NCBI GenBank assembly: GCA_030154045.1
Contig: JASKKU010000002.1
Span: 7,663 to 71,662, forward strand
Direction of reading: 5' to 3'
Length of the DNA: 64,000 nt
DNA from: Candidatus Woesearchaeota archaeon
GTDB taxonomy: Archaea > Nanobdellota > Nanobdellia > Woesearchaeales > JASKKU01
The stretch's first letter is position 1. Each line of letters begins with the position of its first letter. Shown here one piece after another: positions 1 to 64,000 of the stretch. The position numbers and the translations under genes were made by a program. A model generated the notes under the pieces. It was not told where the DNA came from and searched no databases. It saw only the letters and a program-made list of their open reading frames with translations.

Positions 1-56
1 TTTGAATTTTGCATAAATAAATAGAAAAACTTGTAGGTTTAAAAGGTTTTGATATC

Positions 57-509
57 TTACTCTTTGTTTGAAACAATCATCTCTTGTAATCTTTTTAACT
101 CTTCAAAATTGGCTTGCGGTCCTAGTTTTGAGGTCAAATAACCAGCATATCTGTCAAACCACACCCTTTCAATGCTTATTATCTCCTCAAATTCTTTATT
201 TAAATCGTGCATTGGATACAACTTAATATGTGCGTGATTAACTCCTGTTCCTTCAAATATCAAACCAACTCTTTTAACATTCAAAGCCTTTTTTAGTAAG
301 TTGCTAACTTCCTTGGCTGCTAAAAACATCCTTGAAAAAACTTCATTGTCAAGTTTTAATAAATCAGAGTCATAATGCTGTTTAGATATCACTAAAGTTT
401 GGCCTTTACAATTGGGATTTATATCCAAAATTGCAATGAACTCATCATTTTCCCAAATCTTAAAGCTTGGGATCTCCTGATTTGCAATCTTACAAAATAT
501 GCAGTCCAT
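57..509 (-). CDS. HIT-family (histidine triad) nucleotide hydrolase
   Basis: The N-terminus reads MDCIFCKI..IPSFKIWENDEFIAILDINP. A GVNHAHIKLYP stretch resembles the HxHxH triad. The 150 aa length fits the HIT family. Confidence 0.7.
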   Translation of the reverse strand: MDCIFCKIANQEIPSFKIWENDEFIAILDINPNCKGQTLVISKQHYDSDLLKLDNEVFSRMFLAAKEVSNLLKKALNVKRVGLIFEGTGVNHAHIKLYPMHDLNKEFEEIISIERVWFDRYAGYLTSKLGPQANFEELKRLQEMIVSNKE

Positions 510-554
510 TTAGAACACCTCCTATAAGAATAAAAATTTTAAAAAATTAAAAAT

Positions 555-1073
555 TTATTCGTGCAGCCTTGCTGAAAGCACTGTTATTGATGAGATTGAT
601 AAACCAATACCAACAATCTTTGCGAAAAATCCTACAATCGGATAGAACGCAATCAGCGCCATCACCATGTTAATTGCACTATATGTAATTGTCCTATTAT
701 TCTCTACTAATGAGATTACAAAGTTGACAAAAGTTAATGGCAGCACACAGTAATAGCCTAAGACCTCATAGTTATATCCAAAAAGACCTAAGAAGAACCC
801 TGCAGCAACTATGAACTCTAGAATAAACTGCAACAAGTTCATATAGTTTATAACTAGTTTCTTTGGTTTATACACTTCTTTCTTAATCTCAACTTTTCTA
901 ACTGGTTTTTTTGTAGATTTAGTTTTTGCTTTCTTGCTTACTTTTGGTTTCGTTACTTTAGTCTCTACAGCCTTTTTTGTTTTCGGCTTAGCTTTCGCGG
1001 TTTTCTTGGTTGTGCTTTTTTTAGCAGCTTTTTTAGAACTATTAATCTTTTTACTTGTTTTTTTAGCAGACAT
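555..1073 (-). CDS. hypothetical protein with a histone-H1-like lysine-rich N-terminal tail fused to a C-terminal polytopic membrane domain
   Basis: The first ~75 aa are K/A/T/P-rich (KKTAKAKPKTKKAVETKVTKPKVSKK). About four hydrophobic helices follow. Confidence 0.3.
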   Translation of the reverse strand: MSAKKTSKKINSSKKAAKKSTTKKTAKAKPKTKKAVETKVTKPKVSKKAKTKSTKKPVRKVEIKKEVYKPKKLVINYMNLLQFILEFIVAAGFFLGLFGYNYEVLGYYCVLPLTFVNFVISLVENNRTITYSAINMVMALIAFYPIVGFFAKIVGIGLSISSITVLSARLHE

Positions 1074-1159
1074 TTTGTCTTTTTAATGCATTACATTTAT
1101 TTAAATATTTCTTTTAGTTATTTTCTTTTTTAATTAATTTCCAAACACCCTTTTTAAGA

Positions 1160-1639
1160 TTAATCTTTTTTGTCTTTTGAAAACGCCTGATTGATTATTA
1201 GCAAAAACAAACCTATGGAAATCATCGCATCAGCCAAATTGAAAAAAGGTACGCCCAACACACTGATAAAATCAATAACTCTGCTATAAATTATTCTGTC
1301 TATAAGATTTCCAATCGAACCGCTAAGAATCAAAACAAAACTCCAAAAAATGGCTTTATTAGAGTTAAAGATTCTTTTTAGATTAATTAAAATTGCTCCG
1401 ATAACCAATATAGGAACAACAAGAAGTATTCCTTTAAAGCCACTTAACAATCCAAAAGCCGCGCCAGGGTTTTGGACAACTTTTATTTTTAGTATGCTTA
1501 TCTTATCAAGACTAAATTCAAATAAAGGATTTAATCTAAAAAAAAGAAGTTTTAAAACTTGATCTGCAAGAACTAAAATTGCGCTTAGACTTAAAAACAA
1601 AACACCTTTTTTCTTACTTTTATTAAAATCTGCGGCCAT
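1160..1639 (-). CDS. lspA: lipoprotein signal peptidase II
   Basis: Three LspA signature blocks are present: NPGAAFGLLSG, GNLIDRIIYSRVIDFI and FNLADAMISIG. The 159 aa length and four TM helices fit. Confidence 0.75.
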   Translation of the reverse strand: MAADFNKSKKKGVLFLSLSAILVLADQVLKLLFFRLNPLFEFSLDKISILKIKVVQNPGAAFGLLSGFKGILLVVPILVIGAILINLKRIFNSNKAIFWSFVLILSGSIGNLIDRIIYSRVIDFISVLGVPFFNLADAMISIGLFLLIINQAFSKDKKD

Positions 1640-2048
1640 TTTGTTGGTTCTCTAGCGTATAAAGTCTCTGATTAATATTTTCAAGCAATACTTTAAGGGT
1701 TTCAATCTTTGAACTGATAACTTCAAGCTCTTTTTCTATTCGTAATAACTCTGGGTCGTTATATCTTTTTTGTTCTCTTGCAAAGTTGTTGCTTTGAATC
1801 TGACTTTGAACCTGATTAAAAGGATTCATGCTTTCATTATATCCTTGATTTTGTGTTGTAAATGTATTAGACTCAAAGTTACTGTTTTGATTTAGGATAT
1901 CTGAGTTTAATTCATTATCTATTCCAATTCTGTCTTTTGTTAATTGGTCTTCTTGCAAAGTTTTATTTTCATTGTTTAAATCATCAAACTTGTATTTTTC
2001 CAACCCTTTCTTTTTCTTTGAACCAAAGATATTTCCTAGAAAACTCAT
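1623..2048 (-). CDS. hypothetical Q/N-rich protein with a C-terminal coiled coil
   Basis: This is an ORF of low-complexity Q/N/S composition. Its stop overlaps the lspA start. Confidence 0.3.
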   Translation of the reverse strand: MSFLGNIFGSKKKKGLEKYKFDDLNNENKTLQEDQLTKDRIGIDNELNSDILNQNSNFESNTFTTQNQGYNESMNPFNQVQSQIQSNNFAREQKRYNDPELLRIEKELEVISSKIETLKVLLENINQRLYTLENQQNGRRF

Positions 2049-2644
2049 ATTTTCACCAAGTTTATGATCTTTGAAAACAAACTGCTTTTGTTTTTTAAAT
2101 TTTCACTTTTGTTATTTTTTAGTTTTATGACTTGTTTGTTTAAAAAATCAATCTTTGTTTTTGGATACACTTTCAAATCTCCTAAAACATACATCGTCGT
2201 TAATCTAAACAGACTAGTCTTATTGATATTCTCCCTGATAATAGAACAAACTTCTTGATTATTTAACTTAGTATCTTCATCTTGTTGCATCAAGCTGGAA
2301 TTAAACAAATTACTTTCTAAGTTAATCACAACTATCGGGATTTTTCCTTTTATACTTGAAATATTTTCAGGGTCAAAACTTTCATTACTCAAACTATAAT
2401 TCTCATTATAACATAGAATTGAAGATTTAGTTGAGTCTGCCTTTTCAAGGATAAACCCAATCTCATTTCCAATAATCCCTGTTAAATTGTTTTGAATAAA
2501 AAAAATGTTTAAAATGTAAAACACAATAAGTAATCCTATGCTAAATAATGCGAGTTTTACAACAAATCTTATGACTTTGCTGATCAAGTAAAGAAACAAT
2601 ACAATTATACAGATTACAATGATTAGTTGAGTTATAGGGGTCAT
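2045..2644 (-). CDS. hypothetical membrane-anchored protein
   Basis: It has an N-terminal TM helix (ITQLIIVICIIVLFLYLI) and a second one (LALFSIGLLIVFYIL). Its stop overlaps the next gene (ATGA). Confidence 0.3.
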   Translation of the reverse strand: MTPITQLIIVICIIVLFLYLISKVIRFVVKLALFSIGLLIVFYILNIFFIQNNLTGIIGNEIGFILEKADSTKSSILCYNENYSLSNESFDPENISSIKGKIPIVVINLESNLFNSSLMQQDEDTKLNNQEVCSIIRENINKTSLFRLTTMYVLGDLKVYPKTKIDFLNKQVIKLKNNKSENLKNKSSLFSKIINLVKI

Positions 2645-2645
2645 T

Positions 2646-3416
2646 TTAGATTAATGTTTTTATTCTTTGATGGAAGATTTGAAAGAACAGGTATATACCC
2701 ATAGGTAAAAACCACATCAAAAGTATTGCACTTGCGCTTTGCCATTTCTTTATTTTGAATGCTGAACTTAAAGCCCAGGTCTGAAAAATAAAAGCATACA
2801 TACCTATGACAAAGGTCGTTATTAAGAGTGGAGAACCTTTGAGATAAAGCAGAGGTATGAAAAATAATAGCGCGTAACTGTTAACTATAGCAATCTCTCT
2901 TGTTTTATTCTCTCCAGAGAACAAGAAGAAAAACAATTGTTGTACATATGCAATTAATTGTATTGCAATGTATAATAAAAACGGCGAAATTATTGCTACT
3001 ACACCCGCATAAGGTGCAATTTCTACCTTGGAGGTATCCCAAAACAAAATAGCTCCTGCTAAGGCTATAGCAAAAACAGAATACAAGACAAATAATCTTT
3101 TGGTGCTTGTAACAAAATAGGCTTTTCTTAGACTTTCTTTGTTAAAGAACAATAATCCAAAGAAAGTTTTTAAAGAATCAAAAGCAATCTTAAGGTAATT
3201 CTGTCCATAACTTTTGTCAAAGTCCTCTGATACATCCTTGTCCATCTTTTTCTGATACTCTTCTATGCCTCTAGCTAAATCATCGTGAACACCGTAAGTT
3301 ATCTCTTTTGTAGTCTCTTTCTCTTTTTCTATCTGTTTTATAAACTCCTCTTTTTGTTTTAGGAACTCTTCAAAATCCTTAAATTCGTTGGACATAACTT
3401 CTTTTTGTTTTTTCAC
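2646..3416 (-). CDS. hypothetical polytopic membrane protein
   Basis: A charged, coiled N-terminus is followed by about five predicted TM helices. No motif was recognised. Confidence 0.35.
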   Translation of the reverse strand: MKKQKEVMSNEFKDFEEFLKQKEEFIKQIEKEKETTKEITYGVHDDLARGIEEYQKKMDKDVSEDFDKSYGQNYLKIAFDSLKTFFGLLFFNKESLRKAYFVTSTKRLFVLYSVFAIALAGAILFWDTSKVEIAPYAGVVAIISPFLLYIAIQLIAYVQQLFFFLFSGENKTREIAIVNSYALLFFIPLLYLKGSPLLITTFVIGMYAFIFQTWALSSAFKIKKWQSASAILLMWFLPMGIYLFFQIFHQRIKTLI

Positions 3417-3462
3417 ATTTAAAACTTTTTTCGTTTATTAATCAGTAGATTCAAAGAAAAAT

Positions 3463-4695
3463 TTATTTCAAAAAAGACTTTAACTGTCTTTGAGAATTGA
3501 TTTCTTGGAGCAATTTACTTCGTTTTAATAAGCTGTTTAAGTTTGTACTGAAATATTTTAAAGCGTATTTCTTGGCAAACTCAAGGGCTAATTCGTTTGA
3601 AGAAAACCTTAATGGTTTTGTGTTTAGAACTTTTTTCACAGTTTCCCTAACCACCCACACACCTAAAGGAGCCCAATACTCCTTTGTAATGAACCGAATT
3701 AGCAGAACACTAGCTTGCTTTTTCTTGTCTTCTAAATGTTGTAAAAGAGATAGCCTTGCAGCATAATAACCGCCAGCCGTTTCTTTAGCATATTCTTTTC
3801 TTCCAAAAGAACTCTCATAATTTGTAGTATATCTTAACGGTTCTCTATTTGCAGAGAAATTTGATTCAAAAACAGGGATTTCAAACAATTCATACTTAAA
3901 AGTTCCTGGCAAAAAGATTGCGAGAAAGTAATTCCCATAATCTCCACTTACATAAACTTCAGGCTCTTCAATTTGGTTATACTTTAAAACATTTGATATA
4001 AGGTTTCTGCTAGTAATATCATCAACAGCAGTAATTGACCATCTCGTTGGTACAAACTTTGAGTTAATTCTATTTCCAAGTAATCCTGTTGAGAACACTT
4101 TTGTGATGTAGTAAACATCAAATCTTCTGCTTAATTTGCTAACAGCTTCATGAGCTTTTAATTCATCGTTAGCTATTTTTTCAACACTATGTGGAATCTT
4201 AGGATTGCTTACAATCCTTACATTTTCCATCTTTGCATTGGGACCAAAAGGTGTTATGGTTTGGTCAAAGTTCAAGTTAAATTTTGGTGCATGCCTAAAC
4301 TTAACTTCTGTTTCAACAGGTTTTTTTGAAAGAGAAATTTCCTTAAAAGAATCAAACAATTTATTCCGTTTTCTACTAGCCAAAGCATTCGTTTTAACAT
4401 AAGAATTAACTAACTGGACTCTTTTCTTAATCACTTCTTTTATAGGCAAGCTCTCTTTGCTCCATTGTTTTGGTTCGTCATGTTTGTCATATTTTTCTAC
4501 AGATAAAGAACCAACATTGATGTTTGGATAATTAAACCTGCTTACAAAGACATTTGGCGATTCTCCAAAGAACTCTTTTTTGTTTGTAGAAATTTTTTGC
4601 TGAAACCCCTTTTTGTAATAAATCTTAGCTTGTATTGGGCAATACTTTCGTCCACAATACAATCTTCCTTTACAGAATACACAATCAATATCCAT
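3463..4695 (-). CDS. NreA-family (archaeal Nre) DNA repair-associated protein
   Basis: The N-terminal zinc motif reads MDIDCVFCKGRLYCGRKYCPIQAKI, followed by FGESPNVFVSRFNYPNINVG. The 410 aa length fits the archaeal Nre family. Confidence 0.6.
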   Translation of the reverse strand: MDIDCVFCKGRLYCGRKYCPIQAKIYYKKGFQQKISTNKKEFFGESPNVFVSRFNYPNINVGSLSVEKYDKHDEPKQWSKESLPIKEVIKKRVQLVNSYVKTNALASRKRNKLFDSFKEISLSKKPVETEVKFRHAPKFNLNFDQTITPFGPNAKMENVRIVSNPKIPHSVEKIANDELKAHEAVSKLSRRFDVYYITKVFSTGLLGNRINSKFVPTRWSITAVDDITSRNLISNVLKYNQIEEPEVYVSGDYGNYFLAIFLPGTFKYELFEIPVFESNFSANREPLRYTTNYESSFGRKEYAKETAGGYYAARLSLLQHLEDKKKQASVLLIRFITKEYWAPLGVWVVRETVKKVLNTKPLRFSSNELALEFAKKYALKYFSTNLNSLLKRSKLLQEINSQRQLKSFLK

Positions 4696-4792
4696 TTTAA
4701 GGAAACGATGCTTTTTCTAAAAAGTATTATTTGCTAAATAGTATTATCCGGATTTACTTAAATTTGATGTTTTCTTAAGTTTATAATCTCTC

Positions 4793-5545
4793 TTAGAAAA
4801 ATTCGAATTCGGTTGATATGATGCTGTCTGCAATCTTCAAATAATCTTTAGCAGCTCTGGATTTTTTATCAATTTCCAAAATACTTTTACCTTGTTTAGC
4901 CATATCTTTAACAATTGCATTTACCCTTACAGGGTTCATAACAACTCCATTGAACCCTTTCTTAATTTCATCTAAACTTTCTTTTGAAATCTTGCTTCTT
5001 TGGTCAAACATTGTTGGAATTATTGCACTAATGTTTACAGGGTGTTTGAATAAAGAATTTATTTCGTCTATTAACTTAACAACTTTTCTTAGGCCCGTTA
5101 TTCCTAAATAATCTGTAGAAACAGGAATAAAAACTTCATTCGCATAAAGTAATGCGTTGTAATTTAGCAAAGTGTTTGATGGTGGACAATCAATTAATAC
5201 GAAGTCATAATTGAAAACAGGTTCAAACTTTCGTTTAAGAACGGTTTCCCTGCCTGGCAACCCTGCCAATATGAGTTCTGCCTTGTCCAAATTTTTTGAT
5301 GGAATCACATCTATGTTTTCTTTATAATTTACAATACATTCTGAAACGTGCGTTTCTTCATTCACTAACAAATCATACATTGTTTTTTGAGAACTTACGC
5401 AAAGCATTAAAGTTAAGTTAGCCTGAGGGTCTAAATCCACCAGAAGAACTCTTTTATCTTTTAACGCAAGGGCAAAAGCCAGGTTGACTGTTGTTGTAGT
5501 TTTTCCGACACCACCTTTTAAGTTAACAACAGCAATTTTCCTCAT
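4793..5545 (-). CDS. parA: ParA/Soj/MinD-family partition ATPase
   Basis: A deviant Walker A motif (KIAVVNLKGGVGKTTTTVNLA) is present, the length is 250 aa, and DLDPQANLT follows. Confidence 0.8.
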   Translation of the reverse strand: MRKIAVVNLKGGVGKTTTTVNLAFALALKDKRVLLVDLDPQANLTLMLCVSSQKTMYDLLVNEETHVSECIVNYKENIDVIPSKNLDKAELILAGLPGRETVLKRKFEPVFNYDFVLIDCPPSNTLLNYNALLYANEVFIPVSTDYLGITGLRKVVKLIDEINSLFKHPVNISAIIPTMFDQRSKISKESLDEIKKGFNGVVMNPVRVNAIVKDMAKQGKSILEIDKKSRAAKDYLKIADSIISTEFEFF

Positions 5546-5628
5546 TGTTCAGTGAGGAAGAAAGTAACAATATATAAATTTTTTTTTAAAAGAAATGAAA
5601 GAATAAACAAAAAAAAAATAGAATTTTC

Positions 5629-5859
5629 TTAAAGAAGTTTTATGTTCTCTGCATCTTTTGGAACAGCAACATACTTAATTCTCTTCTTAGCAGATTCCTT
5701 TCTGCTTGGTAAATATGAAATCTTCACGACCTTTTTTCCGTTTTGTGTCATAGGTTTGCTGCTCTCAAGAGTTACTTTTATAGCTCTGTCAGGTACCAAA
5801 ACTTGTTTAGCTCTTCTTTTTCCGTTTAAAGTATATTTTAACATTTTTTTCTTTGCCAT
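5629..5859 (-). CDS. small basic protein (76 aa), possibly a DNA- or RNA-binding partner of ParA or a ribosomal-type protein
   Basis: It is K/R-rich and sits directly upstream of parA on the same strand. No diagnostic motif was recognised. Confidence 0.3.
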   Translation of the reverse strand: MAKKKMLKYTLNGKRRAKQVLVPDRAIKVTLESSKPMTQNGKKVVKISYLPSRKESAKKRIKYVAVPKDAENIKLL

Positions 5860-5973
5860 TTTACCACCACAATATATGTTTTATAATCTTTATTTTTGGA
5901 AGACTATTATTTAAAATTTTCGTTTTTCAACTTGTTCTTGAATATTCTTTTTTAAAATCTCAGAGAAAAAGAT

Positions 5974-6255
5974 TCAATCTAACCCCATTGTTTCCTTGAA
6001 AGACTTTACTTTTAGCAGACGGTCCAGAAACTCTCTGCCTTTATCTGTGATTATTATGTATTGGTGGTTGTTACGATTAACAAAATCAATGTAATCTTGG
6101 TTGATCAAATCCTCTAAGTATTGATTCATTAGTTTGTATGATAAGTTTGCTTTAGTCATTAATTGAGTTCGTTTTATCCTACCACTCCGATTTAATACAA
6201 TTAGCATTATATCATTAAGAATTTCTTCTCTAGTTCGTTTATGCTTAACTTTCAT
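5974..6255 (-). CDS. winged-helix transcriptional regulator (archaeal type)
   Basis: This 93 aa protein has a helix-turn-helix-like core (RTQLMTKANLSYKLMNQYLEDLINQDYI) and a wing (IIITDKGREFL). Confidence 0.4.
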   Translation of the reverse strand: MKVKHKRTREEILNDIMLIVLNRSGRIKRTQLMTKANLSYKLMNQYLEDLINQDYIDFVNRNNHQYIIITDKGREFLDRLLKVKSFKETMGLD

Positions 6256-6968
6256 TTTTTTGTTTTTTCCAAATTTTTAATCCTTGAACCAAATAAAGAG
6301 TTTGCAAATGCAAACATAAAAAATATGAAAGCTATTAATTCAAGCACCATTGCACTTACATAGAATCCTGAAGATAATATTAATAGGAGCAAATTACTCA
6401 TTGCTAAACAAACTAACGCAAGGAACATTGATTTTTGTCCAAGGGTTTTGAGCTTTGTTTTCTTAAGATAAAAATAACTGATTTCTCCAATTAATATGGC
6501 GCTTGTAAGATGAAATATCATTGGTTTGAGTGAAGATACATATGTCACAATCGTTATTAGGTAAACCAAGAGGAATACATGCTTTTTTTCCTCACTTCTG
6601 GTTATTAAGAAATAAAGACTAATTAATCCTAGGAGAAATAATATTCTTGTTACGAATTCTATTAAAAATAAAGACTGAATTATTGCAACACTTGTATATC
6701 TGATATAAACGCTTCCAACAGATATACTCTTTTCAACAGGAAAATACAGATTCAAATTTTTAAATACCTTCAAAAAATAGGATAATGCTATAAGTAAAAA
6801 CGAAATAAACAACCATTTCGTTTTTTTATCTGAAGTGATCTTGGTCGCTTTGTACGCAAATAATGCGATTAACAAAAAAACAATAACTCCAAAGTATTCA
6901 AATATGCAGTCAAATCCTCTAAACCATGGTGGCGAGAGTATCAGGGAGAACATCATTTTATATTTCAA
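6252..6968 (-). CDS. hypothetical polytopic membrane protein
   Basis: About six or seven hydrophobic helices are predicted. Its stop overlaps the upstream regulator gene. Confidence 0.35.
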   Translation of the reverse strand: MKYKMMFSLILSPPWFRGFDCIFEYFGVIVFLLIALFAYKATKITSDKKTKWLFISFLLIALSYFLKVFKNLNLYFPVEKSISVGSVYIRYTSVAIIQSLFLIEFVTRILFLLGLISLYFLITRSEEKKHVFLLVYLITIVTYVSSLKPMIFHLTSAILIGEISYFYLKKTKLKTLGQKSMFLALVCLAMSNLLLLILSSGFYVSAMVLELIAFIFFMFAFANSLFGSRIKNLEKTKK

Positions 6969-7048
6969 AACGAATTTATGCTATAAAAAACTTATGAAAC
7001 ATTACCTAAGTTAGCGTATAATGGTTTGTAAAGGAGAACGATTTTGAG

Positions 7049-7684
7049 TTACAACAACTCTGCTCTTTTCTTTTTTATCAGCACTTCAGCAATTTTTTTA
7101 GGCAGTTTTACAATATCATCTTCTATAAACGGCCCATATATCTTAAGGTCTGGCCCAATGAATTTAGGAACAGGGTTTAGAATTCTCACCATAAGAAACT
7201 TTTCTTCTTCAACATTCTCTTGCGCTTCTGCGCTTGTTTGAACATCAGGATGATATTTTACCTTTGAGAAGGTCATTAAATTCTCAATAACTCCTGAATG
7301 ATATGCTTGAAGGCTTTTTAAAAAATTCTCAAAAAGTAGCTTTTCTTCATCAAGCATGTTTTCAACATCAGAACTGTGGCTTTTTGTTTTGACTGAAATA
7401 ATTGCTAAGTCACTTATCTTTTTTATTCTCCTCTCAATAATTTCTTTAACAATGGCTTTTAAGTTGTTTAACTCTCTTAGACCTTTTTCTTTATCTGTGG
7501 ACACAAAGATATCTTCAGTATTATTCTTGAACAAGAATTCATACTTCTGTTTCATATACTTTAAAACATCATCAAAGAAAGTTTTTGGGAGTTTTTGTAA
7601 AGTTAGGTTCTTCTTTTCGCTCCTCAAAATATCAAAAAGGCTTTCATAAGTAATTGTTATCTCTTCATCTTTGTTGTTAGGCAT
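7049..7684 (-). CDS. GINS-like DNA replication complex subunit (Gins51/Gins15-like A-domain)
   Basis: The N-terminal region (ESLFDILRSEKKNLTLQKLPKTFFDDVLKYMKQ..LRELNNLKAIVKEIIERRIKK) matches the pattern of the archaeal Gins51 A-domain helix bundle. Length is 211 aa. Confidence 0.4.
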   Translation of the reverse strand: MPNNKDEEITITYESLFDILRSEKKNLTLQKLPKTFFDDVLKYMKQKYEFLFKNNTEDIFVSTDKEKGLRELNNLKAIVKEIIERRIKKISDLAIISVKTKSHSSDVENMLDEEKLLFENFLKSLQAYHSGVIENLMTFSKVKYHPDVQTSAEAQENVEEEKFLMVRILNPVPKFIGPDLKIYGPFIEDDIVKLPKKIAEVLIKKKRAELL

Positions 7685-7784
7685 ACTTATTTAGTAGTAA
7701 CTGTTGTTTTTTAAGTTTTTTATTTTTGCATTGAAAACTTTTGATTAAAAGAACAAAAGAGATTATTTCAACCAGTTCTTTTGG

Positions 7785-8390
7785 TTACACATCAAGGATC
7801 TTGCCAAACTTGCCAACATTTATAACTCTAGTTTTGCCAATCTGCTCTTCTATACCAGCAGCCTCATGCACATGTGAGCATAAAACTAAATCTGGTTCGA
7901 ATTCCTTGATTATTTTTTCAAGAGCGGTACTTCCTTTAAAATACGTTGAAAAGTTCTCAATCTTTGAGCCAGCAGGATGTACATGACTCACAATAATCTT
8001 TTTAAGATTCTCTTTTGAGATTTTAGAAAGATTGTTTCTAAGCAATTCTAAAACACCATCCTCATGGAAGGGGAAAGGTCCTACATTTGCTCCACCAAGC
8101 CCAATGAACGCAATATTCTGATAAGTTACAACCTTGCCATGCAGGTCTTTAATATTGTATGTCTTACCTAAGAATTCAGCAGTGGCTTCAGATTCGTGGT
8201 TCCCTCTTACAAACATTACTTTTAAATTCCTTTTTAAGAATTCATAGAATGTTCCTGGAAAGAAAGTATCAAAGTGTGTTATGTCGCCGCAAACTAAAAC
8301 TAGCTCCACATTCTCTCTCTTGGCTTTTTCAGCAAGAGCTTTTGATAGAGAAACATCTCCATGGGTATCTCCAAAAGCTAAGATTTTCAT
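7785..8390 (-). CDS. calcineurin-like metallophosphoesterase
   Basis: The phosphoesterase motifs FGDTHGD, VCGDITHF, GNHE and GGANVG are present. Confidence 0.75.
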   Translation of the reverse strand: MKILAFGDTHGDVSLSKALAEKAKRENVELVLVCGDITHFDTFFPGTFYEFLKRNLKVMFVRGNHESEATAEFLGKTYNIKDLHGKVVTYQNIAFIGLGGANVGPFPFHEDGVLELLRNNLSKISKENLKKIIVSHVHPAGSKIENFSTYFKGSTALEKIIKEFEPDLVLCSHVHEAAGIEEQIGKTRVINVGKFGKILDV

Positions 8391-8401
8391 TTTAGAACAG
8401 T

Positions 8402-8977
8402 TTATCGCCTTAAAATTATTGGTTTGTTTTTTGATAAGTCTACAACAATAGACGGCTTCCTAAGCATAACGTCATGATGTATAAAATAGTGAATATTGTC
8501 AATATGCTCTTGTTCGAGGTCTTCTGGGCCTTCTATCAAAGTTCCTTCGCTTCTTGTAGCTGCCGTAGATACAAAGGGATAATTTAACTGTTTGATTATC
8601 CTTGAAAACCAATGATTTGGCAATCTTATACCAATCGTGTCCTTGCCATTATTCACGTGCTGAGACACTGCTTTTTTGTTTTTTAACTTAAGTACTAATG
8701 TATAAGGACCTGGCAATCTTTTTAGCCATTCTTCAGCTAATCTGTTTACTTCGCAATTTTCATAGACCCATTTTAAGTTAGGCACTATGATTGAGAAAGG
8801 GTTTGGACTCTTTTTTATCTCTCTTATTCGTTTTACTGGCTCATCTAAATTTGCAATTGCGCCAATTCCGAAGATTGTATCTGTAGGGTGTATAAACAGC
8901 TTCCCATTGAGCATTTCTTTTATAAATAAATGTGGTTTTAAATCGACTTCTTCTTTTGTAACAATTTGCATTTCCAA
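8402..8977 (-). CDS. tsaC: YrdC/Sua5-domain L-threonylcarbamoyladenylate synthase (t6A pathway)
   Basis: YrdC-like blocks are present: IHPTDTIFGIGAIA, KKSPNPFSIIV and PGPYTLVLKL. Length is 191 aa. Confidence 0.6.
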   Translation of the reverse strand: MEMQIVTKEEVDLKPHLFIKEMLNGKLFIHPTDTIFGIGAIANLDEPVKRIREIKKSPNPFSIIVPNLKWVYENCEVNRLAEEWLKRLPGPYTLVLKLKNKKAVSQHVNNGKDTIGIRLPNHWFSRIIKQLNYPFVSTAATRSEGTLIEGPEDLEQEHIDNIHYFIHHDVMLRKPSIVVDLSKNKPIILRR

Positions 8978-9095
8978 AAAGGAGTATTTTCGTTTCAGTT
9001 AAAAATTTTTCCAAATAATCTACATAAAAGTGAAAACTTTTCGTAAAAGTAGAACAAAACATTTAAATTTTTAAGATTTTTACAATTTCTTGAAA

Positions 9096-9374
9096 AGATG
9101 GCTAGCGCACTCTCGGGGTACTCCTGAGGAAAGTCCGCCCATCGCTTTAAAGGGGCCCTCGAAAGAGGGATGCTTAAAAGGCATAGCTCTTGGACAGAAA
9201 TAAAACCCCCTGGATTAAGGATGAGGTTTCCGAAGCTCTTAAAGAGCGAGATAACAAACCGACATTCTCCAGGGAAGGGTGAAACGCCAAGCTCCCCTGA
9301 TGCAAGGTTTAACCGCAAAGTTGAATGTGCGCACACTCTTTAAAGAGTGACAGAAGGCGGCTTATGGCCATCTT
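9096..9374 (+). ncRNA. rnpB: RNase P RNA (archaeal/bacterial type A-like)
   Basis: This is a GC-rich island in an AT-rich region. It carries CR-I-like GAGGAAAGTCCGCCC, CR-II-like AGGGTGAAACGCCAAGC and CR-IV-like ACAGAAGGCGGCTTATGGCC. The terminal P1 pairing is AGATGGC (9096-9102) with GCCATCT (9367-9373). Confidence 0.6.
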
Positions 9375-9464
9375 TTCGTTTATTTTTGTATTTTTAGAAA
9401 TTTTTTAGAACTTCTTTTGAGGAGTGACATACTTTTTTAAATTTCTTTTTCTTTTTTCACTTCG

Positions 9465-10424
9465 ATGCAGTCTGATGTTATCTTGAAAGTTGAAGATCTT
9501 GATGTTAACTTGAATAATGTTCAAATATTGAAAGATATCAACCTTAAAATATATAACTCAGAAATCTTAAGCTTGGTTGGTCCTTCTGGTTCAGGCAAAA
9601 CAACTTTAATTATGACTTTGCTAGGTCTAATAAAACCCTCTGGCGGCGATGTACTCTTTGCTCACAAAACCAAAAAAGGGATAGTTTTTAAATCGATCTT
9701 TGACCATTTAGACTATTTTCGTTCACACGTGGGTTTCTCTAGCCAGGAATCTTCTTTTTACAAAAAACTGAGTGTTCAGGAGAACCTTGAATTCTTTGGG
9801 GCGATGTATTCTTTACCGAGGGATGTTATTAGACAAAGGACAACTATTCTCTTAGATTTATTTGAATTAAAGGAACATAAGAACAAAATTGTTGATGAGC
9901 TTTCAGGAGGTATGAAAAAAAGGTTGGATTTAGCAATTGCGCTAATTCACAATCCTTTAATTCTTATGTTGGATGAACCGACATCAGAGCTTGACCCTGT
10001 TTTGCGTAAGGAGATGTGGTATTTCATAAAAAAAATCAATAGTCGCGGGAAAACTATAATATTGAGTTCACATTTTATAAACGATATGGAATCCGTGGCA
10101 GATAGAATTGCGTTATTATCAAATCAAAAGATAACTCTTTTAGGTACGCCTACTGAGATCAGAGAACGAATGGGTTTGCTCGATCAAATCATAATCGAAA
10201 CATTGCCTGGAAACTACGATGAGCTGCTTAAAACTTTCTATACCAGTCCTAAAATTGGTTTGAAAAATCACAAGCATAATTTCAACAATTTGGTTTTGCT
10301 TGTTGAAGATAGCCACAAGGCTTTAGTTGAGATTGTAAAAATTTTAGAAAATGCTTCAGAAAAGATAGTTAATCTAGAAGTAAGAAAGCCTCCTTTAGAG
10401 GAGTTGTTTGAGTTTATTTCCTAA
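9465..10424 (+). CDS. ABC transporter ATP-binding protein
   Basis: Walker A (GPSGSGKTTL), ABC signature (LSGGMKKRLDLAIAL) and Walker B (LMLDEPTSELD) are all present. Confidence 0.85.
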   Translation: MQSDVILKVEDLDVNLNNVQILKDINLKIYNSEILSLVGPSGSGKTTLIMTLLGLIKPSGGDVLFAHKTKKGIVFKSIFDHLDYFRSHVGFSSQESSFYKKLSVQENLEFFGAMYSLPRDVIRQRTTILLDLFELKEHKNKIVDELSGGMKKRLDLAIALIHNPLILMLDEPTSELDPVLRKEMWYFIKKINSRGKTIILSSHFINDMESVADRIALLSNQKITLLGTPTEIRERMGLLDQIIIETLPGNYDELLKTFYTSPKIGLKNHKHNFNNLVLLVEDSHKALVEIVKILENASEKIVNLEVRKPPLEELFEFIS

Positions 10425-12429
10425 ACCAGAAAAAATGTTACAGACAATTTTTGAGGTAATTCGAAAGGATTTAAGGTTGTTAATTAGAAGCAGGTCTTCT
10501 CTTTTAATCATACTGTTAACACCTCTTTTGATCTTGTTAATTACTGGCGTTTCTCTAGAAAAACAAACCAACTTTTACATCACTGCAGGTGTTTATTCTG
10601 ATAGTTATTCCCATTTAGCAAAATCTTATATTTCTAATTTGGAAATGCAGTCTGTAAATGTTAAGTATTTTGATTCTGAAAAGGAATGCGTTGATGCAGT
10701 TAAGTACGGCACTGTTCAGGCATGCATAGTTTTCTCACCAGATTTACGAATTGAGGACAAGTATAATGGTTTTATAAAATTCTATGTAGATTATTCCCAT
10801 TTAAACCTTGCTTGGGCTATTAAAGATATGTTGTTTACAACCGCTCAAGAAGAGACGAAAGAGTTATCTCAAAATCTAATCGATGACTTGCTTTCTGTGG
10901 TCGAAACTGCAAACAAAAATCTTGATTTACAAAAGAGTGATTTAACAAATCTCGCTACTTCAAATGATAAACTCTCAAGCATATTCTCAACTATAAGCTC
11001 ATACCTCTCAGTTATAAATCCTAAGTTTGATTTTTCATTATTGAAACTGGATGATATTGAAGATTCTGCGAGTTCTCTAAAATTGAAATCCTCTGGAGTA
11101 GTTTCATTGGCAAGCAATAAACTAAGCGAAGTATCTAATTCTCTAGATGAATTAAAATCTTCAGTTTCACAAATTAATGATTCACAGGTTAATTCTCTAA
11201 TCCTTCCAAAAATTGACAAAATTAAGACAGATATCATTTCTTATCAACAAACAATCTTAGCAAACAAGAATTCTATTGACTCAACCGCAGGAGAATTACA
11301 ATCTTATATTGAAAACCTAAAAAATCAAATCAACAATCTTTCGAAAATACTTGATGAAGTAAGAATCTCTCAAGACAAATCTTTAGAATATGTCAGCGAT
11401 GGCAAAAAACAGGTAGCAAACATTTTGAACTCTGTCTTCGATTTGCAGAAATCTATCAACGAATTAGAAAAGAAAATTGACCAAGTTAGTGTTTTCTCTT
11501 CAGGAAAAATCGCTGAACCATTTAAGACTGAAATTGAATCTGTGACCCCTGAGAAACATAGCATTACACTTCTTTTTCCTACAATTCTTTCATTAATGGT
11601 TCTGTTTGTAAGCCTTATCATTTCATCAACTCTTCTTCAAATGGAAAAACAATCCGAGGCTCATATTAGAAATTTGATTACTCCAACGAAAACTTTGATT
11701 ATTAGTTTAGGAATTTTCTTAACAACACTAATTGTTGTAATTTTGCAGTATTCAATATCATTAATTACTGTTGCTCCTATGCTTTCTATTAAAGGATTCT
11801 TCCTAAAATTCCTTGAGGCTTTGCTATTGACAATCCTATCATCTTCAGTGTTTATATTCATTGGAATCTTGATAGGCAGTTCTTCCAAGAGCGAGGAAAT
11901 CAGTCTTATACTGACGGCGCTTGTTGCATTGCTCCTCATAATTTTTTCAGGAATGATTTATCCTTTGGAGGCATTCCCAAGAGGACTTCAGATGGTTTTA
12001 AAGCTCAATCCTTTATATTTGACAGACTATTTTTACAACCAGATTTTTGTTAAAGATGTTGTTCTAACCAAGATTCCTTTGCAGATTTTAACCCAGCTTT
12101 GTTGGTTTGTTGGTTTGTTTATTGCTCTTGTACTTTTACAGGAGTTGTTTGATGAAAAATTCTTAATTTCTCACAGAAATAAAGCTTTACATAAAAAGAA
12201 GAAACGCAACTCACGAGTTGAAAATGAAGAAACTGAAAAGTTAACAAAACTGTTGGTTGAATTAAATCATATCCTATCGCCTAAGAACAAAATAACAACT
12301 GAGGAAATAGAAAATGCGAAAAGATTGTACCTCAAGGCGTTATCCATTTACCAAAAACTTGATAAAACCCAAAAGGAAGAATTCTTTGATGAGTTAAATT
12401 TAATACATAAGAAACTCTCCGCATTATAA
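10408..12429 (+). CDS. ABC-2-type permease with a large extracytoplasmic coiled-coil domain (YhgE/Pip-like architecture)
   Basis: An N-terminal TM helix is followed by a ~350 aa S/N/L-rich helical ectodomain, then five or six C-terminal TM helices and a charged tail. It overlaps the ATPase stop by 17 nt. Confidence 0.55.
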   Translation: MSLFPKPEKMLQTIFEVIRKDLRLLIRSRSSLLIILLTPLLILLITGVSLEKQTNFYITAGVYSDSYSHLAKSYISNLEMQSVNVKYFDSEKECVDAVKYGTVQACIVFSPDLRIEDKYNGFIKFYVDYSHLNLAWAIKDMLFTTAQEETKELSQNLIDDLLSVVETANKNLDLQKSDLTNLATSNDKLSSIFSTISSYLSVINPKFDFSLLKLDDIEDSASSLKLKSSGVVSLASNKLSEVSNSLDELKSSVSQINDSQVNSLILPKIDKIKTDIISYQQTILANKNSIDSTAGELQSYIENLKNQINNLSKILDEVRISQDKSLEYVSDGKKQVANILNSVFDLQKSINELEKKIDQVSVFSSGKIAEPFKTEIESVTPEKHSITLLFPTILSLMVLFVSLIISSTLLQMEKQSEAHIRNLITPTKTLIISLGIFLTTLIVVILQYSISLITVAPMLSIKGFFLKFLEALLLTILSSSVFIFIGILIGSSSKSEEISLILTALVALLLIIFSGMIYPLEAFPRGLQMVLKLNPLYLTDYFYNQIFVKDVVLTKIPLQILTQLCWFVGLFIALVLLQELFDEKFLISHRNKALHKKKKRNSRVENEETEKLTKLLVELNHILSPKNKITTEEIENAKRLYLKALSIYQKLDKTQKEEFFDELNLIHKKLSAL

Positions 12430-12430
12430 A

Positions 12431-13438
12431 ATGAACATTGTTGAACTTGAACATGTAAACTTTGCATATGGAAAATCTATCATCCTTAAAGATATCTCTC
12501 TTAAACTCCAAAAAGGCAAAGTTATTGGCATCTTGGGAGAAAGCGGAGTAGGTAAAACCACTTTGTTATCTTTAATTGTTGGTCTGCTTAAACCTTCCAA
12601 AGGAAGAGTTATCTTAAATGTGCCCGAAAAAAAGATAGGTTTCTCTTTTCAGACACCTTCTTTTTTCGATGAGTTGACTGTTGAAGAGAATATAACTTAT
12701 TTCGCCAGACTTTATGGTCTTGATAAAAACCAGATTGAAAAGACTAAAACTTTCCTCTTAGGTTTTCTCGAGTTAAACGACCATGCTAAAAAATTAGCTA
12801 AAGAACTCTCAGGTGGGATGAAAAAGAGATTAGATGTAATCTTATCTTTAGTTAATGATCCCCACCTAATAATATTGGATGAACCTGTAGGAGAACTTGA
12901 CCCTTTCCTAAGGGAAAAGGTTAACGAACTCATTTCTATTTATCGAAAAAGAGGAGCCACAATAATCTTAACATCACATTATCTCTCTGACTTGATGGAT
13001 ATCTGCGAGGAATTCATTATCTTAAAGGATAAAACTGTAATCTTTTCAGGCACTTTTGATAATCTTCTATCTCAGCTAAATGTTAATTACAAAACCCAAA
13101 TCGTTTTGGAGAACGAACGTGATGTAGAACTGTTTAAGACCATCTTTAGATACAATGAAGCACTATCAATAAGAAATAAAGTAATCTTTTTACACAAAGA
13201 TAAACCTTTATTTTATAAACTGCTCCTGCATTTCATAAAAAAGAACAAGATAAAAATTAAAGAGATAAAGGTGACCTCACCAGATCTTAGAGACCTATTC
13301 TTAGATTTGGTATCAAAGCGAGACACTAATCAAAAAGAGACCCGTTCAGAAAATGAAAATCAAATAAACCAAACAAATCAAACAAAAGCTAAAAAAACAA
13401 TCCTTGGTAAAAAAACAAACTCTGAGAAAGAACCATGA
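12431..13438 (+). CDS. ABC transporter ATP-binding protein (second copy)
   Basis: It has GESGVGKTTL, LSGGMKKRLDVILSL and LILDEPVGELD. The start codon is 1 nt after the preceding stop. Confidence 0.85.
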   Translation: MNIVELEHVNFAYGKSIILKDISLKLQKGKVIGILGESGVGKTTLLSLIVGLLKPSKGRVILNVPEKKIGFSFQTPSFFDELTVEENITYFARLYGLDKNQIEKTKTFLLGFLELNDHAKKLAKELSGGMKKRLDVILSLVNDPHLIILDEPVGELDPFLREKVNELISIYRKRGATIILTSHYLSDLMDICEEFIILKDKTVIFSGTFDNLLSQLNVNYKTQIVLENERDVELFKTIFRYNEALSIRNKVIFLHKDKPLFYKLLLHFIKKNKIKIKEIKVTSPDLRDLFLDLVSKRDTNQKETRSENENQINQTNQTKAKKTILGKKTNSEKEP

Positions 13439-15213
13439 TATCAAAAGACCTAAAGATTTTTTTAAGGAACCGTGCATCCTTAATTATATTATTTATGAGC
13501 CTATTCCTTCTACTTTTCTTGTTAATTTTCTTATTTAATCACTCTGAAAAGAACTTAGTTATTGCATACTATGAGCCTTCACGATCTAATCTATCAACTT
13601 CAATAAAAAACATTCTCAAGGACCAAAGCATTAATCTGGTTAAATTTAACGACAACAATAGTTGTATTGAATCCGTTAAAAAGTCTATGTCTAACTTATG
13701 CGTCATTTTTCCCGAGAATCTTACAATATCGGAAAATTACAACGGTTCAATCAAGTTTGTAATAGACCAATCTAAAATAAATCTCGCATATTATCTGCTT
13801 GATAAGATCAACTCCCAGTTTAGTTCATTTACAAAATCTAAACAAACAGAGTATATTGACAGCATACTCGAATCTTACAACCTTTCTGTTGACAATATTT
13901 CTAAAGCACTTTCTTTATTGGACCAAATTAAAGAAGAAGCATCAAAAACAAAAAACGATATAACTCACATTAGACTACTTCTTTCACAAATAGACACTTC
14001 GTCAAAAAAATTAGATGCATCTAAACTAAAATATTCTGCTTACGATTTGATCAATAGGTATAATTTTGTAATGGATTTAACTAAACAAACCCTGTCTCTC
14101 TTTGATGATATCTATGATGATGTTGATGAATTAAACAAGCAGTACAACTTCACAGAACAACAAGTAAACTTATCTAAGTATAAACAGAACTATCAGAGAC
14201 TTCATTCTGATTTATTAACAAGAGAGAACGATTCTAACCAACTAATTCAACCTCTTATAGATAACGTTAATGCATTTTCGCATTATTATACCTCATCTCA
14301 ATCTCAACTTGAAACCATTGAACAGAAGAAGAAAGCAATTCTTTCGGATTTAGAGCGAATTGAATCCAAGATTAATGCAACACTTAATTTAACTTATTCA
14401 CAAAGCTCTTTGTTGGTAAGTGCAAAAAGGTTGTATGACAACTTGCCCATAAAAGAAACTACAACTTTAGTAGAACCTATCAAAACTGAAATTCTACCGC
14501 TCTTTAATACCTCAAGCGAGTTTGTAATCCTGCCAAGTATTTTCTCATTATTAATTATCTTCTCAGCATTGCTGTTCTCATCCTCAATTGTGGTTTCAAA
14601 CAATCTTTCACGAGGCAGATTGAGAGAAATCTTATCCAAAAAGAAGAAGAGTTATTTTTACTTAAGTTCCTTTATTTCATCGTGGTTAATTGTTTTGTTA
14701 GAATTGGCAACTTTTGTAATCTTTATTTCATTTCCTTTGAGTTTAACGACATCGCAGTTTTTAATGCTCTTGCTTTTATTATTCATTTCGACGCCTTTGT
14801 TCTTAACAATAGGCATTTTAATAGGAAATCTAAGTTCGAGTAAGGAAACCGCCGCGTTCTTTTCATTAGTGCTTTCAATAATATTTATAATAGTTTCAGG
14901 AGACTTAGTGCCTGTGGAGTTCTTCCCAAAAATCTTGAAGAACACTCTTCCGTATATTCCTTATGAGATGTTTAAGCGCGCATCTTTTAATATTATAGTG
15001 AACAATTTTAGTGAGGCTTTTAATTTCAAAGTTCTTTTGATGTTATTTTTATACACTTTAATCTTTTTCATTCTATCATATTTAACATTTAAACAGGGGG
15101 TCTTTAGAAACAATCTGTTCAGGTTTATTTTGAATCAGAACCACAAAAAATCAGATAAGAAAACCAATACAAAATCCAAAAAGAAAATTAAAAGCAATGC
15201 CGTTAAACAGTAA
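13435..15213 (+). CDS. ABC-2-type permease with an extracytoplasmic coiled-coil domain (second copy)
   Basis: The architecture matches 10408-12429. It overlaps the ATPase gene with an ATGA overlap. Confidence 0.55.
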   Translation: MISKDLKIFLRNRASLIILFMSLFLLLFLLIFLFNHSEKNLVIAYYEPSRSNLSTSIKNILKDQSINLVKFNDNNSCIESVKKSMSNLCVIFPENLTISENYNGSIKFVIDQSKINLAYYLLDKINSQFSSFTKSKQTEYIDSILESYNLSVDNISKALSLLDQIKEEASKTKNDITHIRLLLSQIDTSSKKLDASKLKYSAYDLINRYNFVMDLTKQTLSLFDDIYDDVDELNKQYNFTEQQVNLSKYKQNYQRLHSDLLTRENDSNQLIQPLIDNVNAFSHYYTSSQSQLETIEQKKKAILSDLERIESKINATLNLTYSQSSLLVSAKRLYDNLPIKETTTLVEPIKTEILPLFNTSSEFVILPSIFSLLIIFSALLFSSSIVVSNNLSRGRLREILSKKKKSYFYLSSFISSWLIVLLELATFVIFISFPLSLTTSQFLMLLLLLFISTPLFLTIGILIGNLSSSKETAAFFSLVLSIIFIIVSGDLVPVEFFPKILKNTLPYIPYEMFKRASFNIIVNNFSEAFNFKVLLMLFLYTLIFFILSYLTFKQGVFRNNLFRFILNQNHKKSDKKTNTKSKKKIKSNAVKQ

Positions 15214-15286
15214 AAAAAGAATTTTTTGTTAATTCTTTTACATTTTCAGTCAGATTTTTATATTTACTAAGTATTCTTTATATTTC

Positions 15287-15805
15287 ATGGTTAATTTGAG
15301 GCTCATAATTACGGGCACTCCTGGAACAGGAAAATCCACCTTAGCAGAATATCTGTCAAAAAAGTTAAAACTGCCTTTATATAATCTTACAGAACTCATT
15401 AAACAAAATACTCAACTTGAGAAAGAGTACAATCCTGAGCTTGAAACTTTAGAAATAGATGAAGCTGAACTTAAGAAATTTCTAAACGAATTTTTTAGAG
15501 ACAAAACAAGCTTCATTCTTGAAGGCCACTTATCTCATTTGATATCTACGAATTTAGTTGATTTGTGCATTGTGCTTCGTACAGAAAACAAAGTTTTGTT
15601 TAAACGATTGAAATCAAGAGGTTATTCAAATAATAAGATAAAAGACAACTTGGAAGCAGAGATCTTTAACCAATGCTATGAAGAAGCAAAACTAAATAAA
15701 CACAAACTTCTCACAGTAGACACAACATTTTTTAACTTTGAGGAAAATACAAAGGATTTGGATTTGTTGACTGATTTTTTAAAACAAGTTGGTTTAATAA
15801 AATGA
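15287..15805 (+). CDS. Fap7/adenylate-kinase-like nucleotide kinase (AAA-family)
   Basis: The P-loop reads LIITGTPGTGKSTLAEYL. The 172 aa length fits the archaeal Fap7/hCINAP-type kinase. Confidence 0.6.
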   Translation: MVNLRLIITGTPGTGKSTLAEYLSKKLKLPLYNLTELIKQNTQLEKEYNPELETLEIDEAELKKFLNEFFRDKTSFILEGHLSHLISTNLVDLCIVLRTENKVLFKRLKSRGYSNNKIKDNLEAEIFNQCYEEAKLNKHKLLTVDTTFFNFEENTKDLDLLTDFLKQVGLIK

Positions 15806-16962
15806 GTTGTGCAGAACTTAACAAGGAATTTGAAGCAAGACCTTTTAATTGGTTAGATGTAAAAGCAATGCTTTCAGAAATCAAGCCTTTGCTAATAAAC
15901 TCTAAGGTTGATAAAGTCTATGAAATTTCACAAAACATTCTACAAATTCGGTTTCATAATCCTGTCCATAAAAAACTCAACCTCATTGTTGATCTGCCTA
16001 ATTATTTCTTCATTACAAAAAAAGAGTTTGAAAAACCAACAAAACCATCAGCTTTTGTTATGCTTTTAAGGAAAAAATTGCAAAACTCTAGATTAACAAA
16101 CATTGAACAAGTTGCATCCGAAAGATTGCTTAAGCTTTATTTCTCGAAGGATGAAAACTTTGTTTTGTATCTTGAATTAATAAAACCTGGAAATGTTGTT
16201 TTATGTAACGAACAAGATGTTATTATTAGACCCTACAGAATCCTAGAATTTTCATCAAGAAGAATCGCACCACATGAAAAATACGTTTTCCCTCTAAAAA
16301 AGAATCTTTTTGATTTAAACAAAGACAATATTATTGAAATTCTAAAAACTTCCAACAAGCAAAGCATTGTAAAAGCGTTGGCTTTGGACATAAATCTTGG
16401 CGGTTTCTATTCTGAGCTAATTCTTTCTAAGTTAAATCTTGAAAAAGATAAAGCGCCTTCGCAGTTAAAAGAACAAGAGATTGAAAGTATTGCTGACTTT
16501 GTATTAACTTTAATTAAGAATTCACAAAAAGAACAAGGTAAAGAATGCTGTTTAAACAATTTAAGTTATCTGCCAAAGTTACATGAATCCTTTGTTTTTG
16601 ATAATAAAGATTGCTTGAAAGTATTCAAGAGTTTCTCTTCAGTAATGGAGTTTATTTTTGAAAATTCTCATAGAGAACAAACAATAATTGAGCAGAAAAG
16701 CTCTTCAAAATCAGAGAAACTTAAGAGGATCATAACTTCACAAAGGAAAGAACTTGAAGAAGTTAATAAGCAGTATGAATACTTTAAAGAGCAGGGAGAG
16801 TTGATATACCAGAATTATGCCATACTTGATGAAATACTTAAAAAAATAAAGAGTTTGCGTGAGAAAAAAATAAGTTACGAAGAAATCGAGTCTATTTTAA
16901 AAGAACAAGGTTACAATGTAAAAATAGACGCAAAGAATAATAAGTTGGTCGTAGATTTGTAA
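15802..16962 (+). CDS. NFACT-N domain protein (truncated RqcH/NEMF-like ribosome quality control factor)
   Basis: The N-terminal ~150 aa follow the NFACT-N pattern (IKPLLINSKVDKVYEISQNILQIRFH..PSAFVMLLRKKLQNSRLTNIEQVASERLLKLYF..LYLELIKPGNVVLCN). A coiled-coil C-terminus follows. There is an ATGA overlap with the Fap7-like gene. Confidence 0.45.
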   Translation: MSCAELNKEFEARPFNWLDVKAMLSEIKPLLINSKVDKVYEISQNILQIRFHNPVHKKLNLIVDLPNYFFITKKEFEKPTKPSAFVMLLRKKLQNSRLTNIEQVASERLLKLYFSKDENFVLYLELIKPGNVVLCNEQDVIIRPYRILEFSSRRIAPHEKYVFPLKKNLFDLNKDNIIEILKTSNKQSIVKALALDINLGGFYSELILSKLNLEKDKAPSQLKEQEIESIADFVLTLIKNSQKEQGKECCLNNLSYLPKLHESFVFDNKDCLKVFKSFSSVMEFIFENSHREQTIIEQKSSSKSEKLKRIITSQRKELEEVNKQYEYFKEQGELIYQNYAILDEILKKIKSLREKKISYEEIESILKEQGYNVKIDAKNNKLVVDL

Positions 16963-17068
16963 ATTAGTCTTTTGTATAAGGTTCTCTTTGTGGTGTTTAT
17001 TTTTTTAAAAGATACAAACAAAATACAAATAGATTAGATTTATAAAATTTAATCCAATTCTCTTAGTT

Positions 17069-18826
17069 ATGATACGAAGTCCTATTTGCTCGGTTGTAGG
17101 TCATGTCGATCACGGAAAATCGACTTTACTGGATTTTGTAAGAGGAACCAGAATTGTATCAAAAGAGGCAGGGGGCATTACTCAGGCAATTGGCGCTTCA
17201 ATGGTTCCCCTTGATAAAATAAAAGAAATCGCAGGCCCACTCATAAAAACTTTGAAAATAGACATAAAGATCCCAGGTTTGTTGTTTATAGATACTCCAG
17301 GACATGCAGCGTTCACCAATTTGAGAAAACGAGGCGGCAATTTAGCGGACATTTCAATCTTGATTGTTGATATCAATGAAGGATTTATGCCTCAAACCAT
17401 AGAATCTTTACAGATCCTAAAAGAATACAAAACCCCGTTTATTGTCGCAGCAAACAAAGTTGATAAGCTTCCAGGGTTTCAGGTTAAGAAAGGCGTGCCT
17501 TTACTAAAACTAATAGAATCCCAGCAGCCTAATGTTCAAGCTTTGCTTGATACAAAAATTTACGAACTGGTTGGAAAACTTTATGAGTTTGGCTTCAACT
17601 CTGAGAGATTTGACCGAGTTTCAGATTACACTAAACAGGTTGCAATAGTCCCAATCTCAGCTATGTTAGGTGTAGGCGTTCCTGAATTGTTAGTTTTATT
17701 AATTGGTTTGGCTCAGAGGTATCTTGAACAATCTTTGAAATTAAATCTCGGAGAAGAGGCTAAAGGCACGATTCTTGAAGTTAAAGACATCTCTGGTTTA
17801 GGTAAAGTAATAGATGTAATATTATACGACGGTTCTCTAAGTGTTGGAGATCATATAGCCATAGCAACTCTTGATGAACCTATTATAACTAGAGTTAAAG
17901 CTTTATTTTTGCCAAAGCCGTTAACCGAGATTCGTGAGAACAAAAACAAGTTTCAAAGCGTTAAGAAAGTTACTGCTTCTTGTGGAGTAAGGATTGTCGC
18001 TTCAGACTTAGATAAATGCTTAGCAGGCATGCCATTAATCTCTATTAAAGATAGCTCAGATATTTCAGAAGTTAAGGAAAGATTAAAAGCGGACATAGGC
18101 GAAGTGTTGTTTGAAACAGATAAAGATGGTATTTTAGTAAAAGCAGATAGTTTAGGCAGTCTTGAGGCTCTGTTAACCCTTTTACGAGAAAATAACATTC
18201 CTGTTAGAAAATCAGGGTTAGGCAATATTACTAAAAAGGATATCATCGAGGCAAAAAGTCTTAAGGAAAGAGATGAGCTTTTAGGGGTTATTCTTGGTTT
18301 TAATGTTGGTTGCATAGATGACCCTCAAGATATCGAAATCATTTCAGATAACATCATTTATAGAATTATTGATAGGTATAACGAATGGTTAGAGATGAAA
18401 AAACTTGAGTTGAGAAAGCAGACTCTATCAGATTTGCCTTCTTTAGCAAAAATACAAGTATTGCCCAACTATATCTTTAGGCAATCCAACCCAGCAATTG
18501 TTGGCATAGAAGTTTTATCAGGTGTTTTAAAGAAAGATACACCTCTTATGAAAAATAATGGTGAGCCTGTTACAAGGGTAAAAGAAATCCAAAAAGATAA
18601 GGAGAGTGTTCAAGAACTTCCGAGAGGAGAACAAGCGGCAATTTCTTTAATAGGAATTACTATTGGTCATCAAGTTAAAAAAGATGAAGTCCTGTACACT
18701 TTTCTCACAGCTGAGCAGTTTAGGAGGTATAAAGAAGCAAAGGATCTTCTTGAGGATGAACAAATTGAACTCCTGAAAGAAATTGCATCAATCATGCGCA
18801 AAAAGGATCCGACTTGGGGCTTTTGA
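17069..18826 (+). CDS. infB: translation initiation factor aIF5B (IF-2 family GTPase)
   Basis: G-domain motifs are present: IRSPICSVVGHVDHGKSTLLD, DTPGHAAF and NKVDK. The 585 aa length fits archaeal aIF5B. Confidence 0.85.
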   Translation: MIRSPICSVVGHVDHGKSTLLDFVRGTRIVSKEAGGITQAIGASMVPLDKIKEIAGPLIKTLKIDIKIPGLLFIDTPGHAAFTNLRKRGGNLADISILIVDINEGFMPQTIESLQILKEYKTPFIVAANKVDKLPGFQVKKGVPLLKLIESQQPNVQALLDTKIYELVGKLYEFGFNSERFDRVSDYTKQVAIVPISAMLGVGVPELLVLLIGLAQRYLEQSLKLNLGEEAKGTILEVKDISGLGKVIDVILYDGSLSVGDHIAIATLDEPIITRVKALFLPKPLTEIRENKNKFQSVKKVTASCGVRIVASDLDKCLAGMPLISIKDSSDISEVKERLKADIGEVLFETDKDGILVKADSLGSLEALLTLLRENNIPVRKSGLGNITKKDIIEAKSLKERDELLGVILGFNVGCIDDPQDIEIISDNIIYRIIDRYNEWLEMKKLELRKQTLSDLPSLAKIQVLPNYIFRQSNPAIVGIEVLSGVLKKDTPLMKNNGEPVTRVKEIQKDKESVQELPRGEQAAISLIGITIGHQVKKDEVLYTFLTAEQFRRYKEAKDLLEDEQIELLKEIASIMRKKDPTWGF

Positions 18827-18828
18827 AA

Positions 18829-19518
18829 CTAAACTTTAATAGTTTCGTCACTTTGTTCATTCTTTCTATAAAACTCGGGTAAGCTATCTTGCTCTTCGTT
18901 CTTTTCTTTTTTAAATGTAGAATAAATCAAGGTTACTCCAAATAGGGAACTCAAAGACCAAACGATAGTACTTAATGTATTTAATCCCATAGTTTCAAAT
19001 CCTGTTGCGAAGTCTCCAGTAACATATCCTGTTATTCCAGGCATAAAGGATGTTATAAATCCTACAAAAGAAGTTACAAGAAGAATCGCTCCAATAATTG
19101 CAGGAAAGTTGTCTCTCTCACTTGTGTTTAAGTTTAACCTTTTGGCGATTCTGCGGTATTCTTTATTGATTTCATCCTTAGACTTTTTAAACAATTCTCG
19201 AATTATCTGTTTCTCATGTTCTTTAAGTTCATGCCAATAGTTTTCAACATTCTCTTTTTCAGCTCTAATTTGATTTAATTTCTCAATAGCTCCTTCATCA
19301 GTTAGTTTAACATTTAAATGTTTTAATGCAATATGTTTAATAAACTCTTTCTCAATATACCTCTTTAGAAGTGGGTCAATAATTTTAGGAAATTCTTTTA
19401 GGATATACTCAGCATGTATGTCATCAATAAAGATGCCTCTCTCAAAGTAGATCTCTTTTATTTTTTTCTTGTTTAACTTATTCTTGAATTTAGTTAACCA
19501 TTTTGTTGAGACATTCAT
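18829..19518 (-). CDS. hypothetical protein with C-terminal TM helices
   Basis: This ORF has a charged N-terminal half and two hydrophobic helices near the C-terminus. Confidence 0.3.
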   Translation of the reverse strand: MNVSTKWLTKFKNKLNKKKIKEIYFERGIFIDDIHAEYILKEFPKIIDPLLKRYIEKEFIKHIALKHLNVKLTDEGAIEKLNQIRAEKENVENYWHELKEHEKQIIRELFKKSKDEINKEYRRIAKRLNLNTSERDNFPAIIGAILLVTSFVGFITSFMPGITGYVTGDFATGFETMGLNTLSTIVWSLSSLFGVTLIYSTFKKEKNEEQDSLPEFYRKNEQSDETIKV

Positions 19519-19521
19519 TTT

Positions 19522-20040
19522 TTAACCTTCAAAAGAGGCATGCACTCTTCTTTCTTTGGGAACGAAGTTTAAAATTTTTTCCCTTGTTACTTTACCACAT
19601 CCTAAAAAATCACTACCACATTTGATTATTACAAACCTATTTTTATCAAGCTGAACTTTCTCTTTGATTTGTTCTGCTAAATCTTCATCAATCTCTATTG
19701 GTTCTCCCATCAGCCAAGATTCTTTATTCTCGGGCTTAATTTCAACTACATTTTTTTTAGCGCTAGGTCCTATTATTTGCGACCCTTCAATTGATAATCT
19801 TAGTAGGCCATCCTCTTTTTTGGCAAAGTAACAGCCTATGCGATTTATGCGCAAACTATCTGGCAAAGAATTTACATAATCGCTCTTTTTTAAGATGTAG
19901 TATCTTTTTCTAGTTTCTGATATAAAGAAAAAGTATTCTTTTTTCAAAAAGTCTGTTTTGCAGCCAAAACTCTCTTTAAGTTCCATTAGGAATTCCTTTA
20001 TTTCTTTGCTGTTTAGAATCTTTAAAGGGAGCCTCATCAC
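19522..20040 (-). CDS. Nip7-like PUA-domain protein (ribosome biogenesis)
   Basis: The region IGCYFAKKEDGLLRLSIEGSQIIGPSAKKNVVEIKPENKESWLMGEPI parallels the Nip7 core plus C-terminal PUA region. Length is 172 aa. Confidence 0.4.
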   Translation of the reverse strand: MMRLPLKILNSKEIKEFLMELKESFGCKTDFLKKEYFFFISETRKRYYILKKSDYVNSLPDSLRINRIGCYFAKKEDGLLRLSIEGSQIIGPSAKKNVVEIKPENKESWLMGEPIEIDEDLAEQIKEKVQLDKNRFVIIKCGSDFLGCGKVTREKILNFVPKERRVHASFEG

Positions 20041-20077
20041 ACTTTAAATAAAACAGTACTTTTTAATAGCTTTTTGG

Positions 20078-20986
20078 TTAATTGCTGTTCGTTTTGAAAA
20101 CAATTGAAGCATATCCTACAAAAGATTGTGATGGATATATATCATTGGACAGATAATATTTTAACAATTCTCCTTTCACTTTGCCCTCTTTTTCAACATT
20201 GTTAACATACTCCAACAAGGAGGTAATTGTATACCTGCCACAAATTGTTCTTTCATTAGCTCTTTCTAAGAATTTCATACTATCTTTTTTGAGAATGACT
20301 TTTATAGTTTCCAAGTCATCTTCCTTAACTTTTTCGGTAGCATTTTCTCCAAAGGGTATGTAATGATACTCAAAACCATAATGTGTAAAATCTGAACTCG
20401 CAATCACAATGAACTCTTTGCATTTGTTTTTAATTTGGAATAATGCTTTGCCTATTGCATTAAAATCTGCGTCAGCATCTACAACTATTGGAATTAATGT
20501 GAACTTGTTCTCAAAGGTATACTGTAAGAATGGCAACTGCACTTCAATTGAATGTTCATAAATGTGTGGCGCTTCATCCAAGGGAACTTTCGAAAGTTTG
20601 TTTAGTTCTTGCGATAACCATCTATTATTCTTTACAACTCCTAAAGGCGTTTCAAAATCTAACAAGCTTATACCTGAGCTACCTAATCCTGTATGGTTTA
20701 CTCCGAGGATTACTACGCATCTTTGGTTTTCTGTCAGTTCTTTGTTAGAAGAATGATACACTTCATAAAATCCGTGAGCTGCACAAGGTCCAGAGAACAC
20801 ATACCCCGCATGAGGCGAGATTAATGCTATAACTTTGCTCTTTTCAAATTCTTGCAGTTTTTCAGATCTATTAAGCTCCGCAATTCCAGGCCCTAAGTCT
20901 GAAGAGAAACACTGTTCAATCTCGTTAATTAATTCTTGTTTGGTCTGGGGATAAAACCTGCCTGCTACAACAGGTTTACGGATCAT
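20078..20986 (-). CDS. MEMO1-family protein (AmmeMemoRadiSam system protein B)
   Basis: It starts MIRKPVVAGRFYPQTKQELINEI and contains SPHAGYVFSGPCAAHGF and GVNHTGLG. Length is 302 aa. Confidence 0.7.
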   Translation of the reverse strand: MIRKPVVAGRFYPQTKQELINEIEQCFSSDLGPGIAELNRSEKLQEFEKSKVIALISPHAGYVFSGPCAAHGFYEVYHSSNKELTENQRCVVILGVNHTGLGSSGISLLDFETPLGVVKNNRWLSQELNKLSKVPLDEAPHIYEHSIEVQLPFLQYTFENKFTLIPIVVDADADFNAIGKALFQIKNKCKEFIVIASSDFTHYGFEYHYIPFGENATEKVKEDDLETIKVILKKDSMKFLERANERTICGRYTITSLLEYVNNVEKEGKVKGELLKYYLSNDIYPSQSFVGYASIVFKTNSN

Positions 20987-21100
20987 AGTGTATTTTTTAT
21001 ATAACTGGATTTTTTAAAACATTTGTTTATTTATAAAGAATTTAACTTATAAACTGCTAGCAAAACCTTTATAAACTAAATCTTTTTTCGTAAATCAATT

Positions 21101-22579
21101 ATGGCTCTAGAAACCATTATGAAGTTCCTGCCTGAAGTTAAAGCACCTGTTGAGAAGAAACTTAATCTGAAAACCAAGCTTAAATGGACTTCAATTGTTC
21201 TGGTGCTTTATTTCGTCCTAGGCTTTATTCCTTTGTTTGGTCTCGGAGATAATGCTTTACAAAGATTTGAATTCTTATCAGTGGTTTTAGGTGCAAAGTT
21301 TGGTTCCTTAATCAGTTTGGGTATTGGCCCAATCGTCACAGCGTCTATCATCTTACAGCTTTTGGTTGGTGCAGGCATCTTAAATTATGATTTATCAAAA
21401 CCAGAAGACAGAAAGAAGTTCGAAGCTCTTCAGAAAATTACAGCAATTTTGTTTGTGCTATTTGAGTCTTTCTTGTATGTATATATGGGAGGTCTATCTC
21501 CAGCACCTTTCTTTGATCCACAAACCAATTCTTTTGTTTCGACACAAAGCGAAGGAGTTATTGCATTAACCTCTGCACAAATAGGAGCTTTAAAATTGCT
21601 TTTAGTCTTACAATTAGCCATCGGAGGTTTTATTATTCTACTTTTAGATGAAGTGGTTTCTAAATGGGGTATTGGTTCTGGTATAAGTTTATTTATCGCG
21701 GCAGGAGTAAGCCAGCAAATCTTTGTCGGAGCTTTTAGTTGGGTTAAATCAACTTACGGTGGTGCAGAATATCCTGTAGGAGCCATTCCAGCATTGTTTG
21801 TAGCTCTGAGAAACTCTGACCCAACAACTGTTTTAACAAACTTGGCAAAGATATTCTTTACGATAGTTGTTTTCCTTTTGGCAGTATACGCTCAGGCGAT
21901 GAAGGTTGAAATCCCGCTTTCATACGGCAAAGTTAGAGGATATGGTATAAAATGGCCGTTAAGGTTCATTTATACAAGCAATATCCCTGTTATCCTTACC
22001 GCTGCACTGTTTGGTAATCTTCAGATTTTTGCAAGATTGTTGGAAAACGCCGCTGTGAACTCAACTAATAAGTTCTTGCAGTTCCTTTCAGTATATGTTC
22101 TAGGTCAAATAAACACCGCAAATGCAGGCCATGGAATCATACAATGGATTTCAGGAAACAATCTTCTTCAATATTTTATCACAGGCTCTTTTTCATGGCA
22201 ATTGTTGGCCCAGGCGTTAATTTATATCTTGATGATGGTGTTGTTTAGTATTTTGTTTGGAGTTATCTGGGTACAAACTTCTGGTATGGACCCCAAATCT
22301 GTTGCAAAACAAATCACAGCATCAGGCTTACAAATACCTGGTTTCCGTTCAGATATCAGAATACTTGAAAAGCTTTTGAAAAGATATATTTGGCCTTTAT
22401 CTGTTATGGGTGCCGGATTCGTAGGTTTGCTTGCAGCTATTGCTGACTTAACTGGTGCATTGTCTAGAGGTACAGGTATCTTGTTAACAGTTATGATCGT
22501 TTACAGGTTTTATGAAACCATTGCTAAAGAACACGCTTTAGACCTCTCTCCAAATTTGAGGAAGTTTATTAAAACTTAA
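21101..22579 (+). CDS. secY: preprotein translocase subunit SecY (Sec61-alpha-type)
   Basis: Ten TM segments are predicted. A plug/TM2 region (GIGPIVTASIILQLLVGAGI) is present. The archaeal-type length is 492 aa. Confidence 0.85.
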   Translation: MALETIMKFLPEVKAPVEKKLNLKTKLKWTSIVLVLYFVLGFIPLFGLGDNALQRFEFLSVVLGAKFGSLISLGIGPIVTASIILQLLVGAGILNYDLSKPEDRKKFEALQKITAILFVLFESFLYVYMGGLSPAPFFDPQTNSFVSTQSEGVIALTSAQIGALKLLLVLQLAIGGFIILLLDEVVSKWGIGSGISLFIAAGVSQQIFVGAFSWVKSTYGGAEYPVGAIPALFVALRNSDPTTVLTNLAKIFFTIVVFLLAVYAQAMKVEIPLSYGKVRGYGIKWPLRFIYTSNIPVILTAALFGNLQIFARLLENAAVNSTNKFLQFLSVYVLGQINTANAGHGIIQWISGNNLLQYFITGSFSWQLLAQALIYILMMVLFSILFGVIWVQTSGMDPKSVAKQITASGLQIPGFRSDIRILEKLLKRYIWPLSVMGAGFVGLLAAIADLTGALSRGTGILLTVMIVYRFYETIAKEHALDLSPNLRKFIKT

Positions 22580-22615
22580 ACAGTTTTGATGACTGTTTAA
22601 GTTTAAGATTTTAAG

Positions 22616-23335
22616 GTGAATCCCATGAACTTTTTAAACGATTTAATTTCAAAACAGCCACTCTTGTTCTTGTTTTTGATTTCTGTGTTGGTTAACCTTA
22701 TTATTGTTTTTTTCACGAAATTCTTCACAAACCAGCAAGAGATGAAACGTCTTAAGGATGAAATGAAATCCTTGCAAAAAGAGATGCGCAACACAAAAGA
22801 TCCACAAGAGATTTCAAAACTAAACAAAAAACTCTTAAAATTAAATTCAGAGTATATGCATCATTCCCTTAAGGTCAATCTCTACACCTTTTTACCAATA
22901 ATACTTATCTTTGGTTGGCTCGCAAACATCTTCTCAGGCTTTCCTTTTGAACCAAACACGACCATAAATTTAGAGTTAACTTTGAAATCTTTAGATGAGA
23001 ATATCTCCTTAGTTTTACCAAATCAACTTGAACTAGTTAATGAGACAAAAACAGGTTCTAAAGTATTTTACACAATTCTTTCAAAACAAGAAGGGAGTTA
23101 TGACATTAAAATTTTGCCTTGTAATTCTAGCATTAAATTAATCTCTTCAACAAAACTAACTAATAAAACCAAGGCTATGCAAACAATAAATGATGCTTGC
23201 ATTAAAAGCGCGTTTATAAGATATAGGCCATTAAAATTTAACATTCTTGGAATAAAGATGGGTTGGTTTTGGGCATATCTGTTATTCTCATTATTTTTAA
23301 GTTCTATTATAAGAAAGATGTTTAAGGTCTATTAA
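22616..23335 (+). CDS. membrane protein, possibly a DUF106/Oxa1-superfamily insertase relative with an inserted hydrophilic domain
   Basis: The order is TM1, a positively charged coiled coil (KRLKDEMKSLQKEMRN), TM2, a ~100 aa hydrophilic insert, then a C-terminal TM. The gene sits immediately downstream of secY. Confidence 0.3.
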   Translation: MNPMNFLNDLISKQPLLFLFLISVLVNLIIVFFTKFFTNQQEMKRLKDEMKSLQKEMRNTKDPQEISKLNKKLLKLNSEYMHHSLKVNLYTFLPIILIFGWLANIFSGFPFEPNTTINLELTLKSLDENISLVLPNQLELVNETKTGSKVFYTILSKQEGSYDIKILPCNSSIKLISSTKLTNKTKAMQTINDACIKSAFIRYRPLKFNILGIKMGWFWAYLLFSLFLSSIIRKMFKVY

Positions 23336-23341
23336 TCGCTT

Positions 23342-24058
23342 TTAATTTTTATTTTTTAGGAAATTTTCAATTCTGATTTTAAACCGAAACAATTCTTTAA
23401 GATTTTCTAATCCGTCAGAAAAAGTCCTTAGTTTTGAACTTCCAACTCTTTTTCGATATATTATGGGAATCTCTTTAATTCTTTTATTTAGCATTAATGC
23501 AATTGCTTTGATCTCTTCAGAAAAAGCCATCCCGTCGCTCAACAAATCAAGGTTTATTTCGTTTAAGAAACTTCTTTTGAAGATCCACATTCCTGATTGT
23601 GAGTCTTTGATGTTGTACAGATACACAATGCGAAAAACAAAAGTTAAAACTATATTGCCAAAGTAATTTAGCATAGGCATGGAACCTTCTTCTAGTTTAG
23701 CAAATCTGTTTGTTGTAATAAAATCACAATTCTCTAATTCTTTTAGGAATCTCTCACTATCGCAGAAAGGATAGGATGCATCAGCATCCCCTGTTATTAT
23801 CACATCACCTATAGCATTTTTTAATCCAGTCTTATAAGCTGCGCCATAACCTTTTTTATTTTCAAAGATTACTTTTGCCCCTTTACTTTTAGCGATTTCT
23901 TCAGTTTTATCGCTACAGTTGTTGTTAACAACAATAATCTCATAATCCTTGATTATTCTTTTTTTGAGAAGTTTTTTTGCAACATCGTTTATTTCATCAA
24001 GAGTTTCCCCAATGCTTTCTTCTTCATTGTGTGCAGGGATTACATAACTTACAATCAT
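23342..24058 (-). CDS. family 2 glycosyltransferase (dolichyl-phosphate sugar synthase-like)
   Basis: It starts MIVSYVIPAHNEEESIGETL and carries a DxD-like ITGDADAS motif. Length is 238 aa. Confidence 0.7.
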   Translation of the reverse strand: MIVSYVIPAHNEEESIGETLDEINDVAKKLLKKRIIKDYEIIVVNNNCSDKTEEIAKSKGAKVIFENKKGYGAAYKTGLKNAIGDVIITGDADASYPFCDSERFLKELENCDFITTNRFAKLEEGSMPMLNYFGNIVLTFVFRIVYLYNIKDSQSGMWIFKRSFLNEINLDLLSDGMAFSEEIKAIALMLNKRIKEIPIIYRKRVGSSKLRTFSDGLENLKELFRFKIRIENFLKNKN

Positions 24059-24171
24059 TATTGCTCTTTTAAATCAAAGTTGTTTATTAAAACTTTTCCA
24101 TTTTATTTTTTAGTATTTTAGAAGAATAAAATATCTAAAAAACATAAAACAGAAAGCAAAAATAAAAAAAC

Positions 24172-25137
24172 TTAGATGTCTTGAATTCCGTCTTTGGTTA
24201 TTATGAACGCGCATTCTTCTTCTGGCAGGTTTGGACTGTCAACTAATCTAGCAACCCTTGTTCCTTTTTTGCCTTTTCTGAGATATACTCTAAATGTGCT
24301 TGAATGCGCTACAACATGGCCGCCAATAGCTTGTGTTGGGTCACCAAAGAAAATGTCTGGCTTAGCCATAACCTGGTTTGTTACTACAACCGCTAGATTA
24401 TGATAGTCTGCAAGTTTTAAAAGTTCGTGCATATGCCTGTTTAATTTCTGTTGTCTCTCTGCTAAAGTTCCTCTTCCAACAAACTCTGCTCTGAAATGAG
24501 CAGTCAATGAATCTACAACAACCAACTTAGCTTTTAACTTCTCTTTCTTTATTAATTCATCTATTTTCTCAACTAACAACATTTGGTGGTCTGAGTTATA
24601 AGCTCTTGCAACCCTTATTCTAGATAAAGCGTTTTTGTAATCTATCTTTTTTGCATTGCACATATCAATTATTCTTTCAGGTCTAAATGTGTTCTCTGTA
24701 TCAATGTATATTACTTGCGCTTCAGGATCAGATGCAACAACATTGACTGCAAGAGAATGCGCCACTTGAGTTTTACCTGAGCCGTATTCACCAAACAGTT
24801 CAGTTATACAGCCAGTTTCAACACCGCCCCCTAATAATCTATCAAATGCTTTGCTTCCTGTAGAGATTTTAAGAACTTTCTTCCTTTTCTCGAGCAAATC
24901 AACTCCTGTTTCAAACCCCATCTCTAAAGCATCCCTTGCTGCAGAAATAATCTTCCTTGCAACACCTTCACCAACTCCAATTGATTCCATTAAGTCTCCT
25001 GGACTTGCAACAGCAATGGACATTAGGTTATCATAGCCAGCTTCAATTAGTTTTTCAGCAGTAGCGCTACCTACGCCAGGTAAATCTGTTATCGACTTTA
25101 CTTTTGTATTATTTTTATCCTCTGCCATAAATATCAC
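24172..25137 (-). CDS. radA: DNA repair and recombination protein RadA
   Basis: An N-terminal HhH domain (ITDLPGVGSATAEKLIEAGY) and Walker A (GEYGSGKTQ) are present, and QQKLNRHMHELLKLAD matches the Rad51/RadA family. Confidence 0.9.
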   Translation of the reverse strand: MIFMAEDKNNTKVKSITDLPGVGSATAEKLIEAGYDNLMSIAVASPGDLMESIGVGEGVARKIISAARDALEMGFETGVDLLEKRKKVLKISTGSKAFDRLLGGGVETGCITELFGEYGSGKTQVAHSLAVNVVASDPEAQVIYIDTENTFRPERIIDMCNAKKIDYKNALSRIRVARAYNSDHQMLLVEKIDELIKKEKLKAKLVVVDSLTAHFRAEFVGRGTLAERQQKLNRHMHELLKLADYHNLAVVVTNQVMAKPDIFFGDPTQAIGGHVVAHSSTFRVYLRKGKKGTRVARLVDSPNLPEEECAFIITKDGIQDI

Positions 25138-25235
25138 ACTTAGGTAACCAGATTCTGCGTTTATAAATATTTTGTAAGCAAATGTCCAATGTTTTTAATA
25201 AATTCAAAATCCTTTTGAAACCCAAGACAAACCTT

Positions 25236-25246
25236 TTTATATAAAA
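25236..25246 (+). promoter_or_regulatory. TATA-box-like element in the divergent radA/trmH intergenic region
   Basis: TTTATATAAAA is centred about 23 nt upstream of the ATG at 25264, consistent with an archaeal leaderless promoter. Confidence 0.3.
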
Positions 25247-25263
25247 ATAACTGCCTTATAATA

Positions 25264-25968
25264 ATGATATATGTTGTTTTAATAGAACCAGAAACTGCTG
25301 GAAATGTGGGCGCAGTAGCAAGAGTAATGTCTAATTTTGGTTTTGAGAACCTTGTTCTAATAAACCCGAAGTGCGATTACCTGTCTTCAGAGGCAATTGC
25401 AAGGTCAAAGCACGGCATTGATATCTTAAAAAAAGCGTTAATCAAAGATATGCAGTTCTTGAACGAATTGGATGTAAAAATTGCTACTTCTAGCAAAGTT
25501 GGCGGTCCAAGAAACGTTTTCCGAACTCCTGTAGATGTAAGAAATGTTGGCACCTTAATCCCTAAAGATGCTAATTTGAAAATCGGACTAATTTTTGGCA
25601 GGGAAAGTATAGGCTTAACTAATGAAGAACTTATGCTTTGCGACTTCTTAGTTTCAATTCCAGCAAATAAGGAGAACAAAGCTCTTAATTTGAGCCATGC
25701 AGTTGCTATTGTTTTATATGAGCTGTTTAGATCTTTAAATAAAGAAAGCCACATTGACCATTTTGAGCTGGCAAACAAAGATGAGAAACGCGTTCTCCTT
25801 GAATTAAGTAGCCAGATTTTAGAGCATTTGGAATTTAATCGAGAACAAAATAAAGACACAATACTCTTAGTATTAAATAGAGTGATTACAAAATCCTTTT
25901 TATCAAAGAAAGAAATAACAACGTTATTAGCTTTCTTTAGAAAAATATTATCCAAATTTAAACAATAA
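25264..25968 (+). CDS. SpoU/TrmH-family RNA 2'-O-methyltransferase
   Basis: It begins VVLIEPETAGNVGAVARVMSNFGF and contains IFGRESIGLTNEEL and SLNLSHAVAIVLYE, which are SPOUT motifs. Confidence 0.6.
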   Translation: MIYVVLIEPETAGNVGAVARVMSNFGFENLVLINPKCDYLSSEAIARSKHGIDILKKALIKDMQFLNELDVKIATSSKVGGPRNVFRTPVDVRNVGTLIPKDANLKIGLIFGRESIGLTNEELMLCDFLVSIPANKENKALNLSHAVAIVLYELFRSLNKESHIDHFELANKDEKRVLLELSSQILEHLEFNREQNKDTILLVLNRVITKSFLSKKEITTLLAFFRKILSKFKQ

Positions 25969-26056
25969 AAGCTATTGAACCTTTTATTCTTTGAAATCAA
26001 CTTAAGTTTCACAGTTTATATTTTATCAAATCAAAAAAATTATAAAGCTGTATCAA

Positions 26057-26611
26057 ATGTATTTTCATATCATGACTGATGAAGACTTTAGCGTTCAAAC
26101 TTTTGAGGGAGAAACTTGCCCCATTTGTAATCAAAAAACTTTAACCTTGATGGAGAGCGAAAGAGAAATCCCTTACTTTGGGAAAGTCATTCTTTTTTCC
26201 ATGAATTGTTCTAATTGTCACTATCACAAATCAGATGTTGAGATTCCTGAACGGAGAGATCCTGTTAAGTACACATTTACAGTTGAGAATGAAGACGATT
26301 TAAAGGTCAGAGTTATTAAATCTGCTGAAGCCACGGTAAAAATTGGCAAAATCGCAACAATTGAACCAGGTATAGCATCTAACGGTTATATCAGCAATAT
26401 AGAAGGCGTTTTACAAAGACTCAAACACCAATTAGAAGGCATTCTAAATACAGAGGATGATCCAGAAGTTATCAAAAAAACAAAAGCTCATTTAAAGAAA
26501 CTAAGAAGAGTTTTATGGGGGAGTGATCCGATAACAATAACAATCATAGACCCATCAGGAAATTCAGCAATCATTTCTGATAAAGCCATGATGACTAAAA
26601 TTAAAAAATAA
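26057..26611 (+). CDS. ZPR1-type zinc finger protein
   Basis: A C4 zinc finger (CPICNQ...CSNCHY) is followed by the ZPR1 beta-rich region. Length is 184 aa. Confidence 0.6.
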   Translation: MYFHIMTDEDFSVQTFEGETCPICNQKTLTLMESEREIPYFGKVILFSMNCSNCHYHKSDVEIPERRDPVKYTFTVENEDDLKVRVIKSAEATVKIGKIATIEPGIASNGYISNIEGVLQRLKHQLEGILNTEDDPEVIKKTKAHLKKLRRVLWGSDPITITIIDPSGNSAIISDKAMMTKIKK

Positions 26612-26639
26612 TAAAAACTAAACCCTTTTTTATACTTTT

Positions 26640-28205
26640 ATGAATCCTCTTAAACTTTTAAGCCTGGCTATAAAATACTATTCCAAACCTGAGATTAAAC
26701 AGGCAATTTTCTCTTCAGCTTTAGAGCGTGAATTTGTTCCCAAGATTATTTCTAACAAAGAAATCAGATTTGGTTCAAGACCAAATCAGGTTAATTACCC
26801 TGATGATATAGATTATTTCTTGAAGTCTAGGGCTGTTTCTTTTCACATTTCAGAGGAAAGATGGATGGATGTATCAAGGTTGGTCTCAGGCATTGGTGAT
26901 AAGGAGCTTAATCAACTGAGAAAAGGTTGGGATTTAGTTATTGATATAGATTTTCCATTATTTGAAGTTAGCAAAATCATAGCTAACGAGATTGTTAAAG
27001 CTCTTCAAGATCATGGCATAAAGACCTTTTTTGTAAAATTCTCGGGAAACAAGGGTTTTCATATCGCAGTTCCGTTTGAAGTTTTTCCTAACAAAGTTAA
27101 CAATTTAGAGATAAAGGATACTTTTCCAGAGTTACCTTCAAGAGTTTTATCCTATCTTTCATACTATATAGACAATCCTGACAATAATTTTAGGACTTCC
27201 CAAAAAATACTCTCTTTAGATTTTGATTTGCCAAATGAATTGATTAAAGATTTTTGTTTAGATTGTTTATCAGAAGTGAACCTTGATACAAAAGAAGATA
27301 CTTATATTCTAGTCTGCAAAAGTTGCGGTCATAAAGAAGAGTTAAGCTATAAAGAGTATTCTGAAAGGAAATATTTTATCTGTAAAGAATGTAATGGGTT
27401 TATGGAATTAACTCATATACATAAAAGAAAATGTCCTAAATGTGGTTCCGAAAGATTAACAAAAAAAATTAACCTTGGTTTGGACAGCATACTCATTTCA
27501 AAAAGACACCTTTTTAGGGCGCCTTATTCATTACACGAAAAAAGTCTTTTGGTATCTTTGCCCATTTCTTATAAAGATATTTTAACTTTTGATAGAGAGT
27601 ATGCTAGACCCGAACTGGTTAAAGTCAAGCATCAGTTCTTGCCAAACAACCTTAAAGAACTTGATTTAAAAGTTGAAGCAACAAAGCTTTTCATTCAAGC
27701 CTTGGACTTCACAACAAAACAGAAGATTGATTTAGAACGAAAAACTCCAGCAAAATCCTTTGAAAACAATGCTAAAACACAGGTTTATATCTCTATTGAA
27801 CCAAAAAATAAGATTAGCACTGAATATTTTCCACCTTGTATCCTTAAAGGCCTAGAGGGTTTAGAAGATGGCAGAAAGAGGTTTTTGTTTATACTTATAA
27901 ATTTCCTAAACCAGCTGAAATGGCAGCCTGAAGAGATAAAAAATTTAGTGAATGAATGGAATAAAAAGAATGCAAAAGAATTGCCTGAAAGCATAGTTAA
28001 AGCTCAATTGAATTATCATCTTAAACGAAACAACATGCCACCAAACTGCAATTCGGAAGGTTTTTATTTAGATATTGGCATTTGTAAGAAAGACCCGTTA
28101 TGCAATAGAATCAAGAATCCTGTTACTTACGCTCTTAAAAAATATATGGCTTCTTCAAAAAATAATAAAAATACTGGTAAAAAACAAAATAAAGAAGGTG
28201 TTTAA
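26640..28205 (+). CDS. priS: DNA primase, PriS catalytic domain fused to a PriL-CTD-like Fe-S module
   Basis: Archaeo-eukaryotic primase motifs are present: LVIDIDFPLF, FSGNKGFHIAVPF and FRAPYSLHEKS. A zinc knuckle (CKSCGH..CKECNG..CPKCG) follows. The C-terminal ~140 aa carry a PPCILKG motif plus three further cysteines (CNSEG..GICKKDPLC). Confidence 0.65.
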   Translation: MNPLKLLSLAIKYYSKPEIKQAIFSSALEREFVPKIISNKEIRFGSRPNQVNYPDDIDYFLKSRAVSFHISEERWMDVSRLVSGIGDKELNQLRKGWDLVIDIDFPLFEVSKIIANEIVKALQDHGIKTFFVKFSGNKGFHIAVPFEVFPNKVNNLEIKDTFPELPSRVLSYLSYYIDNPDNNFRTSQKILSLDFDLPNELIKDFCLDCLSEVNLDTKEDTYILVCKSCGHKEELSYKEYSERKYFICKECNGFMELTHIHKRKCPKCGSERLTKKINLGLDSILISKRHLFRAPYSLHEKSLLVSLPISYKDILTFDREYARPELVKVKHQFLPNNLKELDLKVEATKLFIQALDFTTKQKIDLERKTPAKSFENNAKTQVYISIEPKNKISTEYFPPCILKGLEGLEDGRKRFLFILINFLNQLKWQPEEIKNLVNEWNKKNAKELPESIVKAQLNYHLKRNNMPPNCNSEGFYLDIGICKKDPLCNRIKNPVTYALKKYMASSKNNKNTGKKQNKEGV

Positions 28206-28208
28206 AAA

Positions 28209-28679
28209 ATGCACTGCGATCTATGTGGCAAGGAAACCAATGAAATCTATAAAGCGGAAATTGAAGGTTCAGTTTTTAATGTATGCAGAGATTGCGCATC
28301 TCTGGGAAGAGTTCTTTCAAAAGTTAGTACCAATACAAAGAAGAATATAATTCGGAAGACAAAGAAACCTGTTGTAGAAAAAGAAATTGTCGAAGTCATT
28401 GTTCCAAATTATGCAAAATTGATTAAGACTGCCAGGGAAAAGCTTGGTCTAAAACAGGAGGAGCTTGCAAAAAAACTTGCTGTTAAGGATTCACTAATTC
28501 ATGCGATTGAATCTGGCAGGCACGAGCCTTCAATAGAGCTCGCCAAGAAACTAGAACATTTCTTAGGCATTCATTTGGTTGAAGAGCAAGTTTTTGAGAC
28601 TGTTCCAAAGAAAATGGGTTCGAAAAAAGAGAATGATGAAGTAACACTCGGTGACATTATCAAGATTCGAAAAAGATAA
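28209..28679 (+). CDS. archaeal multiprotein bridging factor 1 (zinc-ribbon + HTH XRE)
   Basis: An N-terminal zinc ribbon (MHCDLCGK..CRDCAS) and a C-terminal HTH (LKQEELAKKLAVKDSLIHAIESGR) are present. Confidence 0.6.
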   Translation: MHCDLCGKETNEIYKAEIEGSVFNVCRDCASLGRVLSKVSTNTKKNIIRKTKKPVVEKEIVEVIVPNYAKLIKTAREKLGLKQEELAKKLAVKDSLIHAIESGRHEPSIELAKKLEHFLGIHLVEEQVFETVPKKMGSKKENDEVTLGDIIKIRKR

Positions 28680-30078
28680 TCTTATTACTTTCATTTTGAT
28701 AGCTTTTTATTATTTTTAGAAGTATAGGATTTTTTTGATTAATGTATGTCTCAAAAGTTGAAGAAAGAACTATCCCTTTAATGTTGTTTTTCCTAATAAA
28801 ACTCCTAAAGGTATGAACTTCAGTTATCGATAAAAAATCCTTGAATTTTTTAATTTCTTCTTCTTTAGTTCTTTTATTTTCAACAAGAATTGTGTTAAGC
28901 AAACTTGTTTTGTTCTTAATAGCTAGAGTTCTGAAAATTTTTTCATTATTAGACTCATAAAAATCCGAACACAGATTATCTGAAAAAAAGGCGTTTTTTC
29001 CTCCAACAATGGAATATATACAAACTTCATTTGGAGAAACAATTAAATTATGTAATCTGTTTTGATTTTCGTTAATTATCTCTAAGATCTCATTAAATCT
29101 GTGGGCCTTCTCTAGATTTTTTACAACCAATATTGGTTGTGGGAATGCAATCAAAACAAACAGTAACCCTAAAATTAGAACCTTAAATAAACTGTTAGAG
29201 TATTTGTTGTAAATTAAATGATAAATCCCTACTCCCGCGAACATATTTAGAAGAATTGCTCCAATAATTATGGAATATTTGGAAAGATACGAAAAAAGTA
29301 AGGAAACTGAAATGAGAATCAGGAGCAAACTATCTAAAAATCTGAATTCTTTTTTATAACTTAACCAGACTACTGCAATAATTGAAAGAATAAAAACAAT
29401 TAATCTAACTGAGAGAAAATAAGAGAGCTCAAACAATAGTTCGGTTATTGATGCGATAGGATAATACGCCATTTTCAAATCAAAGAAGGACCTAAAAAAC
29501 ACATAATAGGAATAGATTCCTAAAGCAGCAAAATCGAAAATGAGAACTGATTTGTTTTTTCTTCCAACATCAAAATATAGAATCAATATTAAAGTTAAAA
29601 TTAAAAAGAGATAATTAAATGACGAAAATATTAAAAAAATTGATCCGAGAATGTTTTGATTTTTTAACTTTAACAAGAATCCTAATAAAAAAAGAATTGT
29701 GAATACGAAAAAATGGTTTATTGATGAAAAAAGGAAGACATATATCGGCGAGATTAAGACCATTAATGATGAGTAAAATGCAATCTTATTATTCTTAAAG
29801 ATTTCTTTAGTTATGTAGTAAAAGAGTAAAATAAAAATCAATGATGCCAAATTGTTAACTATGAAAAAGATAGGGCTTAAATGATATAACACTTTAGTAA
29901 AGAAAAATTCAATCAATTTGCTTTTAAAAATTTCATTAATGAATGCATAATTTATTGTTCTAACGCCTTTTAAAAAAAACAGGTTGTAAAGAACTGTTGC
30001 AAAAATTAGGATTATGAACTCAATATCTTTTACAATTCCTCTTTTAGGACCTTTTGTGCTGTTTTTTTGAGGTTTCAT
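28660..30078 (-). CDS. polytopic membrane protein with a C-terminal soluble domain (paralog of 30075-31523; GT-C glycosyltransferase-like?)
   Basis: About ten or eleven TM helices are followed by a ~150 aa hydrophilic domain. An ATGA overlap with the upstream paralog is present. Confidence 0.3.
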   Translation of the reverse strand: MKPQKNSTKGPKRGIVKDIEFIILIFATVLYNLFFLKGVRTINYAFINEIFKSKLIEFFFTKVLYHLSPIFFIVNNLASLIFILLFYYITKEIFKNNKIAFYSSLMVLISPIYVFLFSSINHFFVFTILFLLGFLLKLKNQNILGSIFLIFSSFNYLFLILTLILILYFDVGRKNKSVLIFDFAALGIYSYYVFFRSFFDLKMAYYPIASITELLFELSYFLSVRLIVFILSIIAVVWLSYKKEFRFLDSLLLILISVSLLFSYLSKYSIIIGAILLNMFAGVGIYHLIYNKYSNSLFKVLILGLLFVLIAFPQPILVVKNLEKAHRFNEILEIINENQNRLHNLIVSPNEVCIYSIVGGKNAFFSDNLCSDFYESNNEKIFRTLAIKNKTSLLNTILVENKRTKEEEIKKFKDFLSITEVHTFRSFIRKNNIKGIVLSSTFETYINQKNPILLKIIKSYQNESNKIIFFES

Positions 30079-31523
30079 TTTTCATAGCAGTATAACAAGT
30101 TGTTAGAGATATTTAATTTTTGTTTGAGCATTTCTAAATCAACCGCTTTTAGTGTATCTATGTTAAAGTCTTTTCTCTCAAAGTCAGTTAGCATGAGACA
30201 TTGAGCATTATGTTCTTTAAGAAAATCAATGATACTGATTTCTAGAGGACTATTATATGTTGATTTTAGTTTCAAAACTTCATCTTTATCTAATTCTGTG
30301 AAAACAGCACTGTGTTTTGTATAAAATTCAATTAAGCTTGAGGTTTCGCCACTCGAAAGAATATTTAATGGTTCTTCGCTCAGGTTATCTGTTTTTTCAA
30401 GAAAAACAATCATTTGATTCGGAATTGAATTTGCACGGTTAGTTATTATGGTTTGTGGCAAGTAGAAGACTGCAAACCCCAAATTTAAGAGTAACGCAAA
30501 AATAAGAAACAGGTTTTTGCTCCTATTATTGAATCGAGATTTCATAAAAAAAGAGTTTATCAAAGTTAACGCTTTGCTGGCGCTTGCGCTTAATGAAATT
30601 GTTAACAGGAGTAAGAGAAAATAAACATTCGTTAATCTGGTAATTAGAAAGATAAAACTTACAATTAACAGCGATGCAAGGATATAAAATTTTTTTGATG
30701 ATTTTTCGTCATTAGATATCTCAGAGTAGAGTGCATAGATTCCAAACAAGATGGTTGTTGGGCCAATTAAAGGAACTATGTATGAGATATTAATGTGCGT
30801 AAATGCTGTGGTTATGGGACTTAAGAATTCCTGAACAATTATTGCTAGGTTTTTATCAAGGAGATAATCTTTGAAGAAGAAGATATAATAAGCAGCATAT
30901 AAAAAAGTGGAATATATTGCAAGCTCTTTCTCAAAATTAAGAATTTTTTTTGATTCGAGCAAATGTAAAACTAAATACACATAAATTGCAATTATGAAGA
31001 ATGCGGATAGTGGACTTGAGATTACTAAAAGGGAAACTAATGCAATTAAACTTAAGCTAGCTTTTTTATTGTAGATTGAATCGATCCAAAAACTTACAGT
31101 GGCTAGCATCAAGATTATAACAAAAGTTTCATTGAACAAAGTGTTCAAAGTCATCAAATAGAATACAGGTGAAGTAACAAACAGTACTAATGCAAAAAAG
31201 GATTTTTTGTAATCGTCGCTAAAATGAGTGATCAATACATAAGTTAAAAACAACAGAATACTCGCAAGTACAATTGACAAAATTTTTAAGATCATCACTT
31301 GAGAACTAAAATTTACATTATAAGCCCTCAAAGGAAATAAAATTGCGTTTATAAAAAGATAAAATCCTTCATGTATGCCTTTTTCTTTACCTAGAGCCTT
31401 AACAAGATTTGAATAAGTTTCAGGATAACTTAAGTTTGGAGTTGAAAAAACTACAAACGCCTCTAAAAGAATGACTAAGAAAAAAGCGATATACAGGAAC
31501 CAGTACCTTTTTACAGCATTCAT
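30075..31523 (-). CDS. polytopic membrane protein with a C-terminal soluble domain (possible PMT/ArnT-like GT-C glycosyltransferase)
   Basis: About eleven TM helices are followed by a ~130 aa hydrophilic C-terminus. No WWDYG (AglB) motif was seen. Confidence 0.3.
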   Translation of the reverse strand: MNAVKRYWFLYIAFFLVILLEAFVVFSTPNLSYPETYSNLVKALGKEKGIHEGFYLFINAILFPLRAYNVNFSSQVMILKILSIVLASILLFLTYVLITHFSDDYKKSFFALVLFVTSPVFYLMTLNTLFNETFVIILMLATVSFWIDSIYNKKASLSLIALVSLLVISSPLSAFFIIAIYVYLVLHLLESKKILNFEKELAIYSTFLYAAYYIFFFKDYLLDKNLAIIVQEFLSPITTAFTHINISYIVPLIGPTTILFGIYALYSEISNDEKSSKKFYILASLLIVSFIFLITRLTNVYFLLLLLTISLSASASKALTLINSFFMKSRFNNRSKNLFLIFALLLNLGFAVFYLPQTIITNRANSIPNQMIVFLEKTDNLSEEPLNILSSGETSSLIEFYTKHSAVFTELDKDEVLKLKSTYNSPLEISIIDFLKEHNAQCLMLTDFERKDFNIDTLKAVDLEMLKQKLNISNNLLYCYEK

Positions 31524-31533
31524 TTTAAAAGAC

Positions 31534-32643
31534 TTATTCTGGCAAGATTTTCAAAAGGTTTAACTTTAACCCTTTTTGATTTAGTTCAACCTTTTTAATG
31601 ATATTGAAACCTCTTTTTTCAAATTCTTCAGTTAGGTTTGTTATTATGTTTAAATCTAATTTAATTACAGGCAATACATACTTTTTAATTTTGTCTAAAA
31701 TGTCGTTATTTTTGTATTTACTTAAACTAATATAAGTTATCGCTTTGTCAAAAGGTTCATCGAAAGAAACATCAAAAAATCTCAAATCAATCTTAGAAAA
31801 TCTAATCTTTTTAGCTATGCCTGCAATCTTAGCATTTTTTCTCGCAGCATCGATGTTTGGAAAAGCCATATCTGTAGCAAACAGGTTTATACCTTCAAAT
31901 TCTTTTCCGTCAACCTTGTTAAAAATTTTGTCAAACTCAAAATCTATGCTTGCAGAATTGGATAATTCAGTTTTGTCATAGAACCTAACAGAACGATTGC
32001 TTAAGTAATGGTATGCTTCAAGTATTAAAGTGTTATCTTTGCACAAGAAATCTACTACTTTCTGTTTCCTGTTTAGCTCTGAAAACAATACTAATGCAAA
32101 CGCTGTTAAGGGTTTTAGTCCAGTTTTATTAACGAAAACTCGATATGTTCTTCTTGACAAGTCTATGTTAAATAAACTTAAACCCAAAACGCAATGGAAT
32201 GAATTATTTATTTTTTGTATACTTAAAGTAAATTTCCTTTTAGCAGACTTAAAATTCTTATTAGCTGAAAATCTCTCGCTTAAACTATCCGCAAGTTGAT
32301 TTGCCAACTCAAAACTCTTTGATTTTATTATCTCGTCATTTGTTTCAATAGAAACAGAAAAATCAGAAAGTTCTCTTAAATTAGGGATACTCTTTAAATC
32401 AAGTTTCTCAAATATTTGTTTGATTAATTCTTGTTCATTGATTTCATTTAACTCTTTTTCAAAAAGCACAAACCCTAAATCAGAGATTGATTGACTTAAG
32501 TAAGAAAGTTCTATTGCTTTTTCTAAGTTGGCTTCAAACAAAAAGATGTTGTTTACTAAGCTACCCTTTATCTCAAATCGTTCCTCAAATTCCTTCTTAA
32601 GAAAATTTTCTAAACCAAAGTCTGTTTTAGAAAAAAGTTTCAT
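31534..32643 (-). CDS. hypothetical protein, coupled to gyrA
   Basis: This 369 aa protein has no recognisable catalytic motif. Its start overlaps the gyrA stop (ATGA). Confidence 0.3.
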
Positions 32644-35048
32644 TTTGCAATCTTTGAGAAAGATATAACTTTGTCTCCTTCAGATAACCTAATAATTCTG
32701 ACGCCTGAAGAATTTCTACCATAAACTGGGATCTCCGAACAGTTCACTCTTATAACATTGCCTTGAAGAGTAACAACCAGCAATTCATCTTCATCGTTAA
32801 CGATTTCACAACCAATAACATAGCCGTTTTTATCACTGAGTTTTATATTTCTGATACCTTTTCCGCCACGATTCGTTATTCTATACTCATTAATTTCAGT
32901 TCGCTTTCCGAAACCTTCTGATGTAATTGTTAGTATGCTATCACTTTCGTTGTTTGAAACTTGCAATGAAACTACCTCATCATTGCTTTGCAAAGTTATG
33001 CCTTTAACGCCCATAGAATTCCTTCCTGTTTCTCTTACAGCTGCTTCATTGAACCTTATTGCTTGTCCTTGTTTCGTAAACATAAACAACCAGGAGCCTA
33101 CTTTAGATAATTTAACATCAATTAATTCATCGTGTTCTCTCAACTTTATAGCAATTATGCCTGTGCTCCTTGGAGTTGAGAACCTTTTGAGGGCAGTTTT
33201 CTTAATTAAGCCTTTCTTTGTTGCAAATACCAAGAATCCTTCTTCTAATTCTTTTAAAGGAATCACTGCTTTTGCAGTTTCATCTTCGTCCAATTTTAAT
33301 AAATTGGTTAAAGGTTTCCCGCGAGACTGTCTGCTACCTTCAGGAACTTGATATACTTTCAGCCATTTAACTCGGCCTTTGTTTGTGAATACTAAAAGAT
33401 AATCTTTTGAATTCGCGATGAATATATCTTTCAAATTGTCCTCATCCCTTAATTTAGCACCGATAACTCCCTTCCCACCGCGTCTCTGAACCTTATATTC
33501 TTCAAGGTCAGATCTCTTTATATAATCCTTGTTGCTTATCATGATTACCCAAGGTTTGTCCTCAATCAAATCTTCGAAGTCTATCTCAACATCTTCTTCA
33601 AAGTTAAAATCAGTCCTTCTCTCATCACCATATCTTTGTTTAATCTCTAAAGTTTCCTTTTTGATTATGTCAAGAACTTTCTGTTCAGATTCAAGTATGC
33701 TTCTCAATTCTTCAATTGTTTGTTTTAATTTAGTTTCTTCATCCTTTAGTTTTGTTCTCTCTAATTTTGTAAGTTTCTGTAATCTCATCTCTAATATTGC
33801 TTTGGCTTGGATTTCAGTGAGAGAATATCTTGAAATTAATGAGCTCTTAGCCTCTTCAACACTCTCACTAGCCCTTATTAATTTGACAACATCATCCAAA
33901 TTTTCTTGAGCAATGATTAATCCTTCAACAATATGCAACCTGTCTTCAGCTTTCTTTAAATCAAACGCAGTCCTTCTCTTTATAACTTCTTTCCTAAAAT
34001 CAATGAACTTTTCAATCAATTGTTTGATATTAAATACCTTAGGTCTTTTTCCGTCTAAAGCCCTCAATTGAACGCCGAAAGTAACCTGTAACTGAGAGTG
34101 TTTGTATAATTGATTCAGTATAATGTCTTCATTTACGCCTTGTTTTAATTCAAATACAATACGAATTCCTTCTTTATTTGACTCGTCCCTTATGTTGCTT
34201 ATGCCGTCAATAGTGCCTCTTTTAACTAATTCAGCAATTTGTTCGATTAAAGAAGACTTGTTTACTTGATAAGGAATTTCAGTAATAACTATGAGCTTTT
34301 TATTCTTCTTCTCTTCAAAGTGTGCTTTCGACCTAAGGATTAGTTTACCATAACCTGTGTGAAAATAATCGTAAATTCCTTTTTGATTTATTATTGTTGC
34401 ACCAGTTGGGAAATCCGGACCTCTGATTATTTTGCTTAATTCTAAAATCGTTATGTTTGGATTGTTTATTGTTTCAACAATGGCATCACAAACTTCGTTT
34501 ATATTATGTGGAGGTATGTTTGTAGCCATGCCCACAGCAATTCCCGATGAACCGTTAATTAATAATTGAGGTATTGTTGTCGGTAAAACTACCGGTTCTT
34601 TTAAACTACCGTCAAAGTTTGGCACGAAATCTACTGTATCTTTTTCAAGGTCTTTAAGGAGTTCTTCGCCTATTTTAGAAATCCTTGCTTCAGTATACCT
34701 CATGGCTGCAGCACTGTCTCCGTCAATGCTTCCAAAGTTACCTTGTCCTTCAACCAAAGGATACCTTAACGAGAATGGCTGAGCCATTCTTACAAGAGCA
34801 TCATAAACAGCAGAATCTCCATGAGGATGATATTTACCCAAACAATCTCCAACGATTCTTGCACTTTTTTTGAAAGCACTAGAACTAGTTACACCTAACT
34901 CATGCATAGAATAAAGGACTCTTCGATGTACTGGTTTTAAACCATCCCTTACATCAGGCAAAGCTCTGCCGATAATGACAGACATTGCGTAATCCAGATA
35001 TGAATTCCTTAACTCTTCCTCGATTGGTTGCTCAACGATTCTGCCCAT
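32640..35048 (-). CDS. gyrA: DNA gyrase subunit A
   Basis: [22 protein letters not shown], the active-site region [10 protein letters not shown], and C-terminal beta-pinwheel repeats are present. Length is 802 aa. Confidence 0.9.
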
Positions 35049-35119
35049 TTTCCTTAGATTTTTGTGATTGTTAAAAGCAGCTCAAATAAAAAAAAAATAA
35101 AAACAAATAAGAAGTGGTT

Positions 35120-35335
35120 TTACTCTTCTTGTTCTTCTTCGTCTTCGAGGTCTTCCTCTACAAGTTCATCTAACTTGTTGTTGAACTCTTCCTCAGTAAT
35201 CACTCCTTTATCAATTAACAGCTCGATTAAAGCATCAATTTTTAGATGCGCATCGTACAACAAATCTTCAGCAGTATACTCTTCGTTTGATTCGAAATTT
35301 TCGTTAGCCATTTTAATGATAGCAATTTCTTTCAC
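35120..35335 (-). CDS. small acidic protein (71 aa)
   Basis: It is D/E-rich, with a pI that must be very low. No motif was recognised. Confidence 0.3.
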   Translation of the reverse strand: MKEIAIIKMANENFESNEEYTAEDLLYDAHLKIDALIELLIDKGVITEEEFNNKLDELVEEDLEDEEEQEE

Positions 35336-35370
35336 TTTTTAAATCTTTTTATACTTGATTGCTAAAAATT

Positions 35371-35871
35371 TCAACCTTTTTTGTTCTGCAATTCAATAAC
35401 AGAATAAATGAAAAACAGGTCCGAAAGCCGATTAAACACTTTTGTCAACAAGAAGTCAGTTTTTTTAATTTTGGTTAATGAAACAACTTTCCTCTCGCAT
35501 CTTCTGCATACTGCTCTGCAGAGGTCTAATCTTGAAGACTCCTCATAATCTCCAAAAATTATAAAATTCTTTAATTCAATTGTTTTCTCATACTTCTCTA
35601 CTTGAGAATCAAGCCAGTTTAAGAACTCTTCAACATCTTTCAGATAGTTCTTCCCTCCGCAAGCAACAAACGCATTTACTTTAATTAGGTACTCTTGGAT
35701 TGTTTTTAATTCTTTACAAAACATATTGCATTTTACTCTTGCAAACCCGACAAATGCATTTAATTCATCTATTGTCCCAACAACTTCAAAAATTATAGAA
35801 TCCTTATGAACATCTTTTTCAGTAAGCGTACTACTTTTTCCAGAATCCCCTTTTTTTGTGCTAATTTTCAT
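35371..35871 (-). CDS. PduO-type ATP:cob(I)alamin adenosyltransferase-family protein
   Basis: The N-terminus (ISTKKGDSGKSSTL..DSIIFEVVGTIDELNAFVGFA) matches the PduO/MMAB pattern (TRTGDKGxTSL..YGxVDELNsxIG). Confidence 0.45.
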   Translation of the reverse strand: MKISTKKGDSGKSSTLTEKDVHKDSIIFEVVGTIDELNAFVGFARVKCNMFCKELKTIQEYLIKVNAFVACGGKNYLKDVEEFLNWLDSQVEKYEKTIELKNFIIFGDYEESSRLDLCRAVCRRCERKVVSLTKIKKTDFLLTKVFNRLSDLFFIYSVIELQNKKG

Positions 35872-35956
35872 GCATTTTTAAAAGACAATCCTATTTAAAA
35901 AACTTAGGAAAACGGCAATAATAAAACTTATAAAACCAAATAATCTTTTTTAGGAA

Positions 35957-36280
35957 ATGCCTAGAAAACCCGGAAGCATTATCAGAGAAAATATCAAGAA
36001 AATCCTCTTAGTCGTTAAAGAGATTGATGGCTATTCTTTATACAAGTTGTATGTTTCTTTGTTTCCTCAAGTCACGCAAAGATCTATATACTATCATCTT
36101 AAAAAAGGCACAGAACTTGAAGAATTTAAGGTTTCAAGGGTTGAAAAAATCTCAGGGAATTTTTCATGGGGGGACAGTTCAATTAAGATATACTACTCTT
36201 TGAATAAACCTCCTCAAGTTTCAATCTCAAACCAAGAAAGAAACAAAATAAAAGCTGCTTTTGATAAACTAAATTCATAA
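35957..36280 (+). CDS. small putative winged-helix protein
   Basis: This 107 aa protein has a YSLYKLYVSLFPQVTQRSIYYHLKKG helix-turn-helix-like segment. Confidence 0.3.
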   Translation: MPRKPGSIIRENIKKILLVVKEIDGYSLYKLYVSLFPQVTQRSIYYHLKKGTELEEFKVSRVEKISGNFSWGDSSIKIYYSLNKPPQVSISNQERNKIKAAFDKLNS

Positions 36281-36293
36281 ATGGAGAGTTCAA

Positions 36294-38741
36294 TCAAAAG
36301 TTTGACTCAGAGTTTTTTAGATAAACTTCAATACCAATTTTATAAATATCACTTTTGTTTTTAATCTCTGAATCTGAAAATTCTAACTTTGATATGCCAA
36401 AGAACTCTTTCAAGTATTCTCTAATCTTGTCAAACAGGATTGAGTATCTCTTCTCTTTTATATGGACTTTGATGATAAGATTTTCTTTGTTTTCTTTTAA
36501 TTTTATACTCTTCTTTTGGATGTCTCTTCTTGCTGCCTTGATTAAGTCCTTTAACATCTCGCCGCAGTCATAATCTGTAGTTGTTCCTAATTTGAATTCA
36601 GATGGCCATTTGTTCAAATGTATGCTTTTGTTAATTTCATTAACATAGATAGTGTGATAGATTTCTTCAGTTATAAAAGGCATTATTGGGGAAAACATTT
36701 TTATTAAAGCCAGAAGGACATGGTAAGAAGCAAATCTAACCGCTGCTAGTTCTTTGTCTGAAAGTTTATTCATTTGTTTGCTAACTATTTTGAGATATGT
36801 GTTTGAAAAATCCTTTATCAAAAAAACCTCGAGCTCTTTTCTACCATCCGCGAATTTATAGGATTCAAAACTTTTAGTGACTTTAGTTATAACTTCATCC
36901 AACCTGTAAAACAACCATTTCTCAAGAGTTCTTAGCTCATATTTAGAATCCTCAATTTTATGGTCTTTTAAGAGTTCTCTTACTAGTCGTGAAACATTCC
37001 AAAGCTTATTTATAACCCTTTTTGCTCTTTTGAGCTCAGATTCGTTTAATGCAAGGTCTTCCCCAAGATTTTTTGAAGCCGCCCAGAACCTAATTGCATC
37101 AGCACCATAAGAATTAATCAATTCTAAAACACCTTTAAAATTTCCTCGGGATAACGAAATTTTCTTGCCTTCTTCATCATTGACAAAGCCATGAATCATA
37201 ACTTCTTTCCAAGGTGTTTGATTTTCATGCAGATGTGATTTTAACAAAGTATATGTAAGCCAAGTATATATAATATCGTGACTCTGAACCCTAAGAGTTA
37301 AAGGAAACATCTTTTCAAAAAAACCTCTATCACTTAACCATCTTGTTATTATAAATGGATTTAAAGAACTCGTAGCCCAAGTATCCATTACATCAGTCTC
37401 AGGAATAATGTTTGTTGAACCGCATCTAGGACATTTATTTACTGTAGATTCATCAACCTCGGGGTCTACAGGCAAATCCTCCTCTTTAGCTAGAATTATA
37501 TTGCCGCAATCTTTGCAATACCACACAGGGAATGGCACTCCAAACTTTCTCTGTCTAGAGATATTCCAATCCCATTCTATGTTTTTTATCCAGCTCTCAA
37601 ACCTTTTTTTCATAAACTCCGGATTCCACTGAATCTTGTTTCCTAATTCGATCAACTTTTCTTTCAAATCAAGAATCTTAACAAACCACTGCTTTTTACT
37701 TTGATAAATGATTTTAGTATTACACTCTTTGTGTATTCTTTCTAAAATAATTCCTTCAGTTTCACTTTCGATTAAATTTAATTTTTTCAACCTATCAACA
37801 ATTGCTTTTCTCGCGTCTTCAAGAAAAAACCCTTCGAATTCTTTAGCGAGGCTAGTTAACTTTCCTTGGTTATCAATCACTTTTTTTAAAGGAAGGCTGT
37901 GCGCTAAAAATAACACTGTATCTAAATTATCTGCAAAAGTTGCGCACATCTTTACGCCTGTACCTCTGTTTGGACTAATTCTTCTATCAGTTAGAATTGG
38001 AACCTCTGATTCAAAAATAGGAACTTTGGCCTTTAGTCCAACATATTTCTTATACCTTTCATCATCTGGATTAACAAACAAAGCAACACAGCCAGGCAGA
38101 AACTCGACTCTGCTAACCGAAACAATTAAATCATCCATCCCTTTTACTTTAAATCTAATGTTATAGAAGGTAACCTTCTCATCAACATGTTTTGTCTCCC
38201 TTTGAGAAACTGCTTTTTTACAATGAGGGCACCAAAAAAACGGCGCGTCTTTTTGATAAACTCTTCCTTTGTTGAACAAATCCAAAAAAGAATACTGGGA
38301 AATTCTTCTGCTTTCTTTATCAATTGTAGAATAATAAAAGTTCCACTCTGCTGAGATTCCTAATGCGACCCATTGCTGTTTGAGTTTGTTTTCAATTTCC
38401 TTAGTTTCTTTCAAACAAAGTTCTATAAATTCTAGCCTATTCATATCTTCAGCTTTTTTTCCTGTAATCTTTTCAATTAATGCTTGAGTAGGTAATCCGT
38501 TATCATCAAAACCAAAAGGGAAAAACACTTGAAATCCGTTCATCCGTTTGAACCTGGCAACGAAATCTAAGAGTGTATATCCAAAAGAATGCCCCAAATG
38601 CATCTTTCCTATAACTGTTGGTGGCGGTGTATCTATTGAAAAAATAGGCTTGTCTGTTTGTTCAAACTTGTATGTATTGTTATTGTTCCAAACCTTTTTC
38701 CATTTTTCCTCAATTTCAAAAAAAGCGTAATGTTTGTTCAT
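36294..38741 (-). CDS. valS: class I aminoacyl-tRNA synthetase, most likely valyl-tRNA synthetase
   Basis: The N-terminus (IDTPPPTVIGKMHLGHSFGYTLLDFVARFKRMNGFQV) matches the ValRS HIGH region. A degenerate KMSKS (GKKISLSRGN) is present. Length is 815 aa. Confidence 0.55.
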   Translation of the reverse strand: MNKHYAFFEIEEKWKKVWNNNNTYKFEQTDKPIFSIDTPPPTVIGKMHLGHSFGYTLLDFVARFKRMNGFQVFFPFGFDDNGLPTQALIEKITGKKAEDMNRLEFIELCLKETKEIENKLKQQWVALGISAEWNFYYSTIDKESRRISQYSFLDLFNKGRVYQKDAPFFWCPHCKKAVSQRETKHVDEKVTFYNIRFKVKGMDDLIVSVSRVEFLPGCVALFVNPDDERYKKYVGLKAKVPIFESEVPILTDRRISPNRGTGVKMCATFADNLDTVLFLAHSLPLKKVIDNQGKLTSLAKEFEGFFLEDARKAIVDRLKKLNLIESETEGIILERIHKECNTKIIYQSKKQWFVKILDLKEKLIELGNKIQWNPEFMKKRFESWIKNIEWDWNISRQRKFGVPFPVWYCKDCGNIILAKEEDLPVDPEVDESTVNKCPRCGSTNIIPETDVMDTWATSSLNPFIITRWLSDRGFFEKMFPLTLRVQSHDIIYTWLTYTLLKSHLHENQTPWKEVMIHGFVNDEEGKKISLSRGNFKGVLELINSYGADAIRFWAASKNLGEDLALNESELKRAKRVINKLWNVSRLVRELLKDHKIEDSKYELRTLEKWLFYRLDEVITKVTKSFESYKFADGRKELEVFLIKDFSNTYLKIVSKQMNKLSDKELAAVRFASYHVLLALIKMFSPIMPFITEEIYHTIYVNEINKSIHLNKWPSEFKLGTTTDYDCGEMLKDLIKAARRDIQKKSIKLKENKENLIIKVHIKEKRYSILFDKIREYLKEFFGISKLEFSDSEIKNKSDIYKIGIEVYLKNSESNF

Positions 38742-38878
38742 TTTTCCAATACTTCAAAAATATTTTAACAGTCTATGAGTTTTTAAATTTATTCTTATAT
38801 TCACTTCAGTTTTGGCTTAGAACAACTCACGAATAGATACAAAAACTTATTAAATATAAAATTAAGTTTTTTCATGCG

Positions 38879-41800
38879 ATGGGGGGTTTTGGATTTTTTG
38901 GTAGAAAATCTTTGCCGGATTTGGATGAGGAAATTGACTTAGATAAACTGTCTTCTCCAAACGATTCAGAGTTGTTAAATGAACTTAAAAAAGAGTTGGA
39001 AGAATTAAAGAAACAGCAACCGGAAAAACAATCTGCAAAGAAAATAAAAACCTCCAACAAAATAAAAGATTTTAAATCAATCGTTGAGATTGAATATTTC
39101 CTTAAAGAGATTGATGATGCTTTCTTTAAACAAAACATGGATATAATTAAACAAAAGATTATAGAGTTTATAGATAAAGTCCTTCCAGAAACTGCATTAT
39201 CATTTGAAATTTCTTTATTGGGTGATAAAGGGAAGTTGCTCAATAAAATTCATGTTATCAGGGAAGTTTATGGCGACTTAACCTTGGGAAAAAGTAGAAC
39301 TTCAAAATCAGAAGCAAAACAAAAGAAAGAGGCTGTTGAAACAAATCCTAAAGATAATGAAGATAAAAAGCCATCTATTAAGTTTAAAACCGACGAAGAT
39401 GAGAACGCTGTTAATGGTGTAGAAGCTAAAGGTAACATCGATTTTGATAAGCAGGCTGAAGCAATTCACATCTTGCGATTAGTGGACCCAAAAGAAGCAA
39501 TTAAGCTTGATTCAAAGAATATTCGTTCATTAGAAGAATTGAAAAGTTTTATTGAAACATTGCCAGAAAAAAAGTTTAACCTGTTAGTCTTGCCTTTGAA
39601 TCGTAGAAAGAACATTGCCAATTGGATTGAACATGTCATAGGTTACCCTGAGCTTGCTGAGAAATTGATGCTGTGCGAAACTAGAGACGAAATCCATTCA
39701 GTTCTTGATGAAATGTATGAGAGAGTTAAAGACCTTGTTGTTTATGGAAAAATAAATTCCGAGGAAGAAAACGTGAATCTTTTGCCTGATTCTGATTCAA
39801 ACGAGTTAGAAAGTGATAAGCCATCTACAGAGAATACAAACAAGGATTCTGATTTAGACAAAGAATCTCAAAAGAATAACATGAATATTAAAACCCCAAT
39901 TTTAAAATCTGAAAGTAATGCTGAACTTGAAGATGAAAACTTCCAGGAAGTTTCAGAACTTGACCAACAAAACGAGAACAATTTGAGCAGGATCCTTGAG
40001 CAATTGCCTTTGCTTTCAGAGGAACAATTCAAACAGAAACGGCCAGAAATTTTTAATATTTTTTTAAAAAATAAAATATCAAAGAAAGAACTCTTATTAT
40101 TTGTGAAGTGCAAAACCAAAGATGAGTTTGCCCAAACTTTAGAAGAATTTTTGTATTCTAGACCTGAGTTTGAAAATTCTCTTAAAAAACTCACGAAAGA
40201 TGAGACTACTTCCCTAGAAAAAGAATTAAGTTCCATCCTTGCTCTTACACAAATCAAAGAAAGCATTTCAGATGAAGCGCCTATTGAAGAAACAAATCAG
40301 CCTGAAACACAACAAAAAACCAAAAAACGTTCCATCTTCAAATTTGGAACCGAAAAGAAAACTGATGCTGTTGCTTCTAATCAAAAATCTCCTAAATTAA
40401 ATCCTGAACCTCAACTTGATTCCCAACTTGTTCTGCAAGATGACCTAAGCAACATCAAAAGACAAACAACTTTAAATCAAAAAGTAGGCAATAAACAAAA
40501 TCCAAAATTAGAGAACGCTTTTAGTGGTTCAATTAAGAGTTATGATTCAAATACAGCTTCAAGATTGAAAGATGATGAAAACTTCTTTGATTATGTTTCT
40601 CAACTTAAACAAGAGCTTGAAGTAATGAAAGAAAAGAATCTCGATTTGAATGTTTTGCCTCCACCAACCCTTGATGATAAAGCACAGCCTTCACAATTTG
40701 AAAAGGGGTTGTTTGACCTGGTTAAACCAGAGGTCAATGAATCTTTGTTTGATGCAAAAGAACGTTCAGTTGAAAAAATTTCTCAACAAGATACCTTTAC
40801 AAAAACAAAAGACGAGCTTATTAATACTTTAATGAGTGACAAACCTGATACAAAACAGGCTTTTAAAGAACAGAACACACAACAGATAAAAGGTCTTGGT
40901 TTGGATAATATAGGATTTAATCATCAAGCTGAAGAAATTAAAGAGACAGTCAAAATTAATTCTTTGGAGGAATTCGAGAAACAACTTCTTGAGAAAGAAC
41001 GCGAGCTTCTAGAAAAGAAAATTGAACTTCTAAAACGGAAGAGAGAACTTGAGCGCGAGAACTTAAACAAACTTATGCAAAACATCGAGCTCCAAGACGC
41101 TCTTCTAAGCAAACTTTCAGAAGAGAGGCCTTCGATTGAAGATAACTTTGAAACAAAATCTCAAAATCAAGGTTTAAGCAATGAACAAAAGACTAAAACT
41201 TTAGCAGATAATAAGCTTAAAACTCAGTCTTTGTCTATACAAGAAGCACACCAAGGAGCTAAAGTTGTGAAACCAGAAAACTCAAACGAACTTTTCGAAG
41301 TGAAAAAAGCGATTGATGAAATACAAAAAACTGTTAGTGAAATAAACCGAAAATTAACTTCAACAGAAAAAGAGGATTTATTCAATCAAAGCAATGTTAC
41401 CATAAAAACATTTAAAGAAAGTGCTAGAGATACTACAAAAAATAATGAGCAAATCTTAAATAATGCTGATGAGTTTTCTCTTGATGATCTTATATCTCTT
41501 GTTGACAATTTTTTAGGCAGAGATTCTTTTGATGATGCTGAAAAAATTATCATGAAAGCAAGAAACTTAATTAAAAACAATCGAACTTTGAATTCAAAAA
41601 GAGAATCCAATAATAAAACTCTTGCAACAAAAACAACAACTCACCAATTTAAAACAGTAGAAGCATCTTCACAATCTTCCAAAAGTCAAAAGAGTTTAGA
41701 TGCTTTTAAGGTTGGTCAAGAATCTAAAACTCAAGAATCAAAAACAAAAGACAATTCGGAACTAAATTCCAAGACTGAAAATCTAGTACAAGAATCAAGC

Positions 41801-42037
41801 TCACCGAACTTTGATAATATAGAGTCTGTTTCAAAAATCCAAGAAGATGAAGGCCTGAAAGCGGTGTCTAAAATTAATAACCAAGATTTGGCTCAAAATG
41901 TAGATTCTCAAACTTTAAATAAAATCTTGCAAGAAATTGATTTGCACCTGTCTCAAAACAATTTAGATGAAGCAGATAAAATAATTAGAGAAGCAAGCAA
42001 GTTGATTAATGCGAAGGAATCTTTTGAAAGCCATTAA
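38879..42037 (+). CDS. large low-complexity coiled-coil protein (1052 aa), hypothetical
   Basis: It is K/E/Q/N-rich with long heptad-like stretches (KQLLEKERELLEKKIELLKRKRELEREN). No TM helix is seen. The terminal segments are similar (DDAEKIIMKARNLIKNN / DEADKIIREASKLINAK). Confidence 0.45.
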   Translation: MGGFGFFGRKSLPDLDEEIDLDKLSSPNDSELLNELKKELEELKKQQPEKQSAKKIKTSNKIKDFKSIVEIEYFLKEIDDAFFKQNMDIIKQKIIEFIDKVLPETALSFEISLLGDKGKLLNKIHVIREVYGDLTLGKSRTSKSEAKQKKEAVETNPKDNEDKKPSIKFKTDEDENAVNGVEAKGNIDFDKQAEAIHILRLVDPKEAIKLDSKNIRSLEELKSFIETLPEKKFNLLVLPLNRRKNIANWIEHVIGYPELAEKLMLCETRDEIHSVLDEMYERVKDLVVYGKINSEEENVNLLPDSDSNELESDKPSTENTNKDSDLDKESQKNNMNIKTPILKSESNAELEDENFQEVSELDQQNENNLSRILEQLPLLSEEQFKQKRPEIFNIFLKNKISKKELLLFVKCKTKDEFAQTLEEFLYSRPEFENSLKKLTKDETTSLEKELSSILALTQIKESISDEAPIEETNQPETQQKTKKRSIFKFGTEKKTDAVASNQKSPKLNPEPQLDSQLVLQDDLSNIKRQTTLNQKVGNKQNPKLENAFSGSIKSYDSNTASRLKDDENFFDYVSQLKQELEVMKEKNLDLNVLPPPTLDDKAQPSQFEKGLFDLVKPEVNESLFDAKERSVEKISQQDTFTKTKDELINTLMSDKPDTKQAFKEQNTQQIKGLGLDNIGFNHQAEEIKETVKINSLEEFEKQLLEKERELLEKKIELLKRKRELERENLNKLMQNIELQDALLSKLSEERPSIEDNFETKSQNQGLSNEQKTKTLADNKLKTQSLSIQEAHQGAKVVKPENSNELFEVKKAIDEIQKTVSEINRKLTSTEKEDLFNQSNVTIKTFKESARDTTKNNEQILNNADEFSLDDLISLVDNFLGRDSFDDAEKIIMKARNLIKNNRTLNSKRESNNKTLATKTTTHQFKTVEASSQSSKSQKSLDAFKVGQESKTQESKTKDNSELNSKTENLVQESSSPNFDNIESVSKIQEDEGLKAVSKINNQDLAQNVDSQTLNKILQEIDLHLSQNNLDEADKIIREASKLINAKESFESH

Positions 42038-42154
42038 AGATAAATAAATTAGGTGCTTTAAGTCTTAAATATCCTGTTTGACTTTTTTTGACAAGCTATT
42101 TAAGAAGAAATATTTAAAAAGAAGGCTTTACCTTTAAACCACTAGCTTTGGAGT

Positions 42155-45100
42155 TTGGGTCTGATTCAAATGAAACTTTTTGGAAATAAAAAAGTATTCT
42201 TATTCTTTTTGTTAATTTTTATAACACTGCTGTTTTTATTTACCATAATTTCTCAATCTAATTTTGCCGTGGCAGGCTGCTGTTTAAACCCTGATAGCGA
42301 TTACCTCTGCCAAGATGTAAGTGTATCAGATTGTTGTAGTAATGATTATTCCTGTCAACAGACCTATTCTGAGAGCAATTGTGATTCTCTTCCTGAATGT
42401 GAACCTGTTTGTTGTTGTCATTATGATGAAAATGGCGTTGAAAGCTCGGCGGTTGTTCTTAACATCAGTTGTGATGGAAACAAGTTTGCGCTTTCAGGAA
42501 AGTCTTGTTCAGACATTTGTAATGATAACAAACCTGTGCCTGTTAGTGACGATTGTAATTTAAGTACGAACCCGCTTTCAAAAATAAACGTTGATTTTGA
42601 CCTATCAGGATATCCTAGAAAAATACTTTTAAATTGGGAAGATCCCTGTTTTGGCGAAGTCCTTTATTATAATGTTTCTCGTATTGACCTTGAATCCCGG
42701 ACACAAGAGCATTTGGATAACGTTATGCAAACTTCATATACAGATACTACCTTTAATTTTTTAACCAAATATCAATATAACATTACCGCAGTATATTCTA
42801 CCAATAAAGTCTACACAATACTCTCTGATACAATAAATACAGGCAATATTGAATGCTGGATGGCTCCTCCAGGAGCGTTTTGTATAGATTTTCCGTATTA
42901 TCTAAAGTACACGGGTTATTTTGGATATGATAATCAAGAAGCTTTCTCAAATTTTTTACAACAGGAGGGTTATGCTGAGAATTATAATGCTGCGTATAGA
43001 TGCGAAGGTCGGGATCTGAAATTAATACAAGATTGTGGTCGCAGTGGAAAGTTTTGTGTAATAGGAAGTAGTGGCGAACCAATATGCTCTGAAGCTAAGG
43101 ATTGTTCTACATATAATTATGATTTAGGATTAAATCCTGATAAAGAAGACTGTGAAAACAATGCAGGCTGTTATTTTGACTCTGGTGAGGGCTTGGGCGG
43201 CTTATGCTTATCTTGTGATGCTAGTTATTTAGACAGAACTTGCTATTCGTATAGGTCTAAGGAAGCGTGTGAAAAAGATCTATGTAGTTTTGCAGTTTCT
43301 ACAGGTGGGTGCGAATGGGTCTCTTTAAATGATGAATTAGGTTTGGGTGTTTGTATAGATAAATCAAACATCAATTGCAAGGATTGTAATTTATATCTTA
43401 AGGACTTGCCTTATCAGACTTGTGAAGACCTCTATAAAGAGGATAGCAGATTTTCAGGGTGCGCAATTTGTGGAATAATTGATAGTTGCACGCAGTATAA
43501 TAATAGCAACTTATGTATAGGTGGCCAAGAAGCTCAAATTGATTTAACAACACACAAGATTATACCTAGTGCCGACTTCTGTGGTTTAGGTGTCTGCGAT
43601 TATTTTGAGACTGATTCGACATGTGCTAAAAATATTGATTTAGACCCTGATGAAAGGGATTGTAACAAAGGAGGTTCAAATGAGCGGGAGCAATGTGAAA
43701 AAGATATTTTTGTTCCACAAGTTAAGTTAAAACTAGATTTTGACAAAGATGATTTTGAATTAGGCAAGAATATAACATTTATTGTCTCTGATAGACGAGA
43801 ATCAGAGACAGTTAACTTCTTTAGTTCTGGAGAAGTTCTCAGTGATGGCTATGCTCTATATCTTTGTGTAGGCTCTGATTGTTTCACCAAAGACCATTTG
43901 AGTTGGAAATCTTTTGATAAAACTTCTGTTTCATCCTGTGATTTAATCTCAGCAGGGCTAAATGTTCATACTTCTAATCCTCAGACACTATACTATTTTG
44001 TTAAAGACCCTTCAGGCAATGTTGCTGAAGTTCAATCTTTGAATATTGTAATAAATGCAACAAGAGTTTGTAAACCAGGAGATACTAGACCTTGCCCAAA
44101 ACAGCAAGGTGTATGTAATGGTGCTATCCAGCATTGTAATCTTGTTTGTCCCGCAGAGAATATTGGTTTTTATTCAAGGGATTGTTCTTTTGAGGAATAC
44201 TCAGATAATACCAATGGTCCGTACGAAGCTTTTGAAACAACTGTAGACGGTTTAGATAACGACTGTGACGGCTTGATTGATGAAGGTGCTAAGAAAGAAG
44301 TATTGTGTAATGGTATTGATGATAATGGTGATGGTCGAGTTGATGAAGGCTATCCTGATTTTGACGGGGACAACAACCCTGAAATTTGTGATTACAATAA
44401 TTTTGATGTTAGTAAAGATAGTGAGGGTCACATAATACACCATCCAAAAATAAAACAAGGAATTAACTTGACAAAATATGGTTATAGATACAATGCAAAA
44501 TATTGTGGCGCTGATTGTGTTGATTTAGATGCTGATAATGATGCAATTGTTGATTCTACTTCCACAGGCGAACCTATTGATAAAGAGAACACTACAAAAG
44601 TTGGCTGTATAGTTATCACTTCAGGTCCTTTTAAAGGGGTTGCAAAGGATTCAGACCAAGATGGTATTTGTGATGGTCTTGATAACTGCGTTAATGTAAA
44701 CCCTGATTGTGCAGTTGAAGGTTACAATTCTCCAAACAAGGACCTTATAGGATGCCCTGTAGATTGTAAAAGCGAGAGCTGTCTTGGAGAACCATACTGC
44801 CAAGAACAATGCAATTGTGATTCCTGTGCTGATTTTTATGGTATGTCCTCTTGTGATTATGCACACTGCACTTTGGGTTGTGGATGTTATTTTCAAACAG
44901 CAACCACTACATGTATGGATTGCTCTTTTGTGACTTCATGTGAAAAATACAATGATGCGCAAAGTTGCAGGAGCAATTCGTGTCATTTGTTGTCCAAATG
45001 TGAATGGAGTGATAGTATAGGTTGTTATACTGATAATGATAATGATGGGATTCCAGATGATAAAGACCCTTGTCCTTTTGATTCGCAAAATGACGCTGAT

Positions 45101-48100
45101 GGCGATGGTTTTTGCTGGAAGGAATCGAATTCTAATCTAGTTGGGAAGACTGTAGATGTTAATGGTAGAACTTTTGTCTTAAAAGGAGGGTTTGATTGCG
45201 ATGACAATAATGATGAAATTTATCCTAGAACAGACTTTGTTGAAGGTAACGAGTCTTTGTGCGATTTTAAGGATAATGATTGTGATGGCTTAATTGATGA
45301 AGGTTGTCCTTGTGTTAAAGGAGACTTTAGGTCTTGTGGTAATCCGTTTTTAGACTATTCGGAGTTCTCGAAATGTAATCGAGGTATACAATATTGTATT
45401 GATGGGGTTTGGTCTGATAATTGTTCGGGGTTTAAAGGTCCAGAAATTGATAACGAGGCTGAACAAAATTTTAAGAGTACTAAGTATTGTGATGGTTTTG
45501 ATAATGACTGCAATGGTCTTATAGATGATAAATGCCCTTGCTTGCCTGATGAGACGATTCCTTGCGGTACTGATTTGGGCGTATGCAGTTTTGGTTATAG
45601 AAAATGCGGCGATGACTTGAGGTTTGAAGACAAATGTGTTTATACAAACGATTCCCAAAAACCTCAAAAGGAAATCTGTGGTAATTATCTAGATGATGAT
45701 TGTGATGGTTCCATAGATGAAGGTTGTCCATGTGTCGAAGGTCAAACAATGTCTTGTCCTGATTCAACTTCTTTAGTTTTTTCAAACTCTCAGAATGCTT
45801 ATACATCTGTTTTTAACTCGGCATGCAGACAAGGCGTACAAAAATGTATCTCAGGAGTTTGGACTACCTGTGACGGTTTTGTAGGCCCTCAAGTGATGGT
45901 AGAAGACCCTTCAACAAATCCTCAACTGTGCGATTCTAAGGATAATAATTGTGATGGCTTAATTGATGAAGGTTGTAGCTGTTATTCTAATCAGAGCTGT
46001 GCAACCAATTGCGGTTGGGGAACTCAGGAGTGTGAAGCCGGGATTTATTCAGATGAATGTATTGGCGCAAGAGTTCCTTCTGCTGAAAAGTTAGATAATG
46101 TAGATAATGATTGTGATGGTTTGATTGATGAAGGTTTCCCTGAAAAATACTGCGATGGCAGAGATGATGATGGTGACGGTTGGGTTGATGACGGCTGCCC
46201 TGATTTTGATGGGGATAATGACCCAAGGATTTGTGACTTTTCAAATCCTCTACAAGATAAAGAAGGGAAGATTCACTTTAAGACAAAAGACAAGAAGTAT
46301 TACTGTGGCGCAGATGCAATCGATTTAGATAAAGATAATGATGGAGTGTTAGATGATTCAGACAGAGACCCTTCAACTCCTTTAGGATGTGAAGTTAATC
46401 GGGATAATGGGATTGCCATAGACACTGATGGAGACGGTATCTGTGATGGCCTTGATAAATGCCAGGAAAGTTTGCCAGGTTGCCCTGTTTATGGCTATGA
46501 CTCTTCAGATAAGGATGTTATAGGTTGTCCTAAGGACTGCGCAAATTCTAAGTGTATAACTTCAAGTTATTGTAAGTGTCCATCGTGTGATGTTTGTGAG
46601 GAATCTTTCTTAATGCCACAGGGTTGCCAGCCGTTGCAATGCTCTTACTGTGCTATGGGACAGTGCGCAATTTCTGAGGTTGGTGAGTCTGAACAATGTA
46701 CTTCTTGTACAAACATAAAAAGTTGCGAAGGTTATATTACTGAAGAAGATTGTAATCGCAATCCTTGTTTAACAAATGTTTCTTGCGTGTGGAATGGTAC
46801 AAACTGCTTGCTAGATACTGATGGGGATGGTTTAGCAGATAATATTGATCCTTGTCCGCAGGATAAATTGAACGATAACGATGGTGATGGTTATTGTGCA
46901 CACCAAGCAAACGATGACTTTGTAAAAAGAGGGGAATTGTTTGGAGGAAACGATTGCAATGATAATGATGCTAGTATTCACATAGGCTGTGGTTGTATTG
47001 TTGATAAAGACAATGATGGGTATGGTCAAGGTTGCTTATGGGGCCAAGATTGTGATGATACTGATCCAGAAAAAAATACACATTGTGACAACGGTTGTAT
47101 TGAAGATATGGACGGTGATGGCTTTGGTAGAGGTTGCTCAGCAGGCCCTGATTGTGATGACTCTAATGCTACGATAACTAATCAATGTGATCCCAGTGTG
47201 TTTTGTTCAAATGGTTACTTAGATAATGATGAGAGTGATATAGATTGTGGTGGAATTTGCGAGCCTTGTGATGCGGGTAAAAAATGTAAAACTGATTCAG
47301 ATTGTAAATCAAATATTTGTAACCGCGGTTTATGTTATGATGAAGAATTATGCACCAATGGAATAAAAGACGATTTTGAATCGGATGTGGATTGTGGTGG
47401 ACCTTGTAATCTTTGCCAGAATGGACAGAGCTGTATTAGTGATTTAGATTGTAAATCAAACAATTGCGTTAATGGAGTATGTTCAATACCTACTTGCGAT
47501 GATAACAAGAGAAACCAGGATGAAACTGACGTAGATTGTGGAGGGCATATCTGTAAACCTTGCGATATTGGAAAGCATTGCAAAGCAAACAGCGATTGCA
47601 TCTCATCAAAATGCGATCAAGATACTCAAAAATGTATCCCTTCAAAAGAAACTTCGGTAACAAAAAAAGATTCAGATGGAGATGGAATGCCTGATTATTG
47701 GGAATTAAAATATGGTTTGAATCCAAATGATGGCTCTGATGCTGATTTAGATTTAGACAAAGATGGTTTGTTTAATTATAAGGAATACATTCTAAACCTA
47801 GATCCAACAAATCCAGATACTGATGGCGACGGAATTAAAGACGGAAAAGAAGTTGATAAAGGTCTAGACCCAAGAGTTCCAGATAAAAGAGGACCTCTCG
47901 GATTGATTATTTCACTAATAATCTTATTGACTGGTGGCGGCTTAGGTTATGTATATCGGGATAAATTATGGTTCTGGCTTAATAAGTACGGTATTACAGA
48001 TTTTGTCTATAAAGCTCTTAAAAAATCAGGAATTTTAGACTTTGTTTATCTAAAATTGCTCAAAAAGACACCGCCAACGCTTGAAGCAATAAAGAAAGTA

Positions 48101-48328
48101 AAGACTCCAAAAACAACACAAAATATAAACATTAACGAAAAACAAAAAGTGATTAAATCTAAACCTGCTCAAGTAAAACCTGCTCCGATTCAGCCGAAAA
48201 AGCCAAAAGTCTCTGAAAAACTTGAAAAGAAAATTAAAGAAAAGTCCAAGATATTTGACGCTTTTGAAACAGAAGATACTGAAAAAAATAAAAAAGATGA
48301 GGATCTGTTTAAGGAGTTTGAAAAATGA
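42155..48328 (+). CDS. giant cysteine-rich cell-surface protein (2057 aa): signal peptide, MopE-like DNDCDGLIDEG repeats, thrombospondin-type-3-like Ca-binding repeats, C-terminal TM anchor
   Basis: An N-terminal signal/TM sequence (VFLFFLLIFITLLFLF) is followed by a Cys-dense ectodomain. The ectodomain has six DNDCDGLIDEG motifs, D-x-D-x-DG-x-C-D-G-L-D-x-C repeats (DQDGICDGLDNCVNVNPDC), and DSDGDGMPDYWELKYGLNPND..DTDGDGIKDG. A TM helix (LGLIISLIILLTGGGLGYVY) and a K/P-rich tail follow. Confidence 0.7.
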   Translation: MGLIQMKLFGNKKVFLFFLLIFITLLFLFTIISQSNFAVAGCCLNPDSDYLCQDVSVSDCCSNDYSCQQTYSESNCDSLPECEPVCCCHYDENGVESSAVVLNISCDGNKFALSGKSCSDICNDNKPVPVSDDCNLSTNPLSKINVDFDLSGYPRKILLNWEDPCFGEVLYYNVSRIDLESRTQEHLDNVMQTSYTDTTFNFLTKYQYNITAVYSTNKVYTILSDTINTGNIECWMAPPGAFCIDFPYYLKYTGYFGYDNQEAFSNFLQQEGYAENYNAAYRCEGRDLKLIQDCGRSGKFCVIGSSGEPICSEAKDCSTYNYDLGLNPDKEDCENNAGCYFDSGEGLGGLCLSCDASYLDRTCYSYRSKEACEKDLCSFAVSTGGCEWVSLNDELGLGVCIDKSNINCKDCNLYLKDLPYQTCEDLYKEDSRFSGCAICGIIDSCTQYNNSNLCIGGQEAQIDLTTHKIIPSADFCGLGVCDYFETDSTCAKNIDLDPDERDCNKGGSNEREQCEKDIFVPQVKLKLDFDKDDFELGKNITFIVSDRRESETVNFFSSGEVLSDGYALYLCVGSDCFTKDHLSWKSFDKTSVSSCDLISAGLNVHTSNPQTLYYFVKDPSGNVAEVQSLNIVINATRVCKPGDTRPCPKQQGVCNGAIQHCNLVCPAENIGFYSRDCSFEEYSDNTNGPYEAFETTVDGLDNDCDGLIDEGAKKEVLCNGIDDNGDGRVDEGYPDFDGDNNPEICDYNNFDVSKDSEGHIIHHPKIKQGINLTKYGYRYNAKYCGADCVDLDADNDAIVDSTSTGEPIDKENTTKVGCIVITSGPFKGVAKDSDQDGICDGLDNCVNVNPDCAVEGYNSPNKDLIGCPVDCKSESCLGEPYCQEQCNCDSCADFYGMSSCDYAHCTLGCGCYFQTATTTCMDCSFVTSCEKYNDAQSCRSNSCHLLSKCEWSDSIGCYTDNDNDGIPDDKDPCPFDSQNDADGDGFCWKESNSNLVGKTVDVNGRTFVLKGGFDCDDNNDEIYPRTDFVEGNESLCDFKDNDCDGLIDEGCPCVKGDFRSCGNPFLDYSEFSKCNRGIQYCIDGVWSDNCSGFKGPEIDNEAEQNFKSTKYCDGFDNDCNGLIDDKCPCLPDETIPCGTDLGVCSFGYRKCGDDLRFEDKCVYTNDSQKPQKEICGNYLDDDCDGSIDEGCPCVEGQTMSCPDSTSLVFSNSQNAYTSVFNSACRQGVQKCISGVWTTCDGFVGPQVMVEDPSTNPQLCDSKDNNCDGLIDEGCSCYSNQSCATNCGWGTQECEAGIYSDECIGARVPSAEKLDNVDNDCDGLIDEGFPEKYCDGRDDDGDGWVDDGCPDFDGDNDPRICDFSNPLQDKEGKIHFKTKDKKYYCGADAIDLDKDNDGVLDDSDRDPSTPLGCEVNRDNGIAIDTDGDGICDGLDKCQESLPGCPVYGYDSSDKDVIGCPKDCANSKCITSSYCKCPSCDVCEESFLMPQGCQPLQCSYCAMGQCAISEVGESEQCTSCTNIKSCEGYITEEDCNRNPCLTNVSCVWNGTNCLLDTDGDGLADNIDPCPQDKLNDNDGDGYCAHQANDDFVKRGELFGGNDCNDNDASIHIGCGCIVDKDNDGYGQGCLWGQDCDDTDPEKNTHCDNGCIEDMDGDGFGRGCSAGPDCDDSNATITNQCDPSVFCSNGYLDNDESDIDCGGICEPCDAGKKCKTDSDCKSNICNRGLCYDEELCTNGIKDDFESDVDCGGPCNLCQNGQSCISDLDCKSNNCVNGVCSIPTCDDNKRNQDETDVDCGGHICKPCDIGKHCKANSDCISSKCDQDTQKCIPSKETSVTKKDSDGDGMPDYWELKYGLNPNDGSDADLDLDKDGLFNYKEYILNLDPTNPDTDGDGIKDGKEVDKGLDPRVPDKRGPLGLIISLIILLTGGGLGYVYRDKLWFWLNKYGITDFVYKALKKSGILDFVYLKLLKKTPPTLEAIKKVKTPKTTQNININEKQKVIKSKPAQVKPAPIQPKKPKVSEKLEKKIKEKSKIFDAFETEDTEKNKKDEDLFKEFEK
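44305..45115 (+). repeat. internal duplication copy A within the giant surface-protein gene
   Basis: Protein segment CNGIDDNGDGRVDEGYPDFDGDNNPEICDY...DADGDGFC is collinear with segment CDGRDDDGDGWVDDGCPDFDGDNDPRICDF...DNDGDGYC of copy B. Confidence 0.6.
46151..46898 (+). repeat. internal duplication copy B within the giant surface-protein gene
   Basis: See copy A. Shared blocks are YCGADxxDLDxDND, DxDGICDGLDxC, GYxSxxKDxIGCPxDC and DxDPCPxD. Confidence 0.6.
47204..47640 (+). repeat. three tandem ~45-aa Cys-rich repeats (D-x-D-C-G-G-x-C-x-x-C ... S-D-C-x-S-x-x-C)
   Basis: The three units are CSNGYLDNDESDIDCGGICEPCDAGKKCKTDSDCKSNICNRGLC, CTNGIKDDFESDVDCGGPCNLCQNGQSCISDLDCKSNNCVNGVC and CDDNKRNQDETDVDCGGHICKPCDIGKHCKANSDCISSKCDQDTQKC. 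Confidence 0.65.
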
Positions 48329-48780
48329 AAAAGGCAGCAATACAACTAAGTTTTGGATTAGTTCTTACAATACTTATTATCGTTGCAATCTTTTTTGTTG
48401 CACTGAAAGGTATTTCAGTATTGATGTCTAATGTATCTCAAATGCAAAAAGACCAATTTGTTTCTGATCTCACAAGTTTTTACAAGCAAACCCTGAGACT
48501 GCCTTCAGGTTCATCCATTCCAGTTAAAATCAGTTCAAAATTTGATACACTTTGCTTTTATAATAAAAATGGTGATGGTTCTTTAAATAATCTGGCGCCT
48601 TATGAAGATGTTCTCACTATAGAAACAAAAAACGTCTTTGGAATATATCGTGGCAAACTTATTCCATTAACCTCTTTTTCTTTAGCAACTCCAAAAAAAG
48701 AGGTTTGTTTTAATAGAACTACCTCAGGCCTGTTTAATTTCACAATGATTTCAAAAGGCGATAGTATAGACATAAAATGA
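48325..48780 (+). CDS. small secreted/membrane protein with a class III (type IV pilin-like) signal-peptide-like N-terminus
   Basis: The N-terminus is MKKAAIQLSFGLVLTILIIVAIFFVA: a short basic tip, a QLSF motif, then a hydrophobic helix. The start overlaps the stop of the giant gene (ATGA). Confidence 0.4.
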   Translation: MKKAAIQLSFGLVLTILIIVAIFFVALKGISVLMSNVSQMQKDQFVSDLTSFYKQTLRLPSGSSIPVKISSKFDTLCFYNKNGDGSLNNLAPYEDVLTIETKNVFGIYRGKLIPLTSFSLATPKKEVCFNRTTSGLFNFTMISKGDSIDIK

Positions 48781-49811
48781 AATTGTTTAAGAAATCTGCA
48801 TTACAAATCTCATTTAATCTTATTGTATCCATACTTATTGCAATTGTAGTGTTTATTGTAATCTTTAAGACAAGCCAAGTCTTTTTAGATTATGCTCATA
48901 AAAAAGGTTCTTTTGATGCGTTTACTTATCTTGAATTGAATTTAAAGAATCTTTATAGCGAATCCGATTATGTAAAAGCAATAGAATTAGATAAACCAAC
49001 ACAGATCTCAGTTATTTATCCAAACATAGTTATCCCAAGGATTGAAAAAACAATTGATATCAATAATAAACTCATAATTGCACCTGCAAATATGTTCACA
49101 TCATCATTAACTTTGTTCAGCAAGAAATCTGAGTTTCCAATAGATTCCATAAATTATTTGTTTATCTTTCCTAAGGACAAATACTTGTTGCTTTACAATT
49201 CTTCAGATAAGCTAACAGAGATTGTAAACTCAGAGTTGCCTGATAAAATAACCAATTTAGAAAAAAAAGATGAATATTTAATTCATAAATTCATAGTTGA
49301 TAAACCTCTTGAGATTTCCCAGATTTGTGGTAAAAAGGATTACTGCCTCGTGATTGTATTTAACTCCCCTTCAACTTATGATGATTTATTAAATATATTT
49401 AAAGACTATAGGACCCTTGAAATTCTACACGTTTCAGGCAATGAAACTTTTGGTAAAGTAACTTTGGCTTCAGGCCAGAATGTAAGTTACTTCGATAGAT
49501 ATACTTTACTTTCTGCAATAATCAGTAATAATTTTGAGAACTATAATGAATTTATTAAGACTTTAGATAAATATGTTAACTTGACTTTTTTAGTAGAATC
49601 TAAAAGGTTGTCTTATCTGTTTGATTTACAGCCTACTGAATTATGTAAAAATTTAACTCAAGATTTAAACAATACTTTATTTAATATAACAAGACTTATG
49701 AATTCTTTAAGTAATGATATTAACGATAATATTTTTTCAGAACTTCACGGAAATCATTCAAAAGTTTTAGAAATAAATTATAAGCTAAAAGAAAATGATT
49801 GCTACGAATAA
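48777..49811 (+). CDS. pilin-like/N-terminally anchored protein (344 aa)
   Basis: The N-terminus is MKLFKKSALQISFNLIVSILIAIVVFIVIF, the same KK-[AS]A-[IL]Q-[LI]SF pattern as the preceding gene. An ATGA overlap is present. Confidence 0.4.
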   Translation: MKLFKKSALQISFNLIVSILIAIVVFIVIFKTSQVFLDYAHKKGSFDAFTYLELNLKNLYSESDYVKAIELDKPTQISVIYPNIVIPRIEKTIDINNKLIIAPANMFTSSLTLFSKKSEFPIDSINYLFIFPKDKYLLLYNSSDKLTEIVNSELPDKITNLEKKDEYLIHKFIVDKPLEISQICGKKDYCLVIVFNSPSTYDDLLNIFKDYRTLEILHVSGNETFGKVTLASGQNVSYFDRYTLLSAIISNNFENYNEFIKTLDKYVNLTFLVESKRLSYLFDLQPTELCKNLTQDLNNTLFNITRLMNSLSNDINDNIFSELHGNHSKVLEINYKLKENDCYE

Positions 49812-50283
49812 AAGCCAAATAAAAAGCATACAAACATTTTTTTTGGTATTCTTTTTTATAATTATACTTGTAATTATTTTGTTAATTGTTTTTCAGAATA
49901 TTTACTCTTCTAATTTAAAATCGTCCAATGACCTTTTGTCAAAGATGGCTTTACAGAAAGCAATCGCAATTACAAAATTCCCTTTGTTTGTAAATCAAGA
50001 AAATGAGTTTTTTGATATCTATCGAGTTAAAGCTTATCTTGATTTAAAAGAATCTCATCCAGAGCTTGAGTCTTGGTTGGAAGCAAATTTTGGAGACAGC
50101 ATTGTTGAGCTTGTATTGTTAGATGACAGCTTAGACCCTAGAGAAGAATTTTTGATATACAATCACACACCTGTTAATTTTAAAAAGGATGTTGCGTTGA
50201 AATTTCAATTGCCTATTTTAGTATATAATTCGACTCTAAGAAAATCAACTTTAGGTTTGCTTAATATCACGCTTTTTGAGTGA
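49795..50283 (+). CDS. small N-terminally anchored protein (162 aa), possible minor pilin-like
   Basis: The N-terminus is MIATNKSQIKSIQTFFLVFFFIIILVIILLIVF. It overlaps the previous gene by 17 nt. Confidence 0.3.
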   Translation: MIATNKSQIKSIQTFFLVFFFIIILVIILLIVFQNIYSSNLKSSNDLLSKMALQKAIAITKFPLFVNQENEFFDIYRVKAYLDLKESHPELESWLEANFGDSIVELVLLDDSLDPREEFLIYNHTPVNFKKDVALKFQLPILVYNSTLRKSTLGLLNITLFE

Positions 50284-50770
50284 GCATATGCAAAAGAAAG
50301 CGCAATCAGAAATTTTAGGTATTGTGTTTATGATAGTTATAGCTTTAGTTTTAATATTGATCCTTTTATTTTATGGTAATAGACCAACCTTTGATGAGCA
50401 AGGGAATTTAATAATTATAGCCAATCGTTATTATAATACGATATTTTCAGATAATCTTTATACAAACTGTAGCCAAGATATGTCCTTTTTAACACTTTTG
50501 AGATATTATTTTATGGGATTAGTAACAGAATGTGATGATGGCTCTAATGTAGAATCGTTCTTAAACAATTATATAAACAAAACCCTAAGATATTTTTTGG
50601 CGAACAACGGCTTGGCATACAAACTAATCATTTCTGATTCTCACAACAGTTTAAGTTTTGAGAATGGAGTTTGCAACGGTTTTGTTTATTACCTCCCAAC
50701 CCAAACAATACTTAAACCTGACTCAGGCCGCATTAACATTTCTCTTAGCGTTTGTAAGAGAAAAAGATAA
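50276..50770 (+). CDS. small N-terminally anchored protein (164 aa), possible pilin-like
   Basis: The N-terminus is MSEHMQKKAQSEILGIVFMIVIALVLILILLFY. KKAQ|SEIL resembles a prepilin peptidase site. An 8-nt overlap is present. Confidence 0.35.
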   Translation: MSEHMQKKAQSEILGIVFMIVIALVLILILLFYGNRPTFDEQGNLIIIANRYYNTIFSDNLYTNCSQDMSFLTLLRYYFMGLVTECDDGSNVESFLNNYINKTLRYFLANNGLAYKLIISDSHNSLSFENGVCNGFVYYLPTQTILKPDSGRINISLSVCKRKR

Positions 50771-50780
50771 TTAAAAAATT

Positions 50781-51155
50781 TTAGATGTTTTTCAATAATG
50801 ATTCAATTTTTCTGATTTGTGCATCTATGGTTGATAACTCATCATTCCTGATTTCTGTGCTCTCCATCTTTTTATCTGTTTGTCGTTTTTCTGCTTTTGT
50901 TGTTCTAGATAGTGTTATCTTTGATTTAGGCAATAATTCTATAATTGATTTGCCGAGCGAATCAATCGATTTTAGATCATTCTCCAACTTTTTTAAAGCT
51001 TCAATCCTTGATTTGTTTTTGATTTTCTGAACCTGAAGGTCCTTCATTAAAATTAATAGCTCTTTTGCACTTGTCAATAAACTCTTCCTTAGTTCTTTTG
51101 ATTCATAAAGGCCTACATACGTTATTTCTTTGGTTTCAGGCTTATTCTTTGCCAT
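50781..51155 (-). CDS. hypothetical coiled-coil protein (124 aa)
   Basis: The sequence is predominantly heptad-like. It is the third gene of a tightly coupled minus-strand triplet. Confidence 0.3.
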   Translation of the reverse strand: MAKNKPETKEITYVGLYESKELRKSLLTSAKELLILMKDLQVQKIKNKSRIEALKKLENDLKSIDSLGKSIIELLPKSKITLSRTTKAEKRQTDKKMESTEIRNDELSTIDAQIRKIESLLKNI

Positions 51156-51157
51156 CT

Positions 51158-51391
51158 TTACTCCTCATTAGATTGAACTTTAGAGTCTATTGTCTGGACT
51201 AGGTTCTTTAGCTTAGTTAATTGTGATTCGAATGACTCTATCCTTTTCTTTTCCTCTTCGTTTGCTTGTTTGAGTTCTTTGATCAGCCTCTCAGCCAATT
51301 CAACTTTCTCTTTTAGTTCATCAACATTAGCTCTTAATTTCTTGAATTCATCAATCTTCAAAAAAACAGGAAGATTATCCATTATTTTCAC
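51158..51391 (-). CDS. hypothetical small coiled-coil protein (77 aa)
   Basis: It contains KLRANVDELKEKVELAERLIKELKQANEEEKKRIESFESQL. There is a 2-nt gap to the next gene. Confidence 0.3.
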   Translation of the reverse strand: MKIMDNLPVFLKIDEFKKLRANVDELKEKVELAERLIKELKQANEEEKKRIESFESQLTKLKNLVQTIDSKVQSNEE

Positions 51392-52013
51392 CTCGAATTA
51401 TGGCATCACAAGTTATGCTTTTATTAAACATGAAATTTGCATTCTTAGCCAGTTCTTCAACATTGGCTTTGTTTTGTGAAACTAATGACTTGATCTCTTC
51501 ACTATATGTCTTTAAGTATTGATTTATCTCTAGTATTTTGTTAATTTGTTCAGAAAGCCATTGTAAATCCGTTTCTTTTATGAAATGACTGTTCTCTTTT
51601 TGGGAATAAAGTATTATTGAATCACTTGAAATTGTCTTATCTATCTGACTAAGTGGCTTGTTTTCTACTGTTTCATTTTTTGTTTCTTTTAATAAACCAG
51701 AAAAAGGTTCGCTTTCTTGCTCTTTTGTATCTTGTGCTTCAAAACCACTCATAAGCTTGGATTCTAACTCTTTCAGTTCGTTCTCAATGTCTAAATTATT
51801 TGATACTTTAACATTTTCTTGCAAATTGGTATCAGATTTTTCTTGTGAATCTGTTTGTAAATCTTTTTTATCCTCAGAACTCAGCAATTTTTGAGATGAG
51901 CTCTCTTCTTTCTTTTGTTGAGTGCTCTCTAAGCCTTCAGGTTGTGGTGGAGTAGGTGGCTTATCTTCTTTTGATTCTTCTTTCTTTTTCTTCGGTTTGA
52001 ATAAAAAAGCCAT
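51375..52013 (-). CDS. hypothetical acidic protein (212 aa) with a low-complexity N-terminus
   Basis: The N-terminal half is E/K/S/Q-rich. It overlaps the downstream gene by 17 nt. Confidence 0.3.
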   Translation of the reverse strand: MAFLFKPKKKKEESKEDKPPTPPQPEGLESTQQKKEESSSQKLLSSEDKKDLQTDSQEKSDTNLQENVKVSNNLDIENELKELESKLMSGFEAQDTKEQESEPFSGLLKETKNETVENKPLSQIDKTISSDSIILYSQKENSHFIKETDLQWLSEQINKILEINQYLKTYSEEIKSLVSQNKANVEELAKNANFMFNKSITCDAIIRGENNG

Positions 52014-52195
52014 AACCTTAAAACAATTTAAAAAATATTAAAAGGTTTTTAACCATTCTGAAAGAGTTCCAATAAGTATTAATTATTCAGTGAGTTATTT
52101 ATTAATTCGTGTTTCAAAAAGTGTTCTCATTTCATGAAAATTTTCCATTTTCAGCTAAGAATCCGTTATTAAAACAAACAATCTTGTTTTAATTT

Positions 52196-54055
52196 ATGAA
52201 TTTAAATCTATTTAAGAAGAGCCTTGTTTTTATTACTTTGTTATTCTGTTTTGCTTTTCTTGTTTTTGCAAATCCTGATTTAAAGATAATTGAAGTAATG
52301 TATAATCCTCCAGGAGATGATTTTTCTAGCGAATTCTTTGAATTGTGCAACTTGGCCAATTTCTCAATTGATTTAACAAATTATAAAATTATAGGTGTCT
52401 CTTTAAATTTAACCAACATTTCAATAAAACCTAAAAAGTGTTTAATCTTCGCGCATTCAAAAAACGATTTTTTCAATATCTATAACCTCTCTTTAAATTA
52501 TTCTAATCAAACATTTGAGTTTAAAGGTTATTTGAAGAACAGTAATTTTTCTTTAATGCTCCTTAATGAAAACAAAACTGTTGTTGACACTTTTACTTAC
52601 GATGGTTCTTTGGCAAACGGAAACGGCTTAAGTTTAAACTTTTGTAATAATTCTATTTTTGAAGAAGAACCTTCGCCTTTTTATTTTGATTTTGAAAGTT
52701 GCATTCTAAATGAAACCACAAATAAAACTTTTTTCGACGAAACCTTGAATGAAACACTGGTAAACCAAACTTTAGAACAAAACAATACGAACTTAAGTAA
52801 TACAACCCAAACTTATCCATATGAAAATTGTTCTAATACAACAAATCAACCAATAAGCATAACAAACTCAAGTACTATCAACATTCATATTGATTCAATT
52901 GATGGCAATTTTGTTTCTTATCAGATTTATTCAAAATGTTCCTACATCTATTGGATTGAAGACTTGTTTCAAAACATAATCAAACCAAAACTTGTTAGCA
53001 ACACAACCACGAAAAAGCAATTTACCTCAAAATATGATAAAGCCTTTTTCATTAAAGCCAAAGAACTCTGCCAAAATCAAACCTCATCTAAATTAGTTCT
53101 ACTAAATACTTCTTTTGACGAAGATTTTGATGTTGAATTTCATAAGTATAAAAGTAATAAAGTTAAAATAACACTATTAGCGGACTACCTCAAGTTTAAT
53201 TCTTCAATATTGTGTTATCTTAATTCAAATAAAGAAATCTTTTCATTTTATTCAGATTCAATAAAACCTCTAACTGATTCAAGTTTGGAATTCCAATTCT
53301 ATATCCCAGAACAATTCCTTAACTCAGGCAATAACAAAATTGAATGCATAATACAAACTTCAAAAGATTCTAGAACTTTTGTAAAGACTTTTGATTATCA
53401 GAAACCTGAATTAAAACAATCATGCACAGCAAAAACATTAAACAAACTCGCGCAGAGTGAAACTTTTAAAATTAATTCGTTTTATACTCTAGACACTTAT
53501 TTGAAATCAAAGAACCATTTCTTTATGTCTGTTGAAAGACCTTCATCAAGCCCAAAACAAGTGTATTTGGAGATCTTTGAATTAAAAAATTCCTCACTTT
53601 TGAATTTAAGTGAGACTAAAATAAAAACTGATTTTTACATTCCTTTGAATAAAACAAATACAACTTTGCTTGCCGTTATTAAACACAACAAGAATATTTT
53701 AACTTACAAAACTTTGAATATCTCGTTACAATTAAAGAAAATCCCTTCAAAAGAATCAAAATCTGAAACTAAAACTCTTAAATTAGAGAATGTTTCGAGA
53801 AACGAACCGTTGAATACTTTACAATTAAATAATACAGTATTCAATCTTAAATTAAATGAAACCAATGAAAGCACTAACTTTAGTGAAAACAACTTTTCAC
53901 AAGATGAAATTACTTCTTTTTTCAGTTATGATACAAATTCGAGTAATGAGTTTAAAACGAAACTTAAAGAAACATTCTTTTATCTTTTTACAACCATCAT
54001 TATATTATTAATTTTACTAACATTCTATTTTGTTAGTAAAAAAAAGAAATCCTAA
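52196..54055 (+). CDS. secreted surface protein with an N-terminal lamin-tail domain (LTD), an N-glycosylation-sequon-rich body and a C-terminal TM anchor
   Basis: A signal peptide (LVFITLLFCFAFLVFA) is followed by the LTD signature LKIIEVMYNPPGDDFSSEFFELCNLANFSIDLTNYKI. More than 20 N-x-S/T sequons are present. The C-terminal TM is FFYLFTTIIILLILLTFYFV followed by KKKKS. Confidence 0.5.
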   Translation: MNLNLFKKSLVFITLLFCFAFLVFANPDLKIIEVMYNPPGDDFSSEFFELCNLANFSIDLTNYKIIGVSLNLTNISIKPKKCLIFAHSKNDFFNIYNLSLNYSNQTFEFKGYLKNSNFSLMLLNENKTVVDTFTYDGSLANGNGLSLNFCNNSIFEEEPSPFYFDFESCILNETTNKTFFDETLNETLVNQTLEQNNTNLSNTTQTYPYENCSNTTNQPISITNSSTINIHIDSIDGNFVSYQIYSKCSYIYWIEDLFQNIIKPKLVSNTTTKKQFTSKYDKAFFIKAKELCQNQTSSKLVLLNTSFDEDFDVEFHKYKSNKVKITLLADYLKFNSSILCYLNSNKEIFSFYSDSIKPLTDSSLEFQFYIPEQFLNSGNNKIECIIQTSKDSRTFVKTFDYQKPELKQSCTAKTLNKLAQSETFKINSFYTLDTYLKSKNHFFMSVERPSSSPKQVYLEIFELKNSSLLNLSETKIKTDFYIPLNKTNTTLLAVIKHNKNILTYKTLNISLQLKKIPSKESKSETKTLKLENVSRNEPLNTLQLNNTVFNLKLNETNESTNFSENNFSQDEITSFFSYDTNSSNEFKTKLKETFFYLFTTIIILLILLTFYFVSKKKKS

Positions 54056-54411
54056 ACCTCAATAATCTGGTTTTCGTTATTTAACCTGACAAACCTAACT
54101 GCTACACCGCATTTTAACAAAGCTGAAATCAAAGCCATATGTGTATTACCATCCCCAGAACTTATGTTTAAAGCAACTTCAGGATAATTTATCTCTGTTT
54201 TTATCTTGTTAATAATCTCGTCCCTTAGTTTTTCAGAATCTTGTTTAAAATTAACAACGACCATCTTAAAAGATTTATCTAAAGAAAAGTTCTTCTTTGA
54301 GAACTCGTCGCCAATTAAAATAATATCTTCCCAGTCATAACTCTTGCAGAGATTTGATACTTGGGCCCAAGAACCTTTTCCATAAGATAACAAAGCAACT
54401 AGTACAGTCAT
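54052..54411 (-). CDS. hypothetical protein (119 aa)
   Basis: This ORF lies downstream of groEL on the same strand. No motif was recognised. Confidence 0.3.
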   Translation of the reverse strand: MTVLVALLSYGKGSWAQVSNLCKSYDWEDIILIGDEFSKKNFSLDKSFKMVVVNFKQDSEKLRDEIINKIKTEINYPEVALNISSGDGNTHMALISALLKCGVAVRFVRLNNENQIIEV

Positions 54412-54494
54412 AAAACTTAAGCAGAATCTAAAATTTAAAAACTTATCTTAAAAATCTCAGAAAAATTAAAACAAAAAACAACAAAACTAAAAAT

Positions 54495-56433
<1,939 letters not shown>

Positions 56434-56548
56434 TTTCTCACCTCTTTGTCAACTTTAAATCAACAAAGTCAACTTTAATTAAACAGAAAGCTAAAATGAT
56501 ATTTAAATCTTTCTGTGTTGTTTAGAAACCAAATTAAAAAATTCAAAA

Positions 56549-58486
56549 TTATAGAATCTCAACAATGTCTCGTTTTATCCTAGCAATACAGTTCTCTGCT
56601 ATTTTATCAATCTCCCAGTTATCAGAGGCTTTTCTAACCTGATTTAAGAAATCGGCTATCTGCCTAAACAACCTGATTAAATCTCCTTCTTTCATGCTTG
56701 TTAGTTTTACTATTTCACTGAACTCCTTGCCTTCGCTCCATTCTATAACGATTCTCATAAGTCTCAAAAGATTTTGCCTATTTAATTTCCTGAATAGAAC
56801 AGGACTTTCCTTCCTGACAACCTTTAAAATCCTATTGTATCTCTTTTTGTCCTTGTAAATCTTAAAGTGTTCTCGATCTATCTTTCTATCATAAATTATT
56901 GCAGCAATTAATGCATTTATTTCAGACTCTTCTAAACTCTTAAAGATGTTTGTTTTGAACATTTCAGTTATTTCAATTTCGTGGTCATAAATTTTTGAGG
57001 CGAACATGCCTTTCTCTGTTAAACTCTTTCCGTCTTTTTCTATATAACCTAAAGCCATAAGTTTCTTTACTCTGTTCTTAAATCTGGACCAAATCCTGAT
57101 TGCAGTATCCTCTTGTTTTTTTAAGAAATAGTAGAAGCTCTTCTTTAGAATTTCTTTAATCTGCTCTTCATCATAATGCATCATCATGTTTAATACTAGA
57201 TTGTATGTTATGTAAAATCTTGACACTAAAGGTTCTTTATCGCCAGAAGTAATGTACCTTATCCTTTCAAAATCTGCAAAACGTATATCAACCAAGGCTA
57301 TTGCCCAACCTTCTTTATCAATGCCTCTTCTACCAGCTCTACCAGCCATCTGCCAGTATTCTTTTGAAGTCAGATATCTAAAGTTTCTGCCATCGTACTT
57401 CTCTAAGCTGTCAAAGGCAACGCTTTTTGCTGGCATGTTTATTCCAACAGCAAAGGTTTCAGTAGCATACAGAACTTTAATCAATCCTTGAGAAAACAAA
57501 TCCTCAACTATTTCTTTTAAAACAGGTAAAAGCCCCGCATGATGATAGGCTATGCCCTTTTTTATAATTCTTCTAAGTTTATTAACTGAGAACAAATCCT
57601 TTACCGAAGGGAACTCGTTAATATGTTTGTTAAAAGTGTAAATGATCTGTTCTTTTTCTTTGTTGTTTGTAAAATCAAATCTTTGATACAACTGCTCGGA
57701 TTTCTTTTCACAATCTTTTCTGGAAAAATTGAAATATATTATTGGAAGAAAACCTTCTTCTTTTACATCAGTAATCAAATCAATGTGATCTGCTGCTTTT
57801 ATGTTCATCAATTTTCTTTTTTCTTTCTTGTTTCTTGCTCTTCTTGAAAGCAATGGATTGCTTTTAACAAATTGTTCTAATTCATCTAAGGTTACAATAC
57901 CTAATGTTTTTTCATAAACAAAATGTTTCAAAGGAACAGCTCTCTTTGTGTTTATAACAACTTCAACCTTATGATTCTTTGTTTCTTCAATCCATTTAGC
58001 AAATTCTTTGGCGTTAGGGATTGTAGCGCTTAAGCATAAGAATCTGACAGTTTCTGGAGAAAAAATTATTGATTCTTCCCAGACAGTTCCTCTTTCTAAA
58101 TCATTAATGTAATGAATCTCATCAAAGATTACATACGAAATGCTTTTAACGAACTCGTCTTTAGTTACGAGCATGTTTCTATAAACTTCAGTCGTCATGA
58201 TAAGAACAGGAGCTTCAGGATTAAAAACGAAGTCGCCAGTTAATAATCCGATTTTTTCTTCTCCGTAAGCCTCGCAGAATTGTTTATACTTCTGATTTGA
58301 TAAAGCTTTAATTGGGCTTGTATAAATTATAACTTTACCTGTATCAATATACTTGTCTATTAAATAGTCCGCAATTAAGGTTTTTCCAGTGCCTGTTGGT
58401 GCAGATACAACGACTGAATGATTGTTATCAATAGCTTTGACAGCATCCTCTTGAAACTTGTCTAAAACATAATTCCTGAATTTCAT
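56549..58486 (-). CDS. Ski2-like DExH-box SF2 helicase
   Basis: Motif I is SAPTGTGKT, motif II is DEIHYI, and ATETFAVGINMPAKSVAF is a Ski2/Mtr4-type motif. QMAGRAGRRG is also present. Confidence 0.7.
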   Translation of the reverse strand: MKFRNYVLDKFQEDAVKAIDNNHSVVVSAPTGTGKTLIADYLIDKYIDTGKVIIYTSPIKALSNQKYKQFCEAYGEEKIGLLTGDFVFNPEAPVLIMTTEVYRNMLVTKDEFVKSISYVIFDEIHYINDLERGTVWEESIIFSPETVRFLCLSATIPNAKEFAKWIEETKNHKVEVVINTKRAVPLKHFVYEKTLGIVTLDELEQFVKSNPLLSRRARNKKEKRKLMNIKAADHIDLITDVKEEGFLPIIYFNFSRKDCEKKSEQLYQRFDFTNNKEKEQIIYTFNKHINEFPSVKDLFSVNKLRRIIKKGIAYHHAGLLPVLKEIVEDLFSQGLIKVLYATETFAVGINMPAKSVAFDSLEKYDGRNFRYLTSKEYWQMAGRAGRRGIDKEGWAIALVDIRFADFERIRYITSGDKEPLVSRFYITYNLVLNMMMHYDEEQIKEILKKSFYYFLKKQEDTAIRIWSRFKNRVKKLMALGYIEKDGKSLTEKGMFASKIYDHEIEITEMFKTNIFKSLEESEINALIAAIIYDRKIDREHFKIYKDKKRYNRILKVVRKESPVLFRKLNRQNLLRLMRIVIEWSEGKEFSEIVKLTSMKEGDLIRLFRQIADFLNQVRKASDNWEIDKIAENCIARIKRDIVEIL

Positions 58487-58627
58487 AATAACAAATCACC
58501 TTTTTTGGTTTTATATAATTTTAGTTTTTAATAATGGTTAATTTAAGATATTTTACCCTTTGTAAATCTTAAAAATTCTATAAAAGATGTGTTTTAAGTT
58601 ATTTCTATTTTTATATTTTAGAGCTTA

Positions 58628-59002
58628 TTATCTATCTTTAAGGAATACAAAAAGTACTGCATAAAATAGGTCTAACAAGATTTTAGCAAAATCTGAAAAT
58701 CCTGGAGAAACCCATCTTAGAATATTTATTACTTGTTTAAAAGTACCTTCTGAAGATATTGTGCTAAAAATCGTATCGAGAATGAAGCCTGTAATTAAAA
58801 AAGCAAAAAACGCCTTTATAATCTCGAATAATTTTTTTGAGAAATTAGCTTTTTTATTTATCATTTTAATTTTAGTTATATTCTCTAGAGCTCGTTTTTT
58901 ATATAATTTTAGTTTTGTTACATTTGTTTTAAAGTTGTTGTTGTTTTTATTTATCAAAACATTTTTATATGAATGCTTTATTTTAATAGATATGCCTTTC
59001 AT
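58628..59002 (-). CDS. hypothetical small membrane protein
   Basis: This ORF has two hydrophobic helices. Confidence 0.25.
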   Translation of the reverse strand: MKGISIKIKHSYKNVLINKNNNNFKTNVTKLKLYKKRALENITKIKMINKKANFSKKLFEIIKAFFAFLITGFILDTIFSTISSEGTFKQVINILRWVSPGFSDFAKILLDLFYAVLFVFLKDR

Positions 59003-59069
59003 TAGTAAATCCTTTGAAACCTGTTTTTGTTGCTAATTCTTTTTCATTGTTAAAGGAGGCTCTGTTAAG

Positions 59070-60533
59070 ATGAACTCTAAAACTAAAAAACTAAAGATGT
59101 ATAACAGCTTAACGAAAAGGATTGAGGAACTTGAACCTATCAAAGATTCCTTGTTTAGAATTTATAGCTGCGGCCCTACTATTTACAACTTTGCACATAT
59201 CGGCAATTTAAGATACTTTATTTTTGTTGATGTCTTGAGGAAAACCTTGAAGCACTTTGGTTACAAGGTTAAGCATGTAATGAATTTAACAGATGTTGAT
59301 GACAAGACAATAAAATCTTCGCAGGAGAAAGGCATCCCCTTGAGGAAATTTACAGATATTTATGCGAAGTATTTCTTTGAAGATTTAAAGAGCTTGAATA
59401 TTGAACCAGTGGAATTTTATCCGAGAGCAACCGAGACAATTAACGAAATGATTCCTTTTATTGAAAAAATTATTGAGAACGGACACGCTTATGTAAAAAA
59501 TGGCAATGTTTACTTTGATATTTCCACTTTTAAGGATTATGGGATGCTAGCCAACCTTGATTTATCTAATCTTAAAGAAAATGCTCAAGGCCGTTTAGAT
59601 GATGAATATGACAAGGATGACCCAAGAGATTTCGCGTTATGGAAAGCTCATGTTCCTGAAGACGGTGATGTTTTCTGGGAATCTCCTTGGGGAAAAGGCA
59701 GACCTGGCTGGCATATTGAATGTTCTGTTATGAGTTCAAAATATCTCACAGATGTTTTTAAGGATGGAAAGTTAAATCCAGAACTGTTTGAAACAATTGA
59801 TATTCACACAGGCGCCGTTGACTTAATTTTTCCCCACCACACTAACGAGATTGCTCAGACAGAAAGTGTTGTGAATAAACCTTTTGTAAAGTACTGGATA
59901 CACTGCGAGCACTTGTTTGTTGACGGCAAAAAGATGTCCAAGAGTTTAGGCAACTTTTACACATTAAGAGACCTTATTAAAAAAGGTTATTCGCCTAGGG
60001 CTTTTAGGTATGTCTGCGTTTCTTCGCATTACAAACAGCAGTTGAACTTTACTCTCAAAACCTTAGATGCAGCAGAGAACACAATAAAAAGATTAGACAA
60101 CTTTGTATTCATCTTAAATGTGATTAAAAACAGGTCAAAAGAAAAGAGTGTAAGAGAAGAACTTGTTGAAAAAATTGAAGAGTTTAAGCAAGCATTTGAT
60201 GAATTCTTGAGCGAAGATCTTGACACGCCTAAAGCCGTTGCTAAAATGTTTGAGTTTATCAACTATGTTAACAAGATTAAAGACTTAACCTCTGGCGAAG
60301 CTGATTTGATTTTAGATACATTGAAGTACTTTGATTCAGTATTGTCAATCTTTGAATTTAACATTAAAGAAGAGCCTTTGCCGCAAGATATAATGCAGTT
60401 GATTCTAGAAAGAGAAGAAGCAAGAAAGAACAAAAACTGGGAACTCGCTGACAAGATAAGAGAACAACTTAAGGAGCAAGGCATAGAGCTAGCAGATACG
60501 CCTCTAGGAACTGTTTGGAGGAAAATTAGATAA
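59070..60533 (+). CDS. cysS: cysteinyl-tRNA synthetase
   Basis: It starts [33 protein letters not shown] (HIGH region). KMSKSLGNF and the Cys-binding WHIECS motif are present. Confidence 0.9.
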
Positions 60534-60535
60534 TG

Positions 60536-60928
60536 TTATCTGTGGTATTTTTTGTTTTTGATTATTGACTCTGCTCTATAAACCTGTTCTAAGAGAATTA
60601 TTTTAGCCAAGTCATGGGGGAGAGTCATCTTTGATAGTGCTATCTTCAGCTTGGCGTTTTCTTTTATTTTTTCGTCGAACCCGTTTTCATCTCCGATTAC
60701 AAATATCGCTTTTTCATTAAGGTTAGCAATGAAATCTGCAAAACTTAGAGAATCAAACTCCTGACCTTTTTCATCTAATAAAACGTATTGTTTGTTTTCC
60801 AAGAACTTGTTTAACTTATCTCTGCTGTCAAAACACAACTCTTCAATAGAAAGCCTCTTTTTGTATTCATCAAATAAAACTCTAAAAGGCTGTTTTATCT
60901 TCCCAACATATGCTAGAACATATTTCAT
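60536..60928 (-). CDS. rlmH: 23S rRNA (pseudouridine-N3)-methyltransferase RlmH-like SPOUT protein
   Basis: The C-terminus (LSKMTLPHDLAKIILLEQVYRAESIIKNKKYHR) matches RlmH ([22 protein letters not shown]..HPYHR). The ORF-track start at 60964 runs into the tRNA, so the start was trimmed to the internal Met (MKYVLAYVG). Confidence 0.6.
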   Translation of the reverse strand: MKYVLAYVGKIKQPFRVLFDEYKKRLSIEELCFDSRDKLNKFLENKQYVLLDEKGQEFDSLSFADFIANLNEKAIFVIGDENGFDEKIKENAKLKIALSKMTLPHDLAKIILLEQVYRAESIIKNKKYHR

Positions 60929-60939
60929 TTTAAGAATGA

Positions 60940-61067
60940 TGTGGGGGTTGGGATTTGAACCCAAGCAGGCGCTATGCCAACGGGTGTCTTCCAGTCATAG
61001 CAGAAGCTCATAACACCCTGTGACTGACCTAAGCCCGTCCCGTTTGACCAGGCTCCGGCACCCCCAC
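60940..61067 (-). tRNA. tRNA-Leu (anticodon UAG) with a ~42-nt intron after position 37
   Basis: The acceptor pairing is GTGGGGG/CCCCCAC. The T-arm is TTGGG-TTCAAAT-CCCAA. The anticodon stem is ACGGG/CCCGT, interrupted by the intron. The loop CTTAGG gives anticodon TAG with G37. A long variable arm (TGGCATAGCGCCTGC) makes this a class II tRNA. Confidence 0.5.
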
Positions 61068-61093
61068 CTACATAAAAATCGAATAAATGTTTC

Positions 61094-61103
61094 CTTATAA
61101 AGT
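61094..61103 (-). promoter_or_regulatory. TATA-box-like element upstream of tRNA-Leu
   Basis: On the minus strand, CTTTATAAGG is centred about 31 nt upstream of the tRNA 5' end. Confidence 0.3.
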
Positions 61104-61148
61104 TTTCGACATCCTGCATTTTATTAAGAAGCCCTAAAAATAAAACTT

Positions 61149-61158
61149 TTTAAATGAA
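61149..61158 (+). promoter_or_regulatory. TATA-box-like element upstream of tRNA-Val
   Basis: CTTTTTAAAT is centred about 28 nt upstream of the tRNA-Val 5' end. Confidence 0.3.
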
Positions 61159-61180
61159 AGCATTTCTTAAAAAACAAAAA

Positions 61181-61253
61181 GGGTCCCTAGTCTAGTGGCT
61201 ATGACGTTGCCTTCACACGGCAGAGGTCCGGGGTTCGAGTCCCCGGGGACCCA
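61181..61253 (+). tRNA. tRNA-Val (anticodon CAC)
   Basis: The sequence is GGGTCCC..TAGTCTAGTGGCTATGACG (D-arm), TTGCC-TTCACAC-GGCAG (anticodon arm), CGGGG-TTCGAGT-CCCCG (T-arm), then GGGACCC-A. Confidence 0.8.
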
Positions 61254-61267
61254 TTATTGATGATAAA

Positions 61268-62290
61268 ATGAGCAAAGTATATTTCTCAAAAGACCTAGGT
61301 AAAGTTTTAGAGAAGCTTGATTTAAGCAAGTTAGGAAAAAGAGTCGGCATAAAACTTCATTTTGGTGAGAAAGGTAATGTTACCTATTTAAAACCAGAAA
61401 TTGCTAAAAAGGTCTATGAATATATAAAAGATAAAAAGAAAGACTTAGAAAAGATTGCTTTAGTTGAGTGTAATGTGCTTTACAGAGGAGAACGGATGAC
61501 AAGGACAAGCCATATTGCTTTAGCAAAAGAACACGGCTTTGGTTTTGCTGACATAGATATCCTTGATGGAGAATACGGTGAAGAAACCTTAACTTTGAAA
61601 GTAGAAGGTGGAATTATTAATGAGGCAAAAGTTGGCAAAGGTTTAGAAAGGTATGATTCTCTTGTTGTTTTAACCCATTTCAAAGGTCATGTTATGGCTG
61701 GTTATGGGGGAGCTTTCAAAAATTTAGGTATGGGCTTAGGCAGTAGAGCAGGAAAACTGCATATGCACGCAAACGTTAGTCCAAAAATCTCTAAATCAAA
61801 ATGTATTGGTTGCGGGACTTGCATAAGAAACTGCGGTTCGGATGCCATTGTTATGAAGAATAACAAGGCAGAAATCATTAATGACAAATGCACAGGTTGC
61901 GCTATGTGCATTGCTGTCTGCCCAGTAGGCGCTGTAAAAATTCCTTGGCTGAGTTCTACTAGTAGCTTATTGCAGAAAAAAATAGTAGATTATTCTAAAG
62001 CAATTATTGAATACTTGAATAATCGTTTGGTTTACATTAATGCGCTAGTTAATATAACCAAGGACTGTGATTGTATGGGTAAAAAACAAAAACCTATTGT
62101 TGAAGACATAGGCTTCTTAGTAAGCAACGACCCTGTAGCTATAGATAAGGCCAGTTTGGATTTGGTTAATAAGGCAACACATCACTTGTTTTCTATGATA
62201 AATGTCGCTAATAAAAACCTTCCAACAAAGTATGCAGAGAGTTTATCTCTTGGTTCTTCCGAATACGAATTGATTAATCTTGATTCCTGA
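61268..62290 (+). CDS. DUF362-like protein with a 2x[4Fe-4S] ferredoxin domain
   Basis: Two CxxCxxCxxxCP motifs are present (CIGCGTCIRNCGSDAI and CTGCAMCIAVCPVGAV). The N-terminus resembles the DUF362 fold. Confidence 0.5.
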   Translation: MSKVYFSKDLGKVLEKLDLSKLGKRVGIKLHFGEKGNVTYLKPEIAKKVYEYIKDKKKDLEKIALVECNVLYRGERMTRTSHIALAKEHGFGFADIDILDGEYGEETLTLKVEGGIINEAKVGKGLERYDSLVVLTHFKGHVMAGYGGAFKNLGMGLGSRAGKLHMHANVSPKISKSKCIGCGTCIRNCGSDAIVMKNNKAEIINDKCTGCAMCIAVCPVGAVKIPWLSSTSSLLQKKIVDYSKAIIEYLNNRLVYINALVNITKDCDCMGKKQKPIVEDIGFLVSNDPVAIDKASLDLVNKATHHLFSMINVANKNLPTKYAESLSLGSSEYELINLDS

Positions 62291-62348
62291 TTTTTATCAA
62301 AATCTTTAAATAAAACGCACGCATCTTTACAACAAAACTGGTGATTTT

Positions 62349-62972
62349 ATGATATCAAAAAAACTGTTAAAAGATAAAGAAGTCAAACAAAAGTTGTCAG
62401 AAGACTGGGTAAAAGCAAGGATTCTTCTAGAAATGATTGGAAAGCCTAAAGATTTCCTAGTTCAAAAACTTGAGGAGCATATACTAAATGCGGAAAAGGT
62501 TGATGGTGTTAAGATAATCTCTTATGAAATTGAAGAACCTGAAGAAAAAGAGCAGTTCTTTTCTACTTTTGCTGAGGTTGAGTTGTTGTTCAAAGACCAG
62601 ACGCGGTTGATTTACTTCTGTTTTGAATTCTTGCCGGCGCATATTGAAATCACTGATCCGGAAGAGTTCTTGTTTACTGCAAAGGACTTAACAGACATAT
62701 TAAATGATTTAATCATAAAACTACATTCCTGGGATAAGACTGTTAGAGTTATCAATGAGCAGAATAAGATACTTTACAACAACCAGTCTGTTTTAATCGA
62801 GAATATGCTGTATTTATCATTGAGAACCGGACCTAAGACAATACAACAGCTAGAAAGAGATATTGGTTTGCCTTCAAAATCTTTTTGGGATGTGGTTGAT
62901 AAAATGAAGAAGAAAGGTTTGATTGTTGAAGAAGGTTCAAAACTTGCATTAGCAAGAAGACCTAGCAATTAG
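62349..62972 (+). CDS. hypothetical protein with a C-terminal winged helix (possible ScpA-like partner of ScpB)
   Basis: The C-terminal helix-turn-helix is TIQQLERDIGLPSKSFWDVVDKMKKKGLIVEEG. It sits directly upstream of scpB. No canonical ScpA N-terminal motif is present. Confidence 0.25.
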   Translation: MISKKLLKDKEVKQKLSEDWVKARILLEMIGKPKDFLVQKLEEHILNAEKVDGVKIISYEIEEPEEKEQFFSTFAEVELLFKDQTRLIYFCFEFLPAHIEITDPEEFLFTAKDLTDILNDLIIKLHSWDKTVRVINEQNKILYNNQSVLIENMLYLSLRTGPKTIQQLERDIGLPSKSFWDVVDKMKKKGLIVEEGSKLALARRPSN

Positions 62973-62982
62973 AAAGAGAAAA

Positions 62983-63582
62983 ATGGAGCATAATGAGATT
63001 ATTAACAAAATTGGGACAATTCTTTTTATGTTTGGAAAGCCTGTAAAGTTTTCCAAGATTTCAAGACTCCTAAATCTAAAAAACAAAGAAGTTGAAAAGT
63101 ATCTACTAGAGTTAAAACAAAAACTTGAATCTGATAAAGGTTTTTTAAAATTAACTATTTTGGATGAACAGGCTTTTCTAACAGTTAGGGAACCTTACTC
63201 AGAACTTGCGCGAAAGATTGTTGACGAAATTGACCTACCTAAATCCTTGATAGAAACACTTTCAGTCATCGCAATACTTGCTCCAGTTGAACAGTCTGAG
63301 ATTATTAAGTTAAGGAACAACAAGGCTTATGATCACATCTCACAACTAGATAAAATGGGTTTTGTCAAGAAGACTAAATCAGGTAGAACTTTCACTATAA
63401 ATCTAACCAAGAAATTCTTTGACTATTTTGACATAGACGAACAAGAGTTTAGAAATAAGTTCAAGGACAGAAAAGATTTGAAACAGAAACTTTCAGAAGT
63501 CCAGGAATACATCTCAAGGTATGAGAGTGAGCAACAGAAAGATAACCCTAACCAAGAAAACCTTATTCAAAAATCGGACTAA
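62983..63582 (+). CDS. scpB: segregation and condensation protein B
   Basis: It has tandem winged helices. LIETLSVIAILAPVEQSEIIKLRNNKAYDHISQLDKMGFVKKTKSGRTFTINLTKKFFDYFDI matches the ScpB consensus ([24 protein letters not shown]...GRPILYGTT..FL..FGL). Confidence 0.6.
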   Translation: MEHNEIINKIGTILFMFGKPVKFSKISRLLNLKNKEVEKYLLELKQKLESDKGFLKLTILDEQAFLTVREPYSELARKIVDEIDLPKSLIETLSVIAILAPVEQSEIIKLRNNKAYDHISQLDKMGFVKKTKSGRTFTINLTKKFFDYFDIDEQEFRNKFKDRKDLKQKLSEVQEYISRYESEQQKDNPNQENLIQKSD

Positions 63583-63976
63583 TCATCTGAATAGTTCTTT
63601 TAAACGAGGTAAAGAGGAACTTTAAGGTTTTATTTTCACATTTGTCTTTTAATCTGCTTACTTTTTCATAGATTTTTAATAGATTCTGTTTCTTCTCGCG
63701 ATTAAAGTAGATGTTTGTTAACTCTATAAAAACAGATTCAAATTCTTTAAGAGTATCATTTACAATTCCTTCTTCAACCACCAATTCAAAGGAGTCCATT
63801 ATGTTTTCAAAACCCTGTACTAACAGAATCTCATCATCTTTGTTTTCAAGCTGAGTTCTTAATGCCCTTATAGAATAGAAAAACAACCTATTAAGCTCGT
63901 GGTCCTTCTCTTTAAAATTTGGATATTTCCTTTCTTTTAAAAGGGTTTCAACAGCATCTTTGACTAATTCTCGCAT
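63563..63976 (-). CDS. hypothetical protein (137 aa)
   Basis: This ORF is convergent with scpB, overlapping it by 20 nt. No motif was recognised. Confidence 0.25.
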   Translation of the reverse strand: MRELVKDAVETLLKERKYPNFKEKDHELNRLFFYSIRALRTQLENKDDEILLVQGFENIMDSFELVVEEGIVNDTLKEFESVFIELTNIYFNREKKQNLLKIYEKVSRLKDKCENKTLKFLFTSFKRTIQMISPIFE

Positions 63977-64000
63977 TTTGAATACAAGTTTATCCAGAAC

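Follow-up and report, generated by a model that had tools for sequence, protein, structure and literature searches.

Do the four consecutive open reading frames (ORFs) found on the + strand at positions 48325-50770 of the window (the whole 64-kb stretch of DNA analysed here) encode parts of a pilus and, if so, which parts? An earlier note, made from the letters of the sequence, had described them as a quartet of small, N-terminally anchored proteins of 151, 344, 162 and 164 aa and had seen in them a major pilin plus minor pilins. We conclude that these proteins, hereafter P1 to P4, are best read as previously unannotated accessory ("minor") pilin-like proteins, possibly part of the attachment apparatus of their source, a tiny symbiotic member of the Woesearchaeota.

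The N-terminal architecture of the four proteins was confirmed, each beginning with a basic leader of 4-7 residues that ends in K-[A/S] and is followed by a hydrophobic helix of 23-26 residues. P1 (48325-48780, + strand, 151 aa) is prepilin-like, with the leader MKKA, a predicted cut between A4 and A5 and the helix AIQLSFGLVLTILIIVAIFFVAL; its class III-like N-terminus (48325-48405) comprises a leader of residues 1-4 and a helix of residues 5-27. The large prepilin-like P2 (48777-49811, +, 344 aa) has the leader MKLFKKS, a predicted cut between S7 and A8 and the helix ALQISFNLIVSILIAIVVFIVIF, leader (residues 1-7) and helix (8-30) being encoded at 48777-48866. In the prepilin-like P3 (49795-50283, +, 162 aa), the leader MIATNKS would be cut between S7 and Q8 to give a mature protein starting with QIKSIQTFFLVFFFIIILVIILLIVF, and the corresponding segment (49795-49893) covers residues 1-7 and 8-33. 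P4 (50288-50770, +) is also prepilin-like, with the leader MQKKA, a predicted cut between A5 and Q6 and the mature start QSEILGIVFMIVIALVLILILLFYG; its N-terminal segment (50288-50377) consists of residues 1-5 and 6-30. The four lengths given earlier are those of the ORFs and stand as such, except that the fourth, which opens at a TTG codon at 50276 (50276-50770, 164 aa), most likely starts in fact at the ATG at 50288 and encodes 160 aa beginning with MQKKAQSE, since the public gene call uses this ATG and the ortholog begins at the equivalent residue. The start of this ortholog is preceded by the Shine-Dalgarno site AGGTGAT.

Within the quartet, each stop codon overlaps or nearly abuts the next start, and the start of P1 overlaps the stop of the preceding 2057-aa gene (ATGA at 48325-48328). 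P1 to P4 and this upstream gene are a translationally coupled operon. A scan for sigma-70-type promoters and terminators performed no better than on shuffled sequences, the sigma-70 model not being applicable to archaea. Orthologs of the four proteins are present in a second species, at 51-60% identity and in the same order, which indicates that P1 to P4 are real genes.

The signature KK-[AS]A-[IL]Q-[LI]SF, previously attributed to the whole quartet, holds for P1 and P2 and fails for P3 and P4: in a six-frame translation of the window, KK[AS]A[IL]Q[LI]SF has exactly two occurrences, both in the former pair. The corresponding N-termini of P3 and P4 read NKS-QIKSIQTFF and KKA-QSEILGIVF, and what the four have in common is [K/N]K-[A/S] with the helix after it. 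The residue at +1 is Ala in P1 and P2 and Gln in P3 and P4, and the residue at -1 is Ala or Ser, versus the canonical Gly. The proteins display a short charged leader, K/R at -2, G/A/S at -1 and a hydrophobic stretch of ~20 residues. Among the other full-length ORFs of the window, only an ABC-2 permease combines an N-terminal [KR][GAS] with a strong hydrophobic stretch, and a more permissive choice of start codons adds one further ORF, that of an LTD protein with a Sec-type signal peptide.

Relatives were collected by exhaustive HMMER searches and by a metagenome scan with an alignment of the P2 subgroup. At the family level, the N-termini of P1 to P4 read KK-[G/A/S]↓Q (the arrow marks the cut). 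In the loci that we fetched, ORF calling selects the starts that give an N-terminus made of [KR][GAS] and a helix, so that the frequencies at -2 and -1 are inflated, while positions -3, +1, +3 and +6 are unaffected; this applies to the raw count of class III-like ORFs in these loci (554/1041) and to the conservation of the [KR][GAS] site in 86-96% of family members, gene starts having been chosen in favour of this pattern. In an unbiased P2 alignment, [KR]-[GAS] immediately precedes the helix in 20/20 members. Lysine occupies -3 in 61-90% of the sequences of the four family profiles, and Gln occupies +1 in 84% (P1), 36% (P2), 97% (P3) and 96% (P4). The consensus of the P1 family is KKA↓QI..Q[IFV]FIYIL, with Glu at +5 reaching only 14%; Glu is found at +3 in 69% of the P2 family, at +6 in 92% of the P3 family (window P3 having Gln there) and at +3 in 96% of the P4 family, which has Gly at +6 in 94%. 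With few other window ORFs matching it and the site being conserved over ~40-80 distinct sequences per family, the pattern exceeds chance.

The four families are otherwise unrelated, in line with the earlier note: profile-profile similarity among them is confined to the N-terminal segment (78-95% probability), and no similarity is left (probability at most 1%) once the leader and the first 32 mature residues are removed. The proposed class III (prepilin-type) resemblance gains backing from these comparative data, including the invariant [KR]-[GAS] of P2 and the Gln at +1 in the families. The substrates of the Methanococcus peptidase EppA read KG↓Q[VLI] or RA↓QI and require Gln at +1 (PMC4371748, PMC3875500). 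Judged by sequence, the N-termini of P1 to P4 are supported as following this pattern: Gln at +1 is present in window P3 and P4 and in most family members overall. Glu at +5 and a DUF361 domain are absent from the four proteins, and the acidic residue lies at +3 (P2, P4) or +6 (P3).

The module formed by the giant protein gene and then P1-P2-P3-P4 keeps its order in about 87 loci and recurs in at least 167 metagenomic loci. In the 87 loci that contain P2, this gene is followed by P3 in 70/73 where the contig continues, P4 comes next after P3 in 55/63, and P1 precedes P2 in 63/81, being missing in the 18 others. A word-indexed homolog search yielded, beyond the clusters of the window itself, only one ortholog for each protein (52%), and a scan of genome representatives returned the already-known contig only.

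P1 to P4 cluster with other pilin-like genes. The four in a row of the window compare with up to 13 or more consecutive same-leader genes in related loci, where the quartet is followed by 5-15 further genes with this leader. Further downstream in these loci are found Cys-rich proteins of 80-130 aa, the size of a major pilin, of the type KKG↓QGLSLNTIIIAA..FTGR, often in 2-3 copies, one such neighbour giving a sub-threshold Flp1_like match (E 2e-4). No short (80-130-aa) candidate of this kind was found in the 64-kb window. P1 to P4 are single-copy proteins of 151-344 aa in fixed order, and none of them has the character of a major pilin, that is, of a small, abundant and often duplicated subunit. 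The idea of a major pilin plus minor pilins was thus not upheld: with the major-pilin candidates of other loci being separate, downstream 80-130-aa genes, all four proteins appear minor or accessory-like.

The first gene of the operon (42155-48328, +) encodes the conserved partner of the quartet, a giant Cys-rich surface protein of 2057 aa that begins with a Sec-type signal peptide, contains a 'GCC.NP' motif and ends in a C-terminal transmembrane (TM) anchor and a Lys-rich tail. Its Pfam matches are PF11617 (E 1e-13) and TSP3_bac, corresponding to MopE-like and TSP3 repeats. Where any gene lies upstream of P1/P2, it matches the giant protein in 44 of 66 related loci (phmmer E<1e-5), mostly over residues ~1660-1936; in the other 22, eight upstream genes are on the + strand, at least 150 aa long and without a match, and 14 are short or on the opposite strand. 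The Cys-rich giant proteins of the module range from 700 to 3160 aa. We rejected the possibility that the window protein is an archaeosortase/PGF-CTERM substrate, given the long Lys-rich tail after its TM segment. Both it and the LTD protein carry classical signal peptides, visibly unlike the N-termini of P1 to P4.

The bodies of P1 to P4 bear the marks of extracellular proteins. C77 and C128 are invariant in the P1 family (42 full-length members), as are C290 and C342 in 72/72 members of the P2 family, and in the P4 family each of four Cys recurs in at least 44/46 members; cysteine counts in P1 to P4 are even and the pairs conserved. The density of N-glycosylation sequons, 1.8-2.5 per 100 aa, is about 3-fold enriched over that of the other window proteins, whose median is 0.63. 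Together, the conserved, even-numbered cysteines and the enriched sequons locate the bodies outside the cell.

The AlphaFold2 (AF2) model of P2 (pLDDT 88.4, pTM 0.81) comprises a helix (residues 4-61), a beta region (66-140), an alpha/beta region (145-238) and a helical bundle (241-339), the N-terminal helix of 58 residues being confidently predicted with a beta sheet after it. P2 thus combines an extended N-terminal helix (~30-55 residues or so in pilins) with a beta-rich domain; the model of P1, with a helix at 3-56 and then eight beta strands, was built from a two-sequence alignment and is of low confidence (pLDDT 51). Fold searches returned no pilin convincingly; they found no solved relative for the P2 model, and the P1 model was too poor to use. 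Of the pilin-like fold for which the earlier note had suggested a test with AlphaFold, P2 shows the long N-terminal helix and the beta structure after it, without a convincing match to a pilin fold.

No public domain model covers P1 to P4. No pilin or class III model of Pfam (E<=1) or NCBIfam (E<=5) matched the four proteins or their orthologs, nor 20 P2 homologs with the short pilin-like genes next to them, and the curated Class_IIIsignal/DUF361 and Pilin_N/DUF1628 models and their NCBIfam equivalents gave no match for P1 to P4. Profile searches of the PDB with the P4 and P2 families returned noise only and no sequence relatives. As for the pilus machinery, Pfam detected none among the membrane and large proteins of the window, and no assembly ATPase, platform protein or prepilin peptidase was found in the 64 kb or in the 10 kb beyond its left end. 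The same was observed over ~930 kb surrounding ~87 P2 loci (93 distinct records including the window, covering +-10 kb of the related loci), which contain neither a secretion ATPase Walker A motif (G.[TS]G[SAT]GK[ST]T) nor the GxGD motif of a peptidase, multi-pass membrane proteins being nearly absent too; this negative result concerns local linkage within ~10 kb rather than whole genomes. A 1052-aa upstream protein, considered as a disguised ATPase, was rejected, being of low complexity, without Walker motif and without Pfam match.

We lean, if only slightly, towards regarding P1 to P4 as four non-homologous prepilin-like families with class III signal peptides that form a minor-pilin-like complex with the adhesin. 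The four families being alike in the N-terminal segment only, as pilins are, favours such a pilin-like reading. The proteins would insert in the membrane with their globular part outside the cell, and a prepilin peptidase encoded elsewhere would cut the 4-7-residue leader after K-[A/S]; an enzyme of the EppA/PibD type is suggested by the Gln at +1, which is seen in P3 and P4 and which most relatives across the four families share. The N-terminal helices may then pack together as in type IV filaments. Co-transcription with the giant surface protein and the fixed gene order make it most likely that the product would be a priming, tip or stalk complex working with the giant adhesin, and not the bulk filament subunit. 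What has been shown is the structure of the genes, their conservation, the signature at the N-termini, the outward-facing features and the prediction of a long N-terminal helix; we infer that the leaders are cleaved, that a type IV machinery assembles the proteins and that they interact with the giant protein. Several observations were counted against this explanation: the giant protein carries a TM anchor of its own and can remain on the cell without a pilus; Ala stands at +1 in window P1 and P2, Ala/Ser take the place of Gly at -1 and the acidic residue is at +3/+6 instead of +5; and there are no pilin-model matches, PDB relatives or local pilus machinery.

An alternative is that P1 to P4 are uncleaved type II signal-anchor proteins that help to assemble, chaperone or anchor the giant protein (e.g., in S-layer attachment) with no filament at all. 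A hydrophobic stretch of 23-26 residues suffices to span the membrane, the surroundings of the ~87 loci contain neither pilus machinery nor a peptidase, the searches gave no match to a pilin HMM or fold, and the coupling to a self-anchored giant protein is strict. We nevertheless consider this rather unlikely, because it leaves unexplained both the small residue at -1, the K/R at -2/-3 and the Gln at +1 in four unrelated families and many neighbours, and the conserved charged residue at +3 or +6 within the supposed membrane segment. It is still less probable that signal peptidase I cuts the N-termini as Sec-type signal peptides, which would release the proteins or leave them loosely attached. 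The succession of a basic n-region and a hydrophobic region would fit, but Sec h-regions typically span 7-15 residues, versus 23-26 here, and the conserved small residue precedes the hydrophobic core instead of following it; the LTD and giant proteins illustrate how visibly different classical signal peptides look in the same window. We thus give this explanation very little credence.

Another possibility is that the filament is built mainly from one of the four, e.g., the 151-aa P1, with the remaining three as its minor pilins. P1 is the smallest protein, its gene is the first after the adhesin, and its low-confidence model shows a helix and then beta strands. The separate, often duplicated 80-130-aa genes of the KKG↓QGLSLN type fit this role better, however, and are comparable to the 74-aa major pilin of Methanococcus (PMC3875500); P1, encoded once per locus in fixed order, behaves like an accessory subunit that 18/81 loci lack, which makes this reading improbable.

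Through this analysis, four 'hypothetical proteins' become a defined and testable module, in which four pilin-like families in a set order accompany a giant Cys-rich adhesin. Their profiles provide new families for annotating archaeal type IV filament genes, together with KK[GAS]↓Q, in which Glu follows at +3 or +6, as a variation on the class III motif. Most DPANN archaea live as obligate episymbionts, and to our knowledge the way they attach to a host is largely unexplained. Pili-like appendages have been imaged on ultrasmall episymbionts without being tied to genes (PMC7906910), and the module gives concrete candidates for components of an attachment apparatus. A bolder proposal, which we regard as unlikely, is that the giant protein and P1 to P4 constitute an undescribed surface organelle of DPANN-like archaea, in which a short stalk or tip complex, built by four dedicated proteins processed as class III substrates, would mount or activate the adhesin for host attachment. 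The module would then be encoded apart from the generic type IV machinery, perhaps being served by it in trans, and the P2 family would add a new fold to those of the type IV filament proteins.

Among known systems, the Epd pilus of Methanococcus maripaludis (EpdA-E and related DUF361 proteins, all EppA substrates) shares with P1 to P4 a short leader, a small residue after K/R and Gln at +1. Its set includes a 74-aa major pilin (PMC3875500), minor pilins of 130-156 aa and pilin-like proteins of 200-299 aa (PMC3875500, PMC4371748), and both modules mix tiny major, mid-sized minor and larger pilin-like proteins, with N-glycosylation sequons and many pilin genes unlinked to the ATPase. This pilus corresponds to the archaeal TFF 'system 1', of which there are reports from some DPANN (PMC3875500, PMC4371748, bioRxiv 10.64898/2026.04.22.720090). 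Unlike the Epd proteins, P1 to P4 have no DUF361/Class_IIIsignal match, carry their acidic residue at +3/+6 instead of +5 and often have Ala or Ser at -1; their globular parts are without detectable homology, and a giant Cys-rich protein is strictly coupled to the quartet. No counterpart has been described for P2, with its about 340 aa and C-terminal helical bundle.

Bacterial minor-pilin sets are thought to prime assembly and to sit at the tip. The FimU-PilVWX(E) set with PilY1 of Pseudomonas type IVa pili (T4aP) and the GspH-I-J-K set of type II secretion resemble P1 to P4 in consisting of four non-identical pilin-like proteins encoded in one operon, with one member far larger than the others (GspK/PilX in bacteria, P2 here) and a large adhesin co-encoded; this likeness is an analogy only, not one drawn from sequence or fold (minor-pilin sets are discussed in PMC3875500). 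In contrast to the bacterial sets, the giant protein of the archaeal module is held in the membrane by a C-terminal anchor of its own, and no assembly ATPase is nearby. The surface proteins of the Sulfolobus bindosome have class III signal peptides without being filament subunits; they bind sugars and are linked to ABC transporters. As proposed for P1 to P4, class III leaders there mount functional surface proteins and not a long pilus, although Pfam searches of the quartet and window proteins revealed no sugar-binding protein linked to an ABC transporter.

Archaeal type IV pilus loci have been described (Makarova et al., 2016, PMC4858521) in which 3-5 minor pilins are encoded along with S-layer-like proteins or adhesins that are rich in Cys and anchored at the C-terminus. 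An ATPase and a TadC gene served to define these loci; the present module has neither within about 10 kb and, unlike them, consists of families that belong to no Pfam or NCBIfam model. The two share an architecture, a large Cys-rich protein with a single C-terminal TM segment encoded beside small proteins that are FlaFind-positive or similar-looking.

The gene for the giant protein, a Cys-rich surface protein of 2057 aa (42155-48328, + strand), heads a single + strand operon that continues with four ORFs, P1 to P4, of 151, 344, 162 and 164 aa (48325-50770). The giant gene's stop and the P1 start share an ATGA, P1 overlaps P2, P2 overlaps P3, and P3 and P4 are a few bases apart. P4 likely starts at ATG 50288, giving a protein of 160 aa that begins MQKKAQSE, because this start is used in the public gene call and the ortholog starts (TTG) at the same residue; the TTG is preceded by an AGGTGAT ribosome-binding site. 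The order of the five genes and their downstream neighbours are unchanged in a second species (L003/L004), where the proteins are 51-60% identical and all cysteine positions are retained. Proteins identical to P2 have been deposited as hypothetical proteins from Candidatus Woesearchaeota MAGs (GenBank MDK2849486.1 and MDN5327800.1; another genome encoding identical proteins is GCA_018303125.1), and the window itself carries an archaeal RNase P RNA and has a GC content of about 32%. Given their conservation in the second species, P1 to P4 are real genes.

All four proteins open with a short, basic leader, then a hydrophobic stretch of 23-26 residues; the quartet of N-terminally anchored ORFs described in an earlier note was recovered here, as well as in the second species. 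The motif that this note attributed to all four, KK-[AS]A-[IL]Q-[LI]SF, is exact in P1 (MKKA↓AIQLSF, the arrow marking the predicted cut) and P2 (MKLFKKS↓ALQISF), its two occurrences in a six-frame translation of the window, but not in P3 (MIATNKS↓QIKSIQTFF) or P4 (MQKKA↓QSEILGIVF), so that the signature common to the four is [K/N]K-[A/S] followed by a helix. Among the other full-length ORFs of the window, a comparable N-terminus was only found in an ABC-2 permease and in the LTD (lamin-tail domain) protein, the latter having a Sec-type signal peptide and being counted only under a more permissive choice of start codon.

A word-indexed search of 5.8 billion proteins with P1 to P4 retrieved the window's own clusters plus one ortholog each, and nothing else. 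When P2 and its ortholog were used as queries in an exhaustive HMMER search, 19 representatives were retrieved; 18 of them measure 334-384 aa and are covered wholly or for the most part by the match, and one of 161 aa is matched in its N-terminal half only. No Pfam domain was found in the P2 homologs, whose N-termini read [KR][KR]-[GAS], then x-[IV]-E-[IV]-Q-F-N-W-I-F, then a hydrophobic helix, with [KR]-[GAS] at that site in 20/20 aligned sequences. Their genomic contexts followed the order very large surface protein, gene of ~160-175 aa, P2, then genes of ~155-170 and ~160-185 aa. Scanning metagenomes with an alignment of a P2 subgroup added at least 167 loci, 80 of them retrieved; ORFs were called in all loci and iterated HMMs were built for each of the four families. 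P2 was present in 87 loci, followed by P3 in 70 of the 73 with a continuing contig and next by P4 in 55/63, while P1 preceded P2 in 63/81. Sixty-six related loci have a gene upstream of P1/P2, and in 44 of them it encodes a homolog of the giant protein; the other 22 comprised eight non-matching + strand genes (≥150 aa) and 14 that were short or on the opposite strand. This fixed order, with a giant homolog upstream, indicates that the quartet forms the conserved core of a five-gene module. The module is widespread in metagenomes, a lineage (Woesearchaeota) being assigned for the window's species only.

The K/R-G/A/S site served as the anchor for aligning the sequences of each family. With residues -2 and -1 imposed by the choice of start codon and -3, +1, +3 and +6 free of that bias, the P1 family has Lys at -3 (67%), Ala (67%), Gly (16%) or Ser (16%) at -1 and Gln at +1 (84%); the P2 family Lys (90%), Gly (61%), Ala (31%) or Ser (8%), Gln (36%), Glu at +3 (69%) and QFNW at +5 to +8 (~80-87%); the P3 family Lys (61%), Ala (53%), Ser (36%) or Gly (12%), Gln (97%) and Glu at +6 (92%); and the P4 family Lys (80%), Ser (41%), Ala (31%) or Gly (27%), Gln (96%), Glu at +3 (96%) and Gly at +6 (94%). 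In Methanococcus, class III signals cut by EppA have a small residue after Lys/Arg, before the hydrophobic core, and a required Gln at +1, with sites of the form KG↓Q[VLI] or RA↓QI and leaders of 5-13 residues (PMC4371748, PMC3875500). The four families match this substrate pattern of K/R, small residue, predicted cut and hydrophobic core, with Gln at +1 predominant in P1, P3 and P4 and in a minority of P2. In profile-profile comparisons, similarity between families was confined to the N-terminal segment (78-95% probability) and vanished once this segment was removed, in agreement with the earlier description of the proteins as otherwise unrelated. Such a likeness restricted to the N-terminus is how pilins behave. 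P1 family members matched the iterated P2 profile with up to ~70 bits, and HHalign aligned residues 4-86 of P1 with residues 3-83 of P2 (95% probability); since the alignment extends past the TM helix, P1 may be distantly paralogous to the N-terminal part of P2.

Searches of Pfam and NCBIfam at permissive thresholds gave no meaningful match for P1 to P4 or their orthologs, and PDB sequence profiles gave nothing. Type IV pilins are typified by a helix of ~58 residues, hydrophobic in its first half, that precedes a sheet. The confident AlphaFold2 model of P2 (20-sequence alignment; pLDDT 88.4, pTM 0.81) consists of a helix (4-61), beta strands (66-140), an alpha/beta region (145-238) and a three-helix bundle (241-339), the long N-terminal helix leading into a sheet. 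Cysteines occur in even numbers in the families and are invariant in P1 (C77 and C128, 42/42) and P2 (C290 and C342, 72/72), the four of P4 being kept in at least 44/46. N-glycosylation sequons reach 1.8-2.5 per 100 aa in P1 to P4 versus a median of 0.63 in the other proteins of the window (~3x). The even, invariant cysteines and dense sequons fit globular domains facing outside.

In long related loci, the operon runs on 3' of the P4 homolog with 5-15 more genes having the same KK[GAS] leader and helix (L007 12043-18895, L013 12906-21013, and also L022, L025, L033 and L034). A recurrent type is a Cys-rich protein of 80-130 aa, KKG↓QGLSLNTIIIAAIALIVLVVL..FTGR, often in 2-3 copies; such 80-130-aa proteins of the extended operons (L007, L013 and others), KKG↓QGLSLNTIIIAA..FTGR, are candidate major pilins. 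These operons also encode mini-proteins of 45-55 aa, a TPR-containing protein of 418 aa and proteins of 1000-1230 aa. None of the extra genes belongs to a Pfam family, one short pilin-like neighbour giving a Flp1_like match below threshold. Methanococcus pilins measure 74 aa (major) and 130-156 aa (minor) (PMC3875500). By size and copy number, the short KKG proteins are better major-pilin candidates than P1 to P4, and no such gene is present in the window; we thus read P1 to P4 as putative accessory, minor-pilin-like proteins. We reject the proposal that the quartet combines a major pilin with minor pilins, the better major candidates being separate genes of related loci. In distant relatives, an RPA-like OB-fold gene (~330-358 aa) lies repeatedly at the 3' end of the extended cluster (L007 18964-19959, L023 10006-11025, L034 19225-20301, L049 10120-11127, L092 16822-17841, L094 19219-20202), and this recurring end marker suggests that the chromosomal position of the cluster is old and conserved.

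The giant protein has a Sec signal peptide, an AGCCLNP motif, MopE-like metal-binding and TSP3 repeats, many repeats of the D-x-DCGG type, a C-terminal TM and a Lys-rich cytoplasmic tail of ~200 aa. At most related loci, a homolog of 700-3160 aa is encoded ahead of the pilin-like genes, and some loci have it split into two giant genes. The conserved part is membrane-proximal (about residues 1660-1936), and GCC.NP just past the signal peptide is common to many complete copies. Directly 5' of the giant gene, a low-complexity, coiled-coil-rich and apparently cytoplasmic protein of 1052 aa (38879-42037, +) had no Pfam match; its gene is also present in the same-strain contigs L001/L002. Three small coiled-coil proteins of 124, 77 and 212 aa (50781-52013, -) are convergent with the end of the pilin-like operon and occupy the same position in L003/L004. 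They are followed by the LTD surface protein (619 aa, 52196-54055, +), with an N-terminal signal peptide and a C-terminal TM anchor, which has the top sequon density of the window (35 sequons) and is syntenic in the related species, and by GroEL (Cpn60; 54495-56138, -) with GroES (Cpn10; 94 aa, about 56158-56442, -) just upstream of it, a bacterial-type pair in an archaeal genome whose synteny is kept in the related species. At the other end, a membrane protein of 159 aa (1160-1639, -) corresponds to a gene labelled Peptidase_A8 (lipoprotein signal peptidase II, LspA) in the precomputed Pfam annotation of locus L095, an unusual label in an archaeon. The contig on which the nearest ortholog of the complete module lies (L005/L004, CAYLQM010000017.1) bears the database name "uncultured Methanosarcinales archaeon", yet it shares gene order (GroEL/GroES, DEAD helicase, CysRS) with the Woesearchaeota window, so that an error of binning or labelling seems likely.

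Genes for a secretion ATPase, a FlaJ/TadC-like platform or an A24 peptidase were found neither in the 64-kb window, nor in the 10 kb past its left end, nor in the ~930 kb made up of the window and 94 loci (a few duplicates, ~87 with P2) when checked by Walker A and GxGD motifs, multi-TM scan and precomputed Pfam labels. Up to 13 or more clustered pilin-like genes without machinery nearby are notable, and it is usual for pilin genes of Methanococcus and Haloferax to lie apart from the machinery (PMC3875500, PMC4371748). The main rival explanation, that P1 to P4 are uncleaved signal-anchor proteins in the service of the giant protein, is consistent both with the absent machinery and with the absent pilin HMM or fold matches, but we consider it rather unlikely, as it leaves the conserved -1/+1 positions in four unrelated families unexplained. 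We moderately favour P1 to P4 being prepilin-like proteins whose leaders would be removed, with a cut after K-[A/S], by a peptidase that the module does not encode. The helices at their N-termini would then assemble together as a priming, tip or stalk complex of the minor-pilin type, acting together with the co-transcribed giant adhesin; cleavage, assembly and interaction with the giant protein are what we infer for them.

Archaeal class III or pilin-like proteins are already known as a kind. In the literature searched, we found no description of the P1 to P4 families, for which there is no public model, of the way in which they keep a fixed order and stay strictly coupled to a giant Cys-rich protein in many metagenomic lineages, of a motif variant in which Glu occupies +3 or +6, or of such a module apart from any assembly genes. 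The prepilin-like module provides concrete candidates for an attachment apparatus of DPANN episymbionts. Read as a minor-pilin-type complex, P1 to P4 with the giant adhesin would parallel the bacterial FimU-PilVWX plus PilY1 and GspHIJK, and the module matches archaeal pilus loci in which large, Cys-rich and C-terminally anchored proteins are encoded with 3-5 minor pilins (PMC4858521).
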